Source: a virus (lineage: Duplodnaviria; Heunggongvirae; Uroviricota; Caudoviricetes). From it: DNA of 64,000 nucleotides. Where the stretch lies: the IMG/VR virus record IMGVR_UViG_3300034122_001045; one strand, 5' to 3'. The notes under the pieces were generated by a model. It searched no databases. It was not told the DNA's origin and was given only the letters and a program-made list of their open reading frames with translations. The position numbers and the translations under genes are program-made. This document shows, piece by piece, positions 1 to 64,000 of this stretch. Positions within the stretch are counted from its first letter, which is position 1. Each line of letters opens with the position of its first letter.

Positions 1-60
1 AAGGAATACTGCGCAAAGAACTTCTTCTCAAAGGATAATTTTACTTTAAGAGACTGATAT

Positions 61-68
61 TATAAATA
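61..68 (+). promoter_or_regulatory. T4-type late promoter motif TATAAATA, 27 nt upstream of the ATG at 96
   Basis: Exact TATAAATA at 61-68. The same octamer recurs upstream of the gp23, gp21 and gp18 homologs on the minus strand. Confidence 0.6.
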
Positions 69-95
69 GAAAGAACATACTCCTTAGAGGACAAG

Positions 96-2564
96 ATGGA
101 CGACAATAAAAAGATTGATCCAAAGAAAAAGAAGCAAAAAAGCTTTAAAGAATTTGACCCAACAAAATACATAGAAACAGAGCCAACTATGAACGAAGCT
201 GCAAGAGGTGTGGCTGTCGTTAGTTTTGGTCGTTTTAATCCAATTACAACCGGTCATGAAAAGTTAGTCAACACCGTCATGTCTGAAGCGATTAAGCGTA
301 AGGGCGAACCTGCGATCTATATGTCTCATACACAAGATCCTAAAAAGAACCCGCTATCGTACAATCAGAAGATATCTCTCGGTCAATCTGCATTTGGCAA
401 GATCGTTAAAAAGTCTACATCAAAAACACTCATAGAAGTAGCCAAAGAGCTCTCAGGAAAATATTCGGAACTCGTAATCGTTGTCGGTTCGGATCGAGTC
501 AATGAATTTGAGACTCTTATGAATAAGTATAACGGAAAAGAATACAATTTTGAGAATATATCAGTAGTATCTGCCGGAGAAAGAGATCCGGATTCTGACG
601 ATGTTTCTGGTATGTCAGCATCAAAGATGAGATCTCTTGCAGCTAAGAAGGACCTTGAAGCTTTTAAGAACGGTCTTCCAAAAAAGTTAAAATCGTCAGC
701 TAAGAAAGTGTATGACATGGTTAGAAACGGAATGAACATGACAGAAAGCACTGAAGAAGTAGTTTTAGAAGCAGCACCTCTTACTCTTGCTCAAAGACGT
801 AAACGTGGTCTTATAATGAAACGTTATAAGACAAAGATAAAGGCTGCTCGTGAGAGAGCTAAGAGAAAGATGGCGCCAAAAGAAAACCTTCTTAAGAGAG
901 CAAGAAAGCGAGCTTTAGAAGTTATTCGTGATCGCCTTATGAAGAACAAGAAGTATTCGGAAATGTCTCCTGCCGAAAAGATCAATCTAGACGCAAGACT
1001 TGCAAAAGTACCTAAGGCAGTCATTGGTCGTATTGCAGCAAAGCTTCTTCCTAAAGTTCGTGCCGCAGAAAAAGAAAGACTAAAGAATGTCCTTGCGCCT
1101 AAACAAGAATCTTTAGATACTGCGTTCGAAACTTTCTTAGAATCAAGAACCGTTAAACCGCAGGACAAAGACGTGGCACATATGCCGGGTTCGCAGCCTA
1201 AGGGATACTATGCTGGCGTTAAATCAAGTGTAAAGGATGATCGTGCTAGACACTTCGCAAAGTATTCTAAAAAGAGCGACGATGAGCAATCATCATATAA
1301 GCCAGCGCCTGGTGATAAAGGTGCTAAGACGAAGCCATCGGTTCACACAACAAAATTTAAACAGATGTTTGGCGAGTCTCTTAACGAAGCTTCACAGGCA
1401 GATACTAAGTTTCGTAAGAGACCGCATATGGCACTAGAAAAGAATGGTTCTGTTAAGTTTGATAAAAGATTTAAGATCTTTAAGAAACAGATTAACGAGA
1501 GCCACGAAGATTTTTCGTTTGAAATACTCGGTCTCATGGAAGATGTTGATAACTTTGTCATGTCTGAAGAGTACGATGTTCTTATGGAAAATAATCCAGA
1601 AGAAGCTCTCAAGAATAAAGCCGAAAAGAGCGGAATATCATACGGAATACTTAAGAAGGTGTTCGATCGTGGTGTAGCTGCTTGGAGAACTGGACACCGT
1701 CCAGGTACGACTCCAACTCAGTGGGGTCTCGCAAGAGTTAACTCGTTTGCCACAAAAGGCAAGGGTACTTGGGGTAAGGCAGACTCAGATCTTGCTGCTA
1801 AAGTAAGAAGCGAAGCAGTATCGCCAACAGCAGTTCATCCTTTTGTCCACATAAAGGACCCTGATAAAGCAGTTAAGATACCAAAGGCTCTAAAGCACAA
1901 GCTAGGTGTTGGTCTAACTCCAAAGCATATGATGATGCATGGAAGTAAAGCAATCGACTTAGATGTTGATGGCGACGTGGATAAGTTTGATAAGACTACA
2001 CCAGACGAAATCACTGGTACAGAGAAGAAGAACCTTACTCGTCAAATGCAAAAGAAGTATTCTGGAGAAGTCAAAACAGGTAAGATCGGAAACGCTTTTG
2101 AATCTGTTGACGAAGGCGTAGAACAAGCAAAGATGAAGATGAAGATCTCTCAAGAAAAGATGGCTGATGCAAGAAGGCACGATCGTATGCTTGATGCTGC
2201 AAAGCAAAGAGATAAATCTTCAAGCAAGAATCTATCTCGAGATATTCAAGAAGGTGATCCGAACCCTCATAATCGTGAGGATGGGACCGATAAGCTAGTC
2301 AAGACTTATAAGAAAGATACGCCCGGAGAGAAATCCCTTAAAGAGTTTATGCTCGCAGGATCGTTTGGCACATTCAAGAGAGGCGATAGAGTTCGTTTTA
2401 CGAAACACTCGATGGATATGTTCGACGGTCAACTACGTAAGGGTACTGTAGTAGGCGGAGACATTTCTTGGCTAAGAGTAAGAGACGACGACGGTACACT
2501 ATATAAAGTTCGCCATTACAACGCAGCTGCCGTCAATAACGACGATCCAGCCAATAAGTTTTAA
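96..2564 (+). CDS. Large lysine-rich protein (822 aa). N-terminal HIGH-motif nucleotidyltransferase domain (NMNAT/NadD/CoaD-like), followed by a ~600-aa basic low-complexity tail. Probable late, virion-packaged internal protein.
   Basis: GRFNPITTGHEKL (HxGH motif) at aa 45-58. SASKMRS (ISSTxIR-like motif) at about aa 174. Degenerate CTS-like KSFKEF at aa 15-20. Late promoter at 61-68. Paralog family with the downstream genes. Confidence 0.6.
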   Translation: MDDNKKIDPKKKKQKSFKEFDPTKYIETEPTMNEAARGVAVVSFGRFNPITTGHEKLVNTVMSEAIKRKGEPAIYMSHTQDPKKNPLSYNQKISLGQSAFGKIVKKSTSKTLIEVAKELSGKYSELVIVVGSDRVNEFETLMNKYNGKEYNFENISVVSAGERDPDSDDVSGMSASKMRSLAAKKDLEAFKNGLPKKLKSSAKKVYDMVRNGMNMTESTEEVVLEAAPLTLAQRRKRGLIMKRYKTKIKAARERAKRKMAPKENLLKRARKRALEVIRDRLMKNKKYSEMSPAEKINLDARLAKVPKAVIGRIAAKLLPKVRAAEKERLKNVLAPKQESLDTAFETFLESRTVKPQDKDVAHMPGSQPKGYYAGVKSSVKDDRARHFAKYSKKSDDEQSSYKPAPGDKGAKTKPSVHTTKFKQMFGESLNEASQADTKFRKRPHMALEKNGSVKFDKRFKIFKKQINESHEDFSFEILGLMEDVDNFVMSEEYDVLMENNPEEALKNKAEKSGISYGILKKVFDRGVAAWRTGHRPGTTPTQWGLARVNSFATKGKGTWGKADSDLAAKVRSEAVSPTAVHPFVHIKDPDKAVKIPKALKHKLGVGLTPKHMMMHGSKAIDLDVDGDVDKFDKTTPDEITGTEKKNLTRQMQKKYSGEVKTGKIGNAFESVDEGVEQAKMKMKISQEKMADARRHDRMLDAAKQRDKSSSKNLSRDIQEGDPNPHNREDGTDKLVKTYKKDTPGEKSLKEFMLAGSFGTFKRGDRVRFTKHSMDMFDGQLRKGTVVGGDISWLRVRDDDGTLYKVRHYNAAAVNNDDPANKF

Positions 2565-2573
2565 GAGGATAAA

Positions 2574-3371
2574 ATGAAATCTTTTAAGAAGTTTGTAAAA
2601 GAAGCATGCTGGACTGGATACAAGCAGGTTGGCATCAAAGAAAAGAATGGACGTAAAGTTCCTAATTGTGTTCCAGAAGAAGCTGATGTTGACGAAGCAT
2701 ATGTTCATACTGATTTTACTGATAAAACAACCCCAATGGGGAATAGAAAGGCATATGCAGCTGCAAAAGCAAATGATGAAAAGAAACCAGTTTCTTTAAA
2801 AAAGGCTCCTTGGGATAAGAAGAACGAAGAAGTTCAACTAGATGAAGTATCCGATAAGAAGCTAGATGTGTATCGTCAGAAGGCATTTGCGGATCAACCA
2901 TCTGGTGACGATGGTTCTGACAAGTATCGTAAGCGCAAGTTTGGTCGTGACCTAGCATTCGCTAAACAAACTGGTAGAGCTAAAGTTCTTGCTACAAAGG
3001 AATCTGTCGAAGAGCTTGATGAGCTTTCACCGAACACGCTTTCTTCTTATGCAAGTAAAGCTAACATAGACGCGTCAAAAGCTAGAAGTCATATGAGAGT
3101 TTCCGCTGGTGGAAAAGATTTTGCTACTCATAAGAAAAGATACGATAAGAGAACCGCCGGTGCTGTGAGGGCAGGAGAAAAGTATCGCAAGTTAGTAGCC
3201 AGAGAAGAAATCAAACTTGATGAAGCTTCAGATCTTCGCATCACCAAGGTCTACAATAAGTTTCCTAAGAAAGCGACCTATGCAGTTCACTCACCAGATC
3301 GCAAGTACTACAAAGAGTTTGACTCAATGGAAAAAGCAAAAGCTCATCACGCAGAAAAGACAGGTAAGTAA
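2574..3371 (+). CDS. Lysine-rich putative internal (capsid-targeted) protein
   Basis: N-terminus MKSFKKFVKE matches the T4 IP capsid-targeting sequence pattern (MKTYQEFIAE) with VxE at positions 8-10. Contains one copy of the EELDELS..TLSSYASKA repeat found in the 4326 gene. Confidence 0.6.
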   Translation: MKSFKKFVKEACWTGYKQVGIKEKNGRKVPNCVPEEADVDEAYVHTDFTDKTTPMGNRKAYAAAKANDEKKPVSLKKAPWDKKNEEVQLDEVSDKKLDVYRQKAFADQPSGDDGSDKYRKRKFGRDLAFAKQTGRAKVLATKESVEELDELSPNTLSSYASKANIDASKARSHMRVSAGGKDFATHKKRYDKRTAGAVRAGEKYRKLVAREEIKLDEASDLRITKVYNKFPKKATYAVHSPDRKYYKEFDSMEKAKAHHAEKTGK

Positions 3372-3372
3372 A

Positions 3373-3651
3373 ATGAAATCTTTTAAGGAATTCGTAGAAC
3401 ATCCAAACTGCGGAACGCCAGACTGCTGCGGACAATGCAGCACCGTCTCGGAAGCCGAGTCTTGGGAAGCAGGATACAAGCGTCGTGTCGTAAAGACTAC
3501 GAGTGCTGAGCATAAAGAAAAGGGAATGAACTGGCGCATCAAGGGTAAAGAGCGCCCAGAGATCTCAATCAAGCTCTATAAAGAAAAGCCATCACAGGCA
3601 GAGTTCAATAAGCAGATGCGTCGAGTCGCCGGCCACGAGTTTGGTGGATAA
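3373..3651 (+). CDS. Small putative internal protein with CTS-like N-terminus (MKSFKEFVEH)
   Basis: Internal start at 3373, with RBS AGGTAAGTAAA and ATG 1 nt after the upstream stop. Cys-rich (CGTPDCCGQC). The longer ORF 3217-3651 overlaps the upstream gene and was rejected. Confidence 0.5.
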   Translation: MKSFKEFVEHPNCGTPDCCGQCSTVSEAESWEAGYKRRVVKTTSAEHKEKGMNWRIKGKERPEISIKLYKEKPSQAEFNKQMRRVAGHEFGG

Positions 3652-3944
3652 TGATTCGTTTTAGTCAATACATCTCAGAAGCATATTTTGTTCAATATGT
3701 CCGTGATAAAGATATTGACGTATTAAAGTTGCGTGATACCAATCAAAGAGGCTGGGTTGAGGTTCGCGGTAAAAAGAACTATGAAGTTACATATGATAAG
3801 AACGATCCTATGCACAAAGCTATCGACGGTTTAGGCAAGGCAGCAAGTATATCAGATCTGATGAATGGTGATGTAGTAAGTATCAATCCTCATCATCCTC
3901 ATGGTAAAAAAGCAATCGAAAACATCCAAAGGTTAATGAAATGA
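3651..3944 (+). CDS. Small putative internal protein with CTS-like N-terminus (MIRFSQYISE)
   Basis: TAATG overlap with the upstream gene. IxE at positions 8-10. Confidence 0.45.
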   Translation: MIRFSQYISEAYFVQYVRDKDIDVLKLRDTNQRGWVEVRGKKNYEVTYDKNDPMHKAIDGLGKAASISDLMNGDVVSINPHHPHGKKAIENIQRLMK

Positions 3945-4249
3945 AGACGTTTAAGCAGTTTCTCGAAGAAAAGGATCCTCGTATCGAGAGAGCAGGAGTT
4001 GCCGGTTTCAATAAGCCAAAGGCGACTCCTAGTCATCCAGAAAAGAGTCACATAGTCGTTGCAAAGTCCGGCGATCAAGTAAAGACGATCCGCTTTGGAC
4101 AGCAAGGAGCCGAGACTGCGGGTGATCCTAAGGAAGGCGAATCCGAAAGAATGAAGATGAAGAGAAAGTCTTTCAAAGCTCGTCACGGTAAGAATATCGC
4201 TAAGGGAAAAATGTCGGCTGCTTATTGGGCCGATAAAGTTAAGTGGTAA
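3941..4249 (+). CDS. Small basic putative internal protein, CTS-like N-terminus (MKTFKQFLEE)
   Basis: ATGA overlap with the upstream gene. LxE at positions 8-10. Lysine-rich. Confidence 0.55.
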   Translation: MKTFKQFLEEKDPRIERAGVAGFNKPKATPSHPEKSHIVVAKSGDQVKTIRFGQQGAETAGDPKEGESERMKMKRKSFKARHGKNIAKGKMSAAYWADKVKW

Positions 4250-4252
4250 CTA

Positions 4253-4260
4253 CTTTTATA
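4253..4260 (+). promoter_or_regulatory. T4-type late promoter motif TATAAATA upstream of the 711-aa repeat protein gene
   Basis: Exact octamer, about 66 nt upstream of the ATG at 4326. Confidence 0.5.
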
Positions 4261-4325
4261 AATAAAGTAAGTAGATCTAGTATCAGCAATTCATGTTAGG
4301 CAATCAATTTCTAAGGACAGAATAA

Positions 4326-6461
4326 ATGAAGAGATTCAAATCTTATATTAACGAATCAGTTGAGCTCGATGAGTCAATCACGAAAATGTCTGATGCTCGT
4401 CTCAAGTTTCACGTTTTGAAAAATGTACCACATGGTAGCTATACCAAAAAAGAGCTATCGGCAGAACACGATCGTCGTAGAAAGACCCAAGGGCCTGCAT
4501 ATATGGCCGTAAAACCTTCACTCAACGAAGAAAATATTGATGAAGCAGTAAATGCTAAAAAGATTGCTGCAGATCATGACGCTGGTCATTCGATTGACGT
4601 TATTGTCCAAAAGCATCTCAATAAAAAGGGTGATAACAAGGATGAGATTCTAAAAGCTATTCAAGCTCACCGCTGGAATAAGCGTATGAAGAAAGAAGAA
4701 GCTGAACTTGACGAAGTTTCACAGGAGACGCTCCGTAATTATCACGCGAAGGCTGCTCTCGATTTAAGAAAGAAAAGAGAAAAACTTGATAAGGGTACTC
4801 TGACCTCTAAAGATTATAAGCAGGGACAAAACCGCGTAACTGGTTTGAATAGAGCTGCCAATAAAATGGAAGAAGTTGAACTTGATGAAGCTCGTAAGAG
4901 CGACTCATATCAATTTACTCACAAACCAGGCGATGCTGAATCTGAAAAAAGATTAGCCGACCTTAAAAAGTCAGTAAAAGGTACTGGTAAGCGTGTTGTA
5001 CTACAAGGTCGTTTGGGTAAAGACAATCCTAACGCACATAAGTATTCTAAGGATGCACCTAGTGCGAAATACAAAGACGGCAAGCGCGTAAATAGTGACG
5101 TTTCAGGAAAATCAGGTGGCCATTCTCATCAGCGCATTCAAAAAGCAGATGCAGCCCATCACGACGTATATGTCTACGACCGTAATGAGTCTGTTGAACT
5201 TGATGAAATTTCAAAAGCCACTTTACGTAAAGTGGGAGGCCAAATGCTACGTAAAGGCCTTTCAGACGACCCAAAAGCAGATAAGCACATGAAGTATGCA
5301 AATCTAGCGTCTGCAAAACTTTATCCTAACCAATATAAAAATTCTCCTCTAAAAGCGAAAGTTAACGCTACAGAAGAAGTCGAGTCCCTCGACGAACTTT
5401 CAAAGAAGACTCTTGGTTCATACGTGAAAAAAGCTGCTGGTGATGCTGTTACTAAAGCTTATAGAGCAGGTGACGTTCGAGATAAAGATAGTGGTAAGAA
5501 TTACATGAAAGCCCTAGGAAGACAGATTGGTATTTCTACAGCAACTAGTAAACTTGCGAAAGAAGAAGTTGAACTTGATGAAGTTTCGACCGCAACTTTG
5601 CAAAGATATAAATCTGCGGCAAGTAAAGCCATGGATCGTGCATCAGACTCAGCAATTGATAAAATGCTAGGCAGTAAGGATTCTCAGTCTGTAGACATTT
5701 CAAAAGAAAAAAAGACTATGGACAAGCGTAGCAAGGGAGTATCCCTCGCTTCAAATAAACTAGCTAAAGAAGAATTCGAACAGATCGACGAACTTTCAAA
5801 GAAGACCCTTGGTTCATATGTTAAGAAAGCCTCACGCAATCTAGCTGGAAGAGAATATAAGCGTGGAGCCGAAAAAGATACAAGCACGTCAAATCTCCAA
5901 AAATCCTATAAAAGAGATATGGGCATCGCTAAAGCAGTTGATAAACTAACTAAAGAAGAAGTTGAAAATCTTGATGAACTCAAGAAATCAACCCTCGGTT
6001 CATATGTGAAGAAGGCTGCTGGTAGTATGGCTGGTAAAACTGCTGTTGCTGCTGCACAAGCCTCATCCTCAATGGGAAAATCTTCGCCAGATATAAAGCG
6101 TGGTATAGTTAACCGTATGAAGGGTATTACTAGAGCTACTGATAAACTCGCAAAAGAAGAAGCAGATCTCGAAGAAAAACTGGTTGGCGGTCAAAAGAAG
6201 TTGGATCACAACAAGAACGGTAAAATCGACTCGCATGATTTTCATCTTATGAGAAAAAAGAAGATGAAGGAAGAAGTTGAAGGTCTTGACGAGATCTCTC
6301 GCGACCTAGCTCGTCGTTACATCCGTAAAATTGCTGATAAGACGAACACCGGAGAACTATCCGTCAAGCAAGTTGAGAAGCGTAGACCTGGTCTAAATCT
6401 TGCTGGTAAGAAAGCATACCCTTCGATCGCTGGTGAACCAAAGGTTCGTGCTACAGATTAA
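4326..6461 (+). CDS. 711-aa lysine-rich repeat protein, putative internal (capsid-targeted) protein
   Basis: N-terminus MKRFKSYINE (IxE at positions 8-10). At least 8 degenerate tandem repeats of the form EEVE(L/N/S)LDE(L/V/I)SKxTLGSYVKKAAG, spaced about 50-70 aa apart. Confidence 0.65.
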   Translation: MKRFKSYINESVELDESITKMSDARLKFHVLKNVPHGSYTKKELSAEHDRRRKTQGPAYMAVKPSLNEENIDEAVNAKKIAADHDAGHSIDVIVQKHLNKKGDNKDEILKAIQAHRWNKRMKKEEAELDEVSQETLRNYHAKAALDLRKKREKLDKGTLTSKDYKQGQNRVTGLNRAANKMEEVELDEARKSDSYQFTHKPGDAESEKRLADLKKSVKGTGKRVVLQGRLGKDNPNAHKYSKDAPSAKYKDGKRVNSDVSGKSGGHSHQRIQKADAAHHDVYVYDRNESVELDEISKATLRKVGGQMLRKGLSDDPKADKHMKYANLASAKLYPNQYKNSPLKAKVNATEEVESLDELSKKTLGSYVKKAAGDAVTKAYRAGDVRDKDSGKNYMKALGRQIGISTATSKLAKEEVELDEVSTATLQRYKSAASKAMDRASDSAIDKMLGSKDSQSVDISKEKKTMDKRSKGVSLASNKLAKEEFEQIDELSKKTLGSYVKKASRNLAGREYKRGAEKDTSTSNLQKSYKRDMGIAKAVDKLTKEEVENLDELKKSTLGSYVKKAAGSMAGKTAVAAAQASSSMGKSSPDIKRGIVNRMKGITRATDKLAKEEADLEEKLVGGQKKLDHNKNGKIDSHDFHLMRKKKMKEEVEGLDEISRDLARRYIRKIADKTNTGELSVKQVEKRRPGLNLAGKKAYPSIAGEPKVRATD

Positions 6462-6626
6462 GTTGAATAGTCAGGTGTTTCGTAGAGTAATAGAAGTACT
6501 GAACGGAAAATGGATCGAAGATGTCATAAATAACTTCGATCCATACGGAATAAAAGAACAGACTGATATTGAGTTAAATAAAAAACATCATGAAAAAACA
6601 AAACTCAATAATAAGGAGAAAATAAA

Positions 6627-7250
6627 ATGAGTTTATGGGGAAAAACAGATACGCTAGCTTCGGTGCCTAAGTGGCTCAATGCTAACGATCCAAACAAGTC
6701 CAACGACCTAGACAACGCATTCTTCGTTGACCTAACAGAAGCAGCAGTTGCTTCAAACATAGCAAAAGGCCTAGGTACTCCTGGCTGGAACCTTTATCAT
6801 ACATACGTCGATGGAACTGGAAATACACGTCACAAAGCTGAACCGCTTATCGTGATGAAGGTAACAGCTGCAGCCGCAGGCGACCTAGGTATTAGCGGTA
6901 ACACTAATATTGAAGATACTACTGTACCTGACACTATCATTGCGATTACAGTACAACCAGCTAGCGTTTCACGAGTTGCACCTAACACTGCAACATTTAC
7001 TGTTACCGCAACAGCGACACCTACCGCAACACTTACTTACCAGTGGCAGATTCAGCAATCTAACGAATCTGGAACTACATGGACTAACGTAGGTACGAAC
7101 GCCGCTAGCTATACCACAGGTGTAACTGCAGTGGCACCAGGATCTGGCGCAACTAACGGCGATAAGTATCGTGTACTTGTTTCAGCACCAAATAATACAC
7201 CTACTGTTGTAACATCTTCTACCGCAGTACTAACGGTAACTGCATCATAA
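6627..7250 (+). CDS. Ig-like domain protein, probable virion decoration or surface protein
   Basis: C-terminal half is T/S/A-rich beta-strand-like (TYQWQIQQSNESGTTWTNVGTNAASYTT, typical of I-set/Big domains). Strong RBS AAGGAGAAAATAAAATG. Confidence 0.45.
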   Translation: MSLWGKTDTLASVPKWLNANDPNKSNDLDNAFFVDLTEAAVASNIAKGLGTPGWNLYHTYVDGTGNTRHKAEPLIVMKVTAAAAGDLGISGNTNIEDTTVPDTIIAITVQPASVSRVAPNTATFTVTATATPTATLTYQWQIQQSNESGTTWTNVGTNAASYTTGVTAVAPGSGATNGDKYRVLVSAPNNTPTVVTSSTAVLTVTAS

Positions 7251-7256
7251 TTTGAA

Positions 7257-7631
7257 ATGAAACTAGGAGAATCAACCTTTCTTCTCTACGCTGCAAAACA
7301 CTATGATAATCCGCATTGTTCAGACATAGCAGAGTTTGAGGAAGACCTAAAAAGATTTCAGTACTTACGAAAGCTTTTTAGTAGATATAAGCAGACAGGA
7401 GATCTTAAGGAAAGGTTGATTCTCAATCATCTTATCATTCTGTATAATTGTTTTGGTGTAGATGCTACGAACATGCTCTTTATGAAGCTAGAAGAGTATC
7501 ATAAATACTTAAAACCGTTTGTTGAATACTTAAACTTCATGCCCGCTTTCATAGAGTATGAAAATAAAAAGATACACAACAACCATATCGAATCCGATAG
7601 AACAATTGAAGAAACTCTTAAAGGCATCTAA
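7257..7631 (+). CDS. hypothetical protein
   Basis: 124-aa ORF, in series with its neighbours. Confidence 0.4.
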   Translation: MKLGESTFLLYAAKHYDNPHCSDIAEFEEDLKRFQYLRKLFSRYKQTGDLKERLILNHLIILYNCFGVDATNMLFMKLEEYHKYLKPFVEYLNFMPAFIEYENKKIHNNHIESDRTIEETLKGI

Positions 7632-7633
7632 CA

Positions 7634-8188
7634 ATGGTCGTAGATCTTTTCCTTGTATATAGCTTTATTCGTAGACTTACAACTCCATTTGAAAAATGGG
7701 AAGCGTATGCACAAGGCGTAATCGATAAAGATGGAAATATTCTAAAGAAGAAAAAAGAAAGAAACACTAGAGGTGAAAAAGATTCCTTTGGTATATTCGA
7801 TCTTATGGTGCTAAAGCTTAAGAAGCTTCTTGCAAAGATCCCAGGTGGTTCCACTCGTCTTGCTTCATACACTGCTGCGTTGTGGCTCATAAAAGAGTGG
7901 AACCATTTTTCCGAGGATTCTTTACTCACTGAGTCTATCACCGATGAGCAACTCGATGAATCTCTAGATTTATTTTTTAGCAGATATTGCTATTATATCG
8001 GTATAGAAGAAGATGTCAAGGAAAAAATGATAGAAGAACCGACAGTAAATGTCGGGTCTGGTAACATAGCTGGTCTCGGTGTTGGACCGCAGGGCGAACC
8101 TGGATTAACACCTTCGCAGATGAAGAAGTATAAAAAGAAGAACCCCGGTCCTAAGAGACTTAGAGATATAATAGGAGCAAACACATGA
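7634..8188 (+). CDS. hypothetical protein
   Basis: 184-aa ORF, ATGA-coupled to the endolysin gene. Confidence 0.4.
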   Translation: MVVDLFLVYSFIRRLTTPFEKWEAYAQGVIDKDGNILKKKKERNTRGEKDSFGIFDLMVLKLKKLLAKIPGGSTRLASYTAALWLIKEWNHFSEDSLLTESITDEQLDESLDLFFSRYCYYIGIEEDVKEKMIEEPTVNVGSGNIAGLGVGPQGEPGLTPSQMKKYKKKNPGPKRLRDIIGANT

Positions 8189-9078
8189 TTACATTAGAAC
8201 AGTTCAGCGCAATGATACCGAAGAATAAAGAAGCTAAAGAATGGTATGATGTAGCTATCGACATGTTTGAAAAGTATGAAATCACAACACCACTTCGCAT
8301 TGCGGCTTTCATGGCACAGTGTGCTCACGAGTCAGCTGACTTTACAATGCTTGAAGAGAACCTTAACTATCGTGAAGAAACTCTTCTCAAGGTATTCCCA
8401 CGCTACTTCGGAGCTGGAAAGCGCAATGCAGCTGAGTATGCAAAGAACCCAGAGAAGATTGCGAACTACGTCTATATGGACGAGTTTAGAAGTAAGCAGG
8501 GTGCTATGGGAAATACTCAAGCAGGAGATGGTTGGAGATTCCGTGGTCGCGGAGTTAAGCAGTTAACTGGACGTAATAACTACACCGCATTCGCAAAGAC
8601 TGTTAACATGACCGCAGAACAGGCATCAGCTTATCTTGACACAAAGAAAGGTGCTCTTGAGTCCGCATGCTGGTTCTGGAAAACGAACAACATCGCTAAG
8701 TTTGCAGATGCAGACGACATTGTTGGAATGACTAAGAAAATCAATGGTGGAACGATTGGTCTTGAAGATCGTACTACTCGTTATACAAAAGCGAAAGCAC
8801 TACTTGGCGGTAAGGTTTCTGCACCTCCTGTTACTGAGCAAGCAAAACCAGCGTCGGCAGCAAAACCAGCGGCCGCTGCTCCTAAGGCTGCCCAGAGAAC
8901 TCTCACGAGAGGGATGAAGGGCGACGATGTTAAAAGAATGCAGCAAGCTCTCGGAATTGCCGCAGACGGTGACTTTGGTTTTGGAACTGCCGGCGCACTC
9001 AAGAAGTGGCAGCGAGAGAATGGATTAGAAGCCGACGGTGTCGCTGGGCCAGCGACTCTAGCAAAGCTACTCAAATAA
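8185..9078 (+). CDS. Endolysin: glycoside hydrolase family 19-like lysozyme domain plus C-terminal peptidoglycan-binding domain
   Basis: RIAAFMAQCAHESADF...LEENLNY is a GH19 catalytic signature. The C-terminus LTRGMKGDDVKRMQQALGIAADGDFGFGTAGALKKWQRENGLEADGVAGPATLAKL is a PG_binding_1 repeat. An Ala/Pro linker separates the domains. Confidence 0.8.
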   Translation: MITLEQFSAMIPKNKEAKEWYDVAIDMFEKYEITTPLRIAAFMAQCAHESADFTMLEENLNYREETLLKVFPRYFGAGKRNAAEYAKNPEKIANYVYMDEFRSKQGAMGNTQAGDGWRFRGRGVKQLTGRNNYTAFAKTVNMTAEQASAYLDTKKGALESACWFWKTNNIAKFADADDIVGMTKKINGGTIGLEDRTTRYTKAKALLGGKVSAPPVTEQAKPASAAKPAAAAPKAAQRTLTRGMKGDDVKRMQQALGIAADGDFGFGTAGALKKWQRENGLEADGVAGPATLAKLLK

Positions 9079-9118
9079 TAAATAGTAGGTTAGAAACCTA
9101 ATAGAAAAGGAGACAAAA

Positions 9119-9325
9119 ATGTCTGTTACTGATATTATAAAGCATTCAGTTGATAAAAATCCTCTAGCGATGAAGGAAGCTCTAGAAGCAGAGCTTGCAG
9201 CACGTATTCGTCTTGCTCTCGAAGCAAAGATGTCTGATGACGAAGAAGACGAAGATGAAGAAGAGGAAGATGAAGACGAAGACGAAGACGAAGAAGATGA
9301 GGACGAAGACGAAGCCAAAAAATAA
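9119..9325 (+). CDS. Small protein with a ~30-residue poly-Asp/Glu tail
   Basis: 68 aa, ending DDEEDEDEEEEDEDEDEDEEDEDEDEAKK. A GAA/GAC codon run. The reverse-strand poly-Ser ORF is its mirror image. Confidence 0.5.
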   Translation: MSVTDIIKHSVDKNPLAMKEALEAELAARIRLALEAKMSDDEEDEDEEEEDEDEDEDEEDEDEDEAKK

Positions 9326-9901
9326 ATGAAGATCTATATCATCATAGCAATGTTTATGGCGGCTTCTATGGTAAGTGGAGGCGTATACTATTATTACACC
9401 TCCACGCAAGCCAAGATAGAGCAGCTTACTCAATATAACGCCACTCTTATGGCGAATGTTGAACAGATGGAACAAGTGAACAAACAGAACATCGCTACGA
9501 TTAATAATCTTCAGGCTGGTTATCAGCAGGCACAGGAGAACTTTGCTGCGCTTCAGAATAACTTTACGGAAATACGTCGTCAGAATAACGAATTGAGAGA
9601 CAGACTCGGAAAGCACGAGTTGGATGTCCTCGCAGCTGCAAAACCGGGTTTGGTTGAAAAGATACTAAACAGCGCAGCTGAAAAAGCAATGAGATGTTTT
9701 GAACTTGAGTCTGGATCGGTTCTAACAGACAAAGAAAAGGAAGCAAAGAATGCAAGAGCGTTTAACAGCGAGTGTCCTTGGATTTATGATCGTCTTGTCG
9801 CTAGCGGCATGCTCACGCCCAGCGCCAGTGGAACCACCACCGAAGATAATAACGGAGACACAAATAGTGAAACCTCCGAAACCGTCGGTTCCAACCCCTG
9901 A
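9326..9901 (+). CDS. Putative i-spanin (type II membrane protein with periplasmic coiled coil)
   Basis: N-terminal TM IYIIIAMFMAASMVSGGVYYYY, then a Q/N-rich heptad coiled coil. Lies immediately downstream of the endolysin and overlaps the lipoprotein gene. Confidence 0.55.
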   Translation: MKIYIIIAMFMAASMVSGGVYYYYTSTQAKIEQLTQYNATLMANVEQMEQVNKQNIATINNLQAGYQQAQENFAALQNNFTEIRRQNNELRDRLGKHELDVLAAAKPGLVEKILNSAAEKAMRCFELESGSVLTDKEKEAKNARAFNSECPWIYDRLVASGMLTPSASGTTTEDNNGDTNSETSETVGSNP

Positions 9902-10106
9902 CGAATTGAATCTAAGAGAAGTAAAATTCGCGGTCATTACACCCGAAAACGCAGAAGAAATTTTCTCAAAGGTAAAGGGAGACAAAGTTCTCTTTGCTCT
10001 CACAGCGAAGGACTATGAGAACATTTCTCTCAACTTAAGTGACATTCGAGCATACATACAGCAGCAAAAAGAAATCATTGTGATATATGAAAAGCAGTGG
10101 GACTAA
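9750..10106 (+). CDS. Putative o-spanin (outer-membrane lipoprotein), overlapping the i-spanin in another frame
   Basis: Signal peptide plus lipobox LSLAAC. The mature N-terminus is Pro-rich (RPAPVEPPPKIITETQIVKPPKPSVPTP). Its start is embedded in the last 150 nt of the i-spanin gene. Confidence 0.5.
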   Translation: MQERLTASVLGFMIVLSLAACSRPAPVEPPPKIITETQIVKPPKPSVPTPDELNLREVKFAVITPENAEEIFSKVKGDKVLFALTAKDYENISLNLSDIRAYIQQQKEIIVIYEKQWD

Positions 10107-10132
10107 AATATAAATAGTCTCGATTGGTTTTA

Positions 10133-10161
10133 GATGGCCCTTCAGGGGCCATTGTTCTTTA
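10133..10161 (+). terminator. Rho-independent terminator hairpin after the spanin genes
   Basis: ATGGCCC-ttcag-GGGCCAT stem followed by TTGTTCTTTAT. Confidence 0.55.
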
Positions 10162-10189
10162 TAGAATGTGATTTCTTTCAGGAAACAAA

Positions 10190-10657
10190 ATGACTGACAC
10201 CGAAGTAAACGTTCTAAAGACAGATGTCGCTCTTATCAAAAAAGACATTAAACAGATAGAGAGAGTATTTAATAAAGTCGACCACGCAGTTGGTGACATG
10301 GCCGAGCTACATAAGATAGCTGCGGTTCAAGAGAAGATTCTTGAGAACGCTGAAAGAAGAATTGAAAACCTAGAAGATACCTTTATTAAACATGCCGATG
10401 ATGAGGCTGAGCATCGTAAAGAACTCAGCAAAGTAATCGCCGACATGAGAGAGGACGCTCAGATACAAAGAGAACGTCGTCACAAAGAAGTATTAGAGTC
10501 AATACAGAATATGCATACGGTCATAACTGCAAAACTTGAGACTCAGGATGCAAGAATACAAGCCCTTGAAAACTGGAGATGGTGGATCCTCGGTGCAGCC
10601 GCGGTCTTGATCTTCCTCTTTGACAGATATGAATCCCTGATGTCACTTTTTGGTTGA
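10190..10657 (+). CDS. Coiled-coil protein with a single C-terminal TM (lysis-associated or other membrane protein)
   Basis: 155 aa. C-terminus WRWWILGAAAVLIFLF. A TATAAATA octamer at 10109-10116 lies upstream. Confidence 0.4.
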   Translation: MTDTEVNVLKTDVALIKKDIKQIERVFNKVDHAVGDMAELHKIAAVQEKILENAERRIENLEDTFIKHADDEAEHRKELSKVIADMREDAQIQRERRHKEVLESIQNMHTVITAKLETQDARIQALENWRWWILGAAAVLIFLFDRYESLMSLFG

Positions 10658-10715
10658 CATTTGGGATATATGGAATATATTGTAATTCAATATCATGCAA
10701 CTAATGTGAGGCAAC

Positions 10716-11723
10716 GTGGTAGATTTTGTAGATCTCCAATACGCGACTATGCTTTCGAGCCGATTGGATCGGTTTAAAGTTCGGTCGACGAATCCGTATA
10801 AGATAAACTTCAGGTGCCCTGTCTGCGGCGACTCTCAGACGTCAAAGACGAAGGCACGAGGCTGGCTGCTCGAAAAAGATAACAGCTTCCACTTCTACTG
10901 CCATAACTGCGGCGCAAGCCAATCGTTCTCGTACTTTCTCAAGAGTATTGACGGTATGGCATATAATGATTACATCGCAGAAAAGTTTGTGAAGGACGCG
11001 AAGAAGTCCGATGCGTCCATCTTAGAAAAAACAAAATTTGAAAAGCCTGTGTTCAATGTTGACCCTCTTAAACAACTTAAGAAGGTGAGTCAACTATCCA
11101 CGGATCATCCTCTTAAAAAGTACGTAATGAAAAGAGGAATTCCACCACAGCACCACTATCGAATGTATTTTGCCCCAAAGTTTAAAACTTGGATCAATAG
11201 CATTATTCCAAATAAGTTTGAGAACGTAGGCAAAGACGAACCTCGTCTCGTAATTCCATTCTTTGATGAGAACGGAAAGATGTTTGGTGTGTCGGCTCGT
11301 GGTTTTGATCCGAACGGCGTAAGATACATTACCATTATGTTTGAAGAACGTTCTAAGATCTTTGGCCTCGACACTGTAAATTTTGAACAGACATACTTCG
11401 TAGTTGAAGGTGCTCTCGACTGTATGTTTCTTTCAAACGCTGTTGCAATGGCAGGTGCTGACGGAAACGTAAGTGGTCTGAAAAGAGCTGACAACGCGAT
11501 CTTTGTATTCGATGCTGAGCCTCGGAATAAAGAGATCCATAAAAGGATTGAGAGGCTCATCAACGCCGGTTATCGAGTGTGCGTATGGCCCTCTAGCGTG
11601 CCTGGCAAGGATATAAATGAAATGGTTCTAAACGGTATATCAAACGTTGAAGAAGTCATTCGAGAAAACACTTATAAGGGTCTTCAAGCGACACTTAAGT
11701 TAGCATCATGGAGAAAAGTATGA
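10716..11723 (+). CDS. DNA primase (T4 gp61-like): zinc ribbon plus TOPRIM
   Basis: CPVCGDS...CHNCG zinc-binding N-terminus. A TOPRIM-like acidic motif VVEGALDCMFL. Size of 335 aa. Confidence 0.75.
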   Translation: MVDFVDLQYATMLSSRLDRFKVRSTNPYKINFRCPVCGDSQTSKTKARGWLLEKDNSFHFYCHNCGASQSFSYFLKSIDGMAYNDYIAEKFVKDAKKSDASILEKTKFEKPVFNVDPLKQLKKVSQLSTDHPLKKYVMKRGIPPQHHYRMYFAPKFKTWINSIIPNKFENVGKDEPRLVIPFFDENGKMFGVSARGFDPNGVRYITIMFEERSKIFGLDTVNFEQTYFVVEGALDCMFLSNAVAMAGADGNVSGLKRADNAIFVFDAEPRNKEIHKRIERLINAGYRVCVWPSSVPGKDINEMVLNGISNVEEVIRENTYKGLQATLKLASWRKV

Positions 11724-12217
11724 AGAATGTAAATGCTATTTTAGCTCACGATGCTTTTTGGGGAATTGGAAAGGACGGTGATCTTCCTTGGCCAAAGAAT
11801 AGCGATGATCTTAAATGGTTTAAAGAAAAGACGCTCGGTGGTGTCGTTGTGATGGGTAGAAAGACTTGGGAGAGTCTACACGTCAAGCCATTACCTAATA
11901 GACTCAACTACGTTATCTCGTCTTCGAATAATATTTCGCGTGGCTATCATGGTACGTATGGCGGCAATGATATTGTAGAAGTAATTAAAGATAAGATTGT
12001 GAAACGATACTCGGATCATTCTAAAATCTGGATCATCGGTGGTGCGCAGCTCGTTGAGAGTTGTCTTGAAATCATTGATGAACTCTGGTTAAACGATGTC
12101 GGCGGTGTTTATGATTGCGATACATTCCTTCCTAAACAAAAGATCACGGAACAGTTTCATATGGGTAGCGTAGAAGTTTTAAGTTTTGGAATTATTACAA
12201 AGTGGGTTAAAAGATGA
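11708..12217 (+). CDS. frd: Dihydrofolate reductase
   Basis: NAILAHDAFWGIGKDGDLPWP...VVMGRKTWESL is a canonical DHFR N-terminus. ATGA-coupled to thyA. Confidence 0.85.
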   Translation: MEKSMKNVNAILAHDAFWGIGKDGDLPWPKNSDDLKWFKEKTLGGVVVMGRKTWESLHVKPLPNRLNYVISSSNNISRGYHGTYGGNDIVEVIKDKIVKRYSDHSKIWIIGGAQLVESCLEIIDELWLNDVGGVYDCDTFLPKQKITEQFHMGSVEVLSFGIITKWVKR

Positions 12218-13104
12218 AACAGTATCATAAATTACTCGAAGATATCCTAGAGTACGGAGAGGACGTAAATGACAGGACAGGAACAGGGACAAGATCCATA
12301 TTCGGTTACCAAATGCGATTTAATTTACAAGACGGATTCCCTGCAGTTACGACAAAAAAGCTCGCATGGAAAGCAGTCGTTGGAGAACTACTCTGGTTCC
12401 TCGAAGGTGGAACAGACGAACGGCGTTTGGCGGAACTCACTTTTAACAAACATCGCGTCGACCTTATCGGAAGATCTACAATTTGGACCGCCAATGCCGA
12501 CACTCAAGGGAAGGCTCTTGGATACATCAACAATGAATTCACCAAAGAGCTTGGCCCAGTCTATGGAGCTCAGTGGCGCAACTTCAACAACATCAAGGGT
12601 GGAGACTGGGGAGTCGACCAGATCGTGGATGTTATCCGACAGATACAAACCAACCCTGACTCAAGAAGAATTATCCTTTCAGCATGGAACCCTCTACAGA
12701 CCTCCGAAATGGCCCTACCGCCCTGTCACGTACTCACGCAGTTTCGGGTCGTTAACGGTAAGTTGAGTTGCCAGATGTATCAGAGAAGCGGCGACGCCGG
12801 TCTCGGAATTCCATTTAACATTGCTTCATACTCTCTATTAACTCATATCATAGCAAAAGAATGTAATCTAGGCGTTGGCGATTTTGTTCATACTATCGGA
12901 GACGCACATATCTATACGAACCATATCGAACAAGTAAGAGAACAATTGACTCGCGAAGAGTTTCCTCTTCCTACTCTACACATAGACACCGACTTTGATC
13001 TCATGGATAGACTTAAGAACGGATTTAGACTCGACGACGTAAATAAGTTTCAACTTATAAACTATTTTCATCATTCAACTATCAAAATGGACATGGCAGT
13101 GTGA
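12214..13104 (+). CDS. td: Thymidylate synthase
   Basis: DRTGTGTRSIFG and the PCH active-site motif (LPPCHVLTQF) and the DAHIY motif. Confidence 0.9.
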   Translation: MKQYHKLLEDILEYGEDVNDRTGTGTRSIFGYQMRFNLQDGFPAVTTKKLAWKAVVGELLWFLEGGTDERRLAELTFNKHRVDLIGRSTIWTANADTQGKALGYINNEFTKELGPVYGAQWRNFNNIKGGDWGVDQIVDVIRQIQTNPDSRRIILSAWNPLQTSEMALPPCHVLTQFRVVNGKLSCQMYQRSGDAGLGIPFNIASYSLLTHIIAKECNLGVGDFVHTIGDAHIYTNHIEQVREQLTREEFPLPTLHIDTDFDLMDRLKNGFRLDDVNKFQLINYFHHSTIKMDMAV

Positions 13105-13261
13105 AGTAAAATATTGTATATAACTTCAAAAAGCTCTTGAGATAAGAATAAATACTACATGTTGACTAAAACAGACTAAAATCCACAATATATGTATTTG
13201 ATAAACCCTATTCGTAGGGTGTTGATTCATTTTCACTAATAACGATAAGAGGTACTTACGC

Positions 13262-14542
13262 ATGCTGGACGTTTCGAATAACGAAATAAGAAAGACAGTG
13301 AGCTATGTTTCGAAAAGAGACGGTTCAACTGAAAACTTCGATAGAAATAAAATTGTTACCGCAGTTTCAAAAGCTATGAGATCAGTTGGAATTAAAAGTA
13401 AAACTATACCAGAAGAAGTTTCATTGGAAGTGGCCGATAAACTTAACAGCGATGCTCTCAATGATGTTATCGTAAGCGTCGACGCAATTCATAGAACAGT
13501 TGAAAACGTAATCATGGATATGGGTCTGCACGATCTCGCTCGAGAATACATCCTCTATCGTTATAACAATATGCCAAGTATCTTTCGTAAGAGAACAAAT
13601 CTTAAACCTTACGAATATCCACAACTCATCGAGTACCTTGAAGCAATCCGCCATTCCTATTGGGTTCATACAGAGTTTAACTATTCATCCGACATTCAGG
13701 ATATGAAGGTTCGTATGACTCCTCAGGAAGCAGATATTGTAAAGAAGGCAATGCTTGCTATCTCTCAGATCGAAGTTCAAGTCAAAACGTTCTGGGCGAA
13801 GGTTGGCGATAAGATGCCAAAGCCAGAAGTACAAGCCGTTGGTGTTACCTTTGGTGAGTCTGAAGTTCGTCATGCTGATGCGTATTCAAACCTTCTTGAG
13901 ATAATGGGTCTTAACTCTGAGTTTGAGAACCTAGTTGAAGTACCAGCGATTAAGAAGCGTATCGCATATCTCGAGCAGTCGCTTCAGACTCCAGTTGATG
14001 ATAAGGACTACTTCCATAAGATCATTCTCTTTTCTATGTTCGTTGAAAATGTATCGCTATTCTCTCAGTTCCTTATTATGATGGCATTCAATAAACATAA
14101 GAACGTCCTTAAGGGTATCTCTAACGCTGTTGAAGCTACCTCAAAAGAAGAAGACATTCACGCTCGTTTTGGTTTCGAACTCGTGAATATCATTAAAGCA
14201 GAGAACCCAGACTGGTGGAACAAGGATACCATATCCGAAGTCAACCGTCTCTGCAAAGAAGCATATAAGGCAGAAGCTATGATCGTTGATTGGATCTATG
14301 GTGATTCGGATCTTGACTTTCTTCCGAAAGAAACCGTAAAAGAATTCCTCAAGCACCGTTTCAATCAGTCGCTTCAGGCAATCGACCTTAAACCTATCTA
14401 TGAAACCGATGTCAATGTAGTGAAGAGCACGAACTGGTTTGTTGAAGAAATCCTCAGCACAAAGAACGTTGACTTCTTCGTCAAGCGTAGCACTGCATAC
14501 TCAAAGAAGACAAAGTCATTCACAGAATCAGATCTATTCTAA
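13262..14542 (+). CDS. nrdB: Ribonucleotide reductase small subunit (NrdB) with N-terminal ATP-cone domain
   Basis: The N-terminal ~90 aa, VSKRDGSTENFDRNKIVTAVSKAM, are ATP-cone-like. The remaining ~330 aa are a ferritin-like R2 (helical, conserved E/H iron-ligand positions). Followed by nrdA. Confidence 0.75.
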   Translation: MLDVSNNEIRKTVSYVSKRDGSTENFDRNKIVTAVSKAMRSVGIKSKTIPEEVSLEVADKLNSDALNDVIVSVDAIHRTVENVIMDMGLHDLAREYILYRYNNMPSIFRKRTNLKPYEYPQLIEYLEAIRHSYWVHTEFNYSSDIQDMKVRMTPQEADIVKKAMLAISQIEVQVKTFWAKVGDKMPKPEVQAVGVTFGESEVRHADAYSNLLEIMGLNSEFENLVEVPAIKKRIAYLEQSLQTPVDDKDYFHKIILFSMFVENVSLFSQFLIMMAFNKHKNVLKGISNAVEATSKEEDIHARFGFELVNIIKAENPDWWNKDTISEVNRLCKEAYKAEAMIVDWIYGDSDLDFLPKETVKEFLKHRFNQSLQAIDLKPIYETDVNVVKSTNWFVEEILSTKNVDFFVKRSTAYSKKTKSFTESDLF

Positions 14543-14761
14543 GGAGAACATATAATGAGAAAAGAAATCTTAATTGCGCTTCGAGACCACGCGATTGCGC
14601 ATATCAATAAGCATAAGGTAAACGTTGAAATCTATTTGAATAATCCAGTCGGAGTTGGTGAGCATTCAGATATCATGGACACAATAGAAAAGGAACTCGA
14701 GGAGATGGCAAAGTACCACGATCAACTCGAAATTATTAATACATATTTTAAGGAATAATAA

Positions 14762-16417
14762 ATGGAAAAATTCTATTGGCTCAACGATGACTCAAGAAAG
14801 TTTTTGTCTCGCGGATATCTAAGCGAAGGTGAAACTCCTGAGGAACGCATTCGTGCGATTGCTGATACTGCAGAAAAGTATTTGACCATGCCAGGATATG
14901 CTGACAAGTTCTATGACTACATGGCTCGTGGTTTCTACTCTCTGTCGTCGCCAGTCTGGGCAAACTATGGTAAGGAAAGAGGACTTCCAGTATCCTGCTT
15001 TGGTTCTTACATCGACGATAACATGGAATCCATTCTATACGGTGTCGCCGAGAACGGAATGCTTATGAAGAACGGCGGAGGTACTTCCGGTTACTTCGGT
15101 GCAGTACGTCATCGTGGTGCTCCTATTCGTGACTCGGGCGAGTCTTCGGGTTCTGTGCACTTTATGCAGCTATATGATTCGTTGGCTTCAGTCGTATCTC
15201 AGGGTTCTGTTCGTCGTGGCTTCTTTGCTGCATATCACGACATCGATCACCCAGACGCAGACGAGTTTCTTGACATCGGAACGGAAGGAAATCCAATTCA
15301 GGGACTAACGACCGGTGTTGTTGTTTCAAACGAATTCATTCAGGCAATGAAGGATGGAGACGCAGAAAAACGTCGTCTTTGGGCAAAGGTTCTTCAGCGT
15401 CGTTCTGAGATTGGTTATCCATATGTTCTCTTCGGAGATAATGTTAACAATAACAAGCCTCAAGTATATAAGGATAAAGACCTCAAGATCCATGCATCGA
15501 ACATGTGTATTGAGATCGCGCTTCCTTCTTCCGTAGAAGAAACCTTTACTTGCGTTCTATCGTCAATCAACGTTCTTCATTGGGATGAGATCATTAAGAC
15601 CGATGCGATCGAAGTCATGACTTATTTCCTCGACACAGTATGCGAGGAGTTCATTCGTAAGACTGAAGGCCAAGAATATCTCAAGAGAGCTCGTCAGTTC
15701 GCAATCAATCACAGAGCACTTGGTGTAGGAATACTTGGATGGCATTCATATCTTCAGTCAAAGATGATTGCATTTGAGTCAAAAGAAGCCGCTCAAAAGA
15801 ATCTTGAGATCGCAAAGGTCCTTCGTGAACAGAGCCATAGAGCTTCTAAAGTTCTCGCAGAAATGTTTGGCGAGGCTCCTCTTCTTGTTGGTTACGGAAT
15901 GCGCAATACGACTACGATGGCTATCGCTCCAACAAAGAGCAGCTCGTTCATCCTTGGTCAAGTAAGTCAATCCATCGAGCCAGAGTTCTCTAACTGCTAC
16001 GTGAAGGATCTCGCAAAGATGAAGGTTACGATTAAGAACCCTTATCTTCTTCAGCTGCTTCAGGAAAAAGGTATGGACACGGAAGAAGTTTGGGACTCCA
16101 TTAAGATAGCAGACGGTTCCGTTCAACACCTAAGCTTCTTGTCTCAGGAAGAGAAGGATGTATTCAAGACGTTCGCAGAAATCAATCCATACACGATCAT
16201 CGATCATGCGGCTGTCCGTCAAGAATATATAGATCAGGGGCAAAGCCTTAACCTCATGTTGGATCCTCACATGTCCGTGAAGGAAATAAACCAACTATAC
16301 CTATATGCGCATGAAATGGGTGTTAAGAGTCTCTACTACAGCTACTCGATGTCTGCTGCGCAGTCGTTGACTAGAAAAAGAGTGATGGCAAGCAGCTGCG
16401 CAGCCTGCGAAGCCTAA
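14762..16417 (+). CDS. nrdA: Ribonucleotide reductase large subunit (NrdA), short form lacking an ATP cone
   Basis: 551 aa. SNMCIEIALPS matches the SNLCxEI active-site motif. C-terminal CAACEA cysteine pair. No N-terminal ATP-cone. Confidence 0.75.
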   Translation: MEKFYWLNDDSRKFLSRGYLSEGETPEERIRAIADTAEKYLTMPGYADKFYDYMARGFYSLSSPVWANYGKERGLPVSCFGSYIDDNMESILYGVAENGMLMKNGGGTSGYFGAVRHRGAPIRDSGESSGSVHFMQLYDSLASVVSQGSVRRGFFAAYHDIDHPDADEFLDIGTEGNPIQGLTTGVVVSNEFIQAMKDGDAEKRRLWAKVLQRRSEIGYPYVLFGDNVNNNKPQVYKDKDLKIHASNMCIEIALPSSVEETFTCVLSSINVLHWDEIIKTDAIEVMTYFLDTVCEEFIRKTEGQEYLKRARQFAINHRALGVGILGWHSYLQSKMIAFESKEAAQKNLEIAKVLREQSHRASKVLAEMFGEAPLLVGYGMRNTTTMAIAPTKSSSFILGQVSQSIEPEFSNCYVKDLAKMKVTIKNPYLLQLLQEKGMDTEEVWDSIKIADGSVQHLSFLSQEEKDVFKTFAEINPYTIIDHAAVRQEYIDQGQSLNLMLDPHMSVKEINQLYLYAHEMGVKSLYYSYSMSAAQSLTRKRVMASSCAACEA

Positions 16418-16425
16418 TTTTCTAT

Positions 16426-16454
16426 TTACATTGTCCCCGAATCGGTATACTGTA
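16426..16454 (+). promoter_or_regulatory. Sigma70/T4-early-type promoter upstream of small gene 16486
   Basis: TTTACA, then a 15-17 nt spacer, then TATACT. Confidence 0.4.
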
Positions 16455-16704
16455 GTATTACAGAAACCGATAAGGGATAAATACAATGGAACTTCAATCC
16501 GCGATTGAGTTTGCCCGTAAAATGCGTAGTTTGGCTCGTCGGGCAGACTCCTTTGGTTATAGTCGCCAACAAATCCTAGAAGCCATTATTGATGTCGCTC
16601 AGAACTACGAAGAAGTTGCTGAACGTGTTGAACTGCAGATGATTATTCAAATGCAAAACGATTGGGTTGAAGCTTCGTAATCGAAACAACGAACAGGAAA
16701 TCTA

Positions 16705-17199
16705 ATGCGTTTATCAACACTAACATTTACGTTAACCATGCTTTTAAGTTCTTCTTTGGCATATGCTTCGGCTTGTGACACAGAGGATAAAATTCATGCT
16801 CTGGCACTCAACATGTATCACGAGGCAAGAGGTGAAGGAAGCGATGCAATGCAGATGGTCGGTGAAGTAACACTTAATCGAGCAGGAAATAACCTCTTTC
16901 CAAGTACCATATGCGATGTAGTCTATCAGGCGAAAACCGATTCTAACGGTAATCCACTTCGTGGAAAATGTCAGTTCTCTTGGTACTGCGATGGTAGATC
17001 TGATATGCCTCGTGATCGAGAGTTGTGGTCTGAATCAGTAGAGATTGCGACTGGTCTAGTTGATGGTACCGCAGACCTAATTGGTACTAACGCCACACAC
17101 TATCACACAAAACGTGTAAAGCCTCATTGGGCTAAACACTATACAAAAGTAGGATACTATGGTGGTCATGTCTTTTATCGTGTTGGAAGTAAACTATGA
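16705..17199 (+). CDS. Secreted cell-wall hydrolase, SleB-like domain
   Basis: Signal peptide MRLSTLTFTLTMLLSSSLAYA. LALNMYHEARGEGSDAMQMVGEVTLNRA...CQFSWYCDG matches the SleB/Hydrolase_2 pattern. Confidence 0.6.
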   Translation: MRLSTLTFTLTMLLSSSLAYASACDTEDKIHALALNMYHEARGEGSDAMQMVGEVTLNRAGNNLFPSTICDVVYQAKTDSNGNPLRGKCQFSWYCDGRSDMPRDRELWSESVEIATGLVDGTADLIGTNATHYHTKRVKPHWAKHYTKVGYYGGHVFYRVGSKL

Positions 17200-17387
17200 T
17201 TCGATGGTATGACTATGCGATGGCCTTTCTGGTTGCCGATCTTTTAACAGGATTGATTATAAATGCTGCGATAGCAGAGACTTTTTGGCTGCAGATAGGC
17301 ATAAGTTTACTTTTTGCTCTTATCTGGGATCTTTGGGCTAATATATATTGTCAGGTAAGGCTGCGTATGGAAGAAAAACGTGAGTAA
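17196..17387 (+). CDS. Small 2-TM membrane protein (holin-like candidate)
   Basis: 63 aa with two hydrophobic helices. ATGA-coupled to the SleB-like gene. Confidence 0.4.
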   Translation: MIRWYDYAMAFLVADLLTGLIINAAIAETFWLQIGISLLFALIWDLWANIYCQVRLRMEEKRE

Positions 17388-17808
17388 GTATTCAGAAGTA
17401 AAGAAATTGTTCTGGTTGATCCTAGGTATCGTGCTGTTAGGCATTGCATACCTAGGTATCATACTTCCTGGTATTCCATGGAGTACGCCAGCAGTTCTTG
17501 CTGCTATCTGTTTTGCAAAGTCAAGCAACCGAATGCACGCTTGGATCTATAACCATCGTGTGTTCGGTCCTTTTCTGACCAATTGGAATGAAAAGAAAGT
17601 CTTTCCTACGAAAGCAAAGTACCTTATGATAGGAACGATGTCGGTATCACTTCTTATGTTGTGGATCGCTACTCAGAACATCAACGCCGTTATGTGGTCT
17701 GCATTGTTTATGTTCTTCGTAGCAGTGTGGGGATGGAGATATCCAGGAAGTGTAGAAGAACACGATCAAAGAGTTAAAGAGGGTAAGAAGATAGCATGGC
17801 TGAAATAG
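17380..17808 (+). CDS. DUF454/YbaN-like inner-membrane protein
   Basis: LGIAYLGIILPGIPWSTPAVLAAICFAKSS is typical of the DUF454 family. Confidence 0.5.
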   Translation: MSKYSEVKKLFWLILGIVLLGIAYLGIILPGIPWSTPAVLAAICFAKSSNRMHAWIYNHRVFGPFLTNWNEKKVFPTKAKYLMIGTMSVSLLMLWIATQNINAVMWSALFMFFVAVWGWRYPGSVEEHDQRVKEGKKIAWLK

Positions 17809-17992
17809 AATTTGTACCGACCATCACTCCAGAAGAGTGGAAAGAATACGAGCAAAAGAGAGCTCAAATGATCGTGGATAATCCTGGGTACGAACCAGAG
17901 AATGACTATATGAAGGACTCGCTCAAGGCAGGCGAACTTCCAGAAAACGTTATGGAGACTCTAAAAAAGTCTTTATCATAACACTTTTCTAT

Positions 17993-18021
17993 TTACATTC
18001 GTTTAGAATCAGTGTAGATTG
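17993..18021 (+). promoter_or_regulatory. Early promoter (member of the conserved promoter-leader cassette family)
   Basis: CTATTTACATTCGTTTAGAATCAGTGTAGATT. A -35 TTTACA, a 17-nt spacer, then a -10. Confidence 0.6.
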
Positions 18022-18050
18022 ATAATATAAGGAATGGCAAGGAGGCCACC

Positions 18051-18401
18051 ATGATTACCATCTACCAGATCCAACTGACCGACGATCAGATCATCGCTAT
18101 CAACGCAGGTCGTGAGGTTGAAGCTTTTACGGTTCGCAACCGAATGCAGTTCGGCTTTGATAAGTCTAAGTTCTCTGAAGCTTATCTGAAGCACTACGTC
18201 AAAGGTTGGGAAATCGATACTACCGACCTGGACGAAGCGTTCGAAGTTTCGAATGGGATTGGTGATCGTTACAAGGGTAAGCGCATCGGCCGTGCTTATT
18301 CCAGTTCTGTCGGTGATATCTTCATCGACGATAGCGGTGATTGCTTCGTCTGCGATACCTTTGGCTTCGTCGCTGTTGGCAAATATCCGCAGCTGACCTA
18401 G
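18051..18401 (+). CDS. Small early protein, unknown function (C-ending codon usage)
   Basis: 116 aa. Preceded by the conserved cassette and the RBS GGAGG. Confidence 0.6.
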   Translation: MITIYQIQLTDDQIIAINAGREVEAFTVRNRMQFGFDKSKFSEAYLKHYVKGWEIDTTDLDEAFEVSNGIGDRYKGKRIGRAYSSSVGDIFIDDSGDCFVCDTFGFVAVGKYPQLT

Positions 18402-18949
18402 TTCATAGTCATAACTGTTGTGTTCACATCTGTAGGCCATCTTCTAACGGAGATGGCCTTTCTTGCTTCATATACCTTGTAGCTTACTTCGTTTCCTTGA
18501 TTTCCACCAAGAATAACATAGTACATCTTTCCTTCGTCGACATAGGAAGTAACAAAGAATCCGACGTGTCCTTGCCACTGTTGCCTTCCTCTCGGAAACA
18601 CGACTACATCTCCAGGTCGAGGACTCTCAGTAACTTCTTCACCCCACTTTAAAAAGCTTTTTGCCACGAGAGGATGATTACTGACTGACTCGGATCCTGG
18701 TATACCCTTTGTGGATAGAATTGAATTTACGAAGGCGGCGCACCACTCGAAACGTGATGGATCCATACCCATTAGACTCTTTAGTTGCTTTCTGTCTGTT
18801 ACCTCATGCATGCCTACGTAGTTACTAGCATAGTAAACCACCTTTTCACTATTTTCTTTTGCAAGCTTTTCTTCACGTTTAGCAAGATATTCAGGATTCG
18901 TGCAAGCAGTTAAGAATGTTAATATAAATAAAATCATGGTTATTTTCAT
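18398..18949 (-). CDS. Lipoprotein with NlpC/P60-CHAP-like cysteine peptidase domain (cell-wall peptidase)
   Basis: Signal plus lipobox LTAC. A Cys in FEWCAAFVNS and a His in GHVGFF are spaced as in papain-like peptidoglycan peptidases. An opposite-strand gene among plus-strand genes. Confidence 0.55.
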   Translation of the reverse strand: MKITMILFILTFLTACTNPEYLAKREEKLAKENSEKVVYYASNYVGMHEVTDRKQLKSLMGMDPSRFEWCAAFVNSILSTKGIPGSESVSNHPLVAKSFLKWGEEVTESPRPGDVVVFPRGRQQWQGHVGFFVTSYVDEGKMYYVILGGNQGNEVSYKVYEARKAISVRRWPTDVNTTVMTMN

Positions 18950-19201
18950 ATGAAAGGATTCCCTTGATGTTTACAGCAATGATCATGATATGTCTTATCG
19001 ACAATCCTATAAGCTCAAGTAACTGTATCATACTATCAAATCAAAATATTTTAGAGTCTGAAAGAGAATGCGAAGATGCGATTGCGTCTTTCGTCAGCAA
19101 CGAATATTTTCAGACGGCGTACGTTGGCTATGAGCCAAAGAAATATTCGTGTTATCACTGGGATGCTGCGGGTGCAGATTTGTAACTGCTAGTATTTATC
19201 T

Positions 19202-19230
19202 ATTTACAACCCTTTAGTTGTGTGATATTA
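19202..19230 (+). promoter_or_regulatory. Sigma70-like promoter upstream of the helicase gene
   Basis: TTTACA, then 17 nt, then TATTAT. Confidence 0.4.
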
Positions 19231-19260
19231 TGGTTTTGTATGGTAAGATAAGGGGCAGTT

Positions 19261-20361
19261 ATGTGGTCACCACAACAAGAGACCGCACTTAAAGCGGTCG
19301 ATAGATGGTTCTATACGGAATCAAAAAAGAAGCAGGTCTTTCGCATCTTTGGTTATGCTGGCACGGGAAAAACTACACTGGCCACACACTTCGCTCAAAA
19401 CATTGACGGTCTCGTCTTGTTTGCGGCATTCACCGGTAAAGCTGCGCTCGTAATGAGAAAGCGTGGTTGCGAAGGTGCAAGAACCATCCACAGTCTAATC
19501 TATATCGCCGAACCGGACAAAAAGACGGGCGAGGTTTGGTGGCGTCTGAATAAAGAGAGCATGCTCAAGGAAGCATCTCTTTTGATCATTGACGAGTGTT
19601 CGATGGTTGACGAAGAACTGGCGAAGGATCTTCTTTCGTTTGGAGTTCCTGTCTTGGTTCTAGGAGATCCGGCTCAGCTGCCTCCAGTCTCAGGAGCTGG
19701 TTTCTTCACAGAAGCAAAGCCTGACGTTATGTTGACTGAGATCCATCGTCAAGCACAAGACAATCCAATCGTCTATCTTGCGTCTCAGGTTCGCCAAGGA
19801 ATTCAACCAGACATTGGTGACTACGGAGATTCTCGTATCGTTTCGAAGGTGTCCTCGACTGATGCACTCGAGGCGAGCCAGATCCTCGTAGGAAGGAATG
19901 CGACTCGTGACACGATGAACTTAAAGGTTCGCAAACTTCTAAAGATCTATGATGAGTATCCAATCAAAGGAGAAAAACTCATCTGCCTTCGTAACGATCG
20001 CGATCGAGCAATCTTTAACGGCGGTATGTTTAATGTGGATCGTGTCTTTGAGTCAAAGTATAAGACTAGCTTTCTGAATATGAGTCTCAATCCAGAAGAC
20101 GACGACACGAGTCTTCCTGTGATGGTAAAGGTTCATAAGAGCTTCTTTAGTTCAGAAGTTGCAGTTCCAGATTGGAAGTTCTTAAAAGGAAGTCAAGAGT
20201 TCGACTTTGGATACGCGATCACGTGTCATAAGTCGCAGGGTTCGCAGTGGGAAAATGTTCTCATATATGACGAGTCTTGGTGTTTCCGAGACGACTGGCA
20301 AAGGTGGTTGTATACTGCAATCACTCGAGCTTCTGAAAAAATTACTCTAGTCAAATCGTAA
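19261..20361 (+). CDS. dda: Dda/RecD-like superfamily 1 DNA helicase
   Basis: Walker A GYAGTGKTT. LLIIDECSMV. C-terminal ITCHKSQGSQWENVLIY. Confidence 0.8.
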   Translation: MWSPQQETALKAVDRWFYTESKKKQVFRIFGYAGTGKTTLATHFAQNIDGLVLFAAFTGKAALVMRKRGCEGARTIHSLIYIAEPDKKTGEVWWRLNKESMLKEASLLIIDECSMVDEELAKDLLSFGVPVLVLGDPAQLPPVSGAGFFTEAKPDVMLTEIHRQAQDNPIVYLASQVRQGIQPDIGDYGDSRIVSKVSSTDALEASQILVGRNATRDTMNLKVRKLLKIYDEYPIKGEKLICLRNDRDRAIFNGGMFNVDRVFESKYKTSFLNMSLNPEDDDTSLPVMVKVHKSFFSSEVAVPDWKFLKGSQEFDFGYAITCHKSQGSQWENVLIYDESWCFRDDWQRWLYTAITRASEKITLVKS

Positions 20362-20759
20362 GGAGAAGAGACATGTATATCAAAAAACTGAAAGACATCA
20401 TGTGGGTTGAAGGTGATAATATGAACACTCAGCAGTACGAACCTATGGCAATCCATGAACAAGAGCCGACGATTGCTGAGTTGTTCGAAGACGTGTTGCG
20501 TCGTCTCGATGTTATCGAAGAAAAGATTAACCAGATAAAGGTGTAAGATGGCATACGCAACAATTGACATAAGCCTAAGAGAATTCGATGACGATGACTT
20601 GATCGATGAAATCGAAGATCGTGGGTATCGAGTCGTTGAAGATGATGAGTTTGTTCCTGGTGATTTGATTCCAGAAGAGGTTGACTTTATCCTAGCAACG
20701 TTTTCAACCCATGCGCCTGGAACGATGGGCTACCACATTTATGAGAAGATGAGGAAACG

Positions 20760-21410
20760 ATGACACTTACACGACTGATTGGCGATATCCACGGCCAGAT
20801 GGCTGAATACAAAGTATATGGCATTAATAATTTCGAAGGTCCTACGATTCAGATCGGTGACTTTGGCGTAGGCTTTGGTCAGTCGGACTATTGGCACGAG
20901 AGTATCAATAGCTTTCATTCTGATGGCACTCACCGCTTCATCCGTGGCAACCACGACAACCCTGCTAAGTGCAAAGAGATGGTTGGCTGGATCAAGGACG
21001 GCACTGTAGAGAACGATGTGATGTTCATCGGTGGTGCATGGAGCATTGATAACCCTGATGCTCCTCCTGGCTGGTACAAACGTACTAAGGATCTTGACTG
21101 GTGGGAAGACGAAGAGTGTTCGGATGAACAGTTTGACTTGATGTTAGATACATATCTGGCAGTCAAGCCTCGGATTATGATTACTCACGACTGCCCGCAT
21201 AACATCGCCACTGAAATGTTCTGGAACACCGGATTTCTAAAAGGACCTCGATACAACACTCGAACTGGCGACTTCTTGCAGAAACTATTCGAGCTTCATC
21301 AACCGGAAAGTTGGTATTTTGGTCATTGGCACAATACGATGCAATATAAATCTGGAAGAACCCTGTTTCATTGTATAGGAATATACGATCACGTGGACGT
21401 TGAACTCTAA
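20760..21410 (+). CDS. Calcineurin-like metallophosphoesterase (Ser/Thr phosphatase-like)
   Basis: GDIHGQ ... GNHDNP ... GHWH motifs. Confidence 0.65.
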   Translation: MTLTRLIGDIHGQMAEYKVYGINNFEGPTIQIGDFGVGFGQSDYWHESINSFHSDGTHRFIRGNHDNPAKCKEMVGWIKDGTVENDVMFIGGAWSIDNPDAPPGWYKRTKDLDWWEDEECSDEQFDLMLDTYLAVKPRIMITHDCPHNIATEMFWNTGFLKGPRYNTRTGDFLQKLFELHQPESWYFGHWHNTMQYKSGRTLFHCIGIYDHVDVEL

Positions 21411-21417
21411 AAAGTTG

Positions 21418-21446
21418 TTTACATTCGTTGCGAAATGGTTTATACT
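21418..21446 (+). promoter_or_regulatory. Early promoter (variant of the cassette)
   Basis: GTTTACATTCGTTGCG..TATACT, then a GGAACGAGAGGAAC leader. Confidence 0.5.
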
Positions 21447-21475
21447 GATTCTATAAGGAACGAGAGGAACCTATC

Positions 21476-21679
21476 ATGACTGATCGTGTTTTTGAAGATG
21501 ATCGTAGTTTTGAAGTCTCTGGTGGTGGCCGCAGCGTAGAAGCCTATGTGTTTGCGGGTGGTGATATTATGATCACTACGAATGAAGACAACGGTTGGGA
21601 TAGTCAACGAGCCAGCTTTACTATGACTGCAGAAGAAGCTACAGCTATGAAGAACTTCTTGATCAAGCAAGGGTACTGA
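21476..21679 (+). CDS. small early protein
   Basis: 67 aa, downstream of the promoter. Confidence 0.45.
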   Translation: MTDRVFEDDRSFEVSGGGRSVEAYVFAGGDIMITTNEDNGWDSQRASFTMTAEEATAMKNFLIKQGY

Positions 21680-21897
21680 GATGATGTATAGTATTATTGG
21701 ACATACTCCTGTCACTGTAGAACAGGTTAAGCAATGGCGTAAGCAAGGAACCGATAAAGAAGTTCCTATGATGGTCGCAAGACATAACGCACAAGTATCA
21801 AATCTGCTTGACGAATTGAATGATATTCGTTTTACGCGAGTGACCGACGTTGACGACGTGAACAATAAGATTGATAAACTAATCGAAATACTCATTC

Positions 21898-22290
21898 GTG
21901 GAGTCAATTTCAAGGATGGATGGTGATGAGTTCCGAGTCCTCGTCTGCGGAGGCAGAGACTATTCAGACTCCGTTCGACTTAGAAGAGTACTTGACGCAG
22001 TACATGAAGGAGTCCGGAATGCAGAAAAAGTTCTGGTCATCATTCATGGAAACGCACGAGGGGCGGATCTTCTCGCAGATCAATACGCAAGAGAGAGATC
22101 GCTTAAGGTTCTATCATTTCCTGCAGACTGGGCAAATCATGGAAGATCTGCAGGACCAATTCGCAATAAATTAATGTTGACATCTGGGCAACCGCATGTT
22201 ATAATAGCTTTTAGAGGTGGTAAAGGTACCGCTGATATGATTCGACAAGGAAAGAAAGCTGGAATTCCAGTATATGAGGTGAAGGAATGA
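21898..22290 (+). CDS. SLOG-superfamily (DUF2493-like) Rossmann nucleotide-binding protein
   Basis: VLVCGGRDY...IIHGNARGADLLADQYA matches the GGxRGAD signature. Confidence 0.5.
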   Translation: MESISRMDGDEFRVLVCGGRDYSDSVRLRRVLDAVHEGVRNAEKVLVIIHGNARGADLLADQYARERSLKVLSFPADWANHGRSAGPIRNKLMLTSGQPHVIIAFRGGKGTADMIRQGKKAGIPVYEVKE

Positions 22291-23325
22291 TTCGTCTAAT
22301 TCAACTACTCTTCTTTGGTCATATCCATAAGTGGAAGATCATTGATAAACTTAGAGTTGATTATGAAACCGACTTTTCAAAAGGGTCGTGTGATCGCTAT
22401 ACGTTGCAGTGCGATCACTGCGGCAATATTAAAGTAAAGGATGCTAAATGATGATCGACAATCGTAATTTTGAACGTCTTACGTTTGAACTCGAACAAGC
22501 TGCCCGTGACTACACGAAGGCTCAGAATGAGATTAAAAAGATCAAGGAAAATGCTCTCAACCGCATCAGAGAAGTTGGTACTGATGGTTTTGAGACGAAA
22601 GAAATCCTTGATAAAATGATTGAAGAAGTGACTGACTGGGAAAACACGATTCACTGGGCTCAAGACACGTTCCGCAAGGCGAAAGACAAGATGCTGGATA
22701 TGATTCGTAACATCGAGTTGCCAAGGAACTATTAATGAGAAACTATTTTCCTGATAACTGGGTCGTGATCAAATTCAAAGGTGATGATCCTCACTATCGT
22801 GTTCTTGCTGGTTGGTCCGGCGGTTACACCACTGGTGACTCTTGGCGTATGAACAGTGGTATTGTTCGAGTCACCGAGGACAAACACTGCTTCAACTTCT
22901 ATGGTTCCACTGGTTCTTGCTACCAGTGCCGCAAGACTTCGTATTGCCTTCGTATGAACAATGCTCATATCTGGTCGCGGCTACAAGATGAATATGGAGG
23001 CGAAGTTGAAATGATGCCAGAAGATACGGACTGGATGAATATGGATTGGATCATCGAAAAATGAAACAGTATCCTTGGAAGTTCAAACTAGAACGGGATG
23101 GTATTGAGTGGTGGCAGAGTGATGTAACTCTTGGTACTGACCATTACTTCTATTATTTTAAGTGGGATTGGATTAGTAAGACTGGAAGAGAGGCACGAAA
23201 AAAGTTAAAGTGGAAGATCTTTGGTATTAATCGGTTTTGGCATGATGGACCACATGCTCAACTTGACTTATACTTCTTCTGTTTTTATTGGTCTACTCCG
23301 TGGACAAAGTCGTAAAGGAAACCGA

Positions 23326-23697
23326 ATGAAACTAATTGAAAATCTCAAGGCTGTAGAAACCGGCAATCGTCGGCATATCTTCGAACCTCTTCATTCGATT
23401 AAGCTAACTTTTGACAAAGACCCAATTGACCACCGCTCCAGATTTGCTAGAGAATATGCAATCATTGTCACTATTGGTACTAATGAATGGATTGCAGAAG
23501 ATCTAATTCGAGCATCAGATGGTGAAGTGATCACGCATGCAGTCGAGAATATGAAACACGCAATCATTGAACATGTGTATGGCGAACTGCGTAGAGATCT
23601 ATTTGATTTGCGGATGGAAATGCGTAATGAGATGAATTACTATAATAGTCCTTCTTTGAAAAAACTTGAAAAGATTATGGAGAAAATTTCGCTATGA
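23326..23697 (+). CDS. hypothetical protein
   Basis: Internal start with RBS AAGGAAA. The longer ORF overlaps the upstream gene. Confidence 0.35.
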   Translation: MKLIENLKAVETGNRRHIFEPLHSIKLTFDKDPIDHRSRFAREYAIIVTIGTNEWIAEDLIRASDGEVITHAVENMKHAIIEHVYGELRRDLFDLRMEMRNEMNYYNSPSLKKLEKIMEKISL

Positions 23698-24685
23698 AAC
23701 TACTTGATTATACGGTAGAGATTCTTGTTGCAATTGTTGCAATCTTCTTCTTGTGGGGAGTTGGGTATATGATTCTGACTACTGAAGAACAAACAAGAGA
23801 GTTCAAGAAGCAATGCATTGAAAGTGGCATGCAATATATTAGTGGGAGCTGTGTGAAATGAAACCATTTAAAGTAAATCGTGACTCTTGGCACTATAAAC
23901 TGAATCAACACTTCTTTAACGAACGTGGTGATAACGAATGGTATATGCGAGACACTTGGGAGCAAAAGCACAATAACTTCTGCGCATACTGGCGAGTGAC
24001 TATGTTTCGTTTAGTGGCCGCAGCGGCCGGCACGGCCGGTATTCTATCGTTCCTTTTCGTTATTGGTGTAGTTGCCTATCAAAATCCTTGGGATACTTTT
24101 AAGGTTGTAGGTAGCGTAGTTGGTGTAATTTTTGCGTTTGGTACGATAATTGTATGTGGAATGTTCCTCAGCGAGTATTTTGAAAAGCGTAAATACCAAA
24201 ACAAAGAAGTTCCAGACTCTCTGTTCGTTGCAAAGTATAAGTCGTACAAGTCTAAGGTCTGCCCAATGGTGGAGTATGATAAATGAAACTCTATCTAATA
24301 GAAAAACCCGGAGACACTAGGGATTGGCCACACCCAACATTTAATCTAGTATATCCAGCACTCGTAGATGGTATTGAAGAAAGAACCATAGAACTTGTTG
24401 AAGATGAAAACGGCGAAATTTACATAGAACAATACACCAATCAAAAATCTATGAGAGTAACACACTTCAGAGTTTCTGGTTTGGGTCAAAAGTCAATTCA
24501 TTCGGACTGGATGAAACGATTTACCGCGGTGCAGAAATGAAAATACCTACTCTGTATCTATCATACGCCAAGAGCGTGCTTCGAGTCATCGCATTTGGTG
24601 GATTGGCTGCAGGGTTTCTGGTTGCCGAAGTAACTGCTGGTCTGTTGCTATTGGCTGAGTTAATTCGAATTGCGGAGGAACGCAA

Positions 24686-25048
24686 ATGACTAAGATCTTT
24701 GTCTTTGGTTCTAACCTTGCTGGTCGCCACGGTGCCGGGGCAGCTAAGTATGCACACGAGCGCTACGGCGCAGAGTATGGTGTAGGTGTTGGTCGGACTG
24801 GCTGTTCATATGCCATTCCCACCAAAGACTTTAGTCTTAAGACTCTTACTCTTGAAGCAATTGAGCAACACATCGCTGACTTTATCAAGTATGCATATGC
24901 TAATCCTGATGATGAGTTTCTACTGACTCCTATTGGTTGTGGTCTTGCTGGCTATCGTCGTGACCAGATCAAGCCACTGATTGAAAAGTACAACCGACCT
25001 TCAAATGTGATATACACCAAAGAATGGGAAGATGAGGATATTAACTAA
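24686..25048 (+). CDS. Putative Rossmann/SLOG-like nucleotide-binding protein (weak)
   Basis: FVFGSNLAGRHGAGAAKYA glycine-rich loop. The assignment is tentative. Confidence 0.3.
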   Translation: MTKIFVFGSNLAGRHGAGAAKYAHERYGAEYGVGVGRTGCSYAIPTKDFSLKTLTLEAIEQHIADFIKYAYANPDDEFLLTPIGCGLAGYRRDQIKPLIEKYNRPSNVIYTKEWEDEDIN

Positions 25049-25552
25049 TGAATAAAGAAGAACGCAATAAGGCAATCGAGAAGATTCAGTCTGATGTTGA
25101 AGATATCAAGCATGATGTTGCTTTGATCATTCAGCACCTCCTTAAGAAAGATGAACCTAATCCAATTCCTCCTCATGTTCCATATCCTCGTGACGGTATT
25201 CCAACTCCTCCAGTGAAATGTTCAAAGTGTGGAATGGAGTTTAGAGGAGTAATGGGATATGTCTGTGCTGATATTCACTGTCCTACGTTTATGAGACCGT
25301 ATTACGGCACGAAAATTGTCACCACAGGGTACACTCCCTGGCAATCATATAATGAGAAGCCTAAAGAATGAACTGGTATGAATGGCTTGGTTATCACAGT
25401 ATGGATATTGATACAGGTGAAGACTCGCTTGACCTTATGAAGAAAGCATACATCGCAGGGCTTCAAACTGCTTATGACCAAATGTATAAAAATGAAGATG
25501 GCGACTATGACTTCGTTATGTGGCGCTTGAAAAATCTAATAGAGGAAAGCAA

Positions 25553-26044
25553 ATGAGCAACATGTTGAAATGGGCGGAAGCCGAACTTAAACTGGCTGGA
25601 TATGATATTAATGATCCAGAAGATGGACCAAACCGTTGGCTTGCAGAAGGAACGCTTGAGCTTCTCAAAGTGTTCTCAGAACAAGGACACAGCGGTATGT
25701 CGGCACCGTATGCAGTAGCTTTGTTTGAGAAGCTCGCATCATGGAAACCTATTGCTCCTTTGACTGGCGAATCTGACGAGTGGACGGAAGTCAGCGCAGA
25801 TATGTGGCAGAACAAACGTAACAGTTCTGTCTTTAAGGATGAAGATGGGCGACCATACTGGATGGATGGTCGAGTGTTTTGGGAATGGTATTCATCGCCA
25901 GATATTGACGAAGGTAAACCATATAAGAGCTACTATACGGGTCGTGAAAGCCGAGTGTTTATTGAGTTTCCGTGGACACAACCAGAAAAGCCTGAGTATG
26001 TTTTTGTACCAACAGAACAGTTTCCAAACGAGGTAATCGAATGA
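25553..26044 (+). CDS. hypothetical protein
   Basis: 163 aa from the internal start with RBS AGAGGAAAGCAA. Confidence 0.35.
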   Translation: MSNMLKWAEAELKLAGYDINDPEDGPNRWLAEGTLELLKVFSEQGHSGMSAPYAVALFEKLASWKPIAPLTGESDEWTEVSADMWQNKRNSSVFKDEDGRPYWMDGRVFWEWYSSPDIDEGKPYKSYYTGRESRVFIEFPWTQPEKPEYVFVPTEQFPNEVIE

Positions 26045-26919
26045 CTGAGTTAGTATGTGAAGGGTGTAAACAGCCACTCACCGATTGTGGTCCTATCGGT
26101 TGGGAATGCTGCAATAAGGATTGTACATACGACCAAGATATCTATATCAGATGGCTGCGTAAAGACAAAGAACGTAAAGAACGAGCCGAACTTGCTCGAC
26201 TAAAAGAAAAATACGAGGGATAAAGATGCGTGTATACATAGGACCTTATCGCTACCGTTGGATTTCTAAAGTCCATGATCGTTGGATGGATAGAAAGTAC
26301 GCCGAGACATGGTGGGATATGGATGAAGACAAGTATACTTGGATGGACAAGTTTACTTACAAACTCGAGAGTGCCCTTCAAACTCTCTATAACAAAACTA
26401 TCAATAAGTATCTTGACAAAGCTCAACGCAAGGTTAAGATCCACGTTGACGGATACGATGTTTGGGGTGCGGATCATACGATCGCAATGCTTGTTCATCC
26501 TTTGCTGTTGAAGCTGAAAGAGAACAAGCACGGTGCACCTTATGTTGATGATGAGGATGTTCCTGAGCATCTTCGTAGCACTGCTGCACCACCAAAAAGG
26601 GATGAATGGGACATTGATGATAACCACGAAGCACGTTGGGACTGGGTTCTCGACGAGATGATCTGGGCATTCGAGCAATGCGCAAAGGACGACACTGGTG
26701 ACGATCAATTCTACTCTGGTGAGGTTGATTGGAAGTTTGTAAAAGAAGACGACAAATACTCTAGAATGGAATATGGCCCGAACCATACGTTCAAGGTAGA
26801 CGAAGAAGGTAAGAAAGCTCACTACGATCGCATCAAGAACGGCCACCGACTTTTTGGAAAGTATTATTTTTCACTTTGGGATTAATTTTACAAAAATTTA
26901 TTCCAACTGTTATACGATT

Positions 26920-26948
26920 GTTACATCTTCAATATAATATAGTAATAT
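26920..26948 (+). promoter_or_regulatory. Putative promoter of pstS, followed by a 5'UTR hairpin
   Basis: GTTACA, then 17 nt, then TAATAT. The hairpin ATATCCC-caatgaat-GGGATAT is at 26944-26966. Confidence 0.35.
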
Positions 26949-26986
26949 CCCCAATGAATAGGGATATTTAAACAAAGGAGAATTAT

Positions 26987-27952
26987 ATGAAAGCTTTACT
27001 ATCAGCGGCGGCAATTATTGCTTTGGCGTCCACGACTGCGTTTGCAAGAGATAACGTTCAAGTAACAGGATCGTCTACAGTACTACCATATGCAACCATT
27101 GTCGCAGAGGCATTTGGTGAAAATTTTGATTTTCCGTCGCCAGTAGTTGAAGGTGGTGGTTCGGGTGCAGGCCGTAAGAAGCTCTGCGAAGGTGTTGGTG
27201 AAAACACTGTTGACATCGCAAATAGTTCTTCAAAGATGAAGGATGAAGAAAGAGCCAAGTGTGAAGAAGCAATTGGTGAAGTGACTGAGGTTCGTATTGG
27301 TTATGACGGTATCGTGTTTGCATCGAACATCGATCAACTTAATATCGATAATCTAACAGTCGAACAACTCTATAGCGCTCTACACGAGTCGAGCACTGCA
27401 AAACTCTGGAGTGAAGTCGACTCGACTCTTCCAGAAGTAGCAATCCTTGCATACATTCCAGGTACCAAACACGGCACTCGTGAAGTGTTCGATGTAAAGG
27501 TGATGGAAGAAGGTTGTAAAGCAGCTCTCGGTGTTGAGAAACTCGATGACGATCAAAAGAAAGCTTGTGTGAAAGTAAGAACTGACGGTGCAGCAGTTGA
27601 CATCGATGGCGACTACACAGAAACACTTGCTCGTCTTGATGCTAATAAAACATCGCTAGGTGTGTTTGGTCTTAGCTTCTATCAGAACAACACTGATAAA
27701 CTAGAAGTTGCCACGGTAAGTGGCGTGGCACCAAGCGTAGAAACCATCTCAAGCGGTGACTATCCAATCAGCCGTCCACTTTACTTCTACGTGAAGAACG
27801 CTCACCTCAGCGTCATTCCTGGTCTGAAGGAATACATCGAGTTCTTCGTGAGTGATGAGATGGCAGGTCCTGATGGCGCTCTTGCACAGTATGGATTGGT
27901 TCCAGATCCAGAACTTGCAGCTACTCAGGCTGAAGTTTCTGCTCTTAAATAA
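26987..27952 (+). CDS. pstS: Periplasmic phosphate-binding protein PstS (auxiliary metabolic gene)
   Basis: Signal peptide. VTGSSTVLPYATIVAEAF is the PstS family N-terminal signature. 321 aa. Confidence 0.85.
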   Translation: MKALLSAAAIIALASTTAFARDNVQVTGSSTVLPYATIVAEAFGENFDFPSPVVEGGGSGAGRKKLCEGVGENTVDIANSSSKMKDEERAKCEEAIGEVTEVRIGYDGIVFASNIDQLNIDNLTVEQLYSALHESSTAKLWSEVDSTLPEVAILAYIPGTKHGTREVFDVKVMEEGCKAALGVEKLDDDQKKACVKVRTDGAAVDIDGDYTETLARLDANKTSLGVFGLSFYQNNTDKLEVATVSGVAPSVETISSGDYPISRPLYFYVKNAHLSVIPGLKEYIEFFVSDEMAGPDGALAQYGLVPDPELAATQAEVSALK

Positions 27953-27954
27953 GA

Positions 27955-28725
27955 ATGAAATATAAAAGCATCTTCATAAGTGATGTGCATTTAGGAACCA
28001 GAGGGTGTCAAGCAGACGCCCTCTGTGTTTTCTTAAAAAACAACACAAGCGAAAACCTATTCCTAGTTGGTGATATGCTGGATGGTTGGCGCTTAAAGAA
28101 ACGTTGGTACTTTCCACAGAGTCATGCCAATGTGATACGCAGAATACTCACGGCAGCTAAGCGTGGCACTAGAGTAGAATACATATTAGGTAATCACGAT
28201 GAAGCAGGCCGTAAGTTTTTAAACTTTGATATCAGCTTCGGTAATATTAAAGTAACTAACAGACAAGACTACATAGGTTTAGACGGCAAACGTTATCTGG
28301 TTATTCATGGTGACTTCTTTGACGTATTGATGCATGATAAAAAATGGTTGATGCACATTGGAGATACTTTGTATGACGCTATGATATATGCCAATGTTCA
28401 GTTTAATCGAGTAAGAAGTTTGTTTGGTATGGACTATTGGAGTTTAAGTAAATATCTAAAACAGAATACTAAACACGCGTTAAACTTTATCAATCGTTAC
28501 GAAGAACATCTAGCTGCCTATTGTAAGCAACATGGATATGACGGAATAATTTGTGGTCACATTCATCATGCTGAAATAAAAGAAATAAATGGTGTTATAT
28601 ACATGAACGATGGCGACTGGGTCGAGAGTGCCACCGCTCTGGTAGAACACTTTGATGGAAGATGGGAGATAGTGCATTATGCCGAAGATCTTAATAGTTA
28701 CAGACAACTTACCGAATCAGATTAA
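27955..28725 (+). CDS. Metallophosphoesterase (LpxH-like / phosphodiesterase)
   Basis: ISDVHLG, GDMLDGW, GNHDE, IHGDFFD and GHIHH motifs. Confidence 0.65.
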   Translation: MKYKSIFISDVHLGTRGCQADALCVFLKNNTSENLFLVGDMLDGWRLKKRWYFPQSHANVIRRILTAAKRGTRVEYILGNHDEAGRKFLNFDISFGNIKVTNRQDYIGLDGKRYLVIHGDFFDVLMHDKKWLMHIGDTLYDAMIYANVQFNRVRSLFGMDYWSLSKYLKQNTKHALNFINRYEEHLAAYCKQHGYDGIICGHIHHAEIKEINGVIYMNDGDWVESATALVEHFDGRWEIVHYAEDLNSYRQLTESD

Positions 28726-29686
28726 TGGTGTGGTTACGACCTACAAAAATATTGAGACGTATGCGATTCGCGACGGTTATACTGTTGATTATATTCATCC
28801 CGGGATGTACGGCCATATTGATTGCCCAAAGTACAATGAAGTTAAGCTTGCCTGGGCACCTCCTTGGGTTGTTGGGAAAGAGATCAAGAAGATTGATCCG
28901 GATTATATACACATCGCCACAGAAGGTCCTATGGGTATGTCTGCTAGAAGGTATCTTGCAATACGTGGGATTAAGTACAATACTGCTTACCATACTAAGT
29001 TTCCTGAAGGTGTAAGGACGTTACTAGGAATTCCTGAAGGAATTACTTGGGCAGTTGTGCGCTGGTTCCATAAGAATAGCAATAAGGTACTCACTACGAC
29101 AAAATCAATGGTCGATGAACTTCATGCGCATGGATTTAATAACAATGTTATTCATTGGACTCGAGGAGTTGATAGGGATATATTCAAACCGGCAGTGAAA
29201 GAACCATGCTCGCACATTAACCTCGTTTGCGTGAGTCGAGTAAGCAAAGAAAAAAATCTGGAAGCTTTTCTTGAGATAAACTACCCCAATGCAGTTAAAA
29301 CTATCGTAGGCGATGGTCCTATGTTAGAAACATACAAGAAGCAATATCCTTACGTGAACTTTGTAGGTGCCAAACGTGGTGCTGAACTCGCGCATTATTA
29401 TCAACAGGCTGATGTTTTTGTGTTTCCTAGTCGTTGGGATACATTTGGATTGGTGATGATTGAGGCAATGGCATGCGGTACTCCGGTCGCTGCTTATCCT
29501 GTGCAAGGACCATTAGACGTAATAGATCAAGATGTAACTGGTTATATGGATGAGGATATCACTATCGCTATTAAAAAATCTCTTGACCTCGATAGAGAAT
29601 CAGTATACAAATTCAGCATGAAATGGGATTGGGGAAACGCTTGGAACATTTTTCGAGACAATCTTATAAACTGTAAAACTAACTAG
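28679..29686 (+). CDS. Glycosyltransferase family 4 (GT-B fold)
   Basis: C-terminal E-x7-E motif, FGLVMIEAMACGTPV. Confidence 0.7.
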   Translation: MPKILIVTDNLPNQINGVVTTYKNIETYAIRDGYTVDYIHPGMYGHIDCPKYNEVKLAWAPPWVVGKEIKKIDPDYIHIATEGPMGMSARRYLAIRGIKYNTAYHTKFPEGVRTLLGIPEGITWAVVRWFHKNSNKVLTTTKSMVDELHAHGFNNNVIHWTRGVDRDIFKPAVKEPCSHINLVCVSRVSKEKNLEAFLEINYPNAVKTIVGDGPMLETYKKQYPYVNFVGAKRGAELAHYYQQADVFVFPSRWDTFGLVMIEAMACGTPVAAYPVQGPLDVIDQDVTGYMDEDITIAIKKSLDLDRESVYKFSMKWDWGNAWNIFRDNLINCKTN

Positions 29687-29696
29687 AGGATAAACC

Positions 29697-30455
29697 ATGA
29701 TTGTACTATTAGGATACGGCTTCGTTGGTAAAGCTCACTATAAAGCGTTTAGCCCTCATCACGAAATGTCTATCGTAGATCCGGCCTTCAGCAATATTCG
29801 TATCAAAGACATAGAAAACATTAGTGGTGCTATCGTCTGTGTTTCGACTCCATCATCTGAAGATGGAAGCTGTGATATGAGCATAATCTATAATGTAATT
29901 CAAGACATTCCAAAAGAAGCTCCAATTCTCATTAAGAGCACGATATCGATGGAGGGATGGGAAACTCTCGAAAGAAACTTTCCTGAACACTCCATCACAT
30001 TTAGTCCAGAATTTCTTCGAGCTGCAAGCGCAGACGACGACCTTAAGAACCTCACTCATGCGTTCTTGGCTGGCGGTAACGTTCAATACTGGTTAGATTT
30101 TTACACGACGGTGTATCCAGACATCAGCATAACTGTATGTAAGCCAAAGCACGCAATTGCCATCAAGTATTTTCGAAACTCGTTTCTTGCGGCAAAGTGT
30201 AGCTTCTTCAACGAGATCTACGATTTCTGTGAAACGCTCGGATTGGATTACGAGTCGGTTCGCTCTGGTGTCACGTTAGACTCTCGTATCGGTGAGAGCC
30301 ATACTTTTGTAAATGAGAACGATAGAGGCTGGGGCGGAGCGTGTTTTCCAAAGGATACCGCGGCGATTCTGCAGACGGCAAAGAACTCAGGCGTCGAGCT
30401 ACAGACGCTAGAAGCTGCCGTAAAATATAATGAGTCTGTTCGAAAAAAAGTTTAA
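29697..30455 (+). CDS. Nucleotide-sugar dehydrogenase (UDP-glucose/GDP-mannose dehydrogenase family), short form
   Basis: N-terminal Rossmann GYGFVGKA. Catalytic-Cys motif GGACFPKDTAAI. Only 252 aa, so no C-terminal UDP-binding domain. Confidence 0.55.
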   Translation: MIVLLGYGFVGKAHYKAFSPHHEMSIVDPAFSNIRIKDIENISGAIVCVSTPSSEDGSCDMSIIYNVIQDIPKEAPILIKSTISMEGWETLERNFPEHSITFSPEFLRAASADDDLKNLTHAFLAGGNVQYWLDFYTTVYPDISITVCKPKHAIAIKYFRNSFLAAKCSFFNEIYDFCETLGLDYESVRSGVTLDSRIGESHTFVNENDRGWGGACFPKDTAAILQTAKNSGVELQTLEAAVKYNESVRKKV

Positions 30456-30463
30456 GAAAGCCA

Positions 30464-30492
30464 TTGACATTTGCTTCTACATTGATTATATC
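30464..30492 (+). promoter_or_regulatory. Sigma70-like promoter
   Basis: TTGACA, then 17 nt, then TATATC, upstream of ORF 30519. Confidence 0.45.
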
Positions 30493-30789
30493 TATATTGT
30501 AAGCAATGGAGAACAACTATGGCTATCGCAATCGTGACCCCCGAAGAAGTTGAAGTCGACGTCTGCTACGGCAACTTTGACGGTTCCTATACCAAAACTA
30601 TGTATGTAGTTGACTTCTTTAGAACTGAAGTAGGTATGTTGCACGGCGATCTCGACACATCGATGTATATCAAGACTGAACACGATGCAAAGATGATGGC
30701 CCGACTTTATGAACTCGGCATGACCGGCCGTGGCGAATACAACGAGATTACCTTTAACAAGATTTTTGAAGATGCAGAGGTTGGCGAAG

Positions 30790-31314
30790 ATGCCTAAGGT
30801 TGAAGTTCTCGTAGGTCTGCCTGGTTCAGGTAAGTCGACTCGATTGTCGTTTGTTGACGATCCGGAGTTTGGTGGAGACGTCTTTGTGTATAGCACTGAT
30901 GCATATATCGAAGCTCGAGCCAAAGAAGCTGGTAAGTCTTACGACGACGTGTTCGGTGATCACATCAACGAAGCAACTAAGCATATGAATAATGTGCTTG
31001 CAATTGCTATCAGCGCAGGGATTGATGTGTACTGGGATCAGACTAATATGTCTTCGAAGAAGCGTAAGAGCATCTTGTCGAAGTTCCCTAAGAACTATCA
31101 CAAGGAATGTTGGTGCGTTCGTGTTCCTCAGACTGCTGAAGAGTGGGCTGAACTCGATCGTCGCCTTGATTCTCGTCCTGGGAAGACTATCCCTCATCAC
31201 ATCATTGAAGCTATGGCTGATTCCTATGTTGAACCTGAACTCGATGAAGGCTTCGATAAGATCACCATTGTCGACATCTTTTGCAATGTAATTATGGAGA
31301 AGAAAAATGCATGA
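30790..31314 (+). CDS. pnk: Polynucleotide 5'-kinase (T4 Pnk kinase domain only)
   Basis: VLVGLPGSGKST aligns with T4 Pnk LTIGCPGSGKST. WDQTNMSSKKR aligns with ISDTNLNPERR. Start taken at the internal Met, which has ATGCCTAA overlap with the upstream ORF. Confidence 0.7.
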   Translation: MPKVEVLVGLPGSGKSTRLSFVDDPEFGGDVFVYSTDAYIEARAKEAGKSYDDVFGDHINEATKHMNNVLAIAISAGIDVYWDQTNMSSKKRKSILSKFPKNYHKECWCVRVPQTAEEWAELDRRLDSRPGKTIPHHIIEAMADSYVEPELDEGFDKITIVDIFCNVIMEKKNA

Positions 31315-31616
31315 TATTGCGTACTTAGTTATTAATTGGAAATTGGAGGAATAGATGGCTTTTTATACTATGATTGGCTTCATTGTCGTTGCGGCTGTGA
31401 TTGGTGTTGGTGCGTATTGGGTGGTGTCAAATATCACGTTTAAACGCCAGCCTGAACGCTTCACGTATACCAAAGATGAAGATGGTAATGAATACGTCCG
31501 TGATAACACTGTAACAACGAAAGATAAACCTGATGTTTAAACCTGATCGCTATGACTTTAACACTAAAGCTGAGTATGAAGCAGCACTAAATCAATATAA
31601 TGAACGTAAAAGGAAA

Positions 31617-32489
31617 ATGAAAATGAATGCTATCGTTGGTGGAACTATCGCTACTGTCGTCGGTCTTACTGCACTGACTGTAATTGGCGGATCGTGGTAT
31701 ACTGTTGATGAAGGTTACCGTGGTGTAACTCTTCGTAACGGTGCCGTGGTTGGTACTGCAGAACCAGGTCTTGGATTTAAAATCCCTTTGATCGAAAAGG
31801 TGGTTGATATTTCTGTTCAATCACAGGCTCAGTTGTACGAGAACATCCTTGCTTACTCTCGTGATCAACAGACTGCGGGTCTAAACCTGTCTGTTAACTA
31901 TCGCTTCCCTGCAGATCAAGTTGAGACGATCTATCGTGAATATGGTGGCGAAGCTGGCGTGATCTCTCGCTTGCTTGATCGTCAGGTTCTTGAAGAAGTC
32001 AAGAACGTCTTTGGTAAGTTCAACGCAGCAACCGCTATTCAGGAACGTGAACGTCTTGCTGCAGAAGTTCAGATGGCAATCCAGAAAGCTGTAATTGGTC
32101 CTATCATCGTTGAGTCGGTTCAAATTGAGAACATCGACTTCTCTGATGCTTATGAACAATCGATTGAAGCTCGTATGCTTGCAGAAGTCGAAGTGCAAAA
32201 GGTTCGGCAGAACGCAGAACGTGAAAAGGTTCAGGCTGAGATCGTCGTGACTCAGGCACAGGCACAAGCCGACGCTCAACTAGCTCAAGCAGTTGCGGCC
32301 GCAGAAGCAACTCGTATTCAAGGTGAAGCAGAAGCAAGCGCGATTAAGGCGAAAGCAGAAGCTCTGAAGGATAACGCAGGTTTGATTGCTCTAGTTCAAG
32401 CTGAAAAGTGGAACGGTGCTCTTCCTACCACTATGATCCCAGACTCGACTGTTCCATTCATGGACGTTGTTGCTAAGCCAGCCCAGTAA
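31617..32489 (+). CDS. SPFH/Band-7 (prohibitin/HflKC-like) membrane protein
   Basis: N-terminal TM, a Band-7 core (YTVDEGYRGVTLRNG...) and a C-terminal Ala/Gln-rich coiled coil. The start could be as early as 31533. Confidence 0.75.
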   Translation: MKMNAIVGGTIATVVGLTALTVIGGSWYTVDEGYRGVTLRNGAVVGTAEPGLGFKIPLIEKVVDISVQSQAQLYENILAYSRDQQTAGLNLSVNYRFPADQVETIYREYGGEAGVISRLLDRQVLEEVKNVFGKFNAATAIQERERLAAEVQMAIQKAVIGPIIVESVQIENIDFSDAYEQSIEARMLAEVEVQKVRQNAEREKVQAEIVVTQAQAQADAQLAQAVAAAEATRIQGEAEASAIKAKAEALKDNAGLIALVQAEKWNGALPTTMIPDSTVPFMDVVAKPAQ

Positions 32490-32503
32490 GATAAAAATAT
32501 GAA

Positions 32504-32532
32504 GAAAAAGAGCGCTTCGGCGCTCTTTTTTG
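32504..32532. terminator. Rho-independent terminator (bidirectional; A-run/hairpin/T-run)
   Basis: AAAAAGAGCGC-ttcg-GCGCTCTTTTTT. Confidence 0.7.
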
Positions 32533-32592
32533 TTTACAATCTCATAAAACTAGTTTATACAGAACAAGTATGAACCAATTCGGAGAATCGTT

Positions 32593-33717
32593 ATGGAAGT
32601 TAAAACAAGCACTGAGAACCTGTATAAGGTAGATACAAAAGGTAAGACGCGAGTCTGGCGAGCAGAGACCGGCACTGATGGAACTCGATGGGGTCTACGG
32701 ACGATCTCAGGGCTTCAGGACGGAAAACAGATTACTTCTGAATGGACCTTCGTTGAACAAAAGAACGTCGGACGCTCAAACGAGACGTCTCTCGAAGCGC
32801 AAGCAAACGCTGAGATGGTATCTGAAATGCAGAAGAAAGAAGATACTGGCTATTTCTCTAACATCGATATGATCCATACCTTTGATAAGTTCAAGCCGAT
32901 GTTGGCTGAGAAGTATGAAGAGGTTCCGGTTAACTGGTCAAAGGGATACATCTATAGTCAACCGAAGCTCGATGGCATTCGTTGCATCGCTCGTAAGGAT
33001 GGTCTATGGACTCGCGCAGGAAAAGAAATCGTCGCTGTTCCTCACGTCTGGGAGTCGCTGCAGTCTTATTTTGAAAAGAATCCAAACTTAATTCTTGACG
33101 GCGAACTCTATAATCACGAGCTGAAGGATGACTTCAACACCATCACCTCGATGGTTCGTAAGACAAAACCGAAGCCCGAAGACATCATGAAATCGAAGGA
33201 ACTCGTGCAGTATCACGTCTATGACGTCTATGTGACTGATAGTCCGGATCTGCCGTTCCGTAAGCGTGAGCTGTTGCGCTACGAAGCTTCGAACGAATTC
33301 GTAAAGATGGTTCCGACCATGCAGGTCAACGATCCGCAGTCGATCGATACTCTGTATGAGGGTTATCTCGAACATGGATACGAAGGTCAGATGATCCGCA
33401 TCGATGGTCGTTACGAGAACAAGCGTACGAAAAACTTGCTGAAGCGTAAAGAGTTCTTGACCGACGAGTTCGAAGTCAAGGAAATGATGTCTGGTATTGG
33501 AAACTGGCAGGGATGCACTAAACATTTTGTTTTGAAACTGAATGATACTCGTGACTTCCAAGCTGGTGTTCGTGGTGACATGGACACTCTACGTGCTCTC
33601 TGGGATGCAGGCAAGAAACCCGATTGGGTTACTCTTCGCTACTTCACTCCGACTCCGGATGGCGTTCCTCGGTTTCCAGTCGTAATCGATTGGGGCTTTG
33701 GAAAAAGAGAAGATTAA
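32593..33717 (+). CDS. ATP-dependent DNA ligase (compact, T7-like size)
   Basis: KxDG adenylation motif SQPKLDGIRCIARKDG. 374 aa. Confidence 0.8.
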   Translation: MEVKTSTENLYKVDTKGKTRVWRAETGTDGTRWGLRTISGLQDGKQITSEWTFVEQKNVGRSNETSLEAQANAEMVSEMQKKEDTGYFSNIDMIHTFDKFKPMLAEKYEEVPVNWSKGYIYSQPKLDGIRCIARKDGLWTRAGKEIVAVPHVWESLQSYFEKNPNLILDGELYNHELKDDFNTITSMVRKTKPKPEDIMKSKELVQYHVYDVYVTDSPDLPFRKRELLRYEASNEFVKMVPTMQVNDPQSIDTLYEGYLEHGYEGQMIRIDGRYENKRTKNLLKRKEFLTDEFEVKEMMSGIGNWQGCTKHFVLKLNDTRDFQAGVRGDMDTLRALWDAGKKPDWVTLRYFTPTPDGVPRFPVVIDWGFGKRED

Positions 33718-33740
33718 ATGAAAAAGAGTGCACTTTCCTA

Positions 33741-33769
33741 TTTACATTCATTTAGAATCAGTATATTCT
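33741..33769 (+). promoter_or_regulatory. Early promoter, conserved cassette
   Basis: CACTTTCCTATTTACATTCATTTAGAATCAGTATATTCTAATAATGTAAGGAACGAAAGGAAC. Confidence 0.6.
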
Positions 33770-33798
33770 AATAATGTAAGGAACGAAAGGAACATCCG

Positions 33799-33984
33799 AT
33801 GTTTGTACTCACTCTTGCTGCTGACTACGAAGGTGAAACCCTTCTAGGCGTATACTCGTCTCGTGAACTCGCAGAAGCTGCTTCGCAACAGTATCTGGTT
33901 GATGCTGAACGTGATCTGCCATCTTATGAGCAGTTCGTTGTTCGTGAAGTCGCAGTTGATGCACCTGCAGAATATCGCTTCTAA
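33799..33984 (+). CDS. Small early protein, unknown function
   Basis: 61 aa, directly after the cassette. Confidence 0.55.
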   Translation: MFVLTLAADYEGETLLGVYSSRELAEAASQQYLVDAERDLPSYEQFVVREVAVDAPAEYRF

Positions 33985-33994
33985 GGAGAATCAG

Positions 33995-34156
33995 ATGTAC
34001 AAGGTCTACGCACACTACGAAGAGTTCGATCGTTACGGCGATCGACTCGAGTCTTACGACATGTTTAGAGCAGACACAAAAGAAGAGGTCGAAAAGATCG
34101 TTGAAGGTCTCGACAAAGAGTACTATGTTTTTATTGAAATCGCAAAGGTGATCTAA
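33995..34156 (+). CDS. small protein
   Basis: 53 aa, RBS GGAGAA. Confidence 0.35.
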   Translation: MYKVYAHYEEFDRYGDRLESYDMFRADTKEEVEKIVEGLDKEYYVFIEIAKVI

Positions 34157-34506
34157 GATGACTTGGAACCTGTTTCTTGATGACGAACGTAACCTCGAGG
34201 ATGCCACTTGGGCACCTTGGCAGGTTCGCGAGAAGTATCGTAACGAAGAGTGGGTGATCTGCCGCAATTTTTATGAAGTTGTTATAGCTGTTAGGACGAG
34301 AGGAATGCCATCATATATTTCATTTGATCACGATCTTGGTCAAGATGAACCCACCGGTCACGATGTCGCTAAACGTATTATGTATTGGGATATGAATGAT
34401 AAGCGCTACCCGCTTCCAGACAACTTTGACTTCTACGTCCACTCACAAAACCCTATCGGCAAAGCAAACATCGAAGGCTTGCTGAACAACTATCTGAGGA
34501 TTATAA

Positions 34507-34953
34507 ATGCTAATCGTATTTGACTTGGACGGAACACTCGCTAACATCGAGCATCGTTTGGACTATGTTCGTAGCAAGCCTAAGAACTGGGCTGCATTTG
34601 ATGCTGGCATTCCGAATGATAAAGTGAACCGATTTGTTGCGGAAGCCTTTCACTCTCTAAGTGCTGCTAGGAACACCATTGTCCTAGCGAGCGGTCGCAA
34701 CGAGCGCAGTCGTGAAGCCACAGTCGCATGGTTGACTAAGAACAACCTGCATACGTGGGACAAGCTCTACATGCGTCCCGCAGATGACTTCCGTGGTGAT
34801 GATATTGTAAAGCGTGAAATGCTGGATCAAATCATCTCTGACTTTGGTAAGAAGCCAGACATGGTGTTTGACGATCGTCCTCGCGTGGTTCGCATGTGGC
34901 GTGATGCTGGTATCTTTGTGTTTAACGTCTATCAAGGTGAGGAGGACTTCTAA
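34507..34953 (+). CDS. pnk: Polynucleotide 3'-phosphatase (T4 Pnk phosphatase domain only; HAD-like)
   Basis: VFDLDGTLA (DxDxT). ASGRNERS aligns with T4 VVSGRESG. DDRPRVVRMWRDAGIFVFNV aligns with T4 [20 protein letters not shown]. Confidence 0.75.
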   Translation: MLIVFDLDGTLANIEHRLDYVRSKPKNWAAFDAGIPNDKVNRFVAEAFHSLSAARNTIVLASGRNERSREATVAWLTKNNLHTWDKLYMRPADDFRGDDIVKREMLDQIISDFGKKPDMVFDDRPRVVRMWRDAGIFVFNVYQGEEDF

Positions 34954-35519
34954 TGGGTAAACATATCAAAACTCAACTGGACTACGATCTAATCGAAACT
35001 CTTGCACAGGAGTTGCATCGAGTGGATCCAGATAATGCTAAACTGAAACACTATCTGGCAATGGATAACTTTGAAGGTGGAGAGCTGCGTAAGGCAGTTA
35101 CAAAGGTGAGCAAATGATTGACACAGCAGGCGCATATATTCTTATTCTAATCAGCTCTTATAACGGAGCTGCTATTACAACACTGGAATTCCCTAATTAT
35201 GATTCTTGCAAATCTGCTATTACACAGCTTGAGCCGGTGCGCGCCTTGGAAGGATATTGTATTGCAAAGGAAGTAAAATGACTGACGAAGAACTGGTGAA
35301 GCGGCTGCGGAAGCGGCAAGAGTTTGAGTCTATTGACGGGTACAAGCGGATTGAGTGGAAAGATGAAGATGCTCTCGAAGCCGCCGACCGCATCGAAGAA
35401 CTAGAGGACAATCTGGCGAAGGCCGTCGGGGGTCTTAATGCAATCTATGTTTGGGGAGAAGACACGTATGCAAGAGATATGGCCCGCACCACGCTGGGCG
35501 AGATTGCGGGAAAGAAGAC

Positions 35520-35816
35520 ATGGTAAGTAACGAAGAACTAAAATCTCCAATTAATGCCTTCCAACAGTTAATGGCAATTACAGCAGAAGAATCGGGCGAA
35601 TTAACTCAAGTCTGCATGAAAATTATGCGTAAGTATGATAACATGGAAGATATGTCTAAAGACAAATATAGGTATCAACTAGTTGAAGAAGCAGGTGATG
35701 TGCTTTGTATGATTAAACTAATGGTAGAACACGGCGTCTTGACTAATGATGAATTAGATGATAGAGTAGATGTAAAGCGAAATAAACTTAAAACTTGGAG
35801 TAATTTAATTAAATGA
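35520..35816 (+). CDS. MazG-like nucleotide pyrophosphohydrolase (putative)
   Basis: EEAGDVLCMIKLM resembles the EExxD MazG helix. 98 aa. Confidence 0.4.
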   Translation: MVSNEELKSPINAFQQLMAITAEESGELTQVCMKIMRKYDNMEDMSKDKYRYQLVEEAGDVLCMIKLMVEHGVLTNDELDDRVDVKRNKLKTWSNLIK

Positions 35817-36150
35817 CCAAATATGTAATCGTAACTGCTATCTCGTCTTACCGTATGCGGTATTGTATTCCTGTAGATGAACTGCAGGAATTGAACGTTG
35901 AAGTTCCTGTCGAAGGACGTGAGATCGAATGGGCTGAAGACTGTGTTACCTGTGACGAGGTAGTAGAGTTTTCTCAGAAGCACGTTGGCGAGACTATCAT
36001 CGACTCGGAGATTCTCACCGAAGAACAGATGCTCGAGAAGTTCGACGCTGACAACGACTATCTTAAAGATTGGACTCGTGAGAAGAAGGTCGAATACGTT
36101 CGCAATTGGAAAAATATTTCCTAAAAAATCGTGGTCAGTGCACTTTCCTA

Positions 36151-36179
36151 TTTACATTCGTTTAGAATCAGTGTATTCT
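36151..36179 (+). promoter_or_regulatory. Early promoter, conserved cassette
   Basis: Near-identical to 33731-33790. Confidence 0.6.
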
Positions 36180-36209
36180 AATAATGTAAGGAACGAAAGG
36201 AAACTGACC

Positions 36210-36416
36210 ATGATGACCTTCAACGAACACAACGAAGCTACCAACTCCATCAAGCCGGTTATGATCCATAAGACTTTCAAAGGTTACATGGTCTTTACCC
36301 CCGAGGGTCGTCTGCTCGACAACTTCACCTCAGCCGGTCCTTTCGTGGACTTCGAAGCTGCTAAGCGTAACGCCGAAACGAATGTCGGTATGGCAATGAA
36401 CTGGAGTGACTTCTAA
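36210..36416 (+). CDS. Small early protein, unknown function
   Basis: 68 aa. C-ending codons. Confidence 0.55.
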   Translation: MMTFNEHNEATNSIKPVMIHKTFKGYMVFTPEGRLLDNFTSAGPFVDFEAAKRNAETNVGMAMNWSDF

Positions 36417-36918
36417 TGACCGCTGTAATGATCCCCGTCGTCTTTCTTATCGTACTCGTTGTGTACGGTGCAATCGAAGATCTTGTGCTAGGAAAAGCAG
36501 AATGACTTGTTCTTCGTGTAACAGTGACTGCAACCAGGGTCGTGCCTGCCCAAGCCGAAGTAGTATTGAAAGAGTAGGCTTCCTTCGGATTAAGTGGTCC
36601 GGTTTTCATTGGTATCGTGCCGAAGATTTTGAAGAAGTCACTGATGGTTACAGCTATGCAGATGGTGCCATCGTGTTGGGTTTGTTTGTCTATCGGTATC
36701 GTGTATGGCGCAAAGCAAAGATTAAAAATGACTGACGAAAAACAATACGAAGTGGCGAATGGTCTCTGGATTGGTTCTAAATTTGGAGACCTCCGCCGCG
36801 AACGAGAGAAGCTTATGAAGAAACTCGTTCAAGATAATGACGCTTCGGTAAAGCCACGAATTCGTGAACTCACTCTTGAGATGACAGAGTATCTATCGAG
36901 TCGAAAAAGGAACACCTA

Positions 36919-38061
36919 ATGCACTACGCCTTTCCTATCATACGCACCATCGAAGACGTCCTTCCTCACATCGAAGGTCGTCCTGAGTTCGTTGTGGCAG
37001 AACGTGAAGGGTATACCATCGTCAACTATGTGGTGGCGATGGCTGACACCTTTGATATGACTGGCCCCGATGACCTTGGTGGCGCGATCCGCCGTGAATG
37101 CCGTGGTCTTATCTTTGATGCTGATGGTAACCTGATGAGCCGCCCGTTTCACAAGTTCTTCAACGTGAACGAACGTGAAGAGACTCAAGCACATCGGTTG
37201 GATCTCAGTGTTTTGTTTGATCACGTGATCATGGAAAAGCTCGATGGTTCGATGATCCGTCCTATCTTGGTCGATGGTTACCTTCGTCTTGCTACCAAGA
37301 TGGGCGTGACTGAAGTGGCTATGCAGGCTGAGACCTGGCTTGCTGCTCAGGACCCTTCGTTGAACGAATGGCTTCGTCAGTGTGTACACGACTCGGTGAC
37401 TCCGATCTTTGAGTGGGTAAGCCCGTTCAACCAGATCGTGTTGGCATACGAAGAAGCAGACCTCGTGTATCTTGGTACTCGTGACAACGCAACCGGTGCG
37501 TATGTAATGGATAAGTCTTGTCCGTTCTCCACTGTTCCTCGTTATGGTAGTGTAGAAGGCAACCTTGCTGACTACATTAGCCGTCAGCGCGGTGCAGAAG
37601 GTCGTGAGGGTGACATCATTCGTTTTGCTGATGGCCATATGGTTAAGGTCAAGAATGATTGGTATGTGCGTATCCACAAGACTGTGGATCGTATCGTGTT
37701 CGACCGTAACATCGTTGCTCTTATCCTCAACGAGGAAATGGACGACGTGATGCCGATGCTACCTGTCATTCAGGCAAACCGTGTTCGTAACTTTGAGGTT
37801 CGTTTTGCAGAGCGGCTTCATGCTGTCGTAGAAATCTACGATCGCTACTGGAACACCGTGGTCGCAAGCGGTCTCGACCGCAAGCGTTACGCTTTGGAGT
37901 GGATGCCGTCCATCAAGGACAACGACTCATTCGCTCCTAACTATGTGTTTGGGCGTTTCGCTGGCCGTGACGGTCGCGAGATGATCCTTGATCATATCGA
38001 AAAGCAATTGTCGTCTAACGTCAAGTGGGATGAATGCGCAACTTGGATGGGAATGAAGTAA
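36919..38061 (+). CDS. rnlA: RNA ligase 1 (T4 RnlA-like)
   Basis: ECRGLIFDADGNLMSRPFHKFFNVNE aligns with T4 ECRGIMFEMDG..SRPMEKFFNLNE. KxDG motif MEKLDGSM. 380 aa. Confidence 0.85.
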   Translation: MHYAFPIIRTIEDVLPHIEGRPEFVVAEREGYTIVNYVVAMADTFDMTGPDDLGGAIRRECRGLIFDADGNLMSRPFHKFFNVNEREETQAHRLDLSVLFDHVIMEKLDGSMIRPILVDGYLRLATKMGVTEVAMQAETWLAAQDPSLNEWLRQCVHDSVTPIFEWVSPFNQIVLAYEEADLVYLGTRDNATGAYVMDKSCPFSTVPRYGSVEGNLADYISRQRGAEGREGDIIRFADGHMVKVKNDWYVRIHKTVDRIVFDRNIVALILNEEMDDVMPMLPVIQANRVRNFEVRFAERLHAVVEIYDRYWNTVVASGLDRKRYALEWMPSIKDNDSFAPNYVFGRFAGRDGREMILDHIEKQLSSNVKWDECATWMGMK

Positions 38062-39201
38062 ATGACTTATTGGGCTACACTATGGTACTCTGGTGCGGTC
38101 GTGATGCAGCTTGGCTATGAAGGTCAAACTGCCGACGAGTGTTTGTCACTCACGCGAACGATGACGTTAGACCTTGAGCAGAGTTATGCGGAACCGGAAA
38201 ATATCGATCCGCAAACTTTGTTCATGTTTCCGACGAATGAATTCGCCGTGAGCTGCGAGATGGAAGAGCTCGGCATCGATGAAAAATACGCTAAAGAGAA
38301 TTGAAAGATGGTCGAATTTGTAGATGTAGCAATTAGCGACCTTGTTTCAGTTACAAAGTTCCTTCGCAGCATCAATCCATCCTTTAAGGATAAGCTCGTT
38401 GTAGGTATTGAAAAACCACAAAGCATGGACCGAAGCGTGGTGTTTCATCTGTCTTCAAAAGAAGACGTAGAAGAAGACATCATCTTTATGCTATGTGCCG
38501 AATATATTCTTGAACATCCCTATTGGAAACAAAATAAATAGTTCTTTAATAGGATGGGAGTGATTGCATGTCTTTGGTACAGGAACTAGAAGATCTCATA
38601 AGAAGAACTGGCTCTCATCACGACAGAGAGATCCTGACGAGAGTTTTAGAACAACTAAGTAAATCTGCAAAAAGCTCTTCGTGAAATTTCACGAAGAGCG
38701 CAAGGTTGTAAGAAAGTAACTTTAGAATAAGAGGGCGATATGGCAACGAAGCAAGAATATGCAAAATGGTGTATGATGCTAATCGAGGGTGAGGATTTCA
38801 TGGTGGATGATATCTTTGAAGCAATGCACGATGATGGTTTTATTGACGAAGCTCAAGAATGGGTATATGATGAAGACGAAGATAACTGAAGCAGAGATGC
38901 TGAATGATATTCTTTGGTTGCTTACTATCGTAAAGCAAGTATCCGACTATCGGATTGATAATGAAAAACTAAAAGAGATACGAGAAAAATATGAATGAAT
39001 TTGTTGTTCTAGGCATTGTGTTATTGCTCGTAGCTACATTCATTCGTGGCGCGATCATCGTGTTTTCAAAAAATTTTTGGTTAGCGCTAGCGCTATTCTT
39101 TTTAATCCTTCCTCTCTTTGTACTATGGGCATTCGTCGAAGGATTTTTTAACTGGTCGGACTGATAAATAAGTTAGGTATTTCAATAGGATTGGAGCATA
39201 A

Positions 39202-39453
39202 ATGATTACAATATACGGTAAGGACAACTGCCACTGGTGCCAAGAAGCAAAAAAGATCGCCGAGCAATACGACTTAAAGTACGAATACAAGAATACCGGG
39301 TTTACAGATAACCGCGATGAAATGTTTGAACGTTATCCAGAAGTAAAGACGGTTCCGCAGATCTGGTGGGATGAGAGACACATCGGAGGATACTCGGAAT
39401 TCGTAAAAGAGATCGAAGATACACTAGGAAATTACGGCCAGTCAGCTTTTTGA
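39202..39453 (+). CDS. Glutaredoxin/NrdH-like redoxin
   Basis: ITIYGKDNCHWCQEAKK (CxxC). 83 aa. Confidence 0.7.
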   Translation: MITIYGKDNCHWCQEAKKIAEQYDLKYEYKNTGFTDNRDEMFERYPEVKTVPQIWWDERHIGGYSEFVKEIEDTLGNYGQSAF

Positions 39454-39455
39454 GT

Positions 39456-39484
39456 TGACATTCTGATAGAATCAGTATACTCTA
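39456..39484 (+). promoter_or_regulatory. Early promoter (variant cassette)
   Basis: TTGACATTCTGATAGAATCAGTATACTCT. Confidence 0.5.
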
Positions 39485-40097
39485 GTAAATATCATATGGA
39501 GATAGACATGGCTACCAAGACAGAAGCTTCTGACTATGAGATTCATCTTGTTACTCTTATGAGGGACTATCATCTAACTCTATCGGAAGCACTCAGCTTT
39601 GACTTTGAAGCAGAATGCATCGATATATCAAACGTCTTTGATCCGTGCGAATTTCTTGAAGAAAAACTTGTTGACCTTGAAAAGGTCATGTACTACATGA
39701 TGGTATGGACCGGCCAAGAGCTGGATATTGAACTGAAGAAGATCCAATAATGACTATGCATTTGATTCGAGGGATGACTTCCCTCAACACTCGTAAGAGA
39801 AAGCCAAAGACCAAAACGAAGCGTATGATCGAAGCCGAAGCGGAACACGCTCGGTTTCTTGCTCGTGCTGGCTATAAAGGAAACTCAAAGGACTACCGTT
39901 ACGAGATTCCGGACTACAACACTGGCCCTCGAGTCACAAGCGATGTTGTTGCCGCCAACGGCGCAAAGAAAGCTAGCGTTAAGTACACAGGCAATGAGAT
40001 CCTCGGCATTGCGACCACGCACAAGTCCAACATGGTTCCTATTCGTAAAGACAATAAACAGGCTGCGGTTGATGCAGCGAGTATGAGAAGATAGATA

Positions 40098-40925
40098 TTG
40101 AAGAGATTACTGTACCAGTTTCACGTCGACTTTAAAGATAGAAGTAAGAATGTTTTCGGCGAAAGCTTTGATCGAGTTTCGGTTGGAGAATACTGGAAAC
40201 ATAGCACAACTTTTGCAAAAGCATACTGTGAGAGATATGGTATCGACTATAAGTTTGAGTTCCTAAGTGAAGAGGAATATAAACCTTGGGCATTTGGCGT
40301 TGAGACCTTTGATAAGTATAGAGCAGTTCAACATCTAAAGGATTACGATCAGGTTCTATACGTAGACACCGACGTGATCATACACCAAAATGCCGATAAC
40401 ATCTTTGAAGAATTTATGCATAGCGGACTCGTCGGTTACTTTGATAATGTCGCTGATAGATATATTCATAGGGATAGCAGCTCGCTCGGAAAGATAAATT
40501 CTGGTGTCATACTGTTTAATAACACAAATAGAAATTTAAAGAACGGACATGGAAAACTATATAACATGGATATATTTTCTGGTAACTATCCATGCAGAGG
40601 AACTCCATCTGAAACTCATATACTTGAGAAATTTTCAAAGGGCAAATGGTGGGAGCATTGGGAAGAAAAGCATTCTGAAAACGTAATTTATCTAAAGAAC
40701 AAAACAGCTTCAGATGAAAATTTCTTTCACTACATTGTGAACTTATATACTCTACTTCCATTCCATATCGGAAGAAAGTATAACTATCGCAGAAAATTTA
40801 GCGAAAAGCCATTCTTTAGAAGTGGATCGGAAATGATTGAGGTGTCTCCAAGCTTTATTCATTATGAAGGCGCATCTAAAAAACTAATTTATAAAGACTT
40901 CGAAGAAGGTTTATTTTTTAAATGA
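40098..40925 (+). CDS. Putative nucleotide-diphospho-sugar glycosyltransferase (GT-A, GT8-like)
   Basis: DxD-containing LYVDTDVII. Confidence 0.35.
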   Translation: MKRLLYQFHVDFKDRSKNVFGESFDRVSVGEYWKHSTTFAKAYCERYGIDYKFEFLSEEEYKPWAFGVETFDKYRAVQHLKDYDQVLYVDTDVIIHQNADNIFEEFMHSGLVGYFDNVADRYIHRDSSSLGKINSGVILFNNTNRNLKNGHGKLYNMDIFSGNYPCRGTPSETHILEKFSKGKWWEHWEEKHSENVIYLKNKTASDENFFHYIVNLYTLLPFHIGRKYNYRRKFSEKPFFRSGSEMIEVSPSFIHYEGASKKLIYKDFEEGLFFK

Positions 40926-41857
40926 AAAGAGTTCTTGTAACTGGTGCAGCAGGATTTATTGGAGCTTCACTATCCGCTCGTCTTCGCGATTGCGGTTACG
41001 AGATAATTGGTATTGACAACTATTGTGATTACTATCCAGCTACACTTAAGGTGGATAGAGTTAAGCATTTTCGCTTGCCTCCAGTACACCTAGTAGATAT
41101 CATTCATAAAGAAGCTCTATCTCGCTTTATTAAGAGTGCGAAGCCAGACATTGTTGTACACCTAGCAGCGATGGCGGGTGTAAGATATTCTATGAAGAAC
41201 CCTGGTATCTACCATAAGGTAAACATAGACGGAACTCAAAACGTTATTGATGCGTGCAAAGAAAACGGCATAGAAAAAGTCGTCTATGCATCTACTTCTA
41301 GCGTCTGCGCTGGAATCGAACAACTTCCATGGAGAGAAGACGAACCGGTTCTTCATCAGATAAGTCCGTATGGATACACTAAGTTTGTTAATGAATGCCA
41401 GTTTAAGATGTCTGGCCTGAACGACATCGGTCTTCGTTTCTTCACAGTATATGGACCTTGGGGTAGACCCGACATGGCTCTCTATGACTTCACAAAGAAC
41501 ATTCTCAATCGTGAAAAGATAAAGCTGTATAACTATGGAAACATGAAGCGCGATTTCACGTACATTGATGATATCGTGAAAGGTGTTCAGATAGTGATGG
41601 AAAACGACAGTATTCCTTCGAACGAGATCTTTAACATAGGTAACACTCAGCAAGTCACTCTTAAACGTTTCGTAGAAGCAATCGAAACGGCGACTGGAAA
41701 GAAAGCTGATATTGAGTATATCGAACACCAAGCAGGCGATTGTCTTGAGACTCAGTCTGACGTATCAAAACTTGTAAAGTATGGTTATCAACCTTCAGTC
41801 AATATCGAAGAAGGTGTTGCTTCATTCGTTGATTGGTACACTTCATATCATAAGTAG
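40922..41857 (+). CDS. NAD-dependent nucleotide-sugar epimerase/dehydratase (extended SDR)
   Basis: VLVTGAAGFIGASL. The YxxxK motif within YGYTK. Confidence 0.8.
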   Translation: MKRVLVTGAAGFIGASLSARLRDCGYEIIGIDNYCDYYPATLKVDRVKHFRLPPVHLVDIIHKEALSRFIKSAKPDIVVHLAAMAGVRYSMKNPGIYHKVNIDGTQNVIDACKENGIEKVVYASTSSVCAGIEQLPWREDEPVLHQISPYGYTKFVNECQFKMSGLNDIGLRFFTVYGPWGRPDMALYDFTKNILNREKIKLYNYGNMKRDFTYIDDIVKGVQIVMENDSIPSNEIFNIGNTQQVTLKRFVEAIETATGKKADIEYIEHQAGDCLETQSDVSKLVKYGYQPSVNIEEGVASFVDWYTSYHK

Positions 41858-41893
41858 TCTAAGATAAATATCTCTACAAGATGGAGATATTTT

Positions 41894-42460
41894 ATGATAG
41901 TTGCTGGTATTGATTATAGTTTGACGAGCCCCGCTATATGCGTTCACGAGGGCGATGAATGGAACGTGAAAAACTGCCGTTTCTACTATGTCGTACATCG
42001 AGAGAAATCAGTCGTTGTCTCTGGGCAGTTCTATGGAGAGATGTATCAAGAGTATCTTTGCGACGCGCATCGATACGATAACCTCTCAAAGTGGTCACTC
42101 AAGACTCTCACATCAAACAACGTAACTAAGTGCTTCATTGAAGGATACGCCTTCAATGCTGTCGGCCGAGTCTTTCAGATAGCAGAGAACACCGGCCAAC
42201 TAAAGTATCGTCTTTGGAAAGACAAGATTCCCTTTCAAGTGTTTGCGCCACCCGAGATCAAAAAGTTTGCTACCACGAAGGGAAACGCAAACAAAGAAAA
42301 GATGTATGAAAGCTTTTTTGAAGAAACAATGGTTGACATTCGCGTAGAATTGGATATATTAAATAAGAATCAATGGAATCCGGTTTCGGACATTGTTGAT
42401 TCCTACTATATCGCAAAGCTAGGCTTCATAAAGGAAAAAGAAAATGTGGATCAAGCGTAA
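41894..42460 (+). CDS. Hypothetical protein; possible RuvC/YqgF-like fold (weak)
   Basis: N-terminus IVAGIDYSLTSPAICV resembles the RNase H-like resolvase start. Confidence 0.25.
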   Translation: MIVAGIDYSLTSPAICVHEGDEWNVKNCRFYYVVHREKSVVVSGQFYGEMYQEYLCDAHRYDNLSKWSLKTLTSNNVTKCFIEGYAFNAVGRVFQIAENTGQLKYRLWKDKIPFQVFAPPEIKKFATTKGNANKEKMYESFFEETMVDIRVELDILNKNQWNPVSDIVDSYYIAKLGFIKEKENVDQA

Positions 42461-42661
42461 GAGCATTCTGACTGGTGTTGAGCGTACTCGCAACATTCCG
42501 GTTAACCCTGACGACATGGCTGCTTGGGAAACTGGCCTAGGCAACATTCAGGAGCTGATGCCGTATCTTAACGATACCGACCGCGAGTTCATTCTTTCCG
42601 GTATCACTGCCAAGGAGTGGGATGAAGCATTTGCAGAAGCATCGACGGAGGAGCATAGGTT

Positions 42662-43297
42662 TTGATCGTAATTTTTAATGGTCCTCCTGGATCTGGTAAA
42701 GATGAATCTGCGGCGTATTTCGCTCGCCGCGGATTTACTCATTTAAGTTTTAAGGATGTTCTATTCGAAGAGACCATCTCTTTCTTTGGCGTTGACAAAG
42801 AATGGTTCATGGATGGCTATAACGATAGATCCGTCAAAGAGAGAAAAGAAGAACTTCTCGAAGACATGTCGAGACGAGAAGCTATGATCTATGTATCAGA
42901 AGTGATCACGAAACCTGCCTTCGGTAAGGACGTATTTGGTGTCGCAGTGGCATCGAAGATCGAAGATGGCGTTGACTACGCGATCTCAGACGGCGGCTTC
43001 GAAGAGGAATTAGTTCCATTAATAAATAGAGTTAGAGCTGAAAATATACTATTGGTTCAGCTTACACGCAATGGGTGCGACTACTCTTCAGACTCACGCC
43101 GATATTTCAATGGAAGATTAGAAAAAGAATACGTTATTCGCGAGACGACAGAGATCGATAGCGAACACGTGCTCTCTCACAAATTTCCAATCCGTACCTA
43201 TCGTGTACATAACAATGGTTCTCTTGAGGAGTTCCATGATGTTCTCCAAGATATTTACGATAAGGAACGTGATGCAAAAACAGAAAACAAAACCTAG
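42662..43297 (+). CDS. Deoxynucleoside monophosphate kinase (T4 gp1-like P-loop kinase)
   Basis: IVIFNGPPGSGKDESAAYF resembles T4 gp1 LIFLSGVKRSGKDTTADF. Confidence 0.5.
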   Translation: MIVIFNGPPGSGKDESAAYFARRGFTHLSFKDVLFEETISFFGVDKEWFMDGYNDRSVKERKEELLEDMSRREAMIYVSEVITKPAFGKDVFGVAVASKIEDGVDYAISDGGFEEELVPLINRVRAENILLVQLTRNGCDYSSDSRRYFNGRLEKEYVIRETTEIDSEHVLSHKFPIRTYRVHNNGSLEEFHDVLQDIYDKERDAKTENKT

Positions 43298-44056
43298 GGT
43301 TTTCTATGAAAATCCATACGACTTAGAGACATTATTCGAATCGTTATCAATTGCGTCAGAACATGATAAGGAACTTATATTCGTCGATAGACTCATCTCT
43401 CTATTGAGATTAGACCCAGAAGTCGATCTAACAACTCTTAACTTCAAGATACTTAAAGATCTTAACCTCGTAACACTTGAAATGACCAACTAAGGAGATA
43501 CTATATTATGGCAAAGGGAAAGAGCTCGTCCGGTAAAAATTATGTTTCTAAGGGCGAAAACAAAAACGTTAACTCCAAGCTTTTGAATAGCATTCGCGCC
43601 GAAAGAACTGGCGCCGATGACATGCTCAATAAGCAGCGTGCATGGGTGAATGGATCGAACCCATGGCTGACCATCGAGAATCCAAACAAAGAACAGACGA
43701 ATAAGCGTTTCATTCGTGTTCGAATGAACGATCTGAACGGTGGACCCGCAAAAGAGCGCTCCAAAAAAATCTTTGCTATGACCTAAGGAAACAGTTATGA
43801 ATTATGATAAAGACGATATCATTAAAAAGCTAAACGAAACGATCTGCAAGGTCGTTTTCACAAAAGCAAACGGTGAGACTCGAGTGATGCACTGCACTCT
43901 ATCAAATGAGTTTCTGCCAGCTCAAGTAGATCTTGAAGAAGCAATTCAAAAGAAGATTCCAAACCACACTGTGCTTGCGGTCTGGGATGTTGAAGCAAAC
44001 GGATGGCGTTCTTTCCGTTGGGACTCTCTTAAAGAGTTCAGCACAGTAGACAAATA

Positions 44057-45010
44057 ATGAGCTGTATTTACAAGGGAAACATTGTAGATACAAACCTCTC
44101 TCGCAATGCTCGTGGAGGCACTGAGATGATGCGAGAGAGGCTGCTTAATAATGTTCCGCCGGAACTTCTACAGAATTTTGCAGTTCACTTCTCGAGGCCT
44201 CGTGAGATGCACAAAGATGTGAAAAACATTTTCTACTGCCATGATTTAGTTTTTGATCCAGAGAATGCTGTTCTTCGTGACGGCGGTTGGCAAAAGTTCG
44301 ATCACTTTGTTTTCGTTTCGTATTGGCAGCGTGATCAATACATGCTCATCTATCAGATTCCATACTCGAAGTGTAGCGTAATACACAATGCGATTGAGTT
44401 GGAGTATCACCCGCATCAAAAGAGAACCGATCAAATTCGTTTCATCTATCACACGACTCCGCATCGTGGATTGGAACTCGTCTATCCGATCTTTGATGCT
44501 CTCAGCAAACAATACGACAACATTCATCTGGATGTATACTCATCCTTTAAGATTTATGGTTGGGAACAACGTGATAAGCCATATGAAAACTTGTTCGAAA
44601 AACTCAAAGCTCATCCACGAATTACATATCATGGATCAAAGAGTAACGAAGAAGTTCTCGAAGCTCTGAAGGAATCTCATATCTTCCTTTTCCCTTCAAT
44701 ATGGCAGGAAACGTCTTGTATCGCGATGATAGAAGCGATACGTTCTGGTGTATTGGTGATCCATCCTAATTATGCAGCTCTGCCAGAAACGTCTTCTAAC
44801 GCTACTCTAATGTATGAATATACTGAGGATAGAAACGAGCATGCGAACCGTTCTTTTTCTGCAGTAAAGAACATACTTGATGCCCAGCGTATCGACGAAA
44901 ACTTCATTAATAAGATAACGAATTCGGACGCATGTAACCTTCCACGGAATAGCATAAATACCTTTAAGAACTCTTGGATTAACTTGTTGAGGCGTTTAAG
45001 TAATGGCTGA
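44057..45010 (+). CDS. Putative glycosyltransferase (GT-B, GT4-like C-terminal domain)
   Basis: FLFPSIWQETSCIAMIEAIRSGVLVI (E-x7-E). Confidence 0.45.
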   Translation: MSCIYKGNIVDTNLSRNARGGTEMMRERLLNNVPPELLQNFAVHFSRPREMHKDVKNIFYCHDLVFDPENAVLRDGGWQKFDHFVFVSYWQRDQYMLIYQIPYSKCSVIHNAIELEYHPHQKRTDQIRFIYHTTPHRGLELVYPIFDALSKQYDNIHLDVYSSFKIYGWEQRDKPYENLFEKLKAHPRITYHGSKSNEEVLEALKESHIFLFPSIWQETSCIAMIEAIRSGVLVIHPNYAALPETSSNATLMYEYTEDRNEHANRSFSAVKNILDAQRIDENFINKITNSDACNLPRNSINTFKNSWINLLRRLSNG

Positions 45011-45386
45011 AATCATAAAATTCCCTCGAATGAAACTCGACTCACCACCACAATCACTCGAAGAGTTATCCGAAAAACTTACGGAATACAGAACGAGTTT
45101 TTCGAACGACGTCGCAGAAAGTCTTTGGAACCTTGTTCTTATCGAGATGGTAAGGTCTGGGTGCAGGTTCGAACAAGACACCGAAAGGTACTACCCGTCC
45201 ATCATTCTTCTTCTCGAATCAATTCGCTCGCTTCATTTAATGGCAAGCGACATATATCATCCTCTGCAAGACTTTGCAGATGAATTTATAGAAAATGAAG
45301 AAATCGACAAAGAAATGATTGACATTGGTGAATTACTAGAGTAGTATAGACTCATAAGATCCAAATATAAGAGAAACACATACAAC

Positions 45387-46247
45387 ATGGCAATACTCAT
45401 TGACTTCAACCAAGTGATCCTAGCATCACTATTTGTCGGTATCGGCAATCACCACAACATTGACTTGGATGAAAATCTTCTTCGTCATATGTTTCTAAAC
45501 TCAATCCGTTCAAACCGAAAAAAGTTTCATAAAGAGTTCGGTGAGATCGTTATCTGCGCCGACGGTAAGAACTCTTGGCGGCGAGAAACCTTTCCTTACT
45601 ACAAAGCAAACCGCAGAAAGTCTCGTGAAGAGTCTGAGCTCGATTGGAACGAACTGTTTCGAATGATCAATACCATTCGTTCTGAGCTTAAAGATCACTT
45701 CCCTTATAAGGTCATTCATATCGACCACTGTGAAGCAGACGACATCATCGGTGCTGTCGTCCATGAGCATGGAACAGAACTAAACATCGGCGCTGAGCAG
45801 TTCCTTATCCTTTCGGGTGATAAAGACTACATCCAATTGCATAAGTATGCAAACGTAAAGCAGTACGATCCGGTTCGCAAGAAATGGGTTCAGAATTCAG
45901 ATCCCGATAAATACCTCATGGAACATATCATTAAAGGCGACAGCGGTGACGGTGTACCGAACATTCTATCTCCAGACAACTGTCTTGCGATTGGTGAACG
46001 CCAAAAAATGATGACTGCGAATCGCCTGGCCAATTTTTTGAAAGGCCCTGATCACATGGATGAAAATACAGTTAGAAACTATCATCGTAATAAGATGATG
46101 ATTGATCTGACTGAGATTCCAGATGCTTATAAAAAGAAAATCCTTGAAGACTACAGCGTGGATAAAGAAGTTGGGAGATCTCAACTATTTGATTACTTTA
46201 TGAAGAACAAACTTAAAAATTTAATCACTGATATACAGGACTTTTGA
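45387..46247 (+). CDS. rnh: RNase H / 5'-3' exonuclease (T4 rnh, FEN family)
   Basis: ILIDFNQVILASLFV...IVICADGKNSWRRETFPYYKANRRKSREES.DWNELF...HIDHCEADDIIGAVV aligns closely with T4 RNase H. Confidence 0.85.
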   Translation: MAILIDFNQVILASLFVGIGNHHNIDLDENLLRHMFLNSIRSNRKKFHKEFGEIVICADGKNSWRRETFPYYKANRRKSREESELDWNELFRMINTIRSELKDHFPYKVIHIDHCEADDIIGAVVHEHGTELNIGAEQFLILSGDKDYIQLHKYANVKQYDPVRKKWVQNSDPDKYLMEHIIKGDSGDGVPNILSPDNCLAIGERQKMMTANRLANFLKGPDHMDENTVRNYHRNKMMIDLTEIPDAYKKKILEDYSVDKEVGRSQLFDYFMKNKLKNLITDIQDF

Positions 46248-47506
46248 ATGTTACTCTCCCTATCGGAAATTGTAAATAAAGCGGCAGAACTAAAGACGAA
46301 TCAAGAAAAGATCGAATGGCTTCGTAAGAATGATTCTGTTCCACTTCGAACAATACTTAAGAACACCTATGATAAGAGTGTGGAATTCCTTATTCCAAAC
46401 ACTCCTCCGCCTTGGAAGAAGAACAGCTACATCGGCGTTGAAGGTATGCTTTTGAAAGAAGCAAGACGTCTTCGTATCTTTGTGAAGGGTGGCGGCTACG
46501 ATACTCTTAATCAAGTCAAACGCGAAAACCTTTTCATCAGTCTTTTAGAAGATATTGATAATGGTGATGCAGAACTTTTGTGTAAGATGATTGCACAAAA
46601 ACCATTGACAGGTCTGCCTCGAAGTGTTATAGTACAATCGTTCCCAGGATTAATCGAAGGAGTAAAAGAGGAACAAGATGGCAAAGTCGTTTAAGAAATT
46701 CCGCGAGCAGTGGGATGATGATTGGAATGACGATTCTGATGACAAGGATCGTGAACTTCAGAAACGTCGCGATCAGCGTCGAAAAAAGACCGCTGAGAAA
46801 TTTTCTCGATTTGATGAAAAGGCTGATGATTAATGTCTAAGGTGATACTATCTGACGTCGATGGTTGTATGGTTGTTTGGAAAAACGAATTCAACAATTT
46901 CATGGAGAGACACGGTTTCGAAAACGTTGTCGAAAGAGATAATAATATTCATCCGTGGTTGTATCGCGACGACGTATATGAGATTGAAGATCTCTATGGT
47001 ATCAGTAAACAGCAAGCTGACTTTATGGTCGATATGTTTAACGAGAGTATCCACCTAGGCCATCTACCTCCTCTGAAAGATGCGATTAAGTACATTCGAA
47101 AGCTACACGAAGAGCACGGATATGTATTCCATTGCATCACTGCCTGTGGTACTCATCATCGCGTACATGATCTTCGCCTCAAGAATCTTAACGATCTCTT
47201 TGGTTCTAATGTGATTAAACGGCTTGTATGTACAGAGTCAAGTAGGGCAAAGAGACCAATCCTTGAAGAGTACAAAGACTCTAGACTCTACTGGGTAGAG
47301 GATAAAGTATCGAATGCTATCATGGGGCACGAACTTGGCCTGCGATCAATTCTCATCAATCATTCATACAACCTAAATTACATTGAACATCCATTTGATG
47401 AACCTCAGTACCTAAGAGTAAATAATTGGAAACAAATCTACGATATCGTCGTAGACTCAGAGTAGTACAGGAATAAATACAATTAAGCAGATCTATATCA
47501 TGATGT

Positions 47507-47536
47507 GGCGATCTTGCGGGATCGCCCTTTGTTATT
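47507..47536 (+). terminator. Rho-independent terminator
   Basis: GGCGATC-ttgcgg-GATCGCC followed by CTTTGTTATT. Confidence 0.6.
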
Positions 47537-47799
47537 AACAGGAGACTAAATGCCGGTATATAGCTTTAGAGATACTGAAACTAAAGAAGAATACGAAGCT
47601 ACAATGCGATACTCTGAGCTTGATGAGTATCTAAAAAACAACTCCCACATAGTACAAATATTTACTCGATTCCCGGGGACAGTTGACTCGGTACGCATCG
47701 GCATTCGCAAGCCCGATGATAATTTTCGTGATGTGTTGAAAAAAGCAAAGGTTCATAAACATAACACAATCAATGACTTTTAAGTCATAAGGAGGCCGC

Positions 47800-48549
47800 A
47801 TGGTAGTATCACGTCGTCTATCTCGAAAAGAAAAAAGAAGACATGAAAGAAATCTAGATAATATAGTGAACGTAGTTAATCAGAAGTTCACAATGAAAAA
47901 GATACAACCAATTACTTCAACTCAAGAGATGCTATTCGACGATTATAAACAAGGATACAACATAGCGGCCATCGGAACAGCAGGAACAGGTAAAACAATG
48001 TGTGCTCTCTATCTCGCGTTGAACGACGTGATGGAGACAAAGAACTACGAAAAGGTCATAGTCATTCGATCTGCGGTTCAGACTCGCGATCAAGGATTTA
48101 TGCCAGGTAGTCTTAAGGAAAAAATAGCATACTATGAGACGCCATATATAGATATAGTAAACGATTTGTTTGGAAGATCTGATGGCTATAGCATTATGAA
48201 ACAGCAAGGATGCATCGAATTCATGAGCTCTTCGTTTGTTCGTGGTCTTACTTTCGATAACTCAGTCATCGTAGTTGACGAATGCCAGAACATGACATAC
48301 GAAGAAATAAGATCAATTATGACTCGTGTTGGCGAGTCTTCTAAGATTATTTTCTGTGGTGATACGAAGCAGGACGACCTTCGAAATTCTAAGAACCGAT
48401 TGGATCGCTCTGGACTATCGAGCTTTATCAATGTGTTGAAAGAGATAAGAGAGTTTAAAACGATAGAATTCACAGTCGATGACATCGTAAGATCTGGTCT
48501 CGTGAAGTCGTTTATCCTCGCAGAAGAAAAAGTTTTAGACTACGCGTAA
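47800..48549 (+). CDS. phoH: PhoH-like ATPase
   Basis: Walker A GTAGTGKT. VIVVDECQNMT. 249 aa, typical of marine phage PhoH. Confidence 0.85.
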   Translation: MVVSRRLSRKEKRRHERNLDNIVNVVNQKFTMKKIQPITSTQEMLFDDYKQGYNIAAIGTAGTGKTMCALYLALNDVMETKNYEKVIVIRSAVQTRDQGFMPGSLKEKIAYYETPYIDIVNDLFGRSDGYSIMKQQGCIEFMSSSFVRGLTFDNSVIVVDECQNMTYEEIRSIMTRVGESSKIIFCGDTKQDDLRNSKNRLDRSGLSSFINVLKEIREFKTIEFTVDDIVRSGLVKSFILAEEKVLDYA

Positions 48550-48564
48550 AGAGGAGAATTACGT

Positions 48565-48870
48565 ATGCCAGCGGTTGCCGTCTGTACTGTTGATACGATC
48601 ACCACCGGTCACGGTTGTGACGGCACCGCTCTCATACAAGGTTCTCTTCAGACAAAGGTTACGATAGGTGGAAAGAGAGTCGCTGTGCAAGGTGATGCAA
48701 TTGCACCTCATACTATTAATGCGGGACCAGTTTGTGTCCCGCATTCTTCTGTTATCAATGCGGGTTCTTCAAAAGTAACGATAGCAGGAATACCGGTTGC
48801 GCGTGTAGGAGACTCGGCCGACGCTGGGTCTGTGGCAACTGGGTCAGGTAAAGTATCATGCGGAGGGTGA
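48565..48870 (+). CDS. PAAR-repeat-like small protein (gp5.4-like spike tip candidate)
   Basis: 101 aa. Gly/Val/Ala-rich beta repeats (VAVQGDAIAPH, IPVARVGDSADAG). Confidence 0.4.
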   Translation: MPAVAVCTVDTITTGHGCDGTALIQGSLQTKVTIGGKRVAVQGDAIAPHTINAGPVCVPHSSVINAGSSKVTIAGIPVARVGDSADAGSVATGSGKVSCGG

Positions 48871-49542
48871 ATGTTTCAACACGTAGATCATGGGTTGGTG
48901 CTTCCTGTTATCACTAGGAAGACTACCGAAAGTGGAAGAAAGTATTATACGCCAGAAGGCAATGCGTATCCGTCAATCACGACGGTTTTGTCTGTTATGG
49001 ACAAAGATGGCCTAATCGAATGGCGTAAGAGAGTCGGCGAAGAAGAAGCGAACCGTATCTCTAAACAAGCCGCAGGGCGAGGTACCGCAGTACACAAGCT
49101 AGCCGAGGACTATCTCAATAACGAACCAGAATGGCAAAAAGATCATATGCCGGGGAACCTATTCTCGTTCAATCAGATCAAAAAGATACTTGATGAAAGA
49201 GTAAACAATGTATGGTTCCAAGAAACCTTTCTATACAGCGATAGCCTAAAGTGCGCAGGTCAGACTGACTGTATAGCCGAGTTCGACGGCGAACTCTCTA
49301 TCATAGATTTCAAAACATCAAGAAAAGAAAAGAAGAAGGAATGGATCCTTGGGTATTTCATTCAGGCTGCGTTCTATGCGGCTGCTTTCTACGAGATGAC
49401 TGGCATACCTATCAAGCAAGCTGCCATAGTCATAATGGTTGACGACTCAGAGCCACAAGTCTTTAAAGTCAACACATACGATTACTTGCCAGAGTTCTTA
49501 AAGGTTCGAAAAAAGTACAAACTTCTTCATGAAAACGGTTGA
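48871..49542 (+). CDS. PD-(D/E)XK nuclease superfamily protein (Cas4/RecB-like fold)
   Basis: DCIAEFDG...IIDFKTSRK (D..E.K) and the QAAFYAAAFY (QxxxY) motif. Confidence 0.45.
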   Translation: MFQHVDHGLVLPVITRKTTESGRKYYTPEGNAYPSITTVLSVMDKDGLIEWRKRVGEEEANRISKQAAGRGTAVHKLAEDYLNNEPEWQKDHMPGNLFSFNQIKKILDERVNNVWFQETFLYSDSLKCAGQTDCIAEFDGELSIIDFKTSRKEKKKEWILGYFIQAAFYAAAFYEMTGIPIKQAAIVIMVDDSEPQVFKVNTYDYLPEFLKVRKKYKLLHENG

Positions 49543-49567
49543 CATTCGTTCAGAATCAGTATAGACT
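49539..49567 (+). promoter_or_regulatory. Early promoter, conserved cassette (variant)
   Basis: TTGACATTCGTTCAGAATCAGTATAGACT. Confidence 0.55.
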
Positions 49568-49594
49568 GTTCTATATCAAACGAAAGGATACACC

Positions 49595-49825
49595 ATGTAC
49601 GTCGCCGAACTCGACATCTCCGCCGAAGCCTCGCAAGAATCCATTCATCAGTTCGCAACCGAACACGGCTGCACCGCTCTTCTTATCATGGAATACGGCC
49701 CTGCCGGCGGTAACCCTCTCTATCAGTTCTCGTCTAACAGTCAAGACTGCCTCGAGGAACTCGTCTCTCAAGTACTAGGTGACATCGACTATCAACATAT
49801 CCTCGACGCAATCCGAGAAATCTAA
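49595..49825 (+). CDS. small early protein
   Basis: 76 aa. C-ending codons. Confidence 0.5.
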   Translation: MYVAELDISAEASQESIHQFATEHGCTALLIMEYGPAGGNPLYQFSSNSQDCLEELVSQVLGDIDYQHILDAIREI

Positions 49826-49832
49826 AAAGTAG

Positions 49833-49861
49833 TTGACATTCGTTTAGAATCAGTGTATTCT
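49833..49861 (+). promoter_or_regulatory. Early promoter, conserved cassette
   Basis: TTGACATTCGTTTAGAATCAGTGTATTCTAATAATGTAAGGAACGAAAGGAAC. Confidence 0.6.
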
Positions 49862-49890
49862 AATAATGTAAGGAACGAAAGGAACCTCCT

Positions 49891-50250
49891 ATGAAATTCT
49901 CCAAGTTTGACCGTACCAATCTGAATGCTCTTCGTGCCGAGATGGCCGTTCTTCTGAATAAGTACGGCGTTGACTCGAACCTTGAGTTTGAAGTCGGCAA
50001 TATGAAGTTCAGCGCGAACGAAGTTGAGATTAAAGTCAAAGCGAAGGTCAAAGGTGCAAAGACTCTCACCAATGTGATCCTTGAGTCTCGTGTAGCTGCT
50101 CTCGGCATCAAGCTGAAGAATAAAGCAGGTGACGAGCTCGTTGACTATAACACTCGCGCCCCGAAGATGCCGTTCGTCTATCGTAACGCTGCAGACGGTA
50201 AGCTCTATAAGTGCACCGAAATGATGACTAAGATCCGCTTCGCAGCTTAA
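49891..50250 (+). CDS. Early protein, unknown function
   Basis: 119 aa, lysine-rich. C-ending codons. Confidence 0.55.
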   Translation: MKFSKFDRTNLNALRAEMAVLLNKYGVDSNLEFEVGNMKFSANEVEIKVKAKVKGAKTLTNVILESRVAALGIKLKNKAGDELVDYNTRAPKMPFVYRNAADGKLYKCTEMMTKIRFAA

Positions 50251-50878
50251 TCGAAAGAAACATCATGAAATACGCAATCGTTCTCTTTGCTTTGACTATG
50301 TCGGCTTGCTCTTCGATGGACCCCGAGCTGAAAGCTCATCTTGAAGCCGAAGCTGACTTTGCTCGCCATCAGTATCATACTCAGCAAGCTCATGAAAAGG
50401 ATTACGATCCTGAATATGTAGACGACTGCTACTATCACGAAGAACTCGTCTGTGAATTCGAATGACGCTGTTTCAGTCTAAGTCAATCAATACGAATGGA
50501 CACCAGTTCATTGGATATGTCTGGAAGTTTCGTGGATGCCAAGTAGAGATGCATGCGAATGGCTTTTCTTGTAACTGCAAGAAGCGCCACTTTGCAAAGT
50601 GCAATCACGTAAAGAGCGTAGAACTTGGCATTCTAGGTGTAAATCAGATTAAGTATAAACTATAGAGGAAATCCTATGTTCACGACTATTGTTGCATGGA
50701 TCGCATTTGTTGTTGGATCTTTTTTATCTTCATTGCGCTATTGGACAGCATTTTTCAGTTTACAGTAAGTGACTTTCAGCGTAGAATGAAAATACGTAAG
50801 CATTATTTCACTGGGCGGATGGGGTTCATTCTCATTGCCTGGTTCTTGTCAGGAATGCATCTTTTTGGATAAATCATC

Positions 50879-51436
50879 ATGAATCTTTTTATTTTGGATA
50901 AAGACCCAGTTGTCGCAGCGCAACTGCAGTGTGATAAGCACGTAGTCAAAATGATCGTGGAGTCGGCACAGATGTTGTCGACTGCGCATCGTATGCTTGA
51001 TGGTGTTCTTAAACGTGCGCCATCGAAGTCGGGTAAGACGATGTCAAAGCATTGGACTCTTCCTGATGAGCGCGAACATATTCTATACAAAGCAGTTCAC
51101 ATGGCGCACCCTTGTACCGTATGGACTACTCAGTCGAATAACAACTACACTTGGCACTGGGTTCACTTCGCTGCTCTCTGCGACGAGTACACCTATCGTT
51201 ATGGCAAGGTTCATTCGACTGACAAACTTCTTCGCGAAAAGCTGAAGGAACTACCACGAAACATTCCTATCGGATATCTAACTCAGCAGCCGCTCGCAAT
51301 GAAAGCTAATCCTGAGTGCATGTTCCCTAACGATCCTGTTCGTTCTTATCGAGAGTTCTATCAGACGAAACAAGCAAGGTTCAAAATGGTGTGGACTAAA
51401 CGTGATATCCCTGAGTGGTTTAAAGTAGCAGCTTAA
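50879..51436 (+). CDS. Hypothetical protein; possible pyrimidine-dimer DNA glycosylase-like protein (weak)
   Basis: The N-terminal MNLFILDKDPVVAAQLQCDKHVV loosely resembles the Pyr_excise N-terminus. Confidence 0.25.
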   Translation: MNLFILDKDPVVAAQLQCDKHVVKMIVESAQMLSTAHRMLDGVLKRAPSKSGKTMSKHWTLPDEREHILYKAVHMAHPCTVWTTQSNNNYTWHWVHFAALCDEYTYRYGKVHSTDKLLREKLKELPRNIPIGYLTQQPLAMKANPECMFPNDPVRSYREFYQTKQARFKMVWTKRDIPEWFKVAA

Positions 51437-51751
51437 TGAGATACGCGATTGCAGAAGAAGATCTAGGTTTCTTTCTGGGCGCGTTCCAGAAGTATGGAAT
51501 CTTTGCTAAGAATGATGTCATAGGTCTCTCAAAGGCAATCGCATTTGATACCGAGGATGAAGCGAATCTATACATCGACGATTTTCTCGGACGAGATCGT
51601 GGAGTCTGGAAAGTAATTCCGGTCGACACGAAAGACGAATACGTTAGTGTCGTATACCTAGTGAAGAATGGTTATGGAAAGTATACTCATAAGATGATTG
51701 ATTTCATTCCTATGACTTCTACAACTATGCACTAATTTTTTCATTTAATGG

Positions 51752-51780
51752 TTGACATTCGTTTAGAATCAGTGTATTCT
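51752..51780 (+). promoter_or_regulatory. Early promoter, conserved cassette
   Basis: Identical core to the cassette at 49833. Confidence 0.6.
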
Positions 51781-51816
51781 AATAATGTAAGGAACACAAA
51801 CTGAAAGGTCTACAGA

Positions 51817-52773
51817 ATGGCTCACATGATTGAAATGATCGACGGCGTTGCCCAGATGGCTTACCGCTCGTCGAAAGGCAAACCTTGGCATGGCCTTGGT
51901 ACTCCGGTTGGCGACGATATGACTCCTGCCGAAATGATGAAGGCCGCTGGCCTTGATTGGAATGTTCAGAAGGTTGACTCCTTCGTCGAATTCAACGGCA
52001 AGCGCATTCCGACCGGTCAGCAGTCGCTCATTCGCGAAACTGACGGTAAGATCCTGACTCAGGTCGGTCCTGGTTGGAATCCGGTTCAGAACGAAGAAGC
52101 CTTTAACTTCTTCACCGACTTTGTTTCCAAAGGCGACATGGTGATGGACACCGCTGGTTCGCTCCGCGACGGTCGTATCGTCTGGGCTCTTGCAGATGTT
52201 CGTGACGGTTTCACTCTGTTCGGTGGCGATGAAGTGAAGGGTTACTTGCTCTTCTCCAACCCGCACCAGTACGGTAAGTCGATCGACGTTCGTTTCGTAC
52301 TTGAGCGCGTTGTCTGCAACAACACTCTGACTGTTGCTCTGGCTGAGAGCGGTCAGGCTGCTGTTCGTGTCAACCACCGTTCGGTCTTCGACGCTGAGCG
52401 CGTGAAAGAACTGCTCGGCATCTCGCACCGTAAGGTCGAAACCTTCAAATCGGCTGCTGAACTGCTTGGTTCGAAGCAGTACGGTCAGAAAGATCTGGAA
52501 AAGTACTTCGGTAAGATCTTCGGTGAGTCGACGAAGGAAGGTAAGCTTCTGTCGCCGACCGCTGAACGTGCCCTCGAAGTCGTCGAGACTCAGCCCGGCG
52601 CAGAGTTCAAGAAGGGTTCGTTCTGGCAGATGTTCAACGCAGTTACCTACCTGACTGACCATGAACTCGGCCGTTCGAACGACACTCGTCTTTCGTCGGC
52701 TTGGTTCGGTGCCAACGCAAAGCGCAAGGTTGACGCTCTAAACCTGGCAGTAGAAATGGCAGAGGCTGCGTGA
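51817..52773 (+). CDS. DUF932-family (phage/plasmid-related) protein, strongly codon-optimised
   Basis: The KPWHGLG motif near the N-terminus is typical of DUF932/TIGR03299. 318 aa. Confidence 0.5.
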   Translation: MAHMIEMIDGVAQMAYRSSKGKPWHGLGTPVGDDMTPAEMMKAAGLDWNVQKVDSFVEFNGKRIPTGQQSLIRETDGKILTQVGPGWNPVQNEEAFNFFTDFVSKGDMVMDTAGSLRDGRIVWALADVRDGFTLFGGDEVKGYLLFSNPHQYGKSIDVRFVLERVVCNNTLTVALAESGQAAVRVNHRSVFDAERVKELLGISHRKVETFKSAAELLGSKQYGQKDLEKYFGKIFGESTKEGKLLSPTAERALEVVETQPGAEFKKGSFWQMFNAVTYLTDHELGRSNDTRLSSAWFGANAKRKVDALNLAVEMAEAA

Positions 52774-53397
52774 GCAGCCTCTCTTTACTTTAGAAAGAGT
52801 ACTATGAATAAGATCCTTAACGAACCGGTTCTATTTAACCGAGAACAGATCGCAAAGATCGAAGATCTGAAGCGAGCAAGATATGTATGCGCAACCGAAA
52901 GAGACGATAAGACTATCGAGATATTCTACTCAGAGGATGCGCATGTTGCTGGCGGACGATACTTTGGCCTATACTTTAGCAGTCTAGATAATCAACTCTA
53001 TATTACTAACGGCGGATTCGTTGAAGATCAAGAGATCTCTGCCGTGATCGCTGATGACGGCGAGATTGTATATAGTAGGTTTCGACACGACTATCGATCC
53101 TCATCCGATGGTTCTGTTTTCATTGACGGCGGTCGATCCTATACAAGAGTTAGCTTGGTTGATGAATCTCGATATGCAACACTTATCGTAAAAGAGGGAG
53201 TTCTACAGGTAAAGAATGTCTGACTTTAAGATCTCAGACTATGACTATATTGGAAGCTCGATTGGAAATGCGTTTTTCAGTGGAGTTTCCTTTGAACAAC
53301 TTTGGGATTGTGTATCACTGTCCCAAACAAGAGAAGAATTGGATGCCGCAGTTACTGCAACCATTCGATTGAATGAATTAACAAAAGGAGAAGAGAT

Positions 53398-53643
53398 ATG
53401 AACGATGCATATAACGTAACCGCCGATGAACTTCGTCAGTTCATCGAACGCTACGAACAGCTTGAGTCAGAAAAGAAAGACGTCACAAATTCTCAAAAGG
53501 AATTGATGGCAGAAGCTAAGGGTCGTGGATACGACACGAAAGTCATGAAGAAGATCATCGCCATTCGTAAACGTAAAGCAGATGCAATCGCCGAAGAAGA
53601 AGCAGTTCTTGAGATGTACAAAGCTGCATTGGGTATGATCTAA
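53398..53643 (+). CDS. gapR: GapR-like nucleoid-associated DNA-binding protein (DUF2312)
   Basis: LRQFIERYEQLESEKKDV..ELMAEAKGRGYDTKVMKKIIAIRKRK aligns residue-by-residue with Caulobacter GapR (LKSIIDRVERLEVEKAEI..EVYAEAKGNGFDVKVLKKVVRIRKQD). Confidence 0.85.
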   Translation: MNDAYNVTADELRQFIERYEQLESEKKDVTNSQKELMAEAKGRGYDTKVMKKIIAIRKRKADAIAEEEAVLEMYKAALGMI

Positions 53644-54278
53644 TGAGTAAGGAAGAAAGTAAACGCCTTATTGAAAAGATATATCCTGACTTCGATAATC
53701 GTTTTGGCGAGTGGGGCTGGTGTTCTCTAAACAAAGCTGGGTGTATTATTGACTGTATTGATGATATCTTTACTCACGTGAAAGATCCGGTATGCGTAGA
53801 GATTGGCGTCTATGGTGGAAAGAGTGTCATTCCTGCAGTTCTAGAACTTAAGAGAATGAACTCTGGCAAGTTCTATGCGATTGATCCATGGGATAACGTA
53901 GAGGCAACCAAGGGCTATGACGGCGACAACTACAAGTTTTGGACCAACGTCAACATGCCTTGGATCTATAATGTCTTTACTACAGTCTTGGAAGAAAACG
54001 ACTGTGGAAAGTACGTAGAGATCATTCGAAAGCCAAGCGACGATGCGCCTGTTATCTTCGATATTGATTTTCTTTATATTGATGGTCAGCATACAATCCA
54101 AGCAATTCGTGATGTAAATAAGTATGCGCGCCAAGTAAAACTTGGTGGTTACTGTATTGCGGACGATATTAACTGGGGAGATGTTTCTCTCGTTCCTGAT
54201 GCTCTTAAAGAGATTGGGTTCGAAGAACAACGATGGATTGACGGCGCTATCATCTTTAAGCGGACGTCTATTAAATAA
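53643..54278 (+). CDS. Class I SAM-dependent methyltransferase (O-methyltransferase-like)
   Basis: VCVEIGVYGGKSVIPA (glycine-rich motif I). Acidic motif II near DPWDN. Confidence 0.45.
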   Translation: MSKEESKRLIEKIYPDFDNRFGEWGWCSLNKAGCIIDCIDDIFTHVKDPVCVEIGVYGGKSVIPAVLELKRMNSGKFYAIDPWDNVEATKGYDGDNYKFWTNVNMPWIYNVFTTVLEENDCGKYVEIIRKPSDDAPVIFDIDFLYIDGQHTIQAIRDVNKYARQVKLGGYCIADDINWGDVSLVPDALKEIGFEEQRWIDGAIIFKRTSIK

Positions 54279-54280
54279 AA

Positions 54281-54340
54281 GGCGGATCCGAAGACCCGCC
54301 GAGTTATTAGAAGGGGCCGGTTGTTTCCGGCCTCTTTTAT
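54281..54340. terminator. Bidirectional terminator between the convergent plus-strand genes and the minus-strand structural module
   Basis: Two hairpins: GGCGG-atccgaagac-CCGCC, and GGCCGG-ttgttt-CCGGCC followed by TCTTTTATTATT. There is an A/T run on the other side for the minus strand. Confidence 0.7.
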
Positions 54341-54342
54341 TA

Positions 54343-55653
54343 TTAGAATAGGTTCGAAACGCGAACTCTACGGTAGTAGACGTTGCTGTTAGCGGTAAGA
54401 GCACCTTCGCTACGGGTTGGGCCGAAAGCGAATGGGTTAGCAACCATACCGTAACGGGTTTTGAAGCCGATCTTTGGCTGGAAGCTGTTTTCACCAACTG
54501 CGCGGTACATCTGTAGTGGAACGTATGGGCAGTAGAAGAGACCTGCGTCGAATGCGGAGGATCCCTTATAGCCAACTACGAGGTAGTTTGCACCAGCGTA
54601 TGGGTCGATGTAAACTCTGTAACGACCGTTTAGAACACCAGCGAAGGTGTTTCCGGTGTCGTCAACGTTTAGAGCGTTGCTGTTAAGAGCTGGGGTGTAA
54701 TCGAGAACACCTGCCATCTGAAGAGCAGAAGCTACGTCAGAAGAACAGATAACGATGTTACCCTTGCCTCTACGAGTTGCTTTTGCAATCGCGTTGGCTT
54801 CGAGTTCGATCTGGAACATAAGACCCTTGAACTTCTCAACTGACCAACGGCCGTTTGAGTCAACGTCAAGATCGAAGATACCAGTTACAGCAGTGTTTGC
54901 ACCACCGGTTACGGCTGAGGTGTAAACAGTACGAACAACTTCACGGTTGATTTCTGCAAGGATTTCAGACTGTAGAATGTTTGCAAGTTCTGTTTCAGCG
55001 TCAAGACCGTGAACAGCGCGGAGATCCTGTGCAAGTTCACTGGTATATTCTGCTTTAAGAGCGCGGCTCTTTGCAGACACAGTAACTTTTTCGATAGCAA
55101 GAGCCATCTCTGCGAAGTTTGTTCCGTTTCCGTCGCCAAGCGCTTCAGCAGCAGCGGTTGTTAGACCAGTACCGGTTGGTGCTGTTGCAGCAGAACCAGT
55201 AACGCCAGTCATAGAGCCAGTACCGGAGAAGTCAGTGTCAGCTTCGTTGTAGAATGCTTCAACTGCGGTGTTACCTGACATTGCGTTGTAGTTAGAACGC
55301 ATTGCGAAGATAAGACCAGTTGGGCCAGTCATTGGCTGAACACCAGCGATGTCGTATGCCATTAGGTTTGGCATAGCACGACGAACTAGGCTGATAAGGA
55401 TTGGATCGTAACCAGCTTGTGGTGTGCTAGCACCAGCACCAAAACCGCCGGTTCCAGCGAAGTTGGTTGGTGTTTCCTGAAGAAGCGAAGTCATGTTGAT
55501 TGACGCGTCGCTGGTCTCAAGAAGTGCTTTCTCTGTGTTCTCTAGAAGAGTAGCAGTTACTGCTTTTCTGTGGTTGTCTGTGATTGGCGAGAAGGAAGAG
55601 TGCTCAAGAAGAGGACCCCACTTTTCGACTAAAGTTTTATTAGATTGACTCAT
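54343..55653 (-). CDS. 23: Major capsid protein (T4 gp23 homolog)
   Basis: LVEKWGPLLEH aligns with T4 LLNKWKPLLEG. LVRRAMPNLMAYDIAGVQPMTGPTGLIFAMR aligns with MVRRAIPNLIAFDICGVQPMNSPTGQVFALR. Confidence 0.9.
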   Translation of the reverse strand: MSQSNKTLVEKWGPLLEHSSFSPITDNHRKAVTATLLENTEKALLETSDASINMTSLLQETPTNFAGTGGFGAGASTPQAGYDPILISLVRRAMPNLMAYDIAGVQPMTGPTGLIFAMRSNYNAMSGNTAVEAFYNEADTDFSGTGSMTGVTGSAATAPTGTGLTTAAAEALGDGNGTNFAEMALAIEKVTVSAKSRALKAEYTSELAQDLRAVHGLDAETELANILQSEILAEINREVVRTVYTSAVTGGANTAVTGIFDLDVDSNGRWSVEKFKGLMFQIELEANAIAKATRRGKGNIVICSSDVASALQMAGVLDYTPALNSNALNVDDTGNTFAGVLNGRYRVYIDPYAGANYLVVGYKGSSAFDAGLFYCPYVPLQMYRAVGENSFQPKIGFKTRYGMVANPFAFGPTRSEGALTANSNVYYRRVRVSNLF

Positions 55654-55689
55654 TTTGTCTCTCCTTTGGCTGTTGTTATTGTCTGGTTG

Positions 55690-55697
55690 TATTTATA
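55690..55697 (-). promoter_or_regulatory. T4-type late promoter TATAAATA upstream of gp23
   Basis: The reverse complement of tatttata at 55690-55697, about 37 nt upstream of the start. Confidence 0.65.
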
Positions 55698-55709
55698 ATT
55701 TTGTTGTTT

Positions 55710-56696
55710 TCACTTAATAGTTTTGTTATTTAGAGCTTCAACGATAGCATTAACGGTTGAGTAAGAAGATACTGGCTTTTTGGCGGTGTCTTCCTGAACA
55801 ACTTCTTCTGCTTCTTCGTTAATCACCTGAGCTTTTTTAGTCTTAAAGAATGACTCCTTAAGAGTTGCAAGATCTGACTTATAACCATCGATTTCATCTA
55901 CATCGAGCTTTTCTGAAAGAACCTTAAGTCTCTCTTTTTGAGAAACGGTAAGACCTTCTGAAACTTCTTCGAAAGCGATTTCAGCTTTTAGTGCAGCAAC
56001 CTCTTTCTTAAGTTCGATGTTTTCGTTGATTATTTCGTTAGCTTGTTCTGTGATAGAAGCGTTATCTTCTTCTAGACTTGCTACAACATCGATTGTCTCA
56101 TCATCGATTTCAATGTTGTGCTCAGTGAATAGTTCTCTAAGTCCATCCATTAGGGACTCTGCCATTTCTACTTTGATACCAGCTTCAATAGCAACTTTAT
56201 TCTCAGTCATCCACTCTTCGACTACGTAGTCAAGATATGAATCGAGGTTCTCTACAACTTCTGCCATCGCTTCATTGAGCGACTCATTAAGATCATTTTC
56301 GAACTGCTCTTCAAGAGAAGCGGTAGCTTCTTCTAGACGAAGAGTAACAGCTTCGTTTACAGCTGCTTCAAATACAAGTGTTACCTTTGATCTGAACTCT
56401 TCTGAAAGATCCATTCCTTCGAACATGTTCTTAATCGATTCTTCGACAGAGATTACCTCTTCTTCGATTACTTCTTCGTCTGAAGCTTCTTCAGCTTCGG
56501 ACATTGGTGGCTTTGCCACTGTTCCTGCCTTTGCGTCAACGACTTTGCTTACATCTGCCTTACGCTTCTTGATCTCTCCACCTACTGGTGTGACTGGACC
56601 AGGAACGGTAGATATTCCGTCGTCACTTACAAAATTTTGTTCGTCTAACCCTGACATATTTACTCTCCTTTTATTGGATTCGTGTTTCATATCCAT
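55710..56696 (-). CDS. 22: Prohead scaffolding protein (gp22-like), acidic coiled coil
   Basis: 328 aa, highly acidic and helical. Lies between the gp23 and gp21 homologs. Confidence 0.7.
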   Translation of the reverse strand: MDMKHESNKRRVNMSGLDEQNFVSDDGISTVPGPVTPVGGEIKKRKADVSKVVDAKAGTVAKPPMSEAEEASDEEVIEEEVISVEESIKNMFEGMDLSEEFRSKVTLVFEAAVNEAVTLRLEEATASLEEQFENDLNESLNEAMAEVVENLDSYLDYVVEEWMTENKVAIEAGIKVEMAESLMDGLRELFTEHNIEIDDETIDVVASLEEDNASITEQANEIINENIELKKEVAALKAEIAFEEVSEGLTVSQKERLKVLSEKLDVDEIDGYKSDLATLKESFFKTKKAQVINEEAEEVVQEDTAKKPVSSYSTVNAIVEALNNKTIK

Positions 56697-56707
56697 ATTT
56701 ATAAAAC

Positions 56708-57382
56708 TTAGTTCTTCAGAGAACGAATGAAGTTTTCGAATAGACGCGCAGCATATGCTTCGTCTACCTTTCTTACAGTTCTCTTATACTCTTTTTTCAC
56801 TTCTTGAACGGCCTGCTCAATCATCTGCTGAGCTCTCCAAGTTCCAGATACTATATCGTAATAGTAGTCCGTGTTTTCCATAATACCGTTCACAAAGCAG
56901 TTTGGACCCGATGGATCTGTGACGATATCGACAGTCGCAAGATGAAAGTCGTTTTGAACTTCCATGATGCCTTCTTTCGTTGCCTTTACAGATCCAAGGC
57001 CGCGAGTAGAAACACCAACCTTGACACCCTCGTCAATGAACGTCTTTACAATGTTACCCATTGGAGTACCTAGGATCTTTGCCTTACCAACGAAGTTTGA
57101 ACCGTCGCGCTTCATCTCAGTAATAAGGTGAGATACGCGATCACCGTTGATCTGAGGACCATCTGGGTGCCCAAGTTCTCCAAGAGCTCTTTTAGTCTTA
57201 ATGAACTGCTCGCCGTATCTCATCATTTCTTTTTCTAGAATCGTCGATGGATATATTCTTCCATTACGGTTCTTGATATCTCCTTGCATGAAGATACCTT
57301 CGATGAAATACTGCTTTGGCTCGTGTTCGCTTGTTTCAGTTAGAACTCTAACTTCTTCAATTGTTTCCGTGATCAGTTTCAT
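56708..57382 (-). CDS. 21: Prohead protease (T4 gp21 homolog)
   Basis: YFIEGIFMQGDIKNRNGRIYP..LGELGHP...GVSTRGLGSV aligns with T4 gp21 YIEGIFMQAEVVNRNKRLYP..LGELNHP..GVSSRGLGSL. Start set at the internal Met, which has RBS AAGGAGAAATCAT and a late promoter 21 nt upstream. The track ORF extends to 57496. Confidence 0.85.
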   Translation of the reverse strand: MKLITETIEEVRVLTETSEHEPKQYFIEGIFMQGDIKNRNGRIYPSTILEKEMMRYGEQFIKTKRALGELGHPDGPQINGDRVSHLITEMKRDGSNFVGKAKILGTPMGNIVKTFIDEGVKVGVSTRGLGSVKATKEGIMEVQNDFHLATVDIVTDPSGPNCFVNGIMENTDYYYDIVSGTWRAQQMIEQAVQEVKKEYKRTVRKVDEAYAARLFENFIRSLKN

Positions 57383-57402
57383 ATGATTTCTCCTTTGTTC
57401 TT

Positions 57403-57410
57403 TATTTATA
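57403..57410 (-). promoter_or_regulatory. T4-type late promoter TATAAATA upstream of gp21
   Basis: The reverse complement of tatttata. Confidence 0.6.
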
Positions 57411-57413
57411 CTT

Positions 57414-57656
57414 TTAGTACTTATATGAAACTGGAGTGCAACGAAGAGTAGTGGTGCCAGCGATTGTTTCGGTTGGCAGCTTTTCCACAATTTCAACAGT
57501 TCCCTGATGCATCGTAAACGTAGTATTTGCGTGTGCTTCAGTTACAATAGTAACTACAGAATTTGCTGCGGCATAGATACGAACGAGTTTTGCATCGTAT
57601 ACTGTGTTTGCAGTCGTGAATGAAATTTCTACATCAGTAGGTTTGATTATCATCAT
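57414..57656 (-). CDS. Small head-module protein (gp67/gp68 position)
   Basis: 80 aa. Its position between the portal and the protease is as in T4. Confidence 0.4.
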   Translation of the reverse strand: MMIIKPTDVEISFTTANTVYDAKLVRIYAAANSVVTIVTEAHANTTFTMHQGTVEIVEKLPTETIAGTTTLRCTPVSYKY

Positions 57657-58786
57657 AGTGCTTCCCTCGCAAATCCTAGGATCTCATTAAAGCCAACTTT
57701 ATCTTTGAGTGCTACTTCTTCCATCTTTTTACGATTTGCAGAAGAAAGATCTTTAAGCATCTGGTTTAGAAGATCGGCGTCTTCTTTCTTAAGAATAACT
57801 GAACCACCGTCCTTGAGCTTAACAATACCCTGGCTAAAAACTTCAGTTAGTTCTGCAGATTCACGGATCTTTTCTTCACCATCGTCGTCGCGTTCCACTT
57901 TACGAATAGGAACATTTCGAGTATGAGACTTTCCGTCTGCACCTGTATAGGATACTGTTTTCTTTATTGCAGAACGAGTTACTTCACCGAGGTTTGTTTC
58001 TTCGCCATACATATCTTCGTAATCCATGGCTGACATCATACGTCTGTCACCTTCCATGTAAGCGTGTAGGCTCATCATTTCTTTATGTACGGCAGAAAGT
58101 TTATTTTGGAACCACTCTTCTGGATCAAAATCCATACCCTCGAGATATCCCATGATTTCTTCAGCACCGTATGCGATGTAATATAGCTGATTCATCATCA
58201 TTGGAATTTCTTCCATCGCGTCTTCGGCAACTAGGTCGGCTTGCTCATTCTTTGCGATTGACTTTGCAATCTTATGAGCCTTAGTGATTGTGCTTTTCTT
58301 TAGAGGTGGCTTATCTCCGGTTGCCTTCATAGCAGCAGCCATACCAATCGCGTATGGTTCTCTTACTCTTTCAGACATGGCCTTACCAATCGCTTTACGA
58401 CGAGCGTGAAGGTACTTATCAGACTTGTCCGTGTCGCCGTCGTTATCAATGTCGTCATCTTCCTTGCCGACCGGGTCCATCTTCTTTGCTTCTTTCATTG
58501 TCTTAGAAGACTTGTTACTTTTTTTATACTTCTGGTGACTATCTTCTGAGTCGTATTCTCCGCCAGCTGCAGTTGGCGATTTAAAGCTATTTTCATAGAC
58601 AGCTTCGTCCTCGCCCTTGTTATAATCCGCACGACGCTTAGGAGCCTTTCCGAGCTTTCCAGTGAAAGTATGATCTGTAGCTACAGGATGCTGAACCTTT
58701 GTTACGATATGCTTATCTTTGAAATCTTTTTCGTCGTCTGCTTTTGGCTGAGAGACCTCTGATATTATTTGACGTAGAGTCTTCAT
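57653..58786 (-). CDS. Prohead core/internal protein with N-terminal capsid-targeting sequence
   Basis: N-terminus MKTLRQIISE (IxE at 8-10) matches the T4 CTS pattern. K/D/E-rich, 377 aa. Lies in the head-gene cluster. Confidence 0.55.
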   Translation of the reverse strand: MKTLRQIISEVSQPKADDEKDFKDKHIVTKVQHPVATDHTFTGKLGKAPKRRADYNKGEDEAVYENSFKSPTAAGGEYDSEDSHQKYKKSNKSSKTMKEAKKMDPVGKEDDDIDNDGDTDKSDKYLHARRKAIGKAMSERVREPYAIGMAAAMKATGDKPPLKKSTITKAHKIAKSIAKNEQADLVAEDAMEEIPMMMNQLYYIAYGAEEIMGYLEGMDFDPEEWFQNKLSAVHKEMMSLHAYMEGDRRMMSAMDYEDMYGEETNLGEVTRSAIKKTVSYTGADGKSHTRNVPIRKVERDDDGEEKIRESAELTEVFSQGIVKLKDGGSVILKKEDADLLNQMLKDLSSANRKKMEEVALKDKVGFNEILGFAREAL

Positions 58787-60450
58787 CTTTTAAGCCCTCT
58801 TTTGAATGGTTTTACTTTATTATTTATAACTTTTAATGATTCTTCGGCCTCTTGATCATTCTGAGGAGGCTGTTGCTGATTTTCTGGCGGCTGATCTGCT
58901 GGTGCTGGAGGTTGTTCATCATCAGGCATACCAACGTCGTACAAGCCTTCGTCAGTTTCTTTCTTGATCTGCTTTTTCATTTCACGTATGTCTTCATCTG
59001 ACATGAATAGAACGTTTTTGATAACCCATTCTCTTGAGTAGTACTTACCGATCTGTTCCTCGATATCTCTAAGCATCGTTACTTTTTCACGAAGTATTTC
59101 CGTCTGCTTGAGTTCTTCGAAGTAGTTATCTTTCATGAAGTCATATCGTATCTTATTCTTTATGTCAGCCCATTCCTCAGGATCGAGAATACCTTTAAGA
59201 ATGAGTTGCTTTTCTAAGAAGAGATCAAATATACCAGAGAAACGTAGTCTTTGACGGCGAATGAACTTACTAAATTTGAGTTCGTCTCTTGATATCTCGG
59301 ACACTCTGCCGAAGCTATACATAGTCTCTGGTTCTAAACGTGATATCGGAACTTTAAGGGACTTATAAAGCTTTCTTTGGAAGTACTGAAGGTTTTCGTC
59401 ACCGCTTAGAGCGGGCGCGGATCCACCAGCAAGAATGTCAACTTCTGTGGAACGCTCGCCGCCACGACGAGGGAACCAGAAGTCTTCAGTCATTGTCATA
59501 AACTTACGACCGTCTGTAATGTCACCGCTGTCGGAGTCGTACTGTAGTTTGTTCTTATGGCGAGTCATCATATCGTGTAGATACTGCTCAGCCTTAGCCT
59601 TTGGTAACTGACCGACGTCGATATAGAAAATTCTTCTTTCCGGAGCACGGGTAATCGTATAGATAACAGTCGCATCTTCAAGCATACGCAGTTGGTTTAG
59701 AGGTTTAATACCAGGATGCAGGTGCGATAGTACAAGCGAATTCGTCTCATTCATGAGACCAGACGTTACACGAGCAACGGAATCTTTTGCGATGCGGTAT
59801 CCCTGAACCGTCTGACCAGAGTTAACATTGCTCGTTGTTGACTTTGAACCAAAACCAGAATCGGAGTATAGATAGTACTCCTTCTTGATCTTCTTAAGAG
59901 GTATACCGGAGTGCGGATCCTTTGACTTCTCGTCCATCTCTTTGACGAGACGAAGCTTACGTGGGTCAATGTAGCGTAGCTCTTTGATGCCAGCTTTCAG
60001 ATCTTCGTTATCAATAATGATATGATAATTCAATCTTCCATCTACATAGAACTTCTGAAAAATATCATAGCCGTAGTTGGAAAAGTCGAGAAGACGTAGC
60101 ACTTCTTCAAACTCTTCGACGATACGATCTTTTACTTTGTCTGGTAATTCTGTATCGTCAAGAATAATCTCTACAACATTCTCATGACTATCGACGTTAA
60201 TTGCTTCGTTTACAATTTCGTCTACGGCCTGTGCAATCTCAGGCTGCATTACCATTCCACGATACTTGGTGATAAGCTCGCCTTCAGTCTTGGCGTCGCC
60301 TTCCATATTAATAGCGATACCATAGGATCCTCCTAGAGAGTTTCCTATGGTGATTGCGCCTTCGTCGTTGTTAGGTTCTACAAAAGAGACAGCTCTTTCT
60401 TCTTCGGCTCCGCCGATTTCTCTTTTGATTTCAAATCCAAATACACGCAT
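58783..60450 (-). CDS. 20: Portal protein (gp20-like)
   Basis: 555 aa, in the T4-colinear position. RBS AAGGAGATTGAAATAATG. Confidence 0.75.
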   Translation of the reverse strand: MRVFGFEIKREIGGAEEERAVSFVEPNNDEGAITIGNSLGGSYGIAINMEGDAKTEGELITKYRGMVMQPEIAQAVDEIVNEAINVDSHENVVEIILDDTELPDKVKDRIVEEFEEVLRLLDFSNYGYDIFQKFYVDGRLNYHIIIDNEDLKAGIKELRYIDPRKLRLVKEMDEKSKDPHSGIPLKKIKKEYYLYSDSGFGSKSTTSNVNSGQTVQGYRIAKDSVARVTSGLMNETNSLVLSHLHPGIKPLNQLRMLEDATVIYTITRAPERRIFYIDVGQLPKAKAEQYLHDMMTRHKNKLQYDSDSGDITDGRKFMTMTEDFWFPRRGGERSTEVDILAGGSAPALSGDENLQYFQRKLYKSLKVPISRLEPETMYSFGRVSEISRDELKFSKFIRRQRLRFSGIFDLFLEKQLILKGILDPEEWADIKNKIRYDFMKDNYFEELKQTEILREKVTMLRDIEEQIGKYYSREWVIKNVLFMSDEDIREMKKQIKKETDEGLYDVGMPDDEQPPAPADQPPENQQQPPQNDQEAEESLKVINNKVKPFKRGLKR

Positions 60451-60642
60451 TATTTCAATCTCCTTGCTTCGCCATTCTTTAGTATCTTATTGATAAAACA
60501 ATCAGCAGTGCCTAAAGAGGTCGCAGCGTCTTTCATAATATCTATCATGTGGCGGGATTTGATCCCGCCGTGAAATATATCGTTCTGTGATTTACCAAAC
60601 GGTATTACAAAACAGTCCAATTAGCAATTCCTTTATCAACTA

Positions 60643-61176
60643 TTAAGTAGTGGAAATGCCAGTCGAGCCTTCAACTCTCCACATATCGTATTGGAATGTG
60701 ACATCAAAGTTTTCAATTTGATCTGTGTTTTCCCAAGCAACCGGTATCGCACCGATACTGATAGGATAAATTCCTTCGAATACATACGTGCGAAGAGGTC
60801 TACCATCTTTGCTGTACTGAGTTATGATTGCGTTCGACTTATAAGTCTGTGGTAGAGCTCTCGTATTTGAGTCGTGAGAGTTAATTGCGTTTGACCAAGC
60901 TTCCATCGCGTTACGAACAAGGAAGTCCTCGTCGTTGATGATTGTAGCTGTCCAGTCGGCAAACGTTCTATCTCCAGCATACTTTATGAAACGTCCAAAG
61001 TATGGTATCTGATATGATCCTGTAGTTGACTCAGGAAGAGCAGCTGCTCTTACCATGAAAGGAACTTTAAAGTCGGCGATAGCATTGATTGGGTTTGTAA
61101 TTTGGACTTGGAAGAGCGATGGTCTCGCTCCTCCTCCTACTAGTTGTGATTTGAATTCGTTTATATTGAAGGCCAT
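60643..61176 (-). CDS. 19: Tail tube protein (T4 gp19 homolog)
   Basis: RPSLFQVQI aligns with T4 RPNLFQVEI. AGDRTFADWTATIINDE aligns with AGDRTFDDWTVTVMNDE. Confidence 0.9.
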   Translation of the reverse strand: MAFNINEFKSQLVGGGARPSLFQVQITNPINAIADFKVPFMVRAAALPESTTGSYQIPYFGRFIKYAGDRTFADWTATIINDEDFLVRNAMEAWSNAINSHDSNTRALPQTYKSNAIITQYSKDGRPLRTYVFEGIYPISIGAIPVAWENTDQIENFDVTFQYDMWRVEGSTGISTT

Positions 61177-61201
61177 GTTTATACTCCTTTTTCTTTATTT
61201 A

Positions 61202-63061
61202 TTAGAGTGGCTGACCAACGATTTCATCGAATTCTACACCGGTTCTAGTCGCAACGAATGTAAGCTCGATCACGTTGATTGAACGCGCTGGCTTAATGAA
61301 GATGTTGCCTCTAAAGATGTTACGGTCGATTACGTCTGGTGTATTTACTGTAGCATCAGAGACGACTCTAAAGTCTATGATACCTCTTCTTCCTTGAATG
61401 TCACGAAGGAACGGTTCGACCAAGTTCTTGAACTGTGTCTGAGTGAACTCGTCGTTGAAGTCAAAGAGGAACGAAGCAGCCACAGTGGCGATTGCTTTCT
61501 CAACAGTGATGAAGAGTCTGCGAACATTGATGCGAGTGAACGCGCTTCCTGTCGCAGTTCCAAGAGCAGTCTTATCACCGAACAGAAGAACACCTTGCCC
61601 AACCTGCGCGATGACTGGGTTAATGTCGCTGCCGTAAAGTTGATCTCGCTGTGCTTTGTTTGGATTGAATGCAAGCTTTACGACGTTCTTGATAACACCA
61701 CGCTTGTATCCAGCCGGAGACTCCCATGACTCGATGCGAGCTGATAGACCTGCAATGTCACCGTTAAGTGGAACCCAACGATATGCATCGTTATACTTAT
61801 CGTAACGATACTTGTATCCAGTGTCAATCACAAGATAGGATGACGATGTACAGCTATTTCTAAATGCAATCGCGTTGTTCATCTTATCGGTTGGATTTGC
61901 TGGTGTTACAACGTTAGCATACGTCGGAGACGCATACACAACGCAGTCTTTACGTGACTCTGCTATGTTCTGTGTTAGATAGTTAGCAAGGTTAGAACTT
62001 GATGACTTGCCGGTTAGAAGCGCAGAGATGTCAACCTCGTTAGGATCCTTATAGAGATCGTATCCAAGAGCAACTTTTCCAAGAGAGATTGCAGCTTCAC
62101 CGTCACCGTCAGAACCACCGCTTAGAGCTCCATAGATCGGGGATGTAAACGTTCCTGTGAGTGCAGCGGATGGCGTGTTATCGCCTAGCGCAGCGTCAGT
62201 CCCGATCGCTTTAATGTATGCGGAACGGTTTGCAATTACGTCAACATAGTAGTTTGTCGTTCCATCTGGAAGTTTTGCAGACGATGAAACTGATACGTTT
62301 TCGTATAGTTCAAGAACGCTTCCTACGATACCGCTGATTGTTCCTAGTTTATCAATAACAGAGATATGAACTAGAGTATTGTTAGATGGAGCAGCACCTA
62401 CGCGGTCGCCGTATCCCCATCTTCTTTCTAGGCTAAGAAACGCCATATCCGTTTCCGTTAGAGTGTATCTGTTCTTAAAACTAACACTGTATGTAAACGG
62501 CGTAGTGTTTGCTTCGTTGTCCGTGAAAGCGGTGACGATTAAATCTTGATAACCAATCGTTGGATTGCCGATACGAACTATATCATCTACTTGAAGCGCA
62601 GTTGTGATCTCGTCTTCAAGAGATAGGTTTACCGTGTTAGAGTTAAAGTTAAAGATACCTGTCGCGTCTCCAACCGCAGCAAGTGTATCAGAAAACGAAG
62701 CGGAAGATACTACCGCAACCTGGAGAGAGTTACCGAGTGCACCTTCATACTTTGCTTCGAAGTATGTGCTGTTAGCAGATGCAGCAGAATCTGACGTTAC
62801 TCGAGTTATATATAGAGCATTCGAGTATGACAGAAAGTCAGCTGCGGTAAAGAATGTCTCATGATTCTGCCATGTTGTGTTAGCAAACGGCTTTCCAAAA
62901 CGTGAAGCAAGTTCATCTTCTGATGTGATTAGAATGCGTTCGTTGGTTGGTCCCCAGCGAAACACACCGGCAACAGCAGCAGGAGGTGTAGCTACGGCCG
63001 GTATTACGGCAGTCGCGTCCACTTCTCTAACAATGACGGATGGGCTTACAGAAAAAACCAT
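61202..63061 (-). CDS. 18: Tail sheath protein (gp18-like)
   Basis: 619 aa, immediately upstream of gp19 and downstream of the terminase, colinear with T4. Confidence 0.75.
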   Translation of the reverse strand: MVFSVSPSVIVREVDATAVIPAVATPPAAVAGVFRWGPTNERILITSEDELASRFGKPFANTTWQNHETFFTAADFLSYSNALYITRVTSDSAASANSTYFEAKYEGALGNSLQVAVVSSASFSDTLAAVGDATGIFNFNSNTVNLSLEDEITTALQVDDIVRIGNPTIGYQDLIVTAFTDNEANTTPFTYSVSFKNRYTLTETDMAFLSLERRWGYGDRVGAAPSNNTLVHISVIDKLGTISGIVGSVLELYENVSVSSSAKLPDGTTNYYVDVIANRSAYIKAIGTDAALGDNTPSAALTGTFTSPIYGALSGGSDGDGEAAISLGKVALGYDLYKDPNEVDISALLTGKSSSSNLANYLTQNIAESRKDCVVYASPTYANVVTPANPTDKMNNAIAFRNSCTSSSYLVIDTGYKYRYDKYNDAYRWVPLNGDIAGLSARIESWESPAGYKRGVIKNVVKLAFNPNKAQRDQLYGSDINPVIAQVGQGVLLFGDKTALGTATGSAFTRINVRRLFITVEKAIATVAASFLFDFNDEFTQTQFKNLVEPFLRDIQGRRGIIDFRVVSDATVNTPDVIDRNIFRGNIFIKPARSINVIELTFVATRTGVEFDEIVGQPL

Positions 63062-63113
63062 ATTTTTCTCCTTTTTCGTAAGATTTATTTGATAAGTTTC
63101 AATCTTTTCTTCT

Positions 63114-63121
63114 TTATTTAT
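63114..63121 (-). promoter_or_regulatory. T4-type late promoter TATAAATA upstream of gp18
   Basis: The reverse complement of tatttata. Confidence 0.55.
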
Positions 63122-63133
63122 AATAACGAGATT

Positions 63134-64000
63134 TTACATCATCCAGTTGTCTGATTTATCGGATGCCTGCTTCCAACCAGGTTTTAGGTCGTCGGCGCCT
63201 ATATCAATAAACCCAAAGGGAAGAAGATCATCTTCGATCTGTTCTTCGGTCTTCTCTCTTAATCTGTGCAGCGTATTAATGTCAGTAATCTCTTTGAAAT
63301 ACGCCTGGTTAGTCAACCAAGCAAATAATACGAGGTTCATAACTAAATCGTCGTGAGATCCCGGTTCTGCTTCGTATGAGTTCGCCTTTTTTGAAAAACG
63401 TGATAGTTCTTGGATAGTTTGAAAATCATTAATGAGTAACTGGTTCTGTTCGATTAATAGCTTAAGCATAGAACACCCAACGGCCTTCACAGATTTTGTG
63501 GTTCTTATTCCTGTATCGGTTATTTTTCCGAAACCATTTGAAATACGCTTTCCTTCTCTTCCAGCGTTCTCAGTGTAAAGCATATTTTCATATCCAAAAT
63601 CCATGATAAGAGTATCAGACACTTGAGCTCCGATGTCGTTAATCTCAGTTAGAATCAAGGCTCCATTATATGCGGTACCTACTCTATATATTATCGAAGC
63701 GAAATCAATCGGCGATACAAAGTTATCTCTAAATGTACATACCTGTTTATATGGCATAGAAGTTATATCTATCACGCTAAAGGTAGAATAGTCTAGACCC
63801 TTTCCTCTCGATACGTCAACAGTCATCGCATACACATGATTACCGACTGGCTTTTCATATTGTGAAAGACCTTCGTTTGCGTATAGTGGTGTTGAGTATG
63901 ACAGCTCTTTGAGCTTTGAACCCGATATGAGAGTACCAGAAGATCCGAGGAACTGACAGCAGTATTCCTGATTGAACTTTTCCTCGTCGTGATCGAGCGA
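63134..64000 (-). CDS. 17: Terminase large subunit (gp17-like), C-terminal nuclease part; gene continues beyond the window end
   Basis: GSHDDLVMNLVLFAW aligns with T4 gp17 GYHDDLVMSLVIFGW. The reading frame stays open upstream to position 64000. Confidence 0.75.
   Translation of the reverse strand, partial: SLDHDEEKFNQEYCCQFLGSSGTLISGSKLKELSYSTPLYANEGLSQYEKPVGNHVYAMTVDVSRGKGLDYSTFSVIDITSMPYKQVCTFRDNFVSPIDFASIIYRVGTAYNGALILTEINDIGAQVSDTLIMDFGYENMLYTENAGREGKRISNGFGKITDTGIRTTKSVKAVGCSMLKLLIEQNQLLINDFQTIQELSRFSKKANSYEAEPGSHDDLVMNLVLFAWLTNQAYFKEITDINTLHRLREKTEEQIEDDLLPFGFIDIGADDLKPGWKQASDKSDNWMM

Follow-up and report, generated by a model that had tools for sequence, protein, structure and literature searches.

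Late genes with T4-type capsid-targeting N-termini form a probable internal-protein locus in an aquatic T4-like myophage

The window analysed here, i.e. the whole stretch of DNA, 64 kb in length, begins with a compact cluster of genes and late promoters on the plus strand:

61-68, plus strand: T4-type late promoter TATAAATA, 28 nt upstream of gene 96
96-2564, plus strand: gene 96, open reading frame of 822 aa
2574-3371, plus strand: gene 2574, open reading frame of 265 aa
3373-3651, plus strand: gene 3373, open reading frame of 92 aa
3651-3944, plus strand: gene 3651, open reading frame of 97 aa
3941-4249, plus strand: gene 3941, open reading frame of 102 aa
4257-4264, plus strand: second late promoter TATAAATA, 61 nt upstream of gene 4326
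4326-6461, plus strand: gene 4326, open reading frame of 711 aa

Seven genes were originally predicted for the interval 96-6461, and our count of open reading frames is six. Of the two exact late promoters proposed, the one at 61-68 is correctly placed, while the second lies at 4257-4264 and not at 4253-4260. The TATAAATA box occurs nine times, against 2.8 +/- 1.5 times in shuffles (at least nine in 0 of 100 shuffles). The copies at 61 and 4257 and five copies on the minus strand lie upstream of genes and are oriented into them; five of the seven checked copies front head or tail genes, and the box also precedes the gp21, gp22, gp23 and sheath genes. The cluster is predicted to be expressed late, as two transcription units each behind a copy of the box, and the promoter at 61-68 probably drives the tightly packed genes 96 to 3941. 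The proposed coupling of gene junctions is borne out by the overlaps TAATG (at 3651) and ATGA (at 3941), with gaps of 1 nt at 3371/3373 and 9 nt at 2564/2574. The products are strongly basic and Lys-rich, as had been expected, with computed pI values of 9.1-10.1 and 10-18% Lys. Scans for sigma-70 promoters and intrinsic terminators gave no excess over shuffles, a search for tRNA genes found none, and blastn with the first 8 kb retrieved no close phage genome.

A shared start of the MK(S/T/R)F type had been claimed for these genes, and with variants included it is present in five of them: MKSFKKFVKE in gene 2574 (Val at position 8, in V-K-E), MKSFKEFVEH in gene 3373 (Glu at position 9 and His at position 10), MIRFSQYISE in gene 3651 (Ile at position 2), MKTFKQFLEE in gene 3941 and MKRFKSYINE in gene 4326. 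The claim fits less well for gene 3651 with its Ile2, for gene 3373, which lacks Glu10, and for gene 96, in which the motif KSFKEFDPTKYIE is internal (aa 15-27) rather than N-terminal. Within the 64-kb window, the pattern M-[KI]-x-F-x-x-[FY]-[VLI]-x-E is found only at gene starts of the cluster. A six-frame scan of the window with M[KIR]x[FY]xx[FY][VLIM]xx returned the five cluster starts and one 21-codon out-of-frame ORF, which was rejected as a gene, and a relaxed pattern requiring Glu10 returned four cluster starts and one extra gene, 58786(-). In the window and 122 related or annotated loci taken together, every one of the 41 motif matches is on the coding strand, and the first ATG of the open frame bears the motif in 34 of 37 distinct motif-bearing sequences. 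A signal peptide or membrane anchor was rejected because the tag has no hydrophobic stretch.

The head-assembly genes of the window lie on the minus strand (a slash marks a cleavage position here and below):

58783-60450, minus strand: gp20-type portal
57653-58786, minus strand: gene 57653, 377 aa, in the portal-protease interval, with the capsid-targeting sequence (CTS) MKTLRQIISE and its own late promoter at 58821-58828
56708-57382, minus strand: gp21-type prohead protease (phrog_207, E 1.7e-72), with its real start at MKLITETIEE
55710-56696, minus strand: gp22-type scaffold (phrog_237, E 2e-69), with 15 [LI]xE sites
54343-55653, minus strand: gp23-type major capsid protein, with LLQE60/T

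We take LLQE60/T to be at the position of the T4 gp23 maturation cut. The gp21-type protease is expected to cut after L/I-x-E, and the tag presumably docks onto the gp22-type scaffold. The capsid protein shares ~66% identity with its counterparts in phiM12, Melnitz and cyanophages; judged by sequence, the source phage is only distantly T4-like.

The CTS of T4 is MKTYQEFIAE (PMC8442874), and in T4 IPIII positions 4 and 7 matter for targeting and positions 8 and 10 for processing (PMC9026906). The likeness to this sequence that had been pointed out is well founded, as the motif retains all four of the IPIII-critical positions. Phe4 and Phe/Tyr7 are present in genes 2574, 3373, 3651, 3941 and 4326, and gene 57653 has L4 and I7. 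The combination of L/I8 and Glu10 is found in genes 3651 (I-S-E), 3941 (L-E-E), 4326 (I-N-E) and 57653 (I-S-E), while V8 in gene 2574 and H10 in gene 3373 do not follow the rule for processing in T4. The resemblance to T4 IPI, IPII and IPIII covers a 10-residue tag that is aromatic at 4 and 7, aliphatic at 8 and in most cases ends in Glu10, late genes for basic Lys-rich proteins whose bodies are unrelated and fast-changing while the tag is conserved, and a genome that also encodes a gp22 scaffold and a gp21-type protease. In contrast to the T4 proteins, position 4 in the cluster is always Phe instead of Tyr, the bodies show no sequence similarity to them, and the predicted cargo includes large multidomain enzymes and repetitive polyproteins. 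Searches of the cluster proteins against PHROG, Pfam and NCBIfam gave no match to the IPI, IPII, IPIII or Alt families; the cluster proteins would be analogues on the same loading system, not homologues of the T4 internal proteins.

The conserved start might instead be a nucleotide element, such as an initiation context or a recombination cassette, or a trace of paralogue ancestry, on otherwise ordinary cytoplasmic late proteins. The first 40 nt of genes 2574, 3373 and 3941, including the TAAAATG junction, are indeed repeated at the DNA level (62-79%) and could drive recombination. However, codons in the tag vary synonymously while residues remain fixed (AAA/AAG, TTT/TTC; positions 3, 8 and 9 differ), the bodies behind the tag are unrelated, and four permuted control patterns gave 0 matches in the window and the 122 loci against the 41 real ones. 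The conserved positions are, moreover, those with a function in T4 (PMC9026906), and the tag follows virion detection in the cyanophage S-CREM2, as described below. An origin of the motif at the nucleotide level, or by mere descent, seems to us highly improbable.

Environmental T4-like phages widely carry the tag, in front of many unrelated protein bodies. In a scan of IMG/VR, 122 of 128 back-translated tag matches begin ORFs of at least 50 aa, and T4-like hallmark genes are present at 75 of 120 loci. Two syntenic loci, L003 and L005, carry 5-6 tagged genes each with different bodies, one kind being P-loop kinase-like, and among the proteins behind the tag in relatives are a SAM hydrolase, kinases and a ligase-like enzyme. 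Close relatives are hypervariable in this locus, while their head genes are 87-92% identical.

The tag can be set against virion presence in S-CREM2, in whose virions "non-structural" enzymes were detected by mass spectrometry. The virion-detected proteins include a SAM hydrolase starting with MKDFDSFLEE, a kinase with (V)KRFDAFLTEE, a cytidylyltransferase with MKNFSSFLTE and gp13 with MKDLHSFLTE, while the neighbouring gp5, 7, 8, 9, 10, 11 and 16 went undetected in virions and have no tag. The authors of the S-CREM2 study cautioned that soluble proteins present in abundance may be carried along when virions are purified, and those of cyanophage virion proteomes left undecided whether kinases, SAM hydrolase and cytidylyltransferases are cargo or contaminants. 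In S-CRM01, kinase g130 starts with MISFDQFLSE, and a kinase is reported in the virions, as cited in PMC10665884. The cytidylyltransferase cluster T4-GC190 is likewise flagged with proteomic data. Presence of the tag on clearly cytoplasmic enzymes had been named in the original prediction as an observation that would speak against packaging, and we considered whether the nucleotidyltransferase encoded by gene 96 is such a case. This was rejected, since its orthologous cluster is found in cyanophage virion proteomes and T4 Alt is itself a packaged enzyme.

Two of the tagged proteins, of 711 and 265 aa, are chains of basic modules, roughly 50-106 aa long and mostly of ~60 aa, joined by acidic EEVE-LDE linkers that fit the gp21 cleavage motif:

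Gene 4326, plus strand: CTS MKRFKSYINE/SVELDE/, then 11 basic modules of 39-106 aa, mostly 55-70
Gene 4326, plus strand: (E)EVE-[LI][DE]E linkers at aa 16, 73, 130, 188, 294, 357, 419, 489, 551, 617 and 656
Gene 2574, plus strand: CTS, a CWxGY...NCVP mini-module, then modules between the acidic linkers VDE41, LDE91, LDE150 and LDE217

Gene 4326 encodes 13 [LI]xE sites where 5.9 are expected, and [LI][DE]E sites number 838 in 120 family members, where 104 would be expected, and are most often spaced 60-69 aa apart; a chance origin of the linkers was rejected on account of the 8-fold excess and the sharp spacing. Confidence in the AF2 model of gene 4326 dips at the linkers, the only use made of this low-confidence model; with a mean pLDDT of 53, AF2 cannot settle whether these are cleavable linkers or structural junctions. 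Behind the linkers, P1' is frequently occupied by L, I or V, which we counted against cleavage, and the linkers could alternatively serve as structural junctions between helices or as repeats that bind the scaffold. Protease motifs regularly spaced where modules meet, and the independence of the modules, point to a polyprotein organisation. Being chains of modules with cleavage-motif linkers, the 711-aa and 265-aa proteins are probably polyproteins and not giant single effectors. The earlier view of the 711-aa product as one large effector is the less likely one, for the protein is repetitive and looks built for cutting.

The modules are also mobile. Linker-bounded modules recur in different genes, including the head-core gene, at 80-95% identity. 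The body of gene 3373 stands behind an EEAELDE linker in L005 and is fused after a CWxGY module in L003, and DUF5824 follows the tag in one phage and a linker in another. In gene 3651, the CTS reads MIRFSQYISE/A, and the L003 orthologue starts with MLKFSEYISE. The body of gene 3941 (aa about 22-102) is frequent, in untagged form, among marine podo- and siphophages, and it is also present as an internal fusion in 'minor head protein and DNA pilot' proteins (phrog_220). By tblastn against cultured phages, genes 4326 and 57653 gave only a few short matches and almost no close homologues. This bead-and-linker architecture and the movement of cassettes between genes, a head-core gene among them, are new here.

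A rival reading is that the tagged products are accessory proteins of the prohead core or scaffold, like gp67, gp68 and gp22, whose fragments leave before DNA packaging and which serve only in head assembly or size control. In its favour, gene 57653 occupies the T4 gp67/gp68 position and in relatives encodes 444-858 aa with modules found here in genes 4326 and 2574. The T4 core proteins that are cleared characteristically contain multiple cleavage sites each, gp21 cutting gp22, gp67 and gp68 at many L/I-x-E sites, and the helical low-confidence model of gene 4326 resembles scaffold proteins. However, the modules (pI 8.3-10.5) are basic like the retained T4 internal proteins, and unlike the acidic T4 core proteins and expelled scaffold fragments, and neither the stereotyped linker spaced by ~60 aa nor the exchange of cassettes between genes is a feature of the latter. 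With conserved head genes beside it, the hypervariability of the locus is more in keeping with accessory cargo than with parts essential for assembly. The tag is also carried by enzymes with intact catalytic motifs, and tagged enzymes are found in mature S-CREM2 virions. We regard a role confined to the core as unlikely. According to a review, gp67 and gp68 are absent from cyanomyophages.

Gene 96 encodes a basic multidomain protein (pI 9.8), in which the following parts can be distinguished:

aa 1-34 (96-197), plus strand: leader with a K-rich stretch, then KSFKEFDPTKYIE..TMNE/A; disordered
aa 37-212, plus strand: HIGH-superfamily nucleotidyltransferase, with Pfam and PHROG matches
aa 231-333, plus strand: K/R-rich helical domain
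aa 501-573, plus strand: DUF5824
aa 756-812, plus strand: Tudor/SH3-like C-terminal domain

The first 34 residues are a probable propeptide. AF2 confidence drops at this leader, and its conserved form, FKEFDPxKYIxxEPx[LIM]xE/A, ends immediately ahead of the first Rossmann-fold strand. Across 56 homologues P30 and E34 are invariant, and the E34 site, M-N-E in gene 96, has L/I in 35 of the 56. [LIVM]xE is also conserved at the disordered linkers of the protein (E34, E217/E225, E468, E498 and E750). The protein belongs to the cyanophage 'cytidylyltransferase' cluster T4-GC190 / phrog_3041 (phrog_3041, E 9.8e-94), and its score against PF01467 is just above the cut-off. The TxGH and SxSxxR motifs of the HIGH-type nucleotidyltransferase are conserved, with G45, R46, P49, T51, G53, H54, S174, K177 and R179 invariant. 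The AF2 model is closest to PPAT, NadD and FAD synthetase (PPAT/NadD TM 0.64-0.68 on target). A sequence search against the PDB gave no match, matches to NMNAT/NaMNAT in NCBIfam were all sub-threshold, and the fold is not decisive, so that naming a substrate was rejected. The NMNAT names given to relatives of gene 96 in databases are automatic.

The large products had been put forward as candidates for injected anti-defence or host-takeover effectors. In the strict form of this reading, each product, the 822-aa and 711-aa proteins as whole molecules included, would pass into the host with the DNA and there counter a defence system or reprogramme the cell. T4 offers precedents, as IPI* blocks GmrSD and Alt ADP-ribosylates RNA polymerase. 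The tagged SAM hydrolase, kinases and ligase-like enzyme of relatives would suit such a role, as would the hypervariability of the locus and the exchange, within the gene 96 family, of the enzyme head for HD or zeta-toxin-like kinase domains. On the other hand, no known anti-defence protein was matched in Pfam, PHROGs or NCBIfam, the 711-aa protein appears to be repetitive material for cutting rather than one enzyme, and the substrate of the nucleotidyltransferase cannot be read from its fold. Action of the two proteins as whole effector molecules seems doubtful, and we would say the same of the idea that at least one product has a specific role in anti-defence or host takeover.

The expanded internal-protein locus with a T4-type CTS that had been proposed is supported, within the reach of sequence and published proteomes, by the conserved critical residues, the gp20-gp23 genes, the tagged start of gene 57653, the variable bodies and the S-CREM2 proteome. 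We conclude that the cluster is probably the internal-protein locus of a T4-like aquatic myophage, with gene 57653 in the same class. Targeting of the tagged products to the prohead is very probable from the motif and its setting, and packaging in the head appears well supported. As in T4, the tag M-K/I-x-F-x-x-F/Y-I/L/V-x-E would dock each product onto the gp22 scaffold core during prohead building; the gp21-type protease would then cut after the Glu of L/I(V)-x-E and free the body inside the head, where the Lys-rich products would remain with the DNA. In the 822-aa protein, the leader would be cleaved and the linker sites cut to give the nucleotidyltransferase domain and three other domains, while the 711-aa and 265-aa polyproteins would yield many small internal peptides. 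We see the case for cleavage at the linkers, which rests on motif and spacing, as evenly balanced, and ejection of the products into the host together with the DNA, argued by analogy, as neither favoured nor disfavoured. The repeats in linker-coding and tag-coding DNA may act as recombination points by which modules move between genes and phages.

Other phages provide partial parallels. T4 Alt, a large enzyme loaded into the prohead core, loses 7 N-terminal residues to gp21, which also trims it at the C-terminus, and is ejected with the DNA. It sets a precedent for gene 96 as well as for the SAM hydrolase and kinases that bear the tag in cyanophages. The unusual product sizes are therefore real, at 822 and 711 aa, but they are not unprecedented, as Alt is packaged via a cleaved N-terminal propeptide. 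Gene 96 differs from Alt in encoding a HIGH-motif nucleotidyltransferase and not an ADP-ribosyltransferase, and in its 34-residue leader with an embedded tag and conserved internal L/I-x-E sites between domains. In the giant phiKZ-like phages and SPN3US, many head-internal proteins, of the inner body and for ejection, are cut after Glu by a gp21-related protease (S/A-x-E), with propeptides that are targeting signals and several cleavage sites per protein. However, their propeptides exceed 100 residues and share no 10-mer, the cleavage motif is different, and no regular bead-like repeat architecture is reported for them. The Dar system of P1 (DarB, 250 kDa) also packs large enzymes into the head via an N-terminal signal and delivers them to block restriction, although it belongs to an unrelated lineage, has no consensus tag, and L/I-x-E cleavage of its signal is not described. 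In the full-text literature searched, with most subscription journals outside it, we found no link between the CTS and cyanophages or marine T4-like phages; earlier notes may exist.

For marine phages, the identity of the proteins that accompany the DNA into the cell is in question, and a tag readable from sequence would allow cargo to be predicted for thousands of uncultured T4-like phages. The bead-linker build suggests that many small peptides can be packaged and shuffled from one gene, and the tag and linker set would serve for loading foreign proteins into T4-like capsids other than those of coliphages. We tentatively raise the possibility of a combinatorial arsenal of ~60-residue basic mini-proteins in environmental T4-like phages, in which the tag loads the string, the protease cuts the linkers, the peptides enter the host and the cassettes are swapped. 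Such a locus would form a modular chassis by which injected cargo is delivered, and the host-entering proteins of aquatic phages could be read directly from sequence. The peptides so released would be similar in size to mature T4 IPI*, and the swappable domains would be the nucleotidyltransferase, kinase, HD, ligase-like and SAM hydrolase domains.

The 64-kb window is from an uncultured T4-like myophage. Its capsid protein shares ~66% identity with the counterparts in Sinorhizobium phiM12-like phages, Methylophilales phage Melnitz, Stenotrophomonas DLP_6 and cyanomyophages, and a DNA-level search with the first 8 kb found no close relative among cultured phages. Typical T4-like genes elsewhere in the window encode endolysin, spanin, gp61 primase, DHFR, thymidylate synthase and ribonucleotide reductase, together with Dda helicase and DNA and RNA ligases. 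The head/tail module is composed as follows.

54343-55653, minus strand: major capsid protein (gp23-type)
55710-56696, minus strand: scaffold (gp22-type)
56708-57382, minus strand: prohead protease (gp21-type)
57653-58786, minus strand: 377-aa protein between portal and protease
58783-60450, minus strand: portal
same module, minus strand: tail tube and sheath genes

The original prediction placed seven tandem genes at 96-6461, six of them starting with a T4-type capsid targeting sequence (hereafter the tag). The plus-strand cluster is borne out, but it consists of six ORFs. Five of these, named by their coordinates, begin with the tag (2574, MKSFKKFVKE; 3373, MKSFKEFVEH; 3651, MIRFSQYISE; 3941, MKTFKQFLEE; 4326, MKRFKSYINE), whereas in gene 96 the element is internal, KSFKEFDPTKYIE at residues 15-27. 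As anticipated, the products are lysine-rich and basic (pI 9.1-10.1, Lys 10-18%), and the gene junctions are tight, with the predicted TAATG and ATGA overlaps. The two predicted late promoters do front the cluster (61-68 and 4257-4264), although the second had been placed 4 nt off. The box TATAAATA occurs 9 times in the window versus 2.8 +/- 1.5 in shuffles, with all copies checked oriented toward genes; five further copies front gp21, gp22, gp23, the 377-aa gene and the sheath gene. At the scaffold gene, the box (56696-56703, minus strand) overlaps the ATG that opens the longest ORF (55710-56696). Translation probably begins 13 codons further downstream, at an ATG (MSGLDEQ...) with a good ribosome-binding site.

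Tag-directed loading of the T4 head is a textbook mechanism. The T4 sequence is MKTYQEFIAE (PMC8442874). Amber suppression of IPIII assigned residues 4 and 7 to targeting and residues 8 and 10 to processing; Asp at position 10 blocks cleavage while targeting is kept, and gp21 cleaves after Glu in L/I-x-E (PMC9026906). In line with the predicted resemblance, the cluster consensus M-K/I-S/T-F-K-x-F/Y-I/L/V-x-E retains all four positions, with the exceptions of Val at 8 in gene 2574 and His at 10 in gene 3373, the product of which may be targeted yet uncut. The copies differ by synonymous codons, implying selection on the peptide itself.

Scanned in all six frames with M[KIR]x[FY]xx[FY][VLIM]xx, the window yielded the five cluster starts and a 21-codon out-of-frame ORF, which is not a gene. 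A looser pattern with Glu10 required returned four cluster starts and MKTLRQIISE, the start of the 377-aa gene (57653), which has its own predicted late promoter in the portal/protease interval. Across the window and 122 related or annotated loci the motif matched 41 times, on the coding strand in 41/41, and among 37 distinct sequences that bear it, 34 have it at the first ATG of the frame; four permuted control patterns gave 0 matches in the same loci. The motif is thus specific to these gene starts. IMG/VR scanned with the back-translated tag yielded at least 128 matches; among those listed, 122/128 open an ORF of 50 aa or more, 113/128 are the first ATG, and 75/120 loci have homologues of the T4-like hallmark genes of the window (sheath 24, protease 14, capsid 12 among the loci listed). 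A second dense cluster of putative internal-protein genes was observed in L195, a further uncultured phage contig (IMGVR_UViG_3300025288_000189, 4800-9420), with five consecutive tagged genes on one strand, within ~3 kb, starting MKTFKQFI.E or MKSFKSFINE.

Mass spectrometry of virions of the cyanophage S-CREM2 identified 52 proteins, six of them "non-structural", for which the authors left cargo versus contaminant undecided (PMC10665884). We compared detection in that study with N-termini from the genome record.

gp6, SAM hydrolase: in virions; MKDFDSFLEE
gp14, kinase: in virions; (V)KRFDAFLTEE
gp154, cytidylyltransferase: in virions; MKNFSSFLTE
gp13: in virions; MKDLHSFLTE
gp12 (L121, 4205-6814): in virions; LRFASFMAE/A behind a 16-residue extension, gene 96-like
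gp5, 7, 8, 9, 10, 11, 16: not detected in virions; no tag

The Ser/Thr kinase g130 (821 aa) of S-CRM01 starts MISFDQFLSE, and a kinase is reported in S-CRM01 virions (PMC10665884). The cytidylyltransferase cluster T4-GC190 is also flagged with proteomic data (Sullivan 2010 supplement). In two large proteins, gp12 and the gene 96 product, the tag-like element follows a basic N-terminal extension of 14-16 residues instead of standing at residue 1, and may represent a longer variant of the signal alongside the usual one. A review has proposed the tag as a means for T4-like phages to load diverse proteins (PMC9026906); our full-text literature search found no paper tying these cyanophage virion findings to it. 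What appears to be new is that the tag is clearly in use on large enzymes of distant aquatic T4-like phages, and that it explains previously unexplained virion proteome matches.

The cluster is syntenic with the cyanomyophage interval from gp41/MazG to gp61, which contains a "cytidylyltransferase" (T4-GC190; MKKFSTFISE in S-ShM2, MKLFNQFFKE in S-CRM01), variable hypothetical genes, a "head protein" and a DUF7207 gene. In L003 and L005, the two closest relatives from metagenomes (gene 96 identity 75% and 64%), five or six tagged genes lie here with partly different bodies, including a P-loop kinase-like protein. The gene 3941 body occurs widely in marine podo- and siphophages, there without the first ~20 residues, and forms the last gene of the structural operon in Celeribacter phage P12053L. 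Just upstream of the nucleotidyltransferase, many T4-like phages encode a ligase-like KxDG-motif protein, T4-GC71 (L012, L013, L015, L016, L032, L072, L098, L127, L171, L186; DLP_6, L119 4083-5318; S-PM2, L118 3770-4348; HTVC008M, L001 4229-5461). It is tagged in some (MINFNSFITEDKGGKNLHLEHIED; DLP_6 MMKFTQFLAE) and untagged in S-PM2 and HTVC008M, a predicted natural gain or loss of packaging within a single enzyme family. In the present phage this gene, if present, would lie just past the left edge of the window.

Gene 96 encodes 822 aa and belongs to a large family (>5800 matches). AF2 modeling gives the following parts.

start of the protein: leader, disordered
aa 37-212: Rossmann domain, confident
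aa 231-333: helical K/R-rich domain
aa 501-573: DUF5824
aa 756-812: small beta domain

The leader is conserved as a K-rich stretch, FKEFDPxKYI and EPx[LIM]xE/A, with P30 and E34 invariant in 56 sequences. PPAT, NadD and FAD synthetase are fold matches of the Rossmann domain (TM 0.64-0.68 on target), and a Tudor domain is a weak match of the C-terminal one. Since TxGH and SxSxxR are invariant in the 56 sequences, the nucleotidyltransferase is probably active. Conserved [LIVM]xE motifs recur in the low-confidence linkers (E34 51/56, E217 43/56, E225 46/56, E468 46/56, E498 39/56, E750 35/56). Stand-alone DUF5824 proteins (82-89 aa) bear the tag, with Glu10 four or five residues before ALKKKAEKSG, and E498 stands at equal offset. 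DUF5824-containing relatives (P0032, P0095, P0105) have HD/HD_4 or zeta-toxin/AAA_33 kinase domains, which suggests that enzyme heads are exchanged on a common delivery scaffold.

In the 711-aa product of gene 4326, [LI][DE]E stands at residues 16, 73, 130, 188, 294, 357, 419, 489, 551, 617 and 656, each preceded by an acidic run (EEVE-LDE; the linker), with 13 [LI]xE sites versus 5.9 expected and intervening segments of 39-106 aa, pI 8.3-10.5. Its AF2 model is helical, of low confidence, and dips at the linkers; an EF-hand-like loop, DHNKNGKIDSHDF, is seen at aa 627-639. The 265-aa product of gene 2574 has LDE at 91, 150 and 217 and VDE at 41. Of 1710 homologues, a set of 120 contained 838 [LI][DE]E sites versus 104 expected, with a spacing peak at 60-69 aa and the logo (K/E)-E-(E/V)-(E/V)-(E/Q)-L-D-E/(L/A/I/V)-S-K-K-T-L.

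Linker-to-linker modules reappear in other genes at high identity: 92-150 of gene 2574 in L003, L098 and L099, and 74-130 and 657-711 of gene 4326 in L098, L084 and L102. Head genes of L103, the closest relative, show 87-92% identity, and its gene between portal and protease encodes 771 aa, composed of the ends of the 377-aa protein, gene 4326 modules (81-83% identity over single modules, order changed) and gene 2574 modules. One body can stand behind either tag or linker: that of gene 3373 has its own tag in the window, comes after an EEAELDE linker in L005 and occurs as a fusion in L003. At the DNA level the linker is a 30-nt repeat in nine copies and tag-coding starts are also repeated, making both plausible recombination joints. 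This cassette mobility of putative bead-and-linker polyproteins also appears to be new.

The main rival explanation casts the bead proteins (genes 4326, 2574 and 57653) as components of the core or scaffold that are removed from the head; the basic charge, the variability of the locus and the detection of tagged enzymes in virions make this less likely for these genes. The best-supported reading is that the hypervariable locus supplies head-internal proteins, which the tag would load and the gp21-type protease would process. Strong, indirect evidence argues for targeting to the prohead. From motif conservation and tag/linker equivalence we infer that cleavage would occur at the tag, linkers and domain boundaries, while basic charge and analogy with T4 suggest that the products would stay in the head and be ejected. 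Involvement in defence is no more than a possibility.

Further modules were observed. Residues 106-135 of the 377-aa protein, and proteins of L084, L091 and L102, share MDPVGKEDxDIDNDGDTDKSDKYLHxRRKAIGKA, a candidate calcium-binding loop by its resemblance to dockerin or EF-hand loops; PF00404 (dockerin) is a precomputed match of one homologue. Directly behind the tag in several phages lies CWxGY(K/R)QVGxKxKxGxxVPNCVP (window 2604-2696, plus strand; L003 12062-12140; L005 14653-14730; L143; L226), which also matches C-terminal regions in several uncharacterized PHROG families and whose two conserved Cys suggest a candidate disulfide or metal site. The gene after the cluster (6627-7250, plus strand), with neither tag nor TATAAATA box in front, matches the 'head protein' family phrog_613, and the C-terminal half of its product, rich in Thr and Ala, resembles an Ig-like decoration domain. 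Mid-window, glycosyltransferase, UDP-glucose dehydrogenase-like and nucleotide-sugar epimerase genes (26987-30455 and 40098-41857, plus strand) could point to DNA or surface sugar modification.

Follow-up and report, generated by a model that had tools for sequence, protein, structure and literature searches.

Sequence and modules of the 711-aa gene

The window, a 64-kb stretch of viral DNA (IMG/VR record IMGVR_UViG_3300034122_001045), contains an ATG-initiated gene at positions 4326 to 6461 of the forward strand (stop codon included) with a 711-aa product. This protein is rich in K (15.5%), A, S, E and D, with a hydrophobic share of 23% and a pI of 9.66. The tripeptide [LIVM]DE occurs ten times, at aa 14, 71, 128, 186, 292, 355, 417, 487, 549 and 654, and an LEE at aa 615 constitutes an eleventh boundary motif. 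When the protein was shuffled 5000 times, [LIVM]DE was found at a mean of 0.79 and a maximum of 7 copies, while the extended form E..[LIVM]DE[LIVA], observed nine times, reached a mean of 0.04 and a maximum of 2. Site-to-site gaps are 57, 57, 58, 106, 63, 62, 70, 62, 66 and 39 aa, giving a CV of 0.26 as compared to 0.92 for random placement; the fraction of random placements that were equally regular was 3e-5. The repeat spacing of about 60 aa proposed in the first-pass annotation was therefore borne out. The broader motif [LI]xE is found 13 times (5.9 expected), and 11 of these sites are the segment boundaries listed above. [quoted passage not shown]

Tandem Repeats Finder detected no DNA-level tandem repeats in phase with the protein repeat, and the boundary codons show synonymous variation in line with the codon usage of the genome. 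These results indicate that the repeats are old and have been conserved as protein, and the synonymous variation rules out recent duplication or gene conversion as their origin.

A repeat HMM identified seven significant units with E values of 7e-08 to 7e-23. This unit is approximately 62 aa in length and helical, basic over its body and acidic in its tail, and is referred to here as the hairpin unit. Four other segments (aa 17-73, 74-130, 189-294 and 618-656) are unrelated modules that have only the boundary motif in common with it. The chain begins with the decapeptide MKRFKSYINE (aa 1-10, bp 4326 to 4355, + strand, as are all features of this gene), predicted to be cut after E10, followed by the joint peptide SVELDE (aa 11-16, bp 4356 to 4373), the first boundary motif. 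Module 1 (aa 17-73, bp 4374 to 4544) starts with SITKMSDARLKFH, ends with PSLNEENIDE, has an inner LNE at aa 66-68 and is not a hairpin unit. Module 2 (aa 74-130, bp 4545 to 4715), which runs from AVNAKKIAADHD to KEEAELDE and has 17 copies in homologues, precedes the first hairpin unit (aa 131-188, bp 4716 to 4889; HMM domain 121-180, E 1.3e-18). The 106-aa module (aa 189-294, bp 4890 to 5207), with ARKSDSYQFTHKPGD at its start and VYDRNESVELDE at its end, has predicted beta strands and 32 copies. It is followed by a degenerate hairpin unit (aa 295-357, bp 5208 to 5396; HMM domain 286-332, E 7e-08) and by four further units: aa 358-419 (bp 5397 to 5582; HMM domain 348-410, E 7e-23), aa 420-489 (bp 5583 to 5792; HMM domain 412-479, E 1.4e-14), aa 490-551 (bp 5793 to 5978; HMM domain 480-541, E 1.4e-21) and aa 552-617, which ends with LEE (bp 5979 to 6176; HMM domain 542-608, E 2.9e-23). 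Pairwise matches among three units (aa 348-409, 480-541 and 542-607) reach 1e-9 to 1e-12. An EF-hand-like loop, DHNKNGKIDSHD, is present in the 39-aa module at aa 618-656 (bp 6177 to 6293); this module has 60 copies in homologues, where Pfam EF-hand and Dockerin matches lie near threshold. The C-terminal hairpin unit (aa 657-711, bp 6294 to 6458; HMM domain 647-696, E 8.6e-15) shares 80% identity with aa 67-131 of P0024, in the N-terminal region of that protein.

Inside the hairpin unit, profile conservation is high at Y19 (0.86), R52 (0.79), A59 (0.84) and L63 (0.89). If the chain were cut at its boundaries, all predicted fragments would be basic (pI 8.3-10.5), with lengths of 39-106 aa and masses of 4.6-11.8 kDa, mostly around 6-7 kDa. 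The protein is thus modular, as had been proposed from the sequence, in that it combines hairpin units with four unrelated modules. The periodicity behind the earlier count of at least eight degenerate tandem repeats is supported by the shuffles and the CV, but the number of significant HMM units is seven; VELDEARKS and the first-unit examples cited as copies share only the boundary motif, and the segments following them (aa 189-294 and 17-73, respectively) are other modules.

Capsid-targeting tags, late promoter and gene context

In T4 the CTS is MKTYQEFIAE (PMC8442874), of which residues 4 and 7 function in targeting and residues 8 and 10 in processing (PMC9026906). The decapeptide MKRFKSYINE agrees with it at these functionally mapped positions (F4, Y7, I8 and E10), consistent with the CTS noted in the first-pass annotation. 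In T4, Asp in place of Glu at position 10 prevents processing. A six-frame search of the 64-kb window with a CTS regular expression returned only six matches, every one at a gene start: five adjoining genes and the gene beside the portal. A T4-type late promoter box, TATAAATA, is located at bp 4257 to 4264 (+ strand), 62 nt upstream of the 711-aa ATG. Nine copies of this box are present in the window where 2.8 would be expected; the rest stand ahead of orf377, the 822-aa gene and the genes for MCP, scaffold, protease and sheath. This motif suggests that the 711-aa gene is expressed late, with the head genes.

Upstream on the same strand is a paralogous CTS-tagged cassette gene (bp 2574 to 3371; 265 aa, MKSFKKFVKE), in which a single repeat copy had previously been seen; this was confirmed and extended to two significant hairpin units and four boundary motifs. 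Between the two, and clustered with the 711-aa gene, are three small CTS-tagged genes (MKSFKEFVEH, MIRFSQYISE and MKTFKQFLEE; bp 3373 to 4249, + strand), beginning at 3373, 3651 and 3941. A search for their products as cassettes within polyproteins gave no match among 247 collected proteins. The gene adjoining the portal gene, orf377 (bp 57,653 to 58,786, complementary strand), also carries a tag, MKTLRQIISE.

The presumed processing enzyme is a gp21-type prohead protease (bp 56,708 to 57,382, complementary strand; Pfam Peptidase_S77, E 1.7e-35). Its His motif ALGELGHP aligns with ALGELNHP of T4, and its Ser motif GVSTRGLGS with GVSSRGLGS. Cleavage by gp21 occurs after L/I-X-E, with very few determinants besides this motif (PMC9026906). 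The window also encodes a T4_CASP scaffold (E 6e-61), and the portal and MCP were identified as well. In the capsid protein, LQE60↓T aligns with LTE65↓A, at which T4 gp23 is known to be cleaved. Predicted cuts in the scaffold protein are dense and irregular and would yield pieces of 4-60 aa. The 711-aa gene is located approximately 50 kb from the portal-protease slot, within the CTS gene cluster.

Joints and cassette order in related proteins

Of 481 hairpin units taken from homologues, all have E at P1 and 467 (97%) have L or I at P3. P2 is Asp in 96% of these joints, and the upstream EEVE run and a hydrophobic P1' are also conserved. Module 1 is present in 61 copies at varying positions, with [LIVM]xE (..EEVELDE) directly before it and [LIM][NS]E after it in 48 of 48 distinct flank pairs. 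The same holds upstream of Module 2, where [LIVM]xE stands exactly before the module in 14 of 14 distinct contexts, and for the 106-aa module in 24 of 27, with varying downstream neighbours. The EF-hand-like module is an exception, since [LIVM]xE directly precedes it in only 25 of 48. At joints ahead of non-homologous modules the neighbours vary, as does P2 (LNE, MSE, ITE, INE), and module order differs from protein to protein in the family. The joints are therefore conserved independently of the modules that they join, and modules have been reshuffled exactly at E↓X, which indicates that the joint is also the unit boundary for cassette exchange. Single-linkage clustering of cassettes was uninformative because the shared joints merged nearly all of them into one cluster. 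Within cassettes [LI]xE is depleted (295 versus 458, z -8.9), but the control motifs [LI]E and [LI]xD are depleted too, which weakens this as specific evidence.

Unit number varies from 1 to 8 per protein in the closest 120 homologues; a wider search gave as many as 11 matched stretches. Among the 101 close homologues starting with MK or MR, 82 have F at position 4, and a strict CTS is present in only 15 of 127 distant representatives (12%). Of 34 related IMG/VR loci, 21 have the cassette array embedded in an orf377-like gene that is situated between portal and protease, such that the N- and C-terminal parts of orf377 flank the array. The array also occupies the portal-to-protease slot in the case of P0060 and P0024.

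Database and structure searches

At least 1905 homologues of the 711-aa protein were found. A metagenome search with the repeat unit, which had been suggested as a check, matched 4,644 protein clusters (50% identity), and T4-like head and tail genes were present in every hairpin-unit contig context examined. A tblastn search of 50,697 phage records returned matches only to Caulobacter phage Cr30 and Synechococcus phage S-SKS1, in agreement with the earlier statement that the protein has no sequence counterpart among the T4 internal proteins. The Cr30 protein (AGS80949.1, 682 aa) contains four hairpin units, and its joints include ESENLNE and EELDE. No near DNA match to cultured phages was obtained, nor any tblastn match of P0060 to phages.

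The only Pfam match of the 711-aa protein was sub-threshold: DUF7443 (PF24227), at 16.6 bits against a gathering threshold of 27, covering 18 residues around one joint; homologues score 23-28 bits for this family. In PHROGs the match was phrog_5709, annotated as 'unknown function'. Eight family members of 1032-1440 aa gave no Pfam match above the curated cut-off, one having an EF-hand just below it. Matches to HWE_HK, Fer4_23 and lantibiotic families in homologues were judged spurious, as no stretch passes alone. PDB searches by sequence and by profile yielded nothing (best, flagellin at E 2.3), and Foldseek with the unit model found zero matches in the PDB and BFVD. The hairpin unit is without a curated Pfam family, a solved structure or a paper in the literature and databases searched, which also yielded no described CTS polyprotein and no virion proteome of Cr30 or S-SKS1.

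AlphaFold2 produced an all-helical, low-confidence model of the full-length protein (pLDDT 50.7) in which helices continue straight through several joints; this model was too poor for a fold search. The single unit aa 490-551 was modelled as two helices with a short turn (pLDDT 69). An earlier proposal of repeat-mediated oligomerization finds no support in either the low-confidence helical chain or the two-helix unit.

Proposed function

Judging from its sequence, we see about an even chance that the 711-aa product is a late, capsid-targeted polyprotein which is cut into basic mini-proteins that stay with the DNA. By T4 precedent, the decapeptide would act as a T4-type CTS and bring the protein into the prohead core. 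The gp21-family protease would then cleave the chain on the C-terminal side of Glu, once at the CTS and once at each of the 11 other L/I-x-E joints, releasing approximately 11 basic fragments, namely seven helical hairpins of about 62 aa and four unrelated small modules. In the third and least secure step, the fragments may remain with the packaged DNA, since they are basic like the T4 internal proteins, and might neutralize or organize it or enter the cell along with it. DNA condensation, proposed previously for the protein, is plausible for fragments with a predicted pI of 8.3-10.5. Because every repeat boundary is an L/I-x-E motif, a polyprotein that is cut apart is more likely than an intact repeat protein; of the modular scaffold suggested earlier, modularity stands, but action as an intact chain is the less likely reading.

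An auxiliary, scaffold-like protein of the prohead core would likewise be targeted and cut, but its modules would act only before cleavage, by filling or sizing the core or by binding scaffold multivalently, and its fragments would be expelled as are those of T4 gp22, gp67 and gp68. We regard this as unlikely, although the array position in 21 of 34 related loci is that of T4 genes 67 and 68, the highly variable unit number among relatives would suit a bulk or size role, and processing of the core proteins in T4 yields multiple fragments, most of which leave the head (PMC9026906). Weighing on the other side are the basic character and 4.6-12 kDa size of the predicted fragments versus the irregular pieces of the window scaffold, the conserved module interiors, the lack of sequence similarity to T4 gp68 or T4_CASP, and the location of the 711-aa gene itself outside the portal-protease slot. 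The protein might instead act intact, processed at the CTS at most, and condense DNA or oligomerize through its repeats, with EEVELDE as a structural element (for example, a linker whose acidic residues pair with the basic helices) rather than a site of cleavage. Its overall basic pI and the helices running across some joints in the AlphaFold2 model are compatible with this, as is the fact that the Asp at P2, the run of acidic residues and the hydrophobic residue at P1' are more conserved than the L/I-x-E rule of the protease demands; since the CTS and MCP sites do without the P2 Asp and EEVE, the joint motif may have another or additional role. However, the same joint, with a variable P2, stands ahead of non-homologous modules, recombination of modules occurs exactly at E↓X, and an active gp21-type protease in the prohead should cleave a chain that exposes 12 L/I-x-E sites, making an intact protein quite improbable.

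It is very improbable that the product is no virion component at all, but a late, hydrophilic, helical repeat protein of the cytoplasm, such as a nucleic-acid or stress-type binder, whose N-terminus resembles a CTS by chance. The composition would fit such a protein, the strict CTS is confined to a small minority of distant representatives, and no fold or family match links the protein to capsids. These points are outweighed by the restriction of the CTS pattern to six gene starts in the window, F4 in most of the MK- or MR-starting close homologues, the late promoter in common with head genes, and the embedding of the array in a portal-protease-scaffold-MCP gene block in relatives.

Extending the polyprotein reading, the L/I-x-E joint could be a universal connector, with the capsid delivering swappable arrays of injected, protease-released mini-effectors for anti-defence or host takeover, the arrays being encoded in strings or as individual CTS genes; we consider this rather unlikely. 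After cutting, Leu would be the first residue of more than half of the units of the hairpin type. N-terminal Leu is a bacterial N-degron residue, so the injected peptides could be short-lived or act as ClpS/ClpAP decoys.

Comparison with known systems

The T4 internal proteins are the closest in their 10-residue N-terminal tag (aromatic residues at 4 and 7, I8 and E10), in their basic mature products, which are only predicted here, in their clustered and fast-changing genes, and in being encoded late by a phage that also has a T4-type scaffold and a gp21-family protease. They are single proteins cut once, beside the CTS (PMC8442874), whereas the 711-aa protein has 11 further joints and approximately 11 predicted products, is without sequence similarity to T4 proteins, and belongs to a family in which cassettes are shuffled between genes. 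Several L/I-x-E sites in one chain are also a feature of T4 gp22, gp67 and gp68, and in many relatives, though not in the window, the portal-to-protease slot that holds genes 67 and 68 in T4 is taken by the cassette gene. Unlike these core proteins, the 711-aa protein is basic and its sites are evenly spaced, bounding conserved modules. T4 gp68 gave no significant BLASTP match to orf377 or phiM12 gp058, and Pfam found no T4_CASP in the 711-aa protein.

Inner-body and ejection proteins of phiKZ, 201phi2-1 and SPN3US are similarly head-internal and processed after Glu by a gp21-related protease, both of which are predictions for the protein described here. Some phiKZ-type inner-body proteins are cut at multiple sites, and they form paralogous families (PMC9026906). 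Their motif is S/A-X-E, with multiple sites in removed propeptides and none separating repeated modules, as opposed to L or I at P3 in 97% of the joints here; there is no sequence relation and no jumbo-phage match, and the carriers here are T4-like phages, not jumbo chimalliviruses. Many independent modules in one chain, in mosaic order, are also typical of polyvalent proteins (Iyer et al. 2017, PMC5512222), which are thought to travel with the DNA and have enzymatic effector domains, often with their own peptidase (PMC5512222). In contrast, the 711-aa protein has no recognized enzymatic domain, its modules measure 40-106 aa, and its processing would rely on the capsid maturation protease acting at a fixed joint motif.

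Significance

Reviews of a phage group have described genes 67 and 68 as 'missing' (PMC2984593, PMC1079782), and the cassette family may occupy the portal-to-protease slot in these phages. The proposal is directly testable in Caulobacter phage Cr30. As understood from T4, internal head proteins are single chains trimmed once at the CTS, and proteins that are cut many times are scaffold and are discarded. If the polyprotein reading is true, it would represent a third design as compared to T4, in which the maturation protease frees small basic proteins, conserved and open to reshuffling, from the string in which they are made. The CTS packaging system is in use for T4 nanoparticle engineering, and the 711-aa protein would then be a natural multi-cargo form of that system.

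Phage and head genes

The 64-kb window belongs to an uncultured T4-like myovirus. Matches to PHROGs and Pfam identified a portal gene (58783-60450, - strand) and a Peptidase_S77 prohead protease gene (56708-57382, - strand; E 1.7e-35), as well as genes for the scaffold (T4_CASP), the capsid protein (gp23-type) and the tail sheath. No cultured phage close at the DNA level was found; a JGI metagenome contig has the same gene order. The capsid protein shares 62-68% identity with its counterparts in Sinorhizobium phages phiM12 and phiN3, Stenotrophomonas phage DLP6, Methylophilales phage Melnitz and several cyanophages. Protease specificity appears to be conserved, since LQE60 (followed by T) of the capsid protein aligns with the T4 gp23 maturation site LTE65 (followed by A), and the protease retains the gp21 His and Ser motifs. 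A 68-aa ORF (9119-9325, + strand) combines a helix at its N-terminus with a tail made up entirely of Asp and Glu, an architecture like that of T4 gp67 (prohead core protein PIP) and of small post-portal ORFs of phiM12 and Melnitz. Its 42% identity to gp67 (MAFFT) lies mostly in the acidic tail, and the phrog_1064 HMM was not matched.

Modular architecture of the 711-aa protein

The ORF at 4326-6461 (+ strand) encodes a 711-aa protein that is a string of seven hairpin units and four other modules, joined by one common motif (the joint). The sequence [LIVM]DE occurs ten times, with one additional in-phase LEE, whereas shuffled versions of the protein contained a mean of 0.79 and never reached ten; E..[LIVM]DE[LIVA] was observed nine times against 0.04 expected from shuffles. 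Spacing of the eleven joints is even: the median gap is 62 aa and the CV is 0.26, versus 0.92 for random placement (p ~3e-5). An HMM grown from the units found seven significant copies in this protein and two in gene 2574 (2574-3371, + strand), a paralogue carrying a capsid-targeting sequence (CTS), and no further hairpin units in a six-frame translation of the window. The first-pass annotation had described at least eight degenerate tandem repeats, with another copy in gene 2574. Both the periodicity and the second gene are borne out, and uniform repeat make-up holds for the hairpin units only: the segments at aa 17-73, 74-130, 189-294 and 618-656 are not homologous to the unit and are linked to it by the joint alone. 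No tandem repeat was detected in the gene at the DNA level, and the joint codons differ synonymously, in line with genome usage; the repeats are thus ancient and maintained by selection at the protein level.

A total of 487 units, taken from 120 homologues, gave a profile that reads a-k-E-E-v-e-e-[LI]-D-E before the predicted cut and [LIV]-S-k-k-t-l-g-s-Y-i-k-K-a after it, then about 28 variable residues and R-k-k-G-i-k-k-A-t-d-[KR]-L. Its most conserved positions are E10 (0.96), L63 (0.89), Y19 (0.86), A59 (0.84), D9 (0.81) and R52 (0.79). AlphaFold2 modelled a single unit as two helices with a short turn between them (pLDDT 69); for the whole protein it gave helices at low confidence (pLDDT 50.7), with a small region that includes strands at aa 197-285. 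No likeness to the protein or the unit was found in the PDB by sequence, profile or Foldseek, nor in BFVD. The 106-aa module (aa 189-294; 4890-5207) is His/Lys-rich with predicted beta strands, scores highest among the non-hairpin modules in local pLDDT (~76) and recurs in homologues as a discrete cassette (32 copies). In the 39-aa module, of which homologues hold 60 copies, the loop DHNKNGKIDSHD (aa 627-638; 6204-6239) fits the EF-hand/dockerin calcium-loop pattern. Pfam EF-hand scores for these copies fall just under the cut-off; one Dockerin_1 match exceeds it (27.0 vs 22.9 bits), and no stretch passes on its own. A similar loop, DIDNDGDTDKSD, occurs in orf377 (57653-58786, - strand), in a region matching DUF3008 in relatives.

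Predicted capsid targeting and cleavage

In T4 the CTS consists of the N-terminal 10 residues of IPIII; targeting requires residues 4 and 7, and processing requires residues 8 and 10 (PMC9026906). Its sequence is MKTYQEFIAE (PMC8442874). The 711-aa protein begins MKRFKSYINE, with F4, Y7, I8 and E10 present. A CTS regex gave six matches in the six-frame window, each at a gene start: five of them at the consecutive genes 2574 to 4326, and the sixth at orf377 beside the portal gene. A T4 late-promoter box, TATAAATA, stands 62 nt ahead of the 711-aa gene, and the box also precedes orf377 and the genes for the capsid protein, scaffold, protease and sheath. The window holds nine copies (2.8 expected), at 61-68, 4257-4264, 10109-10116 and 18923-18930 on the + strand and 55690-55697, 56696-56703, 57403-57410, 58821-58828 and 63115-63122 on the - strand; seven of the nine, all but those at 10109 and 18923, were assigned to structural or CTS genes directly downstream.

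T4 gp21 cleaves after Glu in the short motif L/I-X-E (PMC9026906), the rule that the joints follow. The 711-aa protein has 13 [LI]xE motifs, of which eleven are joints; the other two are the site at the CTS and an LNE that lies five residues ahead of a joint. Full joint cleavage is predicted to release eleven fragments 39-106 aa long, each of them basic (pI 8.3-10.5, net charge +1 to +8), along with the 10-aa CTS and a 6-aa joint peptide, whereas the scaffold protein would yield irregular pieces of 4-60 aa if cut at its [LI]xE sites. Of 481 hairpin units in homologues, 262 have Leu immediately after the predicted cut, 156 have Ile and 61 have Val. N-terminal Leu is a bacterial N-degron; it is therefore conceivable, as pure speculation, that released units starting with Leu are short-lived or compete for ClpS inside the cell.

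Joint conservation and module shuffling

At least 1,905 whole-protein homologues were found, and the metagenome search proposed for the repeat unit returned 4,644 matching representatives at 50% identity (library of 1.84 billion). Across 481 units P1 is Glu without exception (481/481), 97% have L or I at P3 and 96% have Asp at P2. A sharper test of the joint comes from the non-hairpin modules, which were located in homologues from their interior sequence alone. [LIVM]xE stands exactly before module 1 (aa 17-73) in 48/48 distinct contexts, with [LIM]-[NS]-E after it, and directly before module 2 (aa 74-130) in 14/14 and the 106-aa module in 24/27; the EF-hand-like module is the exception (25/48). 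Neighbours on both sides differ for all four. Gene 2574 modules follow the same pattern and have ITE and INE among their joints, so P2 can vary freely between module types, as the L/I-X-E rule permits. Module order varies among proteins: the last unit of the 711-aa protein is 80% identical to one near the N-terminus of the homologue P0024, and its first 100 residues match residues 554-658 of another, P0060. This comparative evidence argues that the joint serves as a signal independently of the modules it connects.

Genomic context

The cassette family occupies two loci. At one, seen in the window, in Caulobacter phage Cr30 and in several long contigs, it is grouped with genes that have CTS-like starts, and this cluster is followed by a DUF7207 gene, the endolysin and nucleotide-metabolism genes. 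In P0060, P0024 and 21/34 IMG/VR loci the array sits inside a gene between portal and protease, framed by the N-terminal and C-terminal portions of an orf377-like protein; scaffold and capsid genes come next. In the window orf377 (MKTLRQIISE...) occupies this position; its ends flank a 1-2 kb cassette array in many relatives, and its middle (aa 129-244) matches hypothetical proteins of S-RIM8-type cyanophages. The minimal form is the 135-aa phiM12 gp058 (MKSFKQLVET...), whose first 65 residues match the N-terminal part of orf377 (E 2e-11). In T4 the slot is occupied by genes 67 and 68, which reviews state are missing from cyanomyoviruses (PMC2984593, PMC1079782); no similarity of the slot protein to T4 gp68 was found by sequence.

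Several neighbours of the cassette gene were also annotated. The 822-aa product of 96-2564 (+ strand) has a cytidylyltransferase-like domain and DUF5824, with KSFKEF at aa 15-20 rather than at the N-terminus. The CTS-tagged 102-aa product of 3941-4249 (+ strand) matches phrog_7595 (8e-42) and an internal part (533-604 of 1338) of phrog_220, 'minor head protein and DNA pilot'. Downstream, 6627-7250 (+ strand) encodes a conserved 'head protein' (phrog_613, 1.5e-36) whose M-x-L-W-x-K start recurs in Cr30 and a 136-kb contig (L003 7910-8470; L010 11490-12050), so the neighbourhood is syntenic across distant relatives. Large proteins with CTS-like starts in the same cluster of related contigs (L010 3416-5947 and 9796-11463; L008 4749-5978) match Zeta_toxin/AAA_33, HicA_toxin or DUF6267, which suggests a wider set of capsid-delivered proteins.

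Proposed role

The 711-aa protein would enter the prohead via its CTS, the prohead protease would cleave every joint, and the basic fragments would stay with the DNA like T4 internal proteins, neutralising or organising it or being injected. We give this whole chain about an even chance; that the protein is head-targeted and multiply cleaved, whatever the fate of its fragments, is likely. In the main rival, which we regard as rather unlikely, the cleavage is kept and the fragments are expelled as spent core material. Multiple cuts, as predicted here, are a feature of T4 core proteins, and phiKZ-type inner-body proteins carry multiple sites in discarded propeptides (PMC9026906). The 711-aa protein, however, has no homology to the core proteins, is basic and has regularly spaced sites, and its L/I-x-E joints differ from the phiKZ-type S/A-X-E motif.

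Some observations count against the favoured chain of targeting, cleavage and retention. The conserved P2 Asp and the acidic EEVE run exceed apparent protease needs, so the joint motif may do more than mark a cut, and AlphaFold2 shows no linkers at the joints. An intact repeat protein, DNA-condensing or oligomerising as the first-pass annotation had suggested it may be, we consider less likely still, given modules shuffled at a joint identical to the gp21 motif. Inside cassettes [LI]xE is depleted (295 vs 458 expected); some control motifs are depleted too, so this is weak support for cleavage. A strict CTS start is present in only 15/127 more distant representatives, which also counts against the favoured chain; a non-virion protein nevertheless seems improbable beside the late-promoter box and the head-gene context in relatives.

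The 711-aa protein shares predicted targeting, protease, timing and charge with T4 internal proteins; these are cut once (PMC8442874), whereas it has many predicted cuts, and it belongs neither to them nor to the T4 core proteins. Polyvalent proteins have enzymatic domains (PMC5512222), and none were found in it. Judged from its sequence, it is probably a CTS-targeted head polyprotein in which putative maturation-protease sites delimit exchangeable cassettes.

Follow-up and report, generated by a model that had tools for sequence, protein, structure and literature searches.

The window analysed here, a stretch of 64,000 nucleotides of viral DNA, contains a nucleotide-metabolism cluster in which primase, frd, td, nrdB, a small gene (orf67) and nrdA all run in one direction, frd and td (identified with Pfam) adjoining the nrd genes. 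Both nrd genes are on the plus strand at the coordinates given in the initial annotation: nrdB (13262-14542, 426 aa), annotated as the subunit that generates the radical (beta) in a class Id RNR, and nrdA (14762-16417, 551 aa), annotated as the catalytic (alpha) subunit. The order of beta upstream of alpha is that of nearly all beta-subunit cones (Burnim et al., PMC9669993). A Shine-Dalgarno sequence read from the DNA (AAGAGGT, 13248-13254, plus strand) is located 7 nt upstream of the nrdB ATG, the right distance to support 13262 as the start codon. Around the locus, promoter-like sites were no more numerous than in shuffled sequence and a scan for terminators found none; a tRNA scan likewise found none.

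The NrdB protein was annotated as an ATP-cone::NrdBi fusion from its Pfam domains and its match to the structure 5OLK. Residues 1-14 (13262-13303, plus strand) are a variable tail, essentially unconstrained across 69 sequences of the phage clade described below (pN 0.57, pS 0.66). Residues 15-101 (13304-13564, plus strand) match the ATP-cone family PF03477 (E=1.1e-18; 68 bits against a gathering cutoff of 25.8), as claimed for a cone of about 90 residues at the N-terminus of NrdB, and are the predicted ATP/dATP activity site; the peptide that had been quoted from the cone, VSKRDGSTENFDRNKIVTAVSKAM, corresponds to residues 16-39. A cone profile made from 30 diverse cone::NrdBi proteins was run against all six frames of the complete window and matched NrdB alone (E=7e-36), the next value being 0.1 in an antisense frame. 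A linker (residues 102-110, NNMPSIFRK, 13565-13591, plus strand), which aligns with the linker and core start of 5OLK and whose IF.kR motif recurs in diverse cone::NrdBi proteins, connects the cone to the ferritin-like R2 core to which it had been said to be fused, recognised as Ribonuc_red_sm at residues 111-384 (PF00268, E=3e-56; 13592-14413, plus strand). Chance matches would not come near the Pfam scores of either domain. The C-terminal tail (residues 385-426, 14414-14539, plus strand) ends in ...AYSKKTKSFTESDLF and aligns with the C-terminus of 5OLK, ...NYSKRTQSITSDDLF; from general knowledge of class I RNRs we take this tail to be the predicted NrdA-binding segment and its Y413 to be on the radical-transfer path.

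Cone and core are encoded in a single uninterrupted frame. The probability that they are in truth separate genes, or that an assembly chimera has joined them, is negligible: nothing was found to support such an annotation artefact, which is opposed by the unbroken frame with its well-spaced Shine-Dalgarno sequence, by a fusion point shared with 5OLK and with dozens of clusters at 50% identity, and by the recurrence of an identical NrdB protein in NCBI, JGI, ENA and Logan assemblies (44 contigs), independent assemblies by which it is already refuted.

Among solved structures, 5OLK aligns with the full length of NrdB (E=7.6e-138, 53% identity) and is followed by the other class Id beta structures 6SF4, 8DQ3 and 6CWO. 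The top eight solved relatives align over the core (43-66% identity equivalents), their E-values lying between 1e-138 and 1e-79; the next match is 9DWS at 3e-20. By mapping onto 5OLK numbering, the R2 metal ligands are E171, E201, H204, E262, E297 and H300, with S200 and E296 in the second sphere; K175, the helix-bulge Lys of 5OLK, and W178, Y208 and T293 are also conserved. The metal site fits the signature of subclass Id, E-E-H-E-E-H in the first sphere with C/S and D/E in the second (Table 4, PMC6370689), ligand 1 being Glu and not Asp.

The NrdA protein belongs to NrdAi and has only the Pfam domains Ribonuc_red_lgN (residues 11-74) and Ribonuc_red_lgC, in agreement with the earlier observation that it lacks an N-terminal cone; neither Pfam nor the six-frame cone profile of the window revealed a cone fused to NrdA or upstream of it. 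Its length of 551 residues may be compared with the NrdAi median of 564 (PMC9669993). NrdA scores 772.8 bits against TIGR02510 (NrdE-prime; curated cutoff 602.25), and its best solved relatives, 6DQX (E=1.2e-214) and 6DQW (E=3e-188), align from residue 3. The two motifs that had been reported are both present on the plus strand: SNMCIEI (residues 246-252, 15497-15517), the Asn-x-Cys-x-Glu active-site finger loop, aligned with SNLCTEI of 6DQX, and CAACEA at the C-terminus (residues 546-551, 16397-16414, read from the sequence), whose Cys pair (CxxC) may serve as a redox shuttle. LYYSYS (16331-16348, plus strand) aligns with IYYQYS of 6DQX, and its Tyr-Tyr pair is presumably on the radical-transfer path, as in class I RNRs generally. 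Among ORFs of 50-160 aa with a C-x-x-C motif in the 64 kb examined of the ~218 kb genome, a weak test, there was no convincing candidate for a thioredoxin, glutaredoxin or NrdH, so the reductant is presumably supplied by the host or encoded elsewhere in the phage genome.

By these comparisons (NrdB with 5OLK over its full length, NrdA with 6DQX and 6DQW and above the TIGR02510 cutoff), NrdB and NrdA clearly belong to the NrdAi/NrdBi (class Id) system, the membership that had been proposed. NrdB was also placed among NrdBi representatives by an NJ tree of the core, which carries no support values.

Between the subunit genes is orf67 (14555-14758, plus strand, 67 aa), a small non-RNR gene that was left out of the initial annotation. 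It has its own Shine-Dalgarno sequence (GGAGA), ends TAA-TAA ahead of the nrdA ATG, and matches phrog_1811 over its full length (E=1.9e-30). Among 82 loci compared, 80 of them from IMG/VR, it is present only in the window's own phage (the window, L001 and L002) and in L003; 78 of the 80 IMG/VR loci lack it. Because orf67 is in the frame of nrdA and gave E=0.28 with a three-sequence cone profile, it was considered as a split or degenerate cone, or as an N-terminal extension of NrdA. These ideas were rejected on the lack of any Pfam hit, the rise of E to 6 with a better profile, the full-length phrog_1811 match, the double stop, an NrdA N-terminus that is complete relative to 6DQX and the absence of the gene from most IMG/VR loci. 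Members of the phrog_1811 family are found beside unrelated genes in cyanophages, pelagiphages and Melnitz, and a role as an RNR accessory factor was rejected since the neighbours in cultured phages are ferredoxin, pcyA, zwf and other unrelated genes.

The phage that carries this locus is an uncultured myovirus of the T4 superfamily, seen here in 64 kb of about 218 kb. A megablast search of 50,697 phage genomes with the locus gave no match, and with no cultured close relative the identification had to go through proteins. The major head protein of the window belongs to phrog_138 (E=3e-156), a T4-superfamily assignment, with 62-68% identity to its counterparts in phiM12/phiN3, Melnitz and cyanomyophages; other T4-type genes encode a portal protein (phrog_213), a tail sheath protein (phrog_23), an RnlA-like ligase, a Dda-like helicase and a primase. 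The clade to which it belongs has genomes of ~218 kb and is represented by 80 IMG/VR loci and more than 120 NrdB protein clusters at 81-100% identity, every one with both PF03477 and PF00268. In the IMG/VR loci that extend beyond nrdB, nrdA follows directly. Loss or truncation of the cone was seen in no close relative among these clusters.

Across 69 distinct clade sequences, dN/dS is ~0.18 for the cone, ~0.08 for the linker and 0.035 for the core, values that are rough because dS is near saturation (~1.5). Purifying selection acts on the cone. Within the clade, little or no variation is seen in the cone motifs KR(D/N)G, KI, VEN and A-R-E-Y-I-x-Y-R or at residues K18, R19, I31, E81, R94, Y96 and R100. 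These observations, together with a Pfam score well above the gathering cutoff and the constant retention of the cone, make it very unlikely that the cone is the decaying remnant of a horizontally acquired nrdBi, with no nucleotide binding and no overall activity regulation, in an RNR that would then resemble NrdBi enzymes that have no cone, for example the one of F. johnsoniae. What may be said for such a remnant is that cone-bearing and cone-less NrdBi are interspersed in the NJ core tree (again, one that has no support values), so that cones appear to be gained and lost readily, and that many phages, rhizobiophages and roseophages among them, have functioning NrdAi/NrdBi pairs without a cone.

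Of the hydrophobic residues at the cone-cone interface of 5OLK, M80, I92 and I93, the first two correspond to identical residues in the phage (M85 and I97) and the third to a conservative replacement (L98). K89 of 5OLK is replaced by R94, and R95 is kept as R100. In the Leeuwenhoekiella blandensis protein, Asp73, a residue termed conserved, forms an internal salt bridge to Arg95 (PMC5794259), and the corresponding residue of the phage NrdB is Arg78. The substitution was considered as a sign of a broken cone and rejected, since most cone::NrdBi proteins have H-[R/K/A/E] at this position; judging from those sequences, L. blandensis may be the atypical one.

Probably, the locus encodes a two-subunit aerobic class Id RNR of an uncultured T4-superfamily myovirus that the NrdB cone switches on with ATP and off with dATP. 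A dimanganese centre in NrdB, predicted from homology with the NrdBi proteins of L. blandensis and F. ignava, would be the source of the oxidant, which would reach the active-site Cys by way of the Tyr in the NrdB C-terminal tail and then the Tyr-Tyr pair of NrdA. While the cone carries ATP, NrdB would be dimeric and would assemble into active alpha2beta2. Once dATP builds up, it would bind to the cone, the cones would pair via their last two helices, and NrdB would be sequestered as beta4, in inactive alpha2beta4 or alpha4beta4 complexes with NrdA. For the phage RNR, we infer which metal is used, that nucleotides bind, that the oligomeric state switches and that dATP inhibits by analogy with tested cone::NrdBi proteins, those of L. 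blandensis and F. ignava, which are dATP-inhibited on/off switches (PMC5794259, PMC6187632). The two differ in ATP stoichiometry (PMC6187632), so the details may differ again in the phage enzyme.

It is also conceivable, though unlikely, that the cone binds nucleotide but that its role is confined to ATP-dependent activation, or to assembly or interaction, for example by docking RNR into a T4-type dNTP-synthesis complex, and that dATP does not shut the enzyme off. The RNR of T4 is not known to be inhibited by dATP, despite an N-terminal region on its NrdA, so the cone of this phage need not be an off-switch. Unrestrained dNTP supply would suit a lytic phage. The literature contains the argument that phages frequently do without inhibition by dATP (PMC6370689, PMC9669993). 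Purifying selection indicates a functional cone without saying which function, and evolution of the cone about five times faster than the core, along with the change from Asp73 to Arg78, would accommodate a function other than shut-off. The inhibition of both tested cone::NrdBi enzymes by dATP and the conservation or conservative replacement of the hydrophobic residues of the tetramer interface weigh on the other side, in favour of an on/off switch.

The value of the locus is modest, being ecological and comparative; the mechanism has been known since 2018, and the understanding of RNR is therefore unchanged by this locus. The arrangement with a cone on NrdB, which had been called recently described, was characterised in 2018, in a paper that reported 93 RefSeq cases "encoded by viruses and bacteria" (PMC5794259), viruses being already included. 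The description of it as rare was overstated, because, among the top 150 representatives at 50% identity, a cone is present in at least 29, and this phage clade alone contributes more than 120 clusters at 90% identity. The remark that a T4-like phage is an unusual place for it is right as far as cultured phages go, none of the 64 deposited phage genomes with the fusion being T4-like. A beta-subunit cone in phages is thus not new, and a conserved cone::nrdB with nrdA in a T4-superfamily clade is modestly new. That a large and widely sampled T4-like clade keeps the NrdB cone under purifying selection runs against the argument that phages shed RNR regulation for the sake of dNTP output or genome compactness (PMC6370689, PMC9669993). 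The clade also provides a divergent natural set of cone::NrdBi proteins with which the residues truly required for dATP sensing and beta4 formation could be mapped, and phage cones could serve as parts for engineered oligomerisation switches under dATP control, of the kind proposed in PMC5794259. There is an outside chance that this is the first known T4-superfamily lineage with RNR control through the beta subunit and that its divergent cone, in which helix 3 reads H-R-x-V-E-N versus Q-D-x-V-E-D in the characterised cone, might respond unlike the bacterial paradigm, for example by sensing ATP only, by binding with another stoichiometry or by forming another inhibited oligomer. If so, lytic phages would tune dNTP supply to the energy state of the host, and regulation would not simply have been discarded.

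The 64 deposited phage genomes with the cone::NrdB fusion include those of cultured Staphylococcus phages of the genus Silviavirus (Romulus, Remus, SA11, Stau2), Mammaliicoccus phages, Sporosarcina phage Lietuvens and Salicola phage SCTP-2. They have the same beta-to-alpha gene order, with NrdB 47-49% identical (residues 9-426) and NrdA 56-58% identical to the proteins described here; to judge by name and genome size, they are herelleviruses, one phage of 64.5 kb and a jumbo phage of 440 kb, with no T4-like phage among them. In GenBank their cone::NrdB proteins are labelled 'class Ia beta subunit' or 'hypothetical protein', annotation that could be corrected. The rhizobiophages (the RHph_TM30 group, phiM9 and Atu_ph04) and roseophages have an RNR of the same subclass, with NrdA proteins that are 47-56% identical and NrdB cores that are 34-49% identical, and their NrdB proteins are cone-less, because the matches begin at about residues 102-107 of the window's NrdB.

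Among bacterial systems, the class Id enzymes from Flavobacterium johnsoniae and from Actinobacillus ureae (6CWO, 6CWP, 6CWQ, 6DQW, 6DQX) include the best solved relatives of NrdA and match the NrdB core at E~1e-86. Their beta chains in 6CWO, 6CWP and 6CWQ, of 307-344 residues, align with the NrdB core only, from about residue 104, and accordingly no cone is seen in them. The Grx::ATP-cone::NrdBi of Facklamia ignava (PMC6187632) resembles the phage protein in its cone, a functional on/off switch there, and in having nrdA just downstream, and its NrdAi has a similar Cys-containing ...CEA tail (a primer implies the C-terminus ...ALACEA), but it bears a fused glutaredoxin that the phage NrdB does not have. 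The closest parallel in structure is NrdAi/NrdBi of L. blandensis (5OLK; Rozman Grinberg et al., eLife 2018, PMC5794259). It comes from a flavobacterium and not a T4-like phage, its cone is 33% identical to that of the phage, an unrelated 67-aa gene separates nrdB from nrdA in the phage, and the phage clade lies in another cone-bearing branch of what is a crude core tree. The L. blandensis system likewise consists of a cone, a short linker, an NrdBi core and a flexible C-terminal tail, with an alpha subunit that has no cone and the beta-to-alpha gene order, and it shares with the phage enzyme all of the metal ligands as well as Lys 174/175, Trp 177/178 and Tyr 207/208 (L. blandensis/phage).

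The initial annotation had placed an ATP-cone on the small subunit of this ribonucleotide reductase (RNR), NrdB, and none on NrdA. Both genes are on the plus strand at exactly the positions it gave, 13262-14542 for nrdB (426 aa) and 14762-16417 for nrdA (551 aa), with a separate Shine-Dalgarno sequence for each gene of the locus, and the peptides that it quoted are present: VSKRDGSTENFDRNKIVTAVSKAM at residues 16-39 of NrdB, and SNMCIEI (residues 246-252) and CAACEA (residues 546-551) in NrdA. Pfam detects the ATP-cone (PF03477) at NrdB residues 15-101 (E=1.1e-18; 68 bits, the gathering threshold being 25.8) and Ribonuc_red_sm at residues 111-384 (E=3e-56); in NrdA its sole matches are the all-alpha N domain (residues 11-74) and the barrel domain. 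When the entire window was searched in six frames with a profile of the cone that combined 30 diverse cone::NrdBi sequences, the sole match was NrdB (E=7e-36); no second cone was found, the runner-up being a fragment in an antisense frame (E=0.1). These domains, the window-wide search and the gene layout confirm the observation: the N-terminus of NrdB is a cone, and no cone gene is fused to NrdA upstream. That the fused ORF arose by misassembly or misannotation is excluded by independent assemblies, in which the gene order around NrdB is identical; the identical NrdB sequence is found on 44 contigs of up to about 218 kb (NCBI, JGI, ENA and Logan assemblies).

The pair had also been identified, rightly, as NrdAi/NrdBi. 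NrdA scores 772.8 bits against NCBIfam TIGR02510 'NrdE-prime' (cutoff 602.25), and among solved structures it is closest to two alpha subunits of class Id, 6DQX (E=1.2e-214) and 6DQW (E=3.3e-188); the alignment to these begins at residue 3, so the N-terminal domain is not missing. NrdB residues 7-426 align full-length with the dATP-bound ATP-cone::NrdBi of Leeuwenhoekiella blandensis (5OLK, E=7.6e-138), with 53% identity overall and 33% in the cone, and the next matches are other beta subunits of class Id (6SF4, 8DQ3 and 6CWO/P/Q). When the residue numbers of Rozman Grinberg et al. 2018 (PMC5794259) were mapped onto NrdB, the six metal ligands (E171, E201, H204, E262, E297, H300), the second-sphere residues S200 and E296, the helix-bulge lysine K175, W178, the non-radical tyrosine Y208 and T293 were all conserved, and the metal-site residues fit the tabulated subclass Id signature E-E-H-E-E-H; C/S; D/E (PMC6370689). 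In NrdA the Asn-x-Cys-x-Glu finger loop is intact, as are the remaining active-site cysteines, the Tyr-Tyr pair and a C-terminal CxxC. The gene order is beta, then alpha, as Burnim et al. found for nearly all beta-subunit cones and as is common in NrdAi operons. Judged by sequence, all the testable defining features of an ATP-cone::NrdBi/NrdAi system are present, and the locus is a member of this known class Id family.

In the IMG/VR loci that reach past nrdB, nrdA comes after it, usually 13-30 nt downstream. Here an ORF that the initial annotation did not mention, orf67 (14555-14758, plus strand, 67 aa; phrog_1811, E=1.9e-30), stands between the two with its own Shine-Dalgarno sequence, and a TAA-TAA double stop ends it directly before the nrdA ATG. 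Apart from the phage of the window, orf67 was seen only in the closest of 80 IMG/VR loci (NrdB 53-91% identical). Because its family adjoins unrelated genes elsewhere (in marine cyanophages, both cyanomyophages and a cyanopodovirus, and in pelagiphages and Melnitz), orf67 seems to be a small gene that shifts from site to site; it is unrelated to RNR and a recent insertion between the subunit genes.

The nrdA of the window is uninterrupted. In three relatives (L006, about 6040-7366, L007 and L065) the gene is interrupted precisely at the active-site cysteine (...SNM/C) by a segment with intein-like ends (C-L-R-G-D-S ... I-L-V-H-N/C-I-E-I) and stop codons between them, which in L006 contains an ORF for an HNH-type endonuclease in a different frame. 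L075 (about 6057-6572) carries a bare split intein, about 0.5 kb in length. These splits resemble the 'fractured genes' that Dassa et al. reportedly described in 2009. A cone::NrdB cluster representative of 1019 aa (P0136) has ~590 extra C-terminal residues, and one PHROG profile of 977 positions, phrog_30939, aligns with NrdB over its positions 7-323 and with NrdA over its positions 468-962, which together suggest single-chain NrdB-NrdA fusion proteins in some phages.

The cone is clearly under purifying selection. Across 69 distinct sequences of the clade of uncultured T4-superfamily phages that carry the fusion, dN/dS (Nei-Gojobori, codon alignment) was about 0.18 for the cone (residues 15-101), 0.08 for the linker (102-110), 0.035 for the core (111-384) and 0.07 for the C-tail (385-426), rough values, as dS is near saturation (about 1.5). 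That the cone is a decaying remnant is disfavoured by these data and highly improbable. Residues 1-14 (13262-13303) are essentially unconstrained and hypervariable (pN 0.57, pS 0.66), the N-terminus is extended further in some relatives (P0045 and P0120, 436-439 aa), and the real start codon may vary among relatives. Invariant or nearly so in the clade are K18-R19-(D/N)-G, K30-I31, V80-E81-N82 and A93-R94-E95-Y96-I97-x-Y-R100, motifs that reappear in distant cone::NrdBi proteins. The hydrophobic cone-cone contacts M80, I92 and I93 of 5OLK correspond to M85, I97 and L98, its K89 to R94 and its R95 to R100. Asp73 of the L. blandensis enzyme is Arg78 here; a cone defect was ruled out, since most cone::NrdBi proteins have H-[R/K/A/E] at this position and Arg78 is thus the common variant.

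Judging from the two characterised homologues (L. blandensis and Facklamia ignava), ATP on the cone would keep NrdB dimeric and permit an active alpha2beta2 complex, whereas dATP would pair the cones via helices 3 and 4 and lock NrdB as beta4, giving inactive alpha2beta4 or alpha4beta4 complexes with NrdA. The predicted cofactor is Mn(III)/Mn(IV) with no tyrosyl radical. The main alternative, a functional cone that serves as an ATP-only activator or docking module with no dATP off-switch, is unlikely, if less so than decay. If the cone does act as a dATP switch, a large clade of lytic phages would be maintaining control of RNR activity under selection, which goes against the often-made case that phages dispense with it.

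The window comes from a myovirus, with T4-type head and tail genes (major head protein, phrog_138; portal, phrog_213; sheath, phrog_23), an RnlA-like ligase, a Dda-like helicase and a primase; frd and td precede the nrd genes, as in T4-like nucleotide-metabolism clusters. Its major head protein shares 62-68% identity with those of Sinorhizobium phages phiM12 and phiN3, Methylophilales phage Melnitz, Stenotrophomonas phage DLP6 and cyanomyophages, and no deposited phage matched at the nucleotide level. Just downstream of the RNR genes is a DUF454 (PF04304) inner-membrane-type protein (17380-17808, plus strand), also present in two independent assemblies of this phage (L001 and L002). A stretch of 11 kb holds three separate genes of peptidoglycan-hydrolase type: an endolysin with PG_binding_1 (phrog_181; 8185-9078, plus strand), a SleB-type Hydrolase_2 (16705-17199, plus strand) and, on the opposite strand, a CHAP-domain protein (18398-18949, minus strand). 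The latter two have signal- or lipoprotein-like N-termini (MRLSTLTFTLTMLLSSSLAYASAC and MKITMILFILTFLTAC), unusual in phage lysins. An 822-aa protein (96-2564, plus strand) matches phage 'cytidyltransferase' families (phrog_3041, E=1e-93) in its N-terminal third only (residues ~12-330), with ~500 residues beyond.

The initial annotation had called the arrangement rare, and unusual in a T4-like phage. The cone-core junction occurs in 64 of 50,697 deposited phage genomes (Staphylococcus and Mammaliicoccus phages, namely Romulus, Remus, SA11 and their relatives, together with Sporosarcina phage Lietuvens and Salicola phage SCTP-2), and not one of these is T4-like; many rhizobiophages and roseophages have NrdAi/NrdBi with no cone. 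'Rare' does not hold in sequence space: in an exhaustive search of representatives at 50% identity, at least 29 of the best 150 align from the cone onward (36-55% identity), close relatives of this phage form over 120 clusters at 90% identity, each annotated with PF00268 and PF03477 and some on contigs of 180-280 kb, and NrdB is carried by the 80 IMG/VR loci. The fusion is therefore uncommon in phages that have been cultured, and unreported in the T4-like ones among them, but not rare in sequence space. In a neighbour-joining tree of the core domain, indicative only as it carries no support values, cone-bearing and cone-less NrdBi are interspersed overall and the phage clade falls in an all-cone branch (P0123, P0127, P0156, P0142) apart from that of L. 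blandensis, a pattern that fits inheritance of an already-fused gene and also the known evolutionary mobility of the ATP-cone.

The arrangement has been characterised biochemically and structurally since 2018 and already noted in viruses, so it is not new. From the known ATP-cone::NrdBi/NrdAi members this one differs in its carrier, an uncultured T4-superfamily phage clade, in its divergent cone and in the small unrelated gene between nrdB and nrdA.
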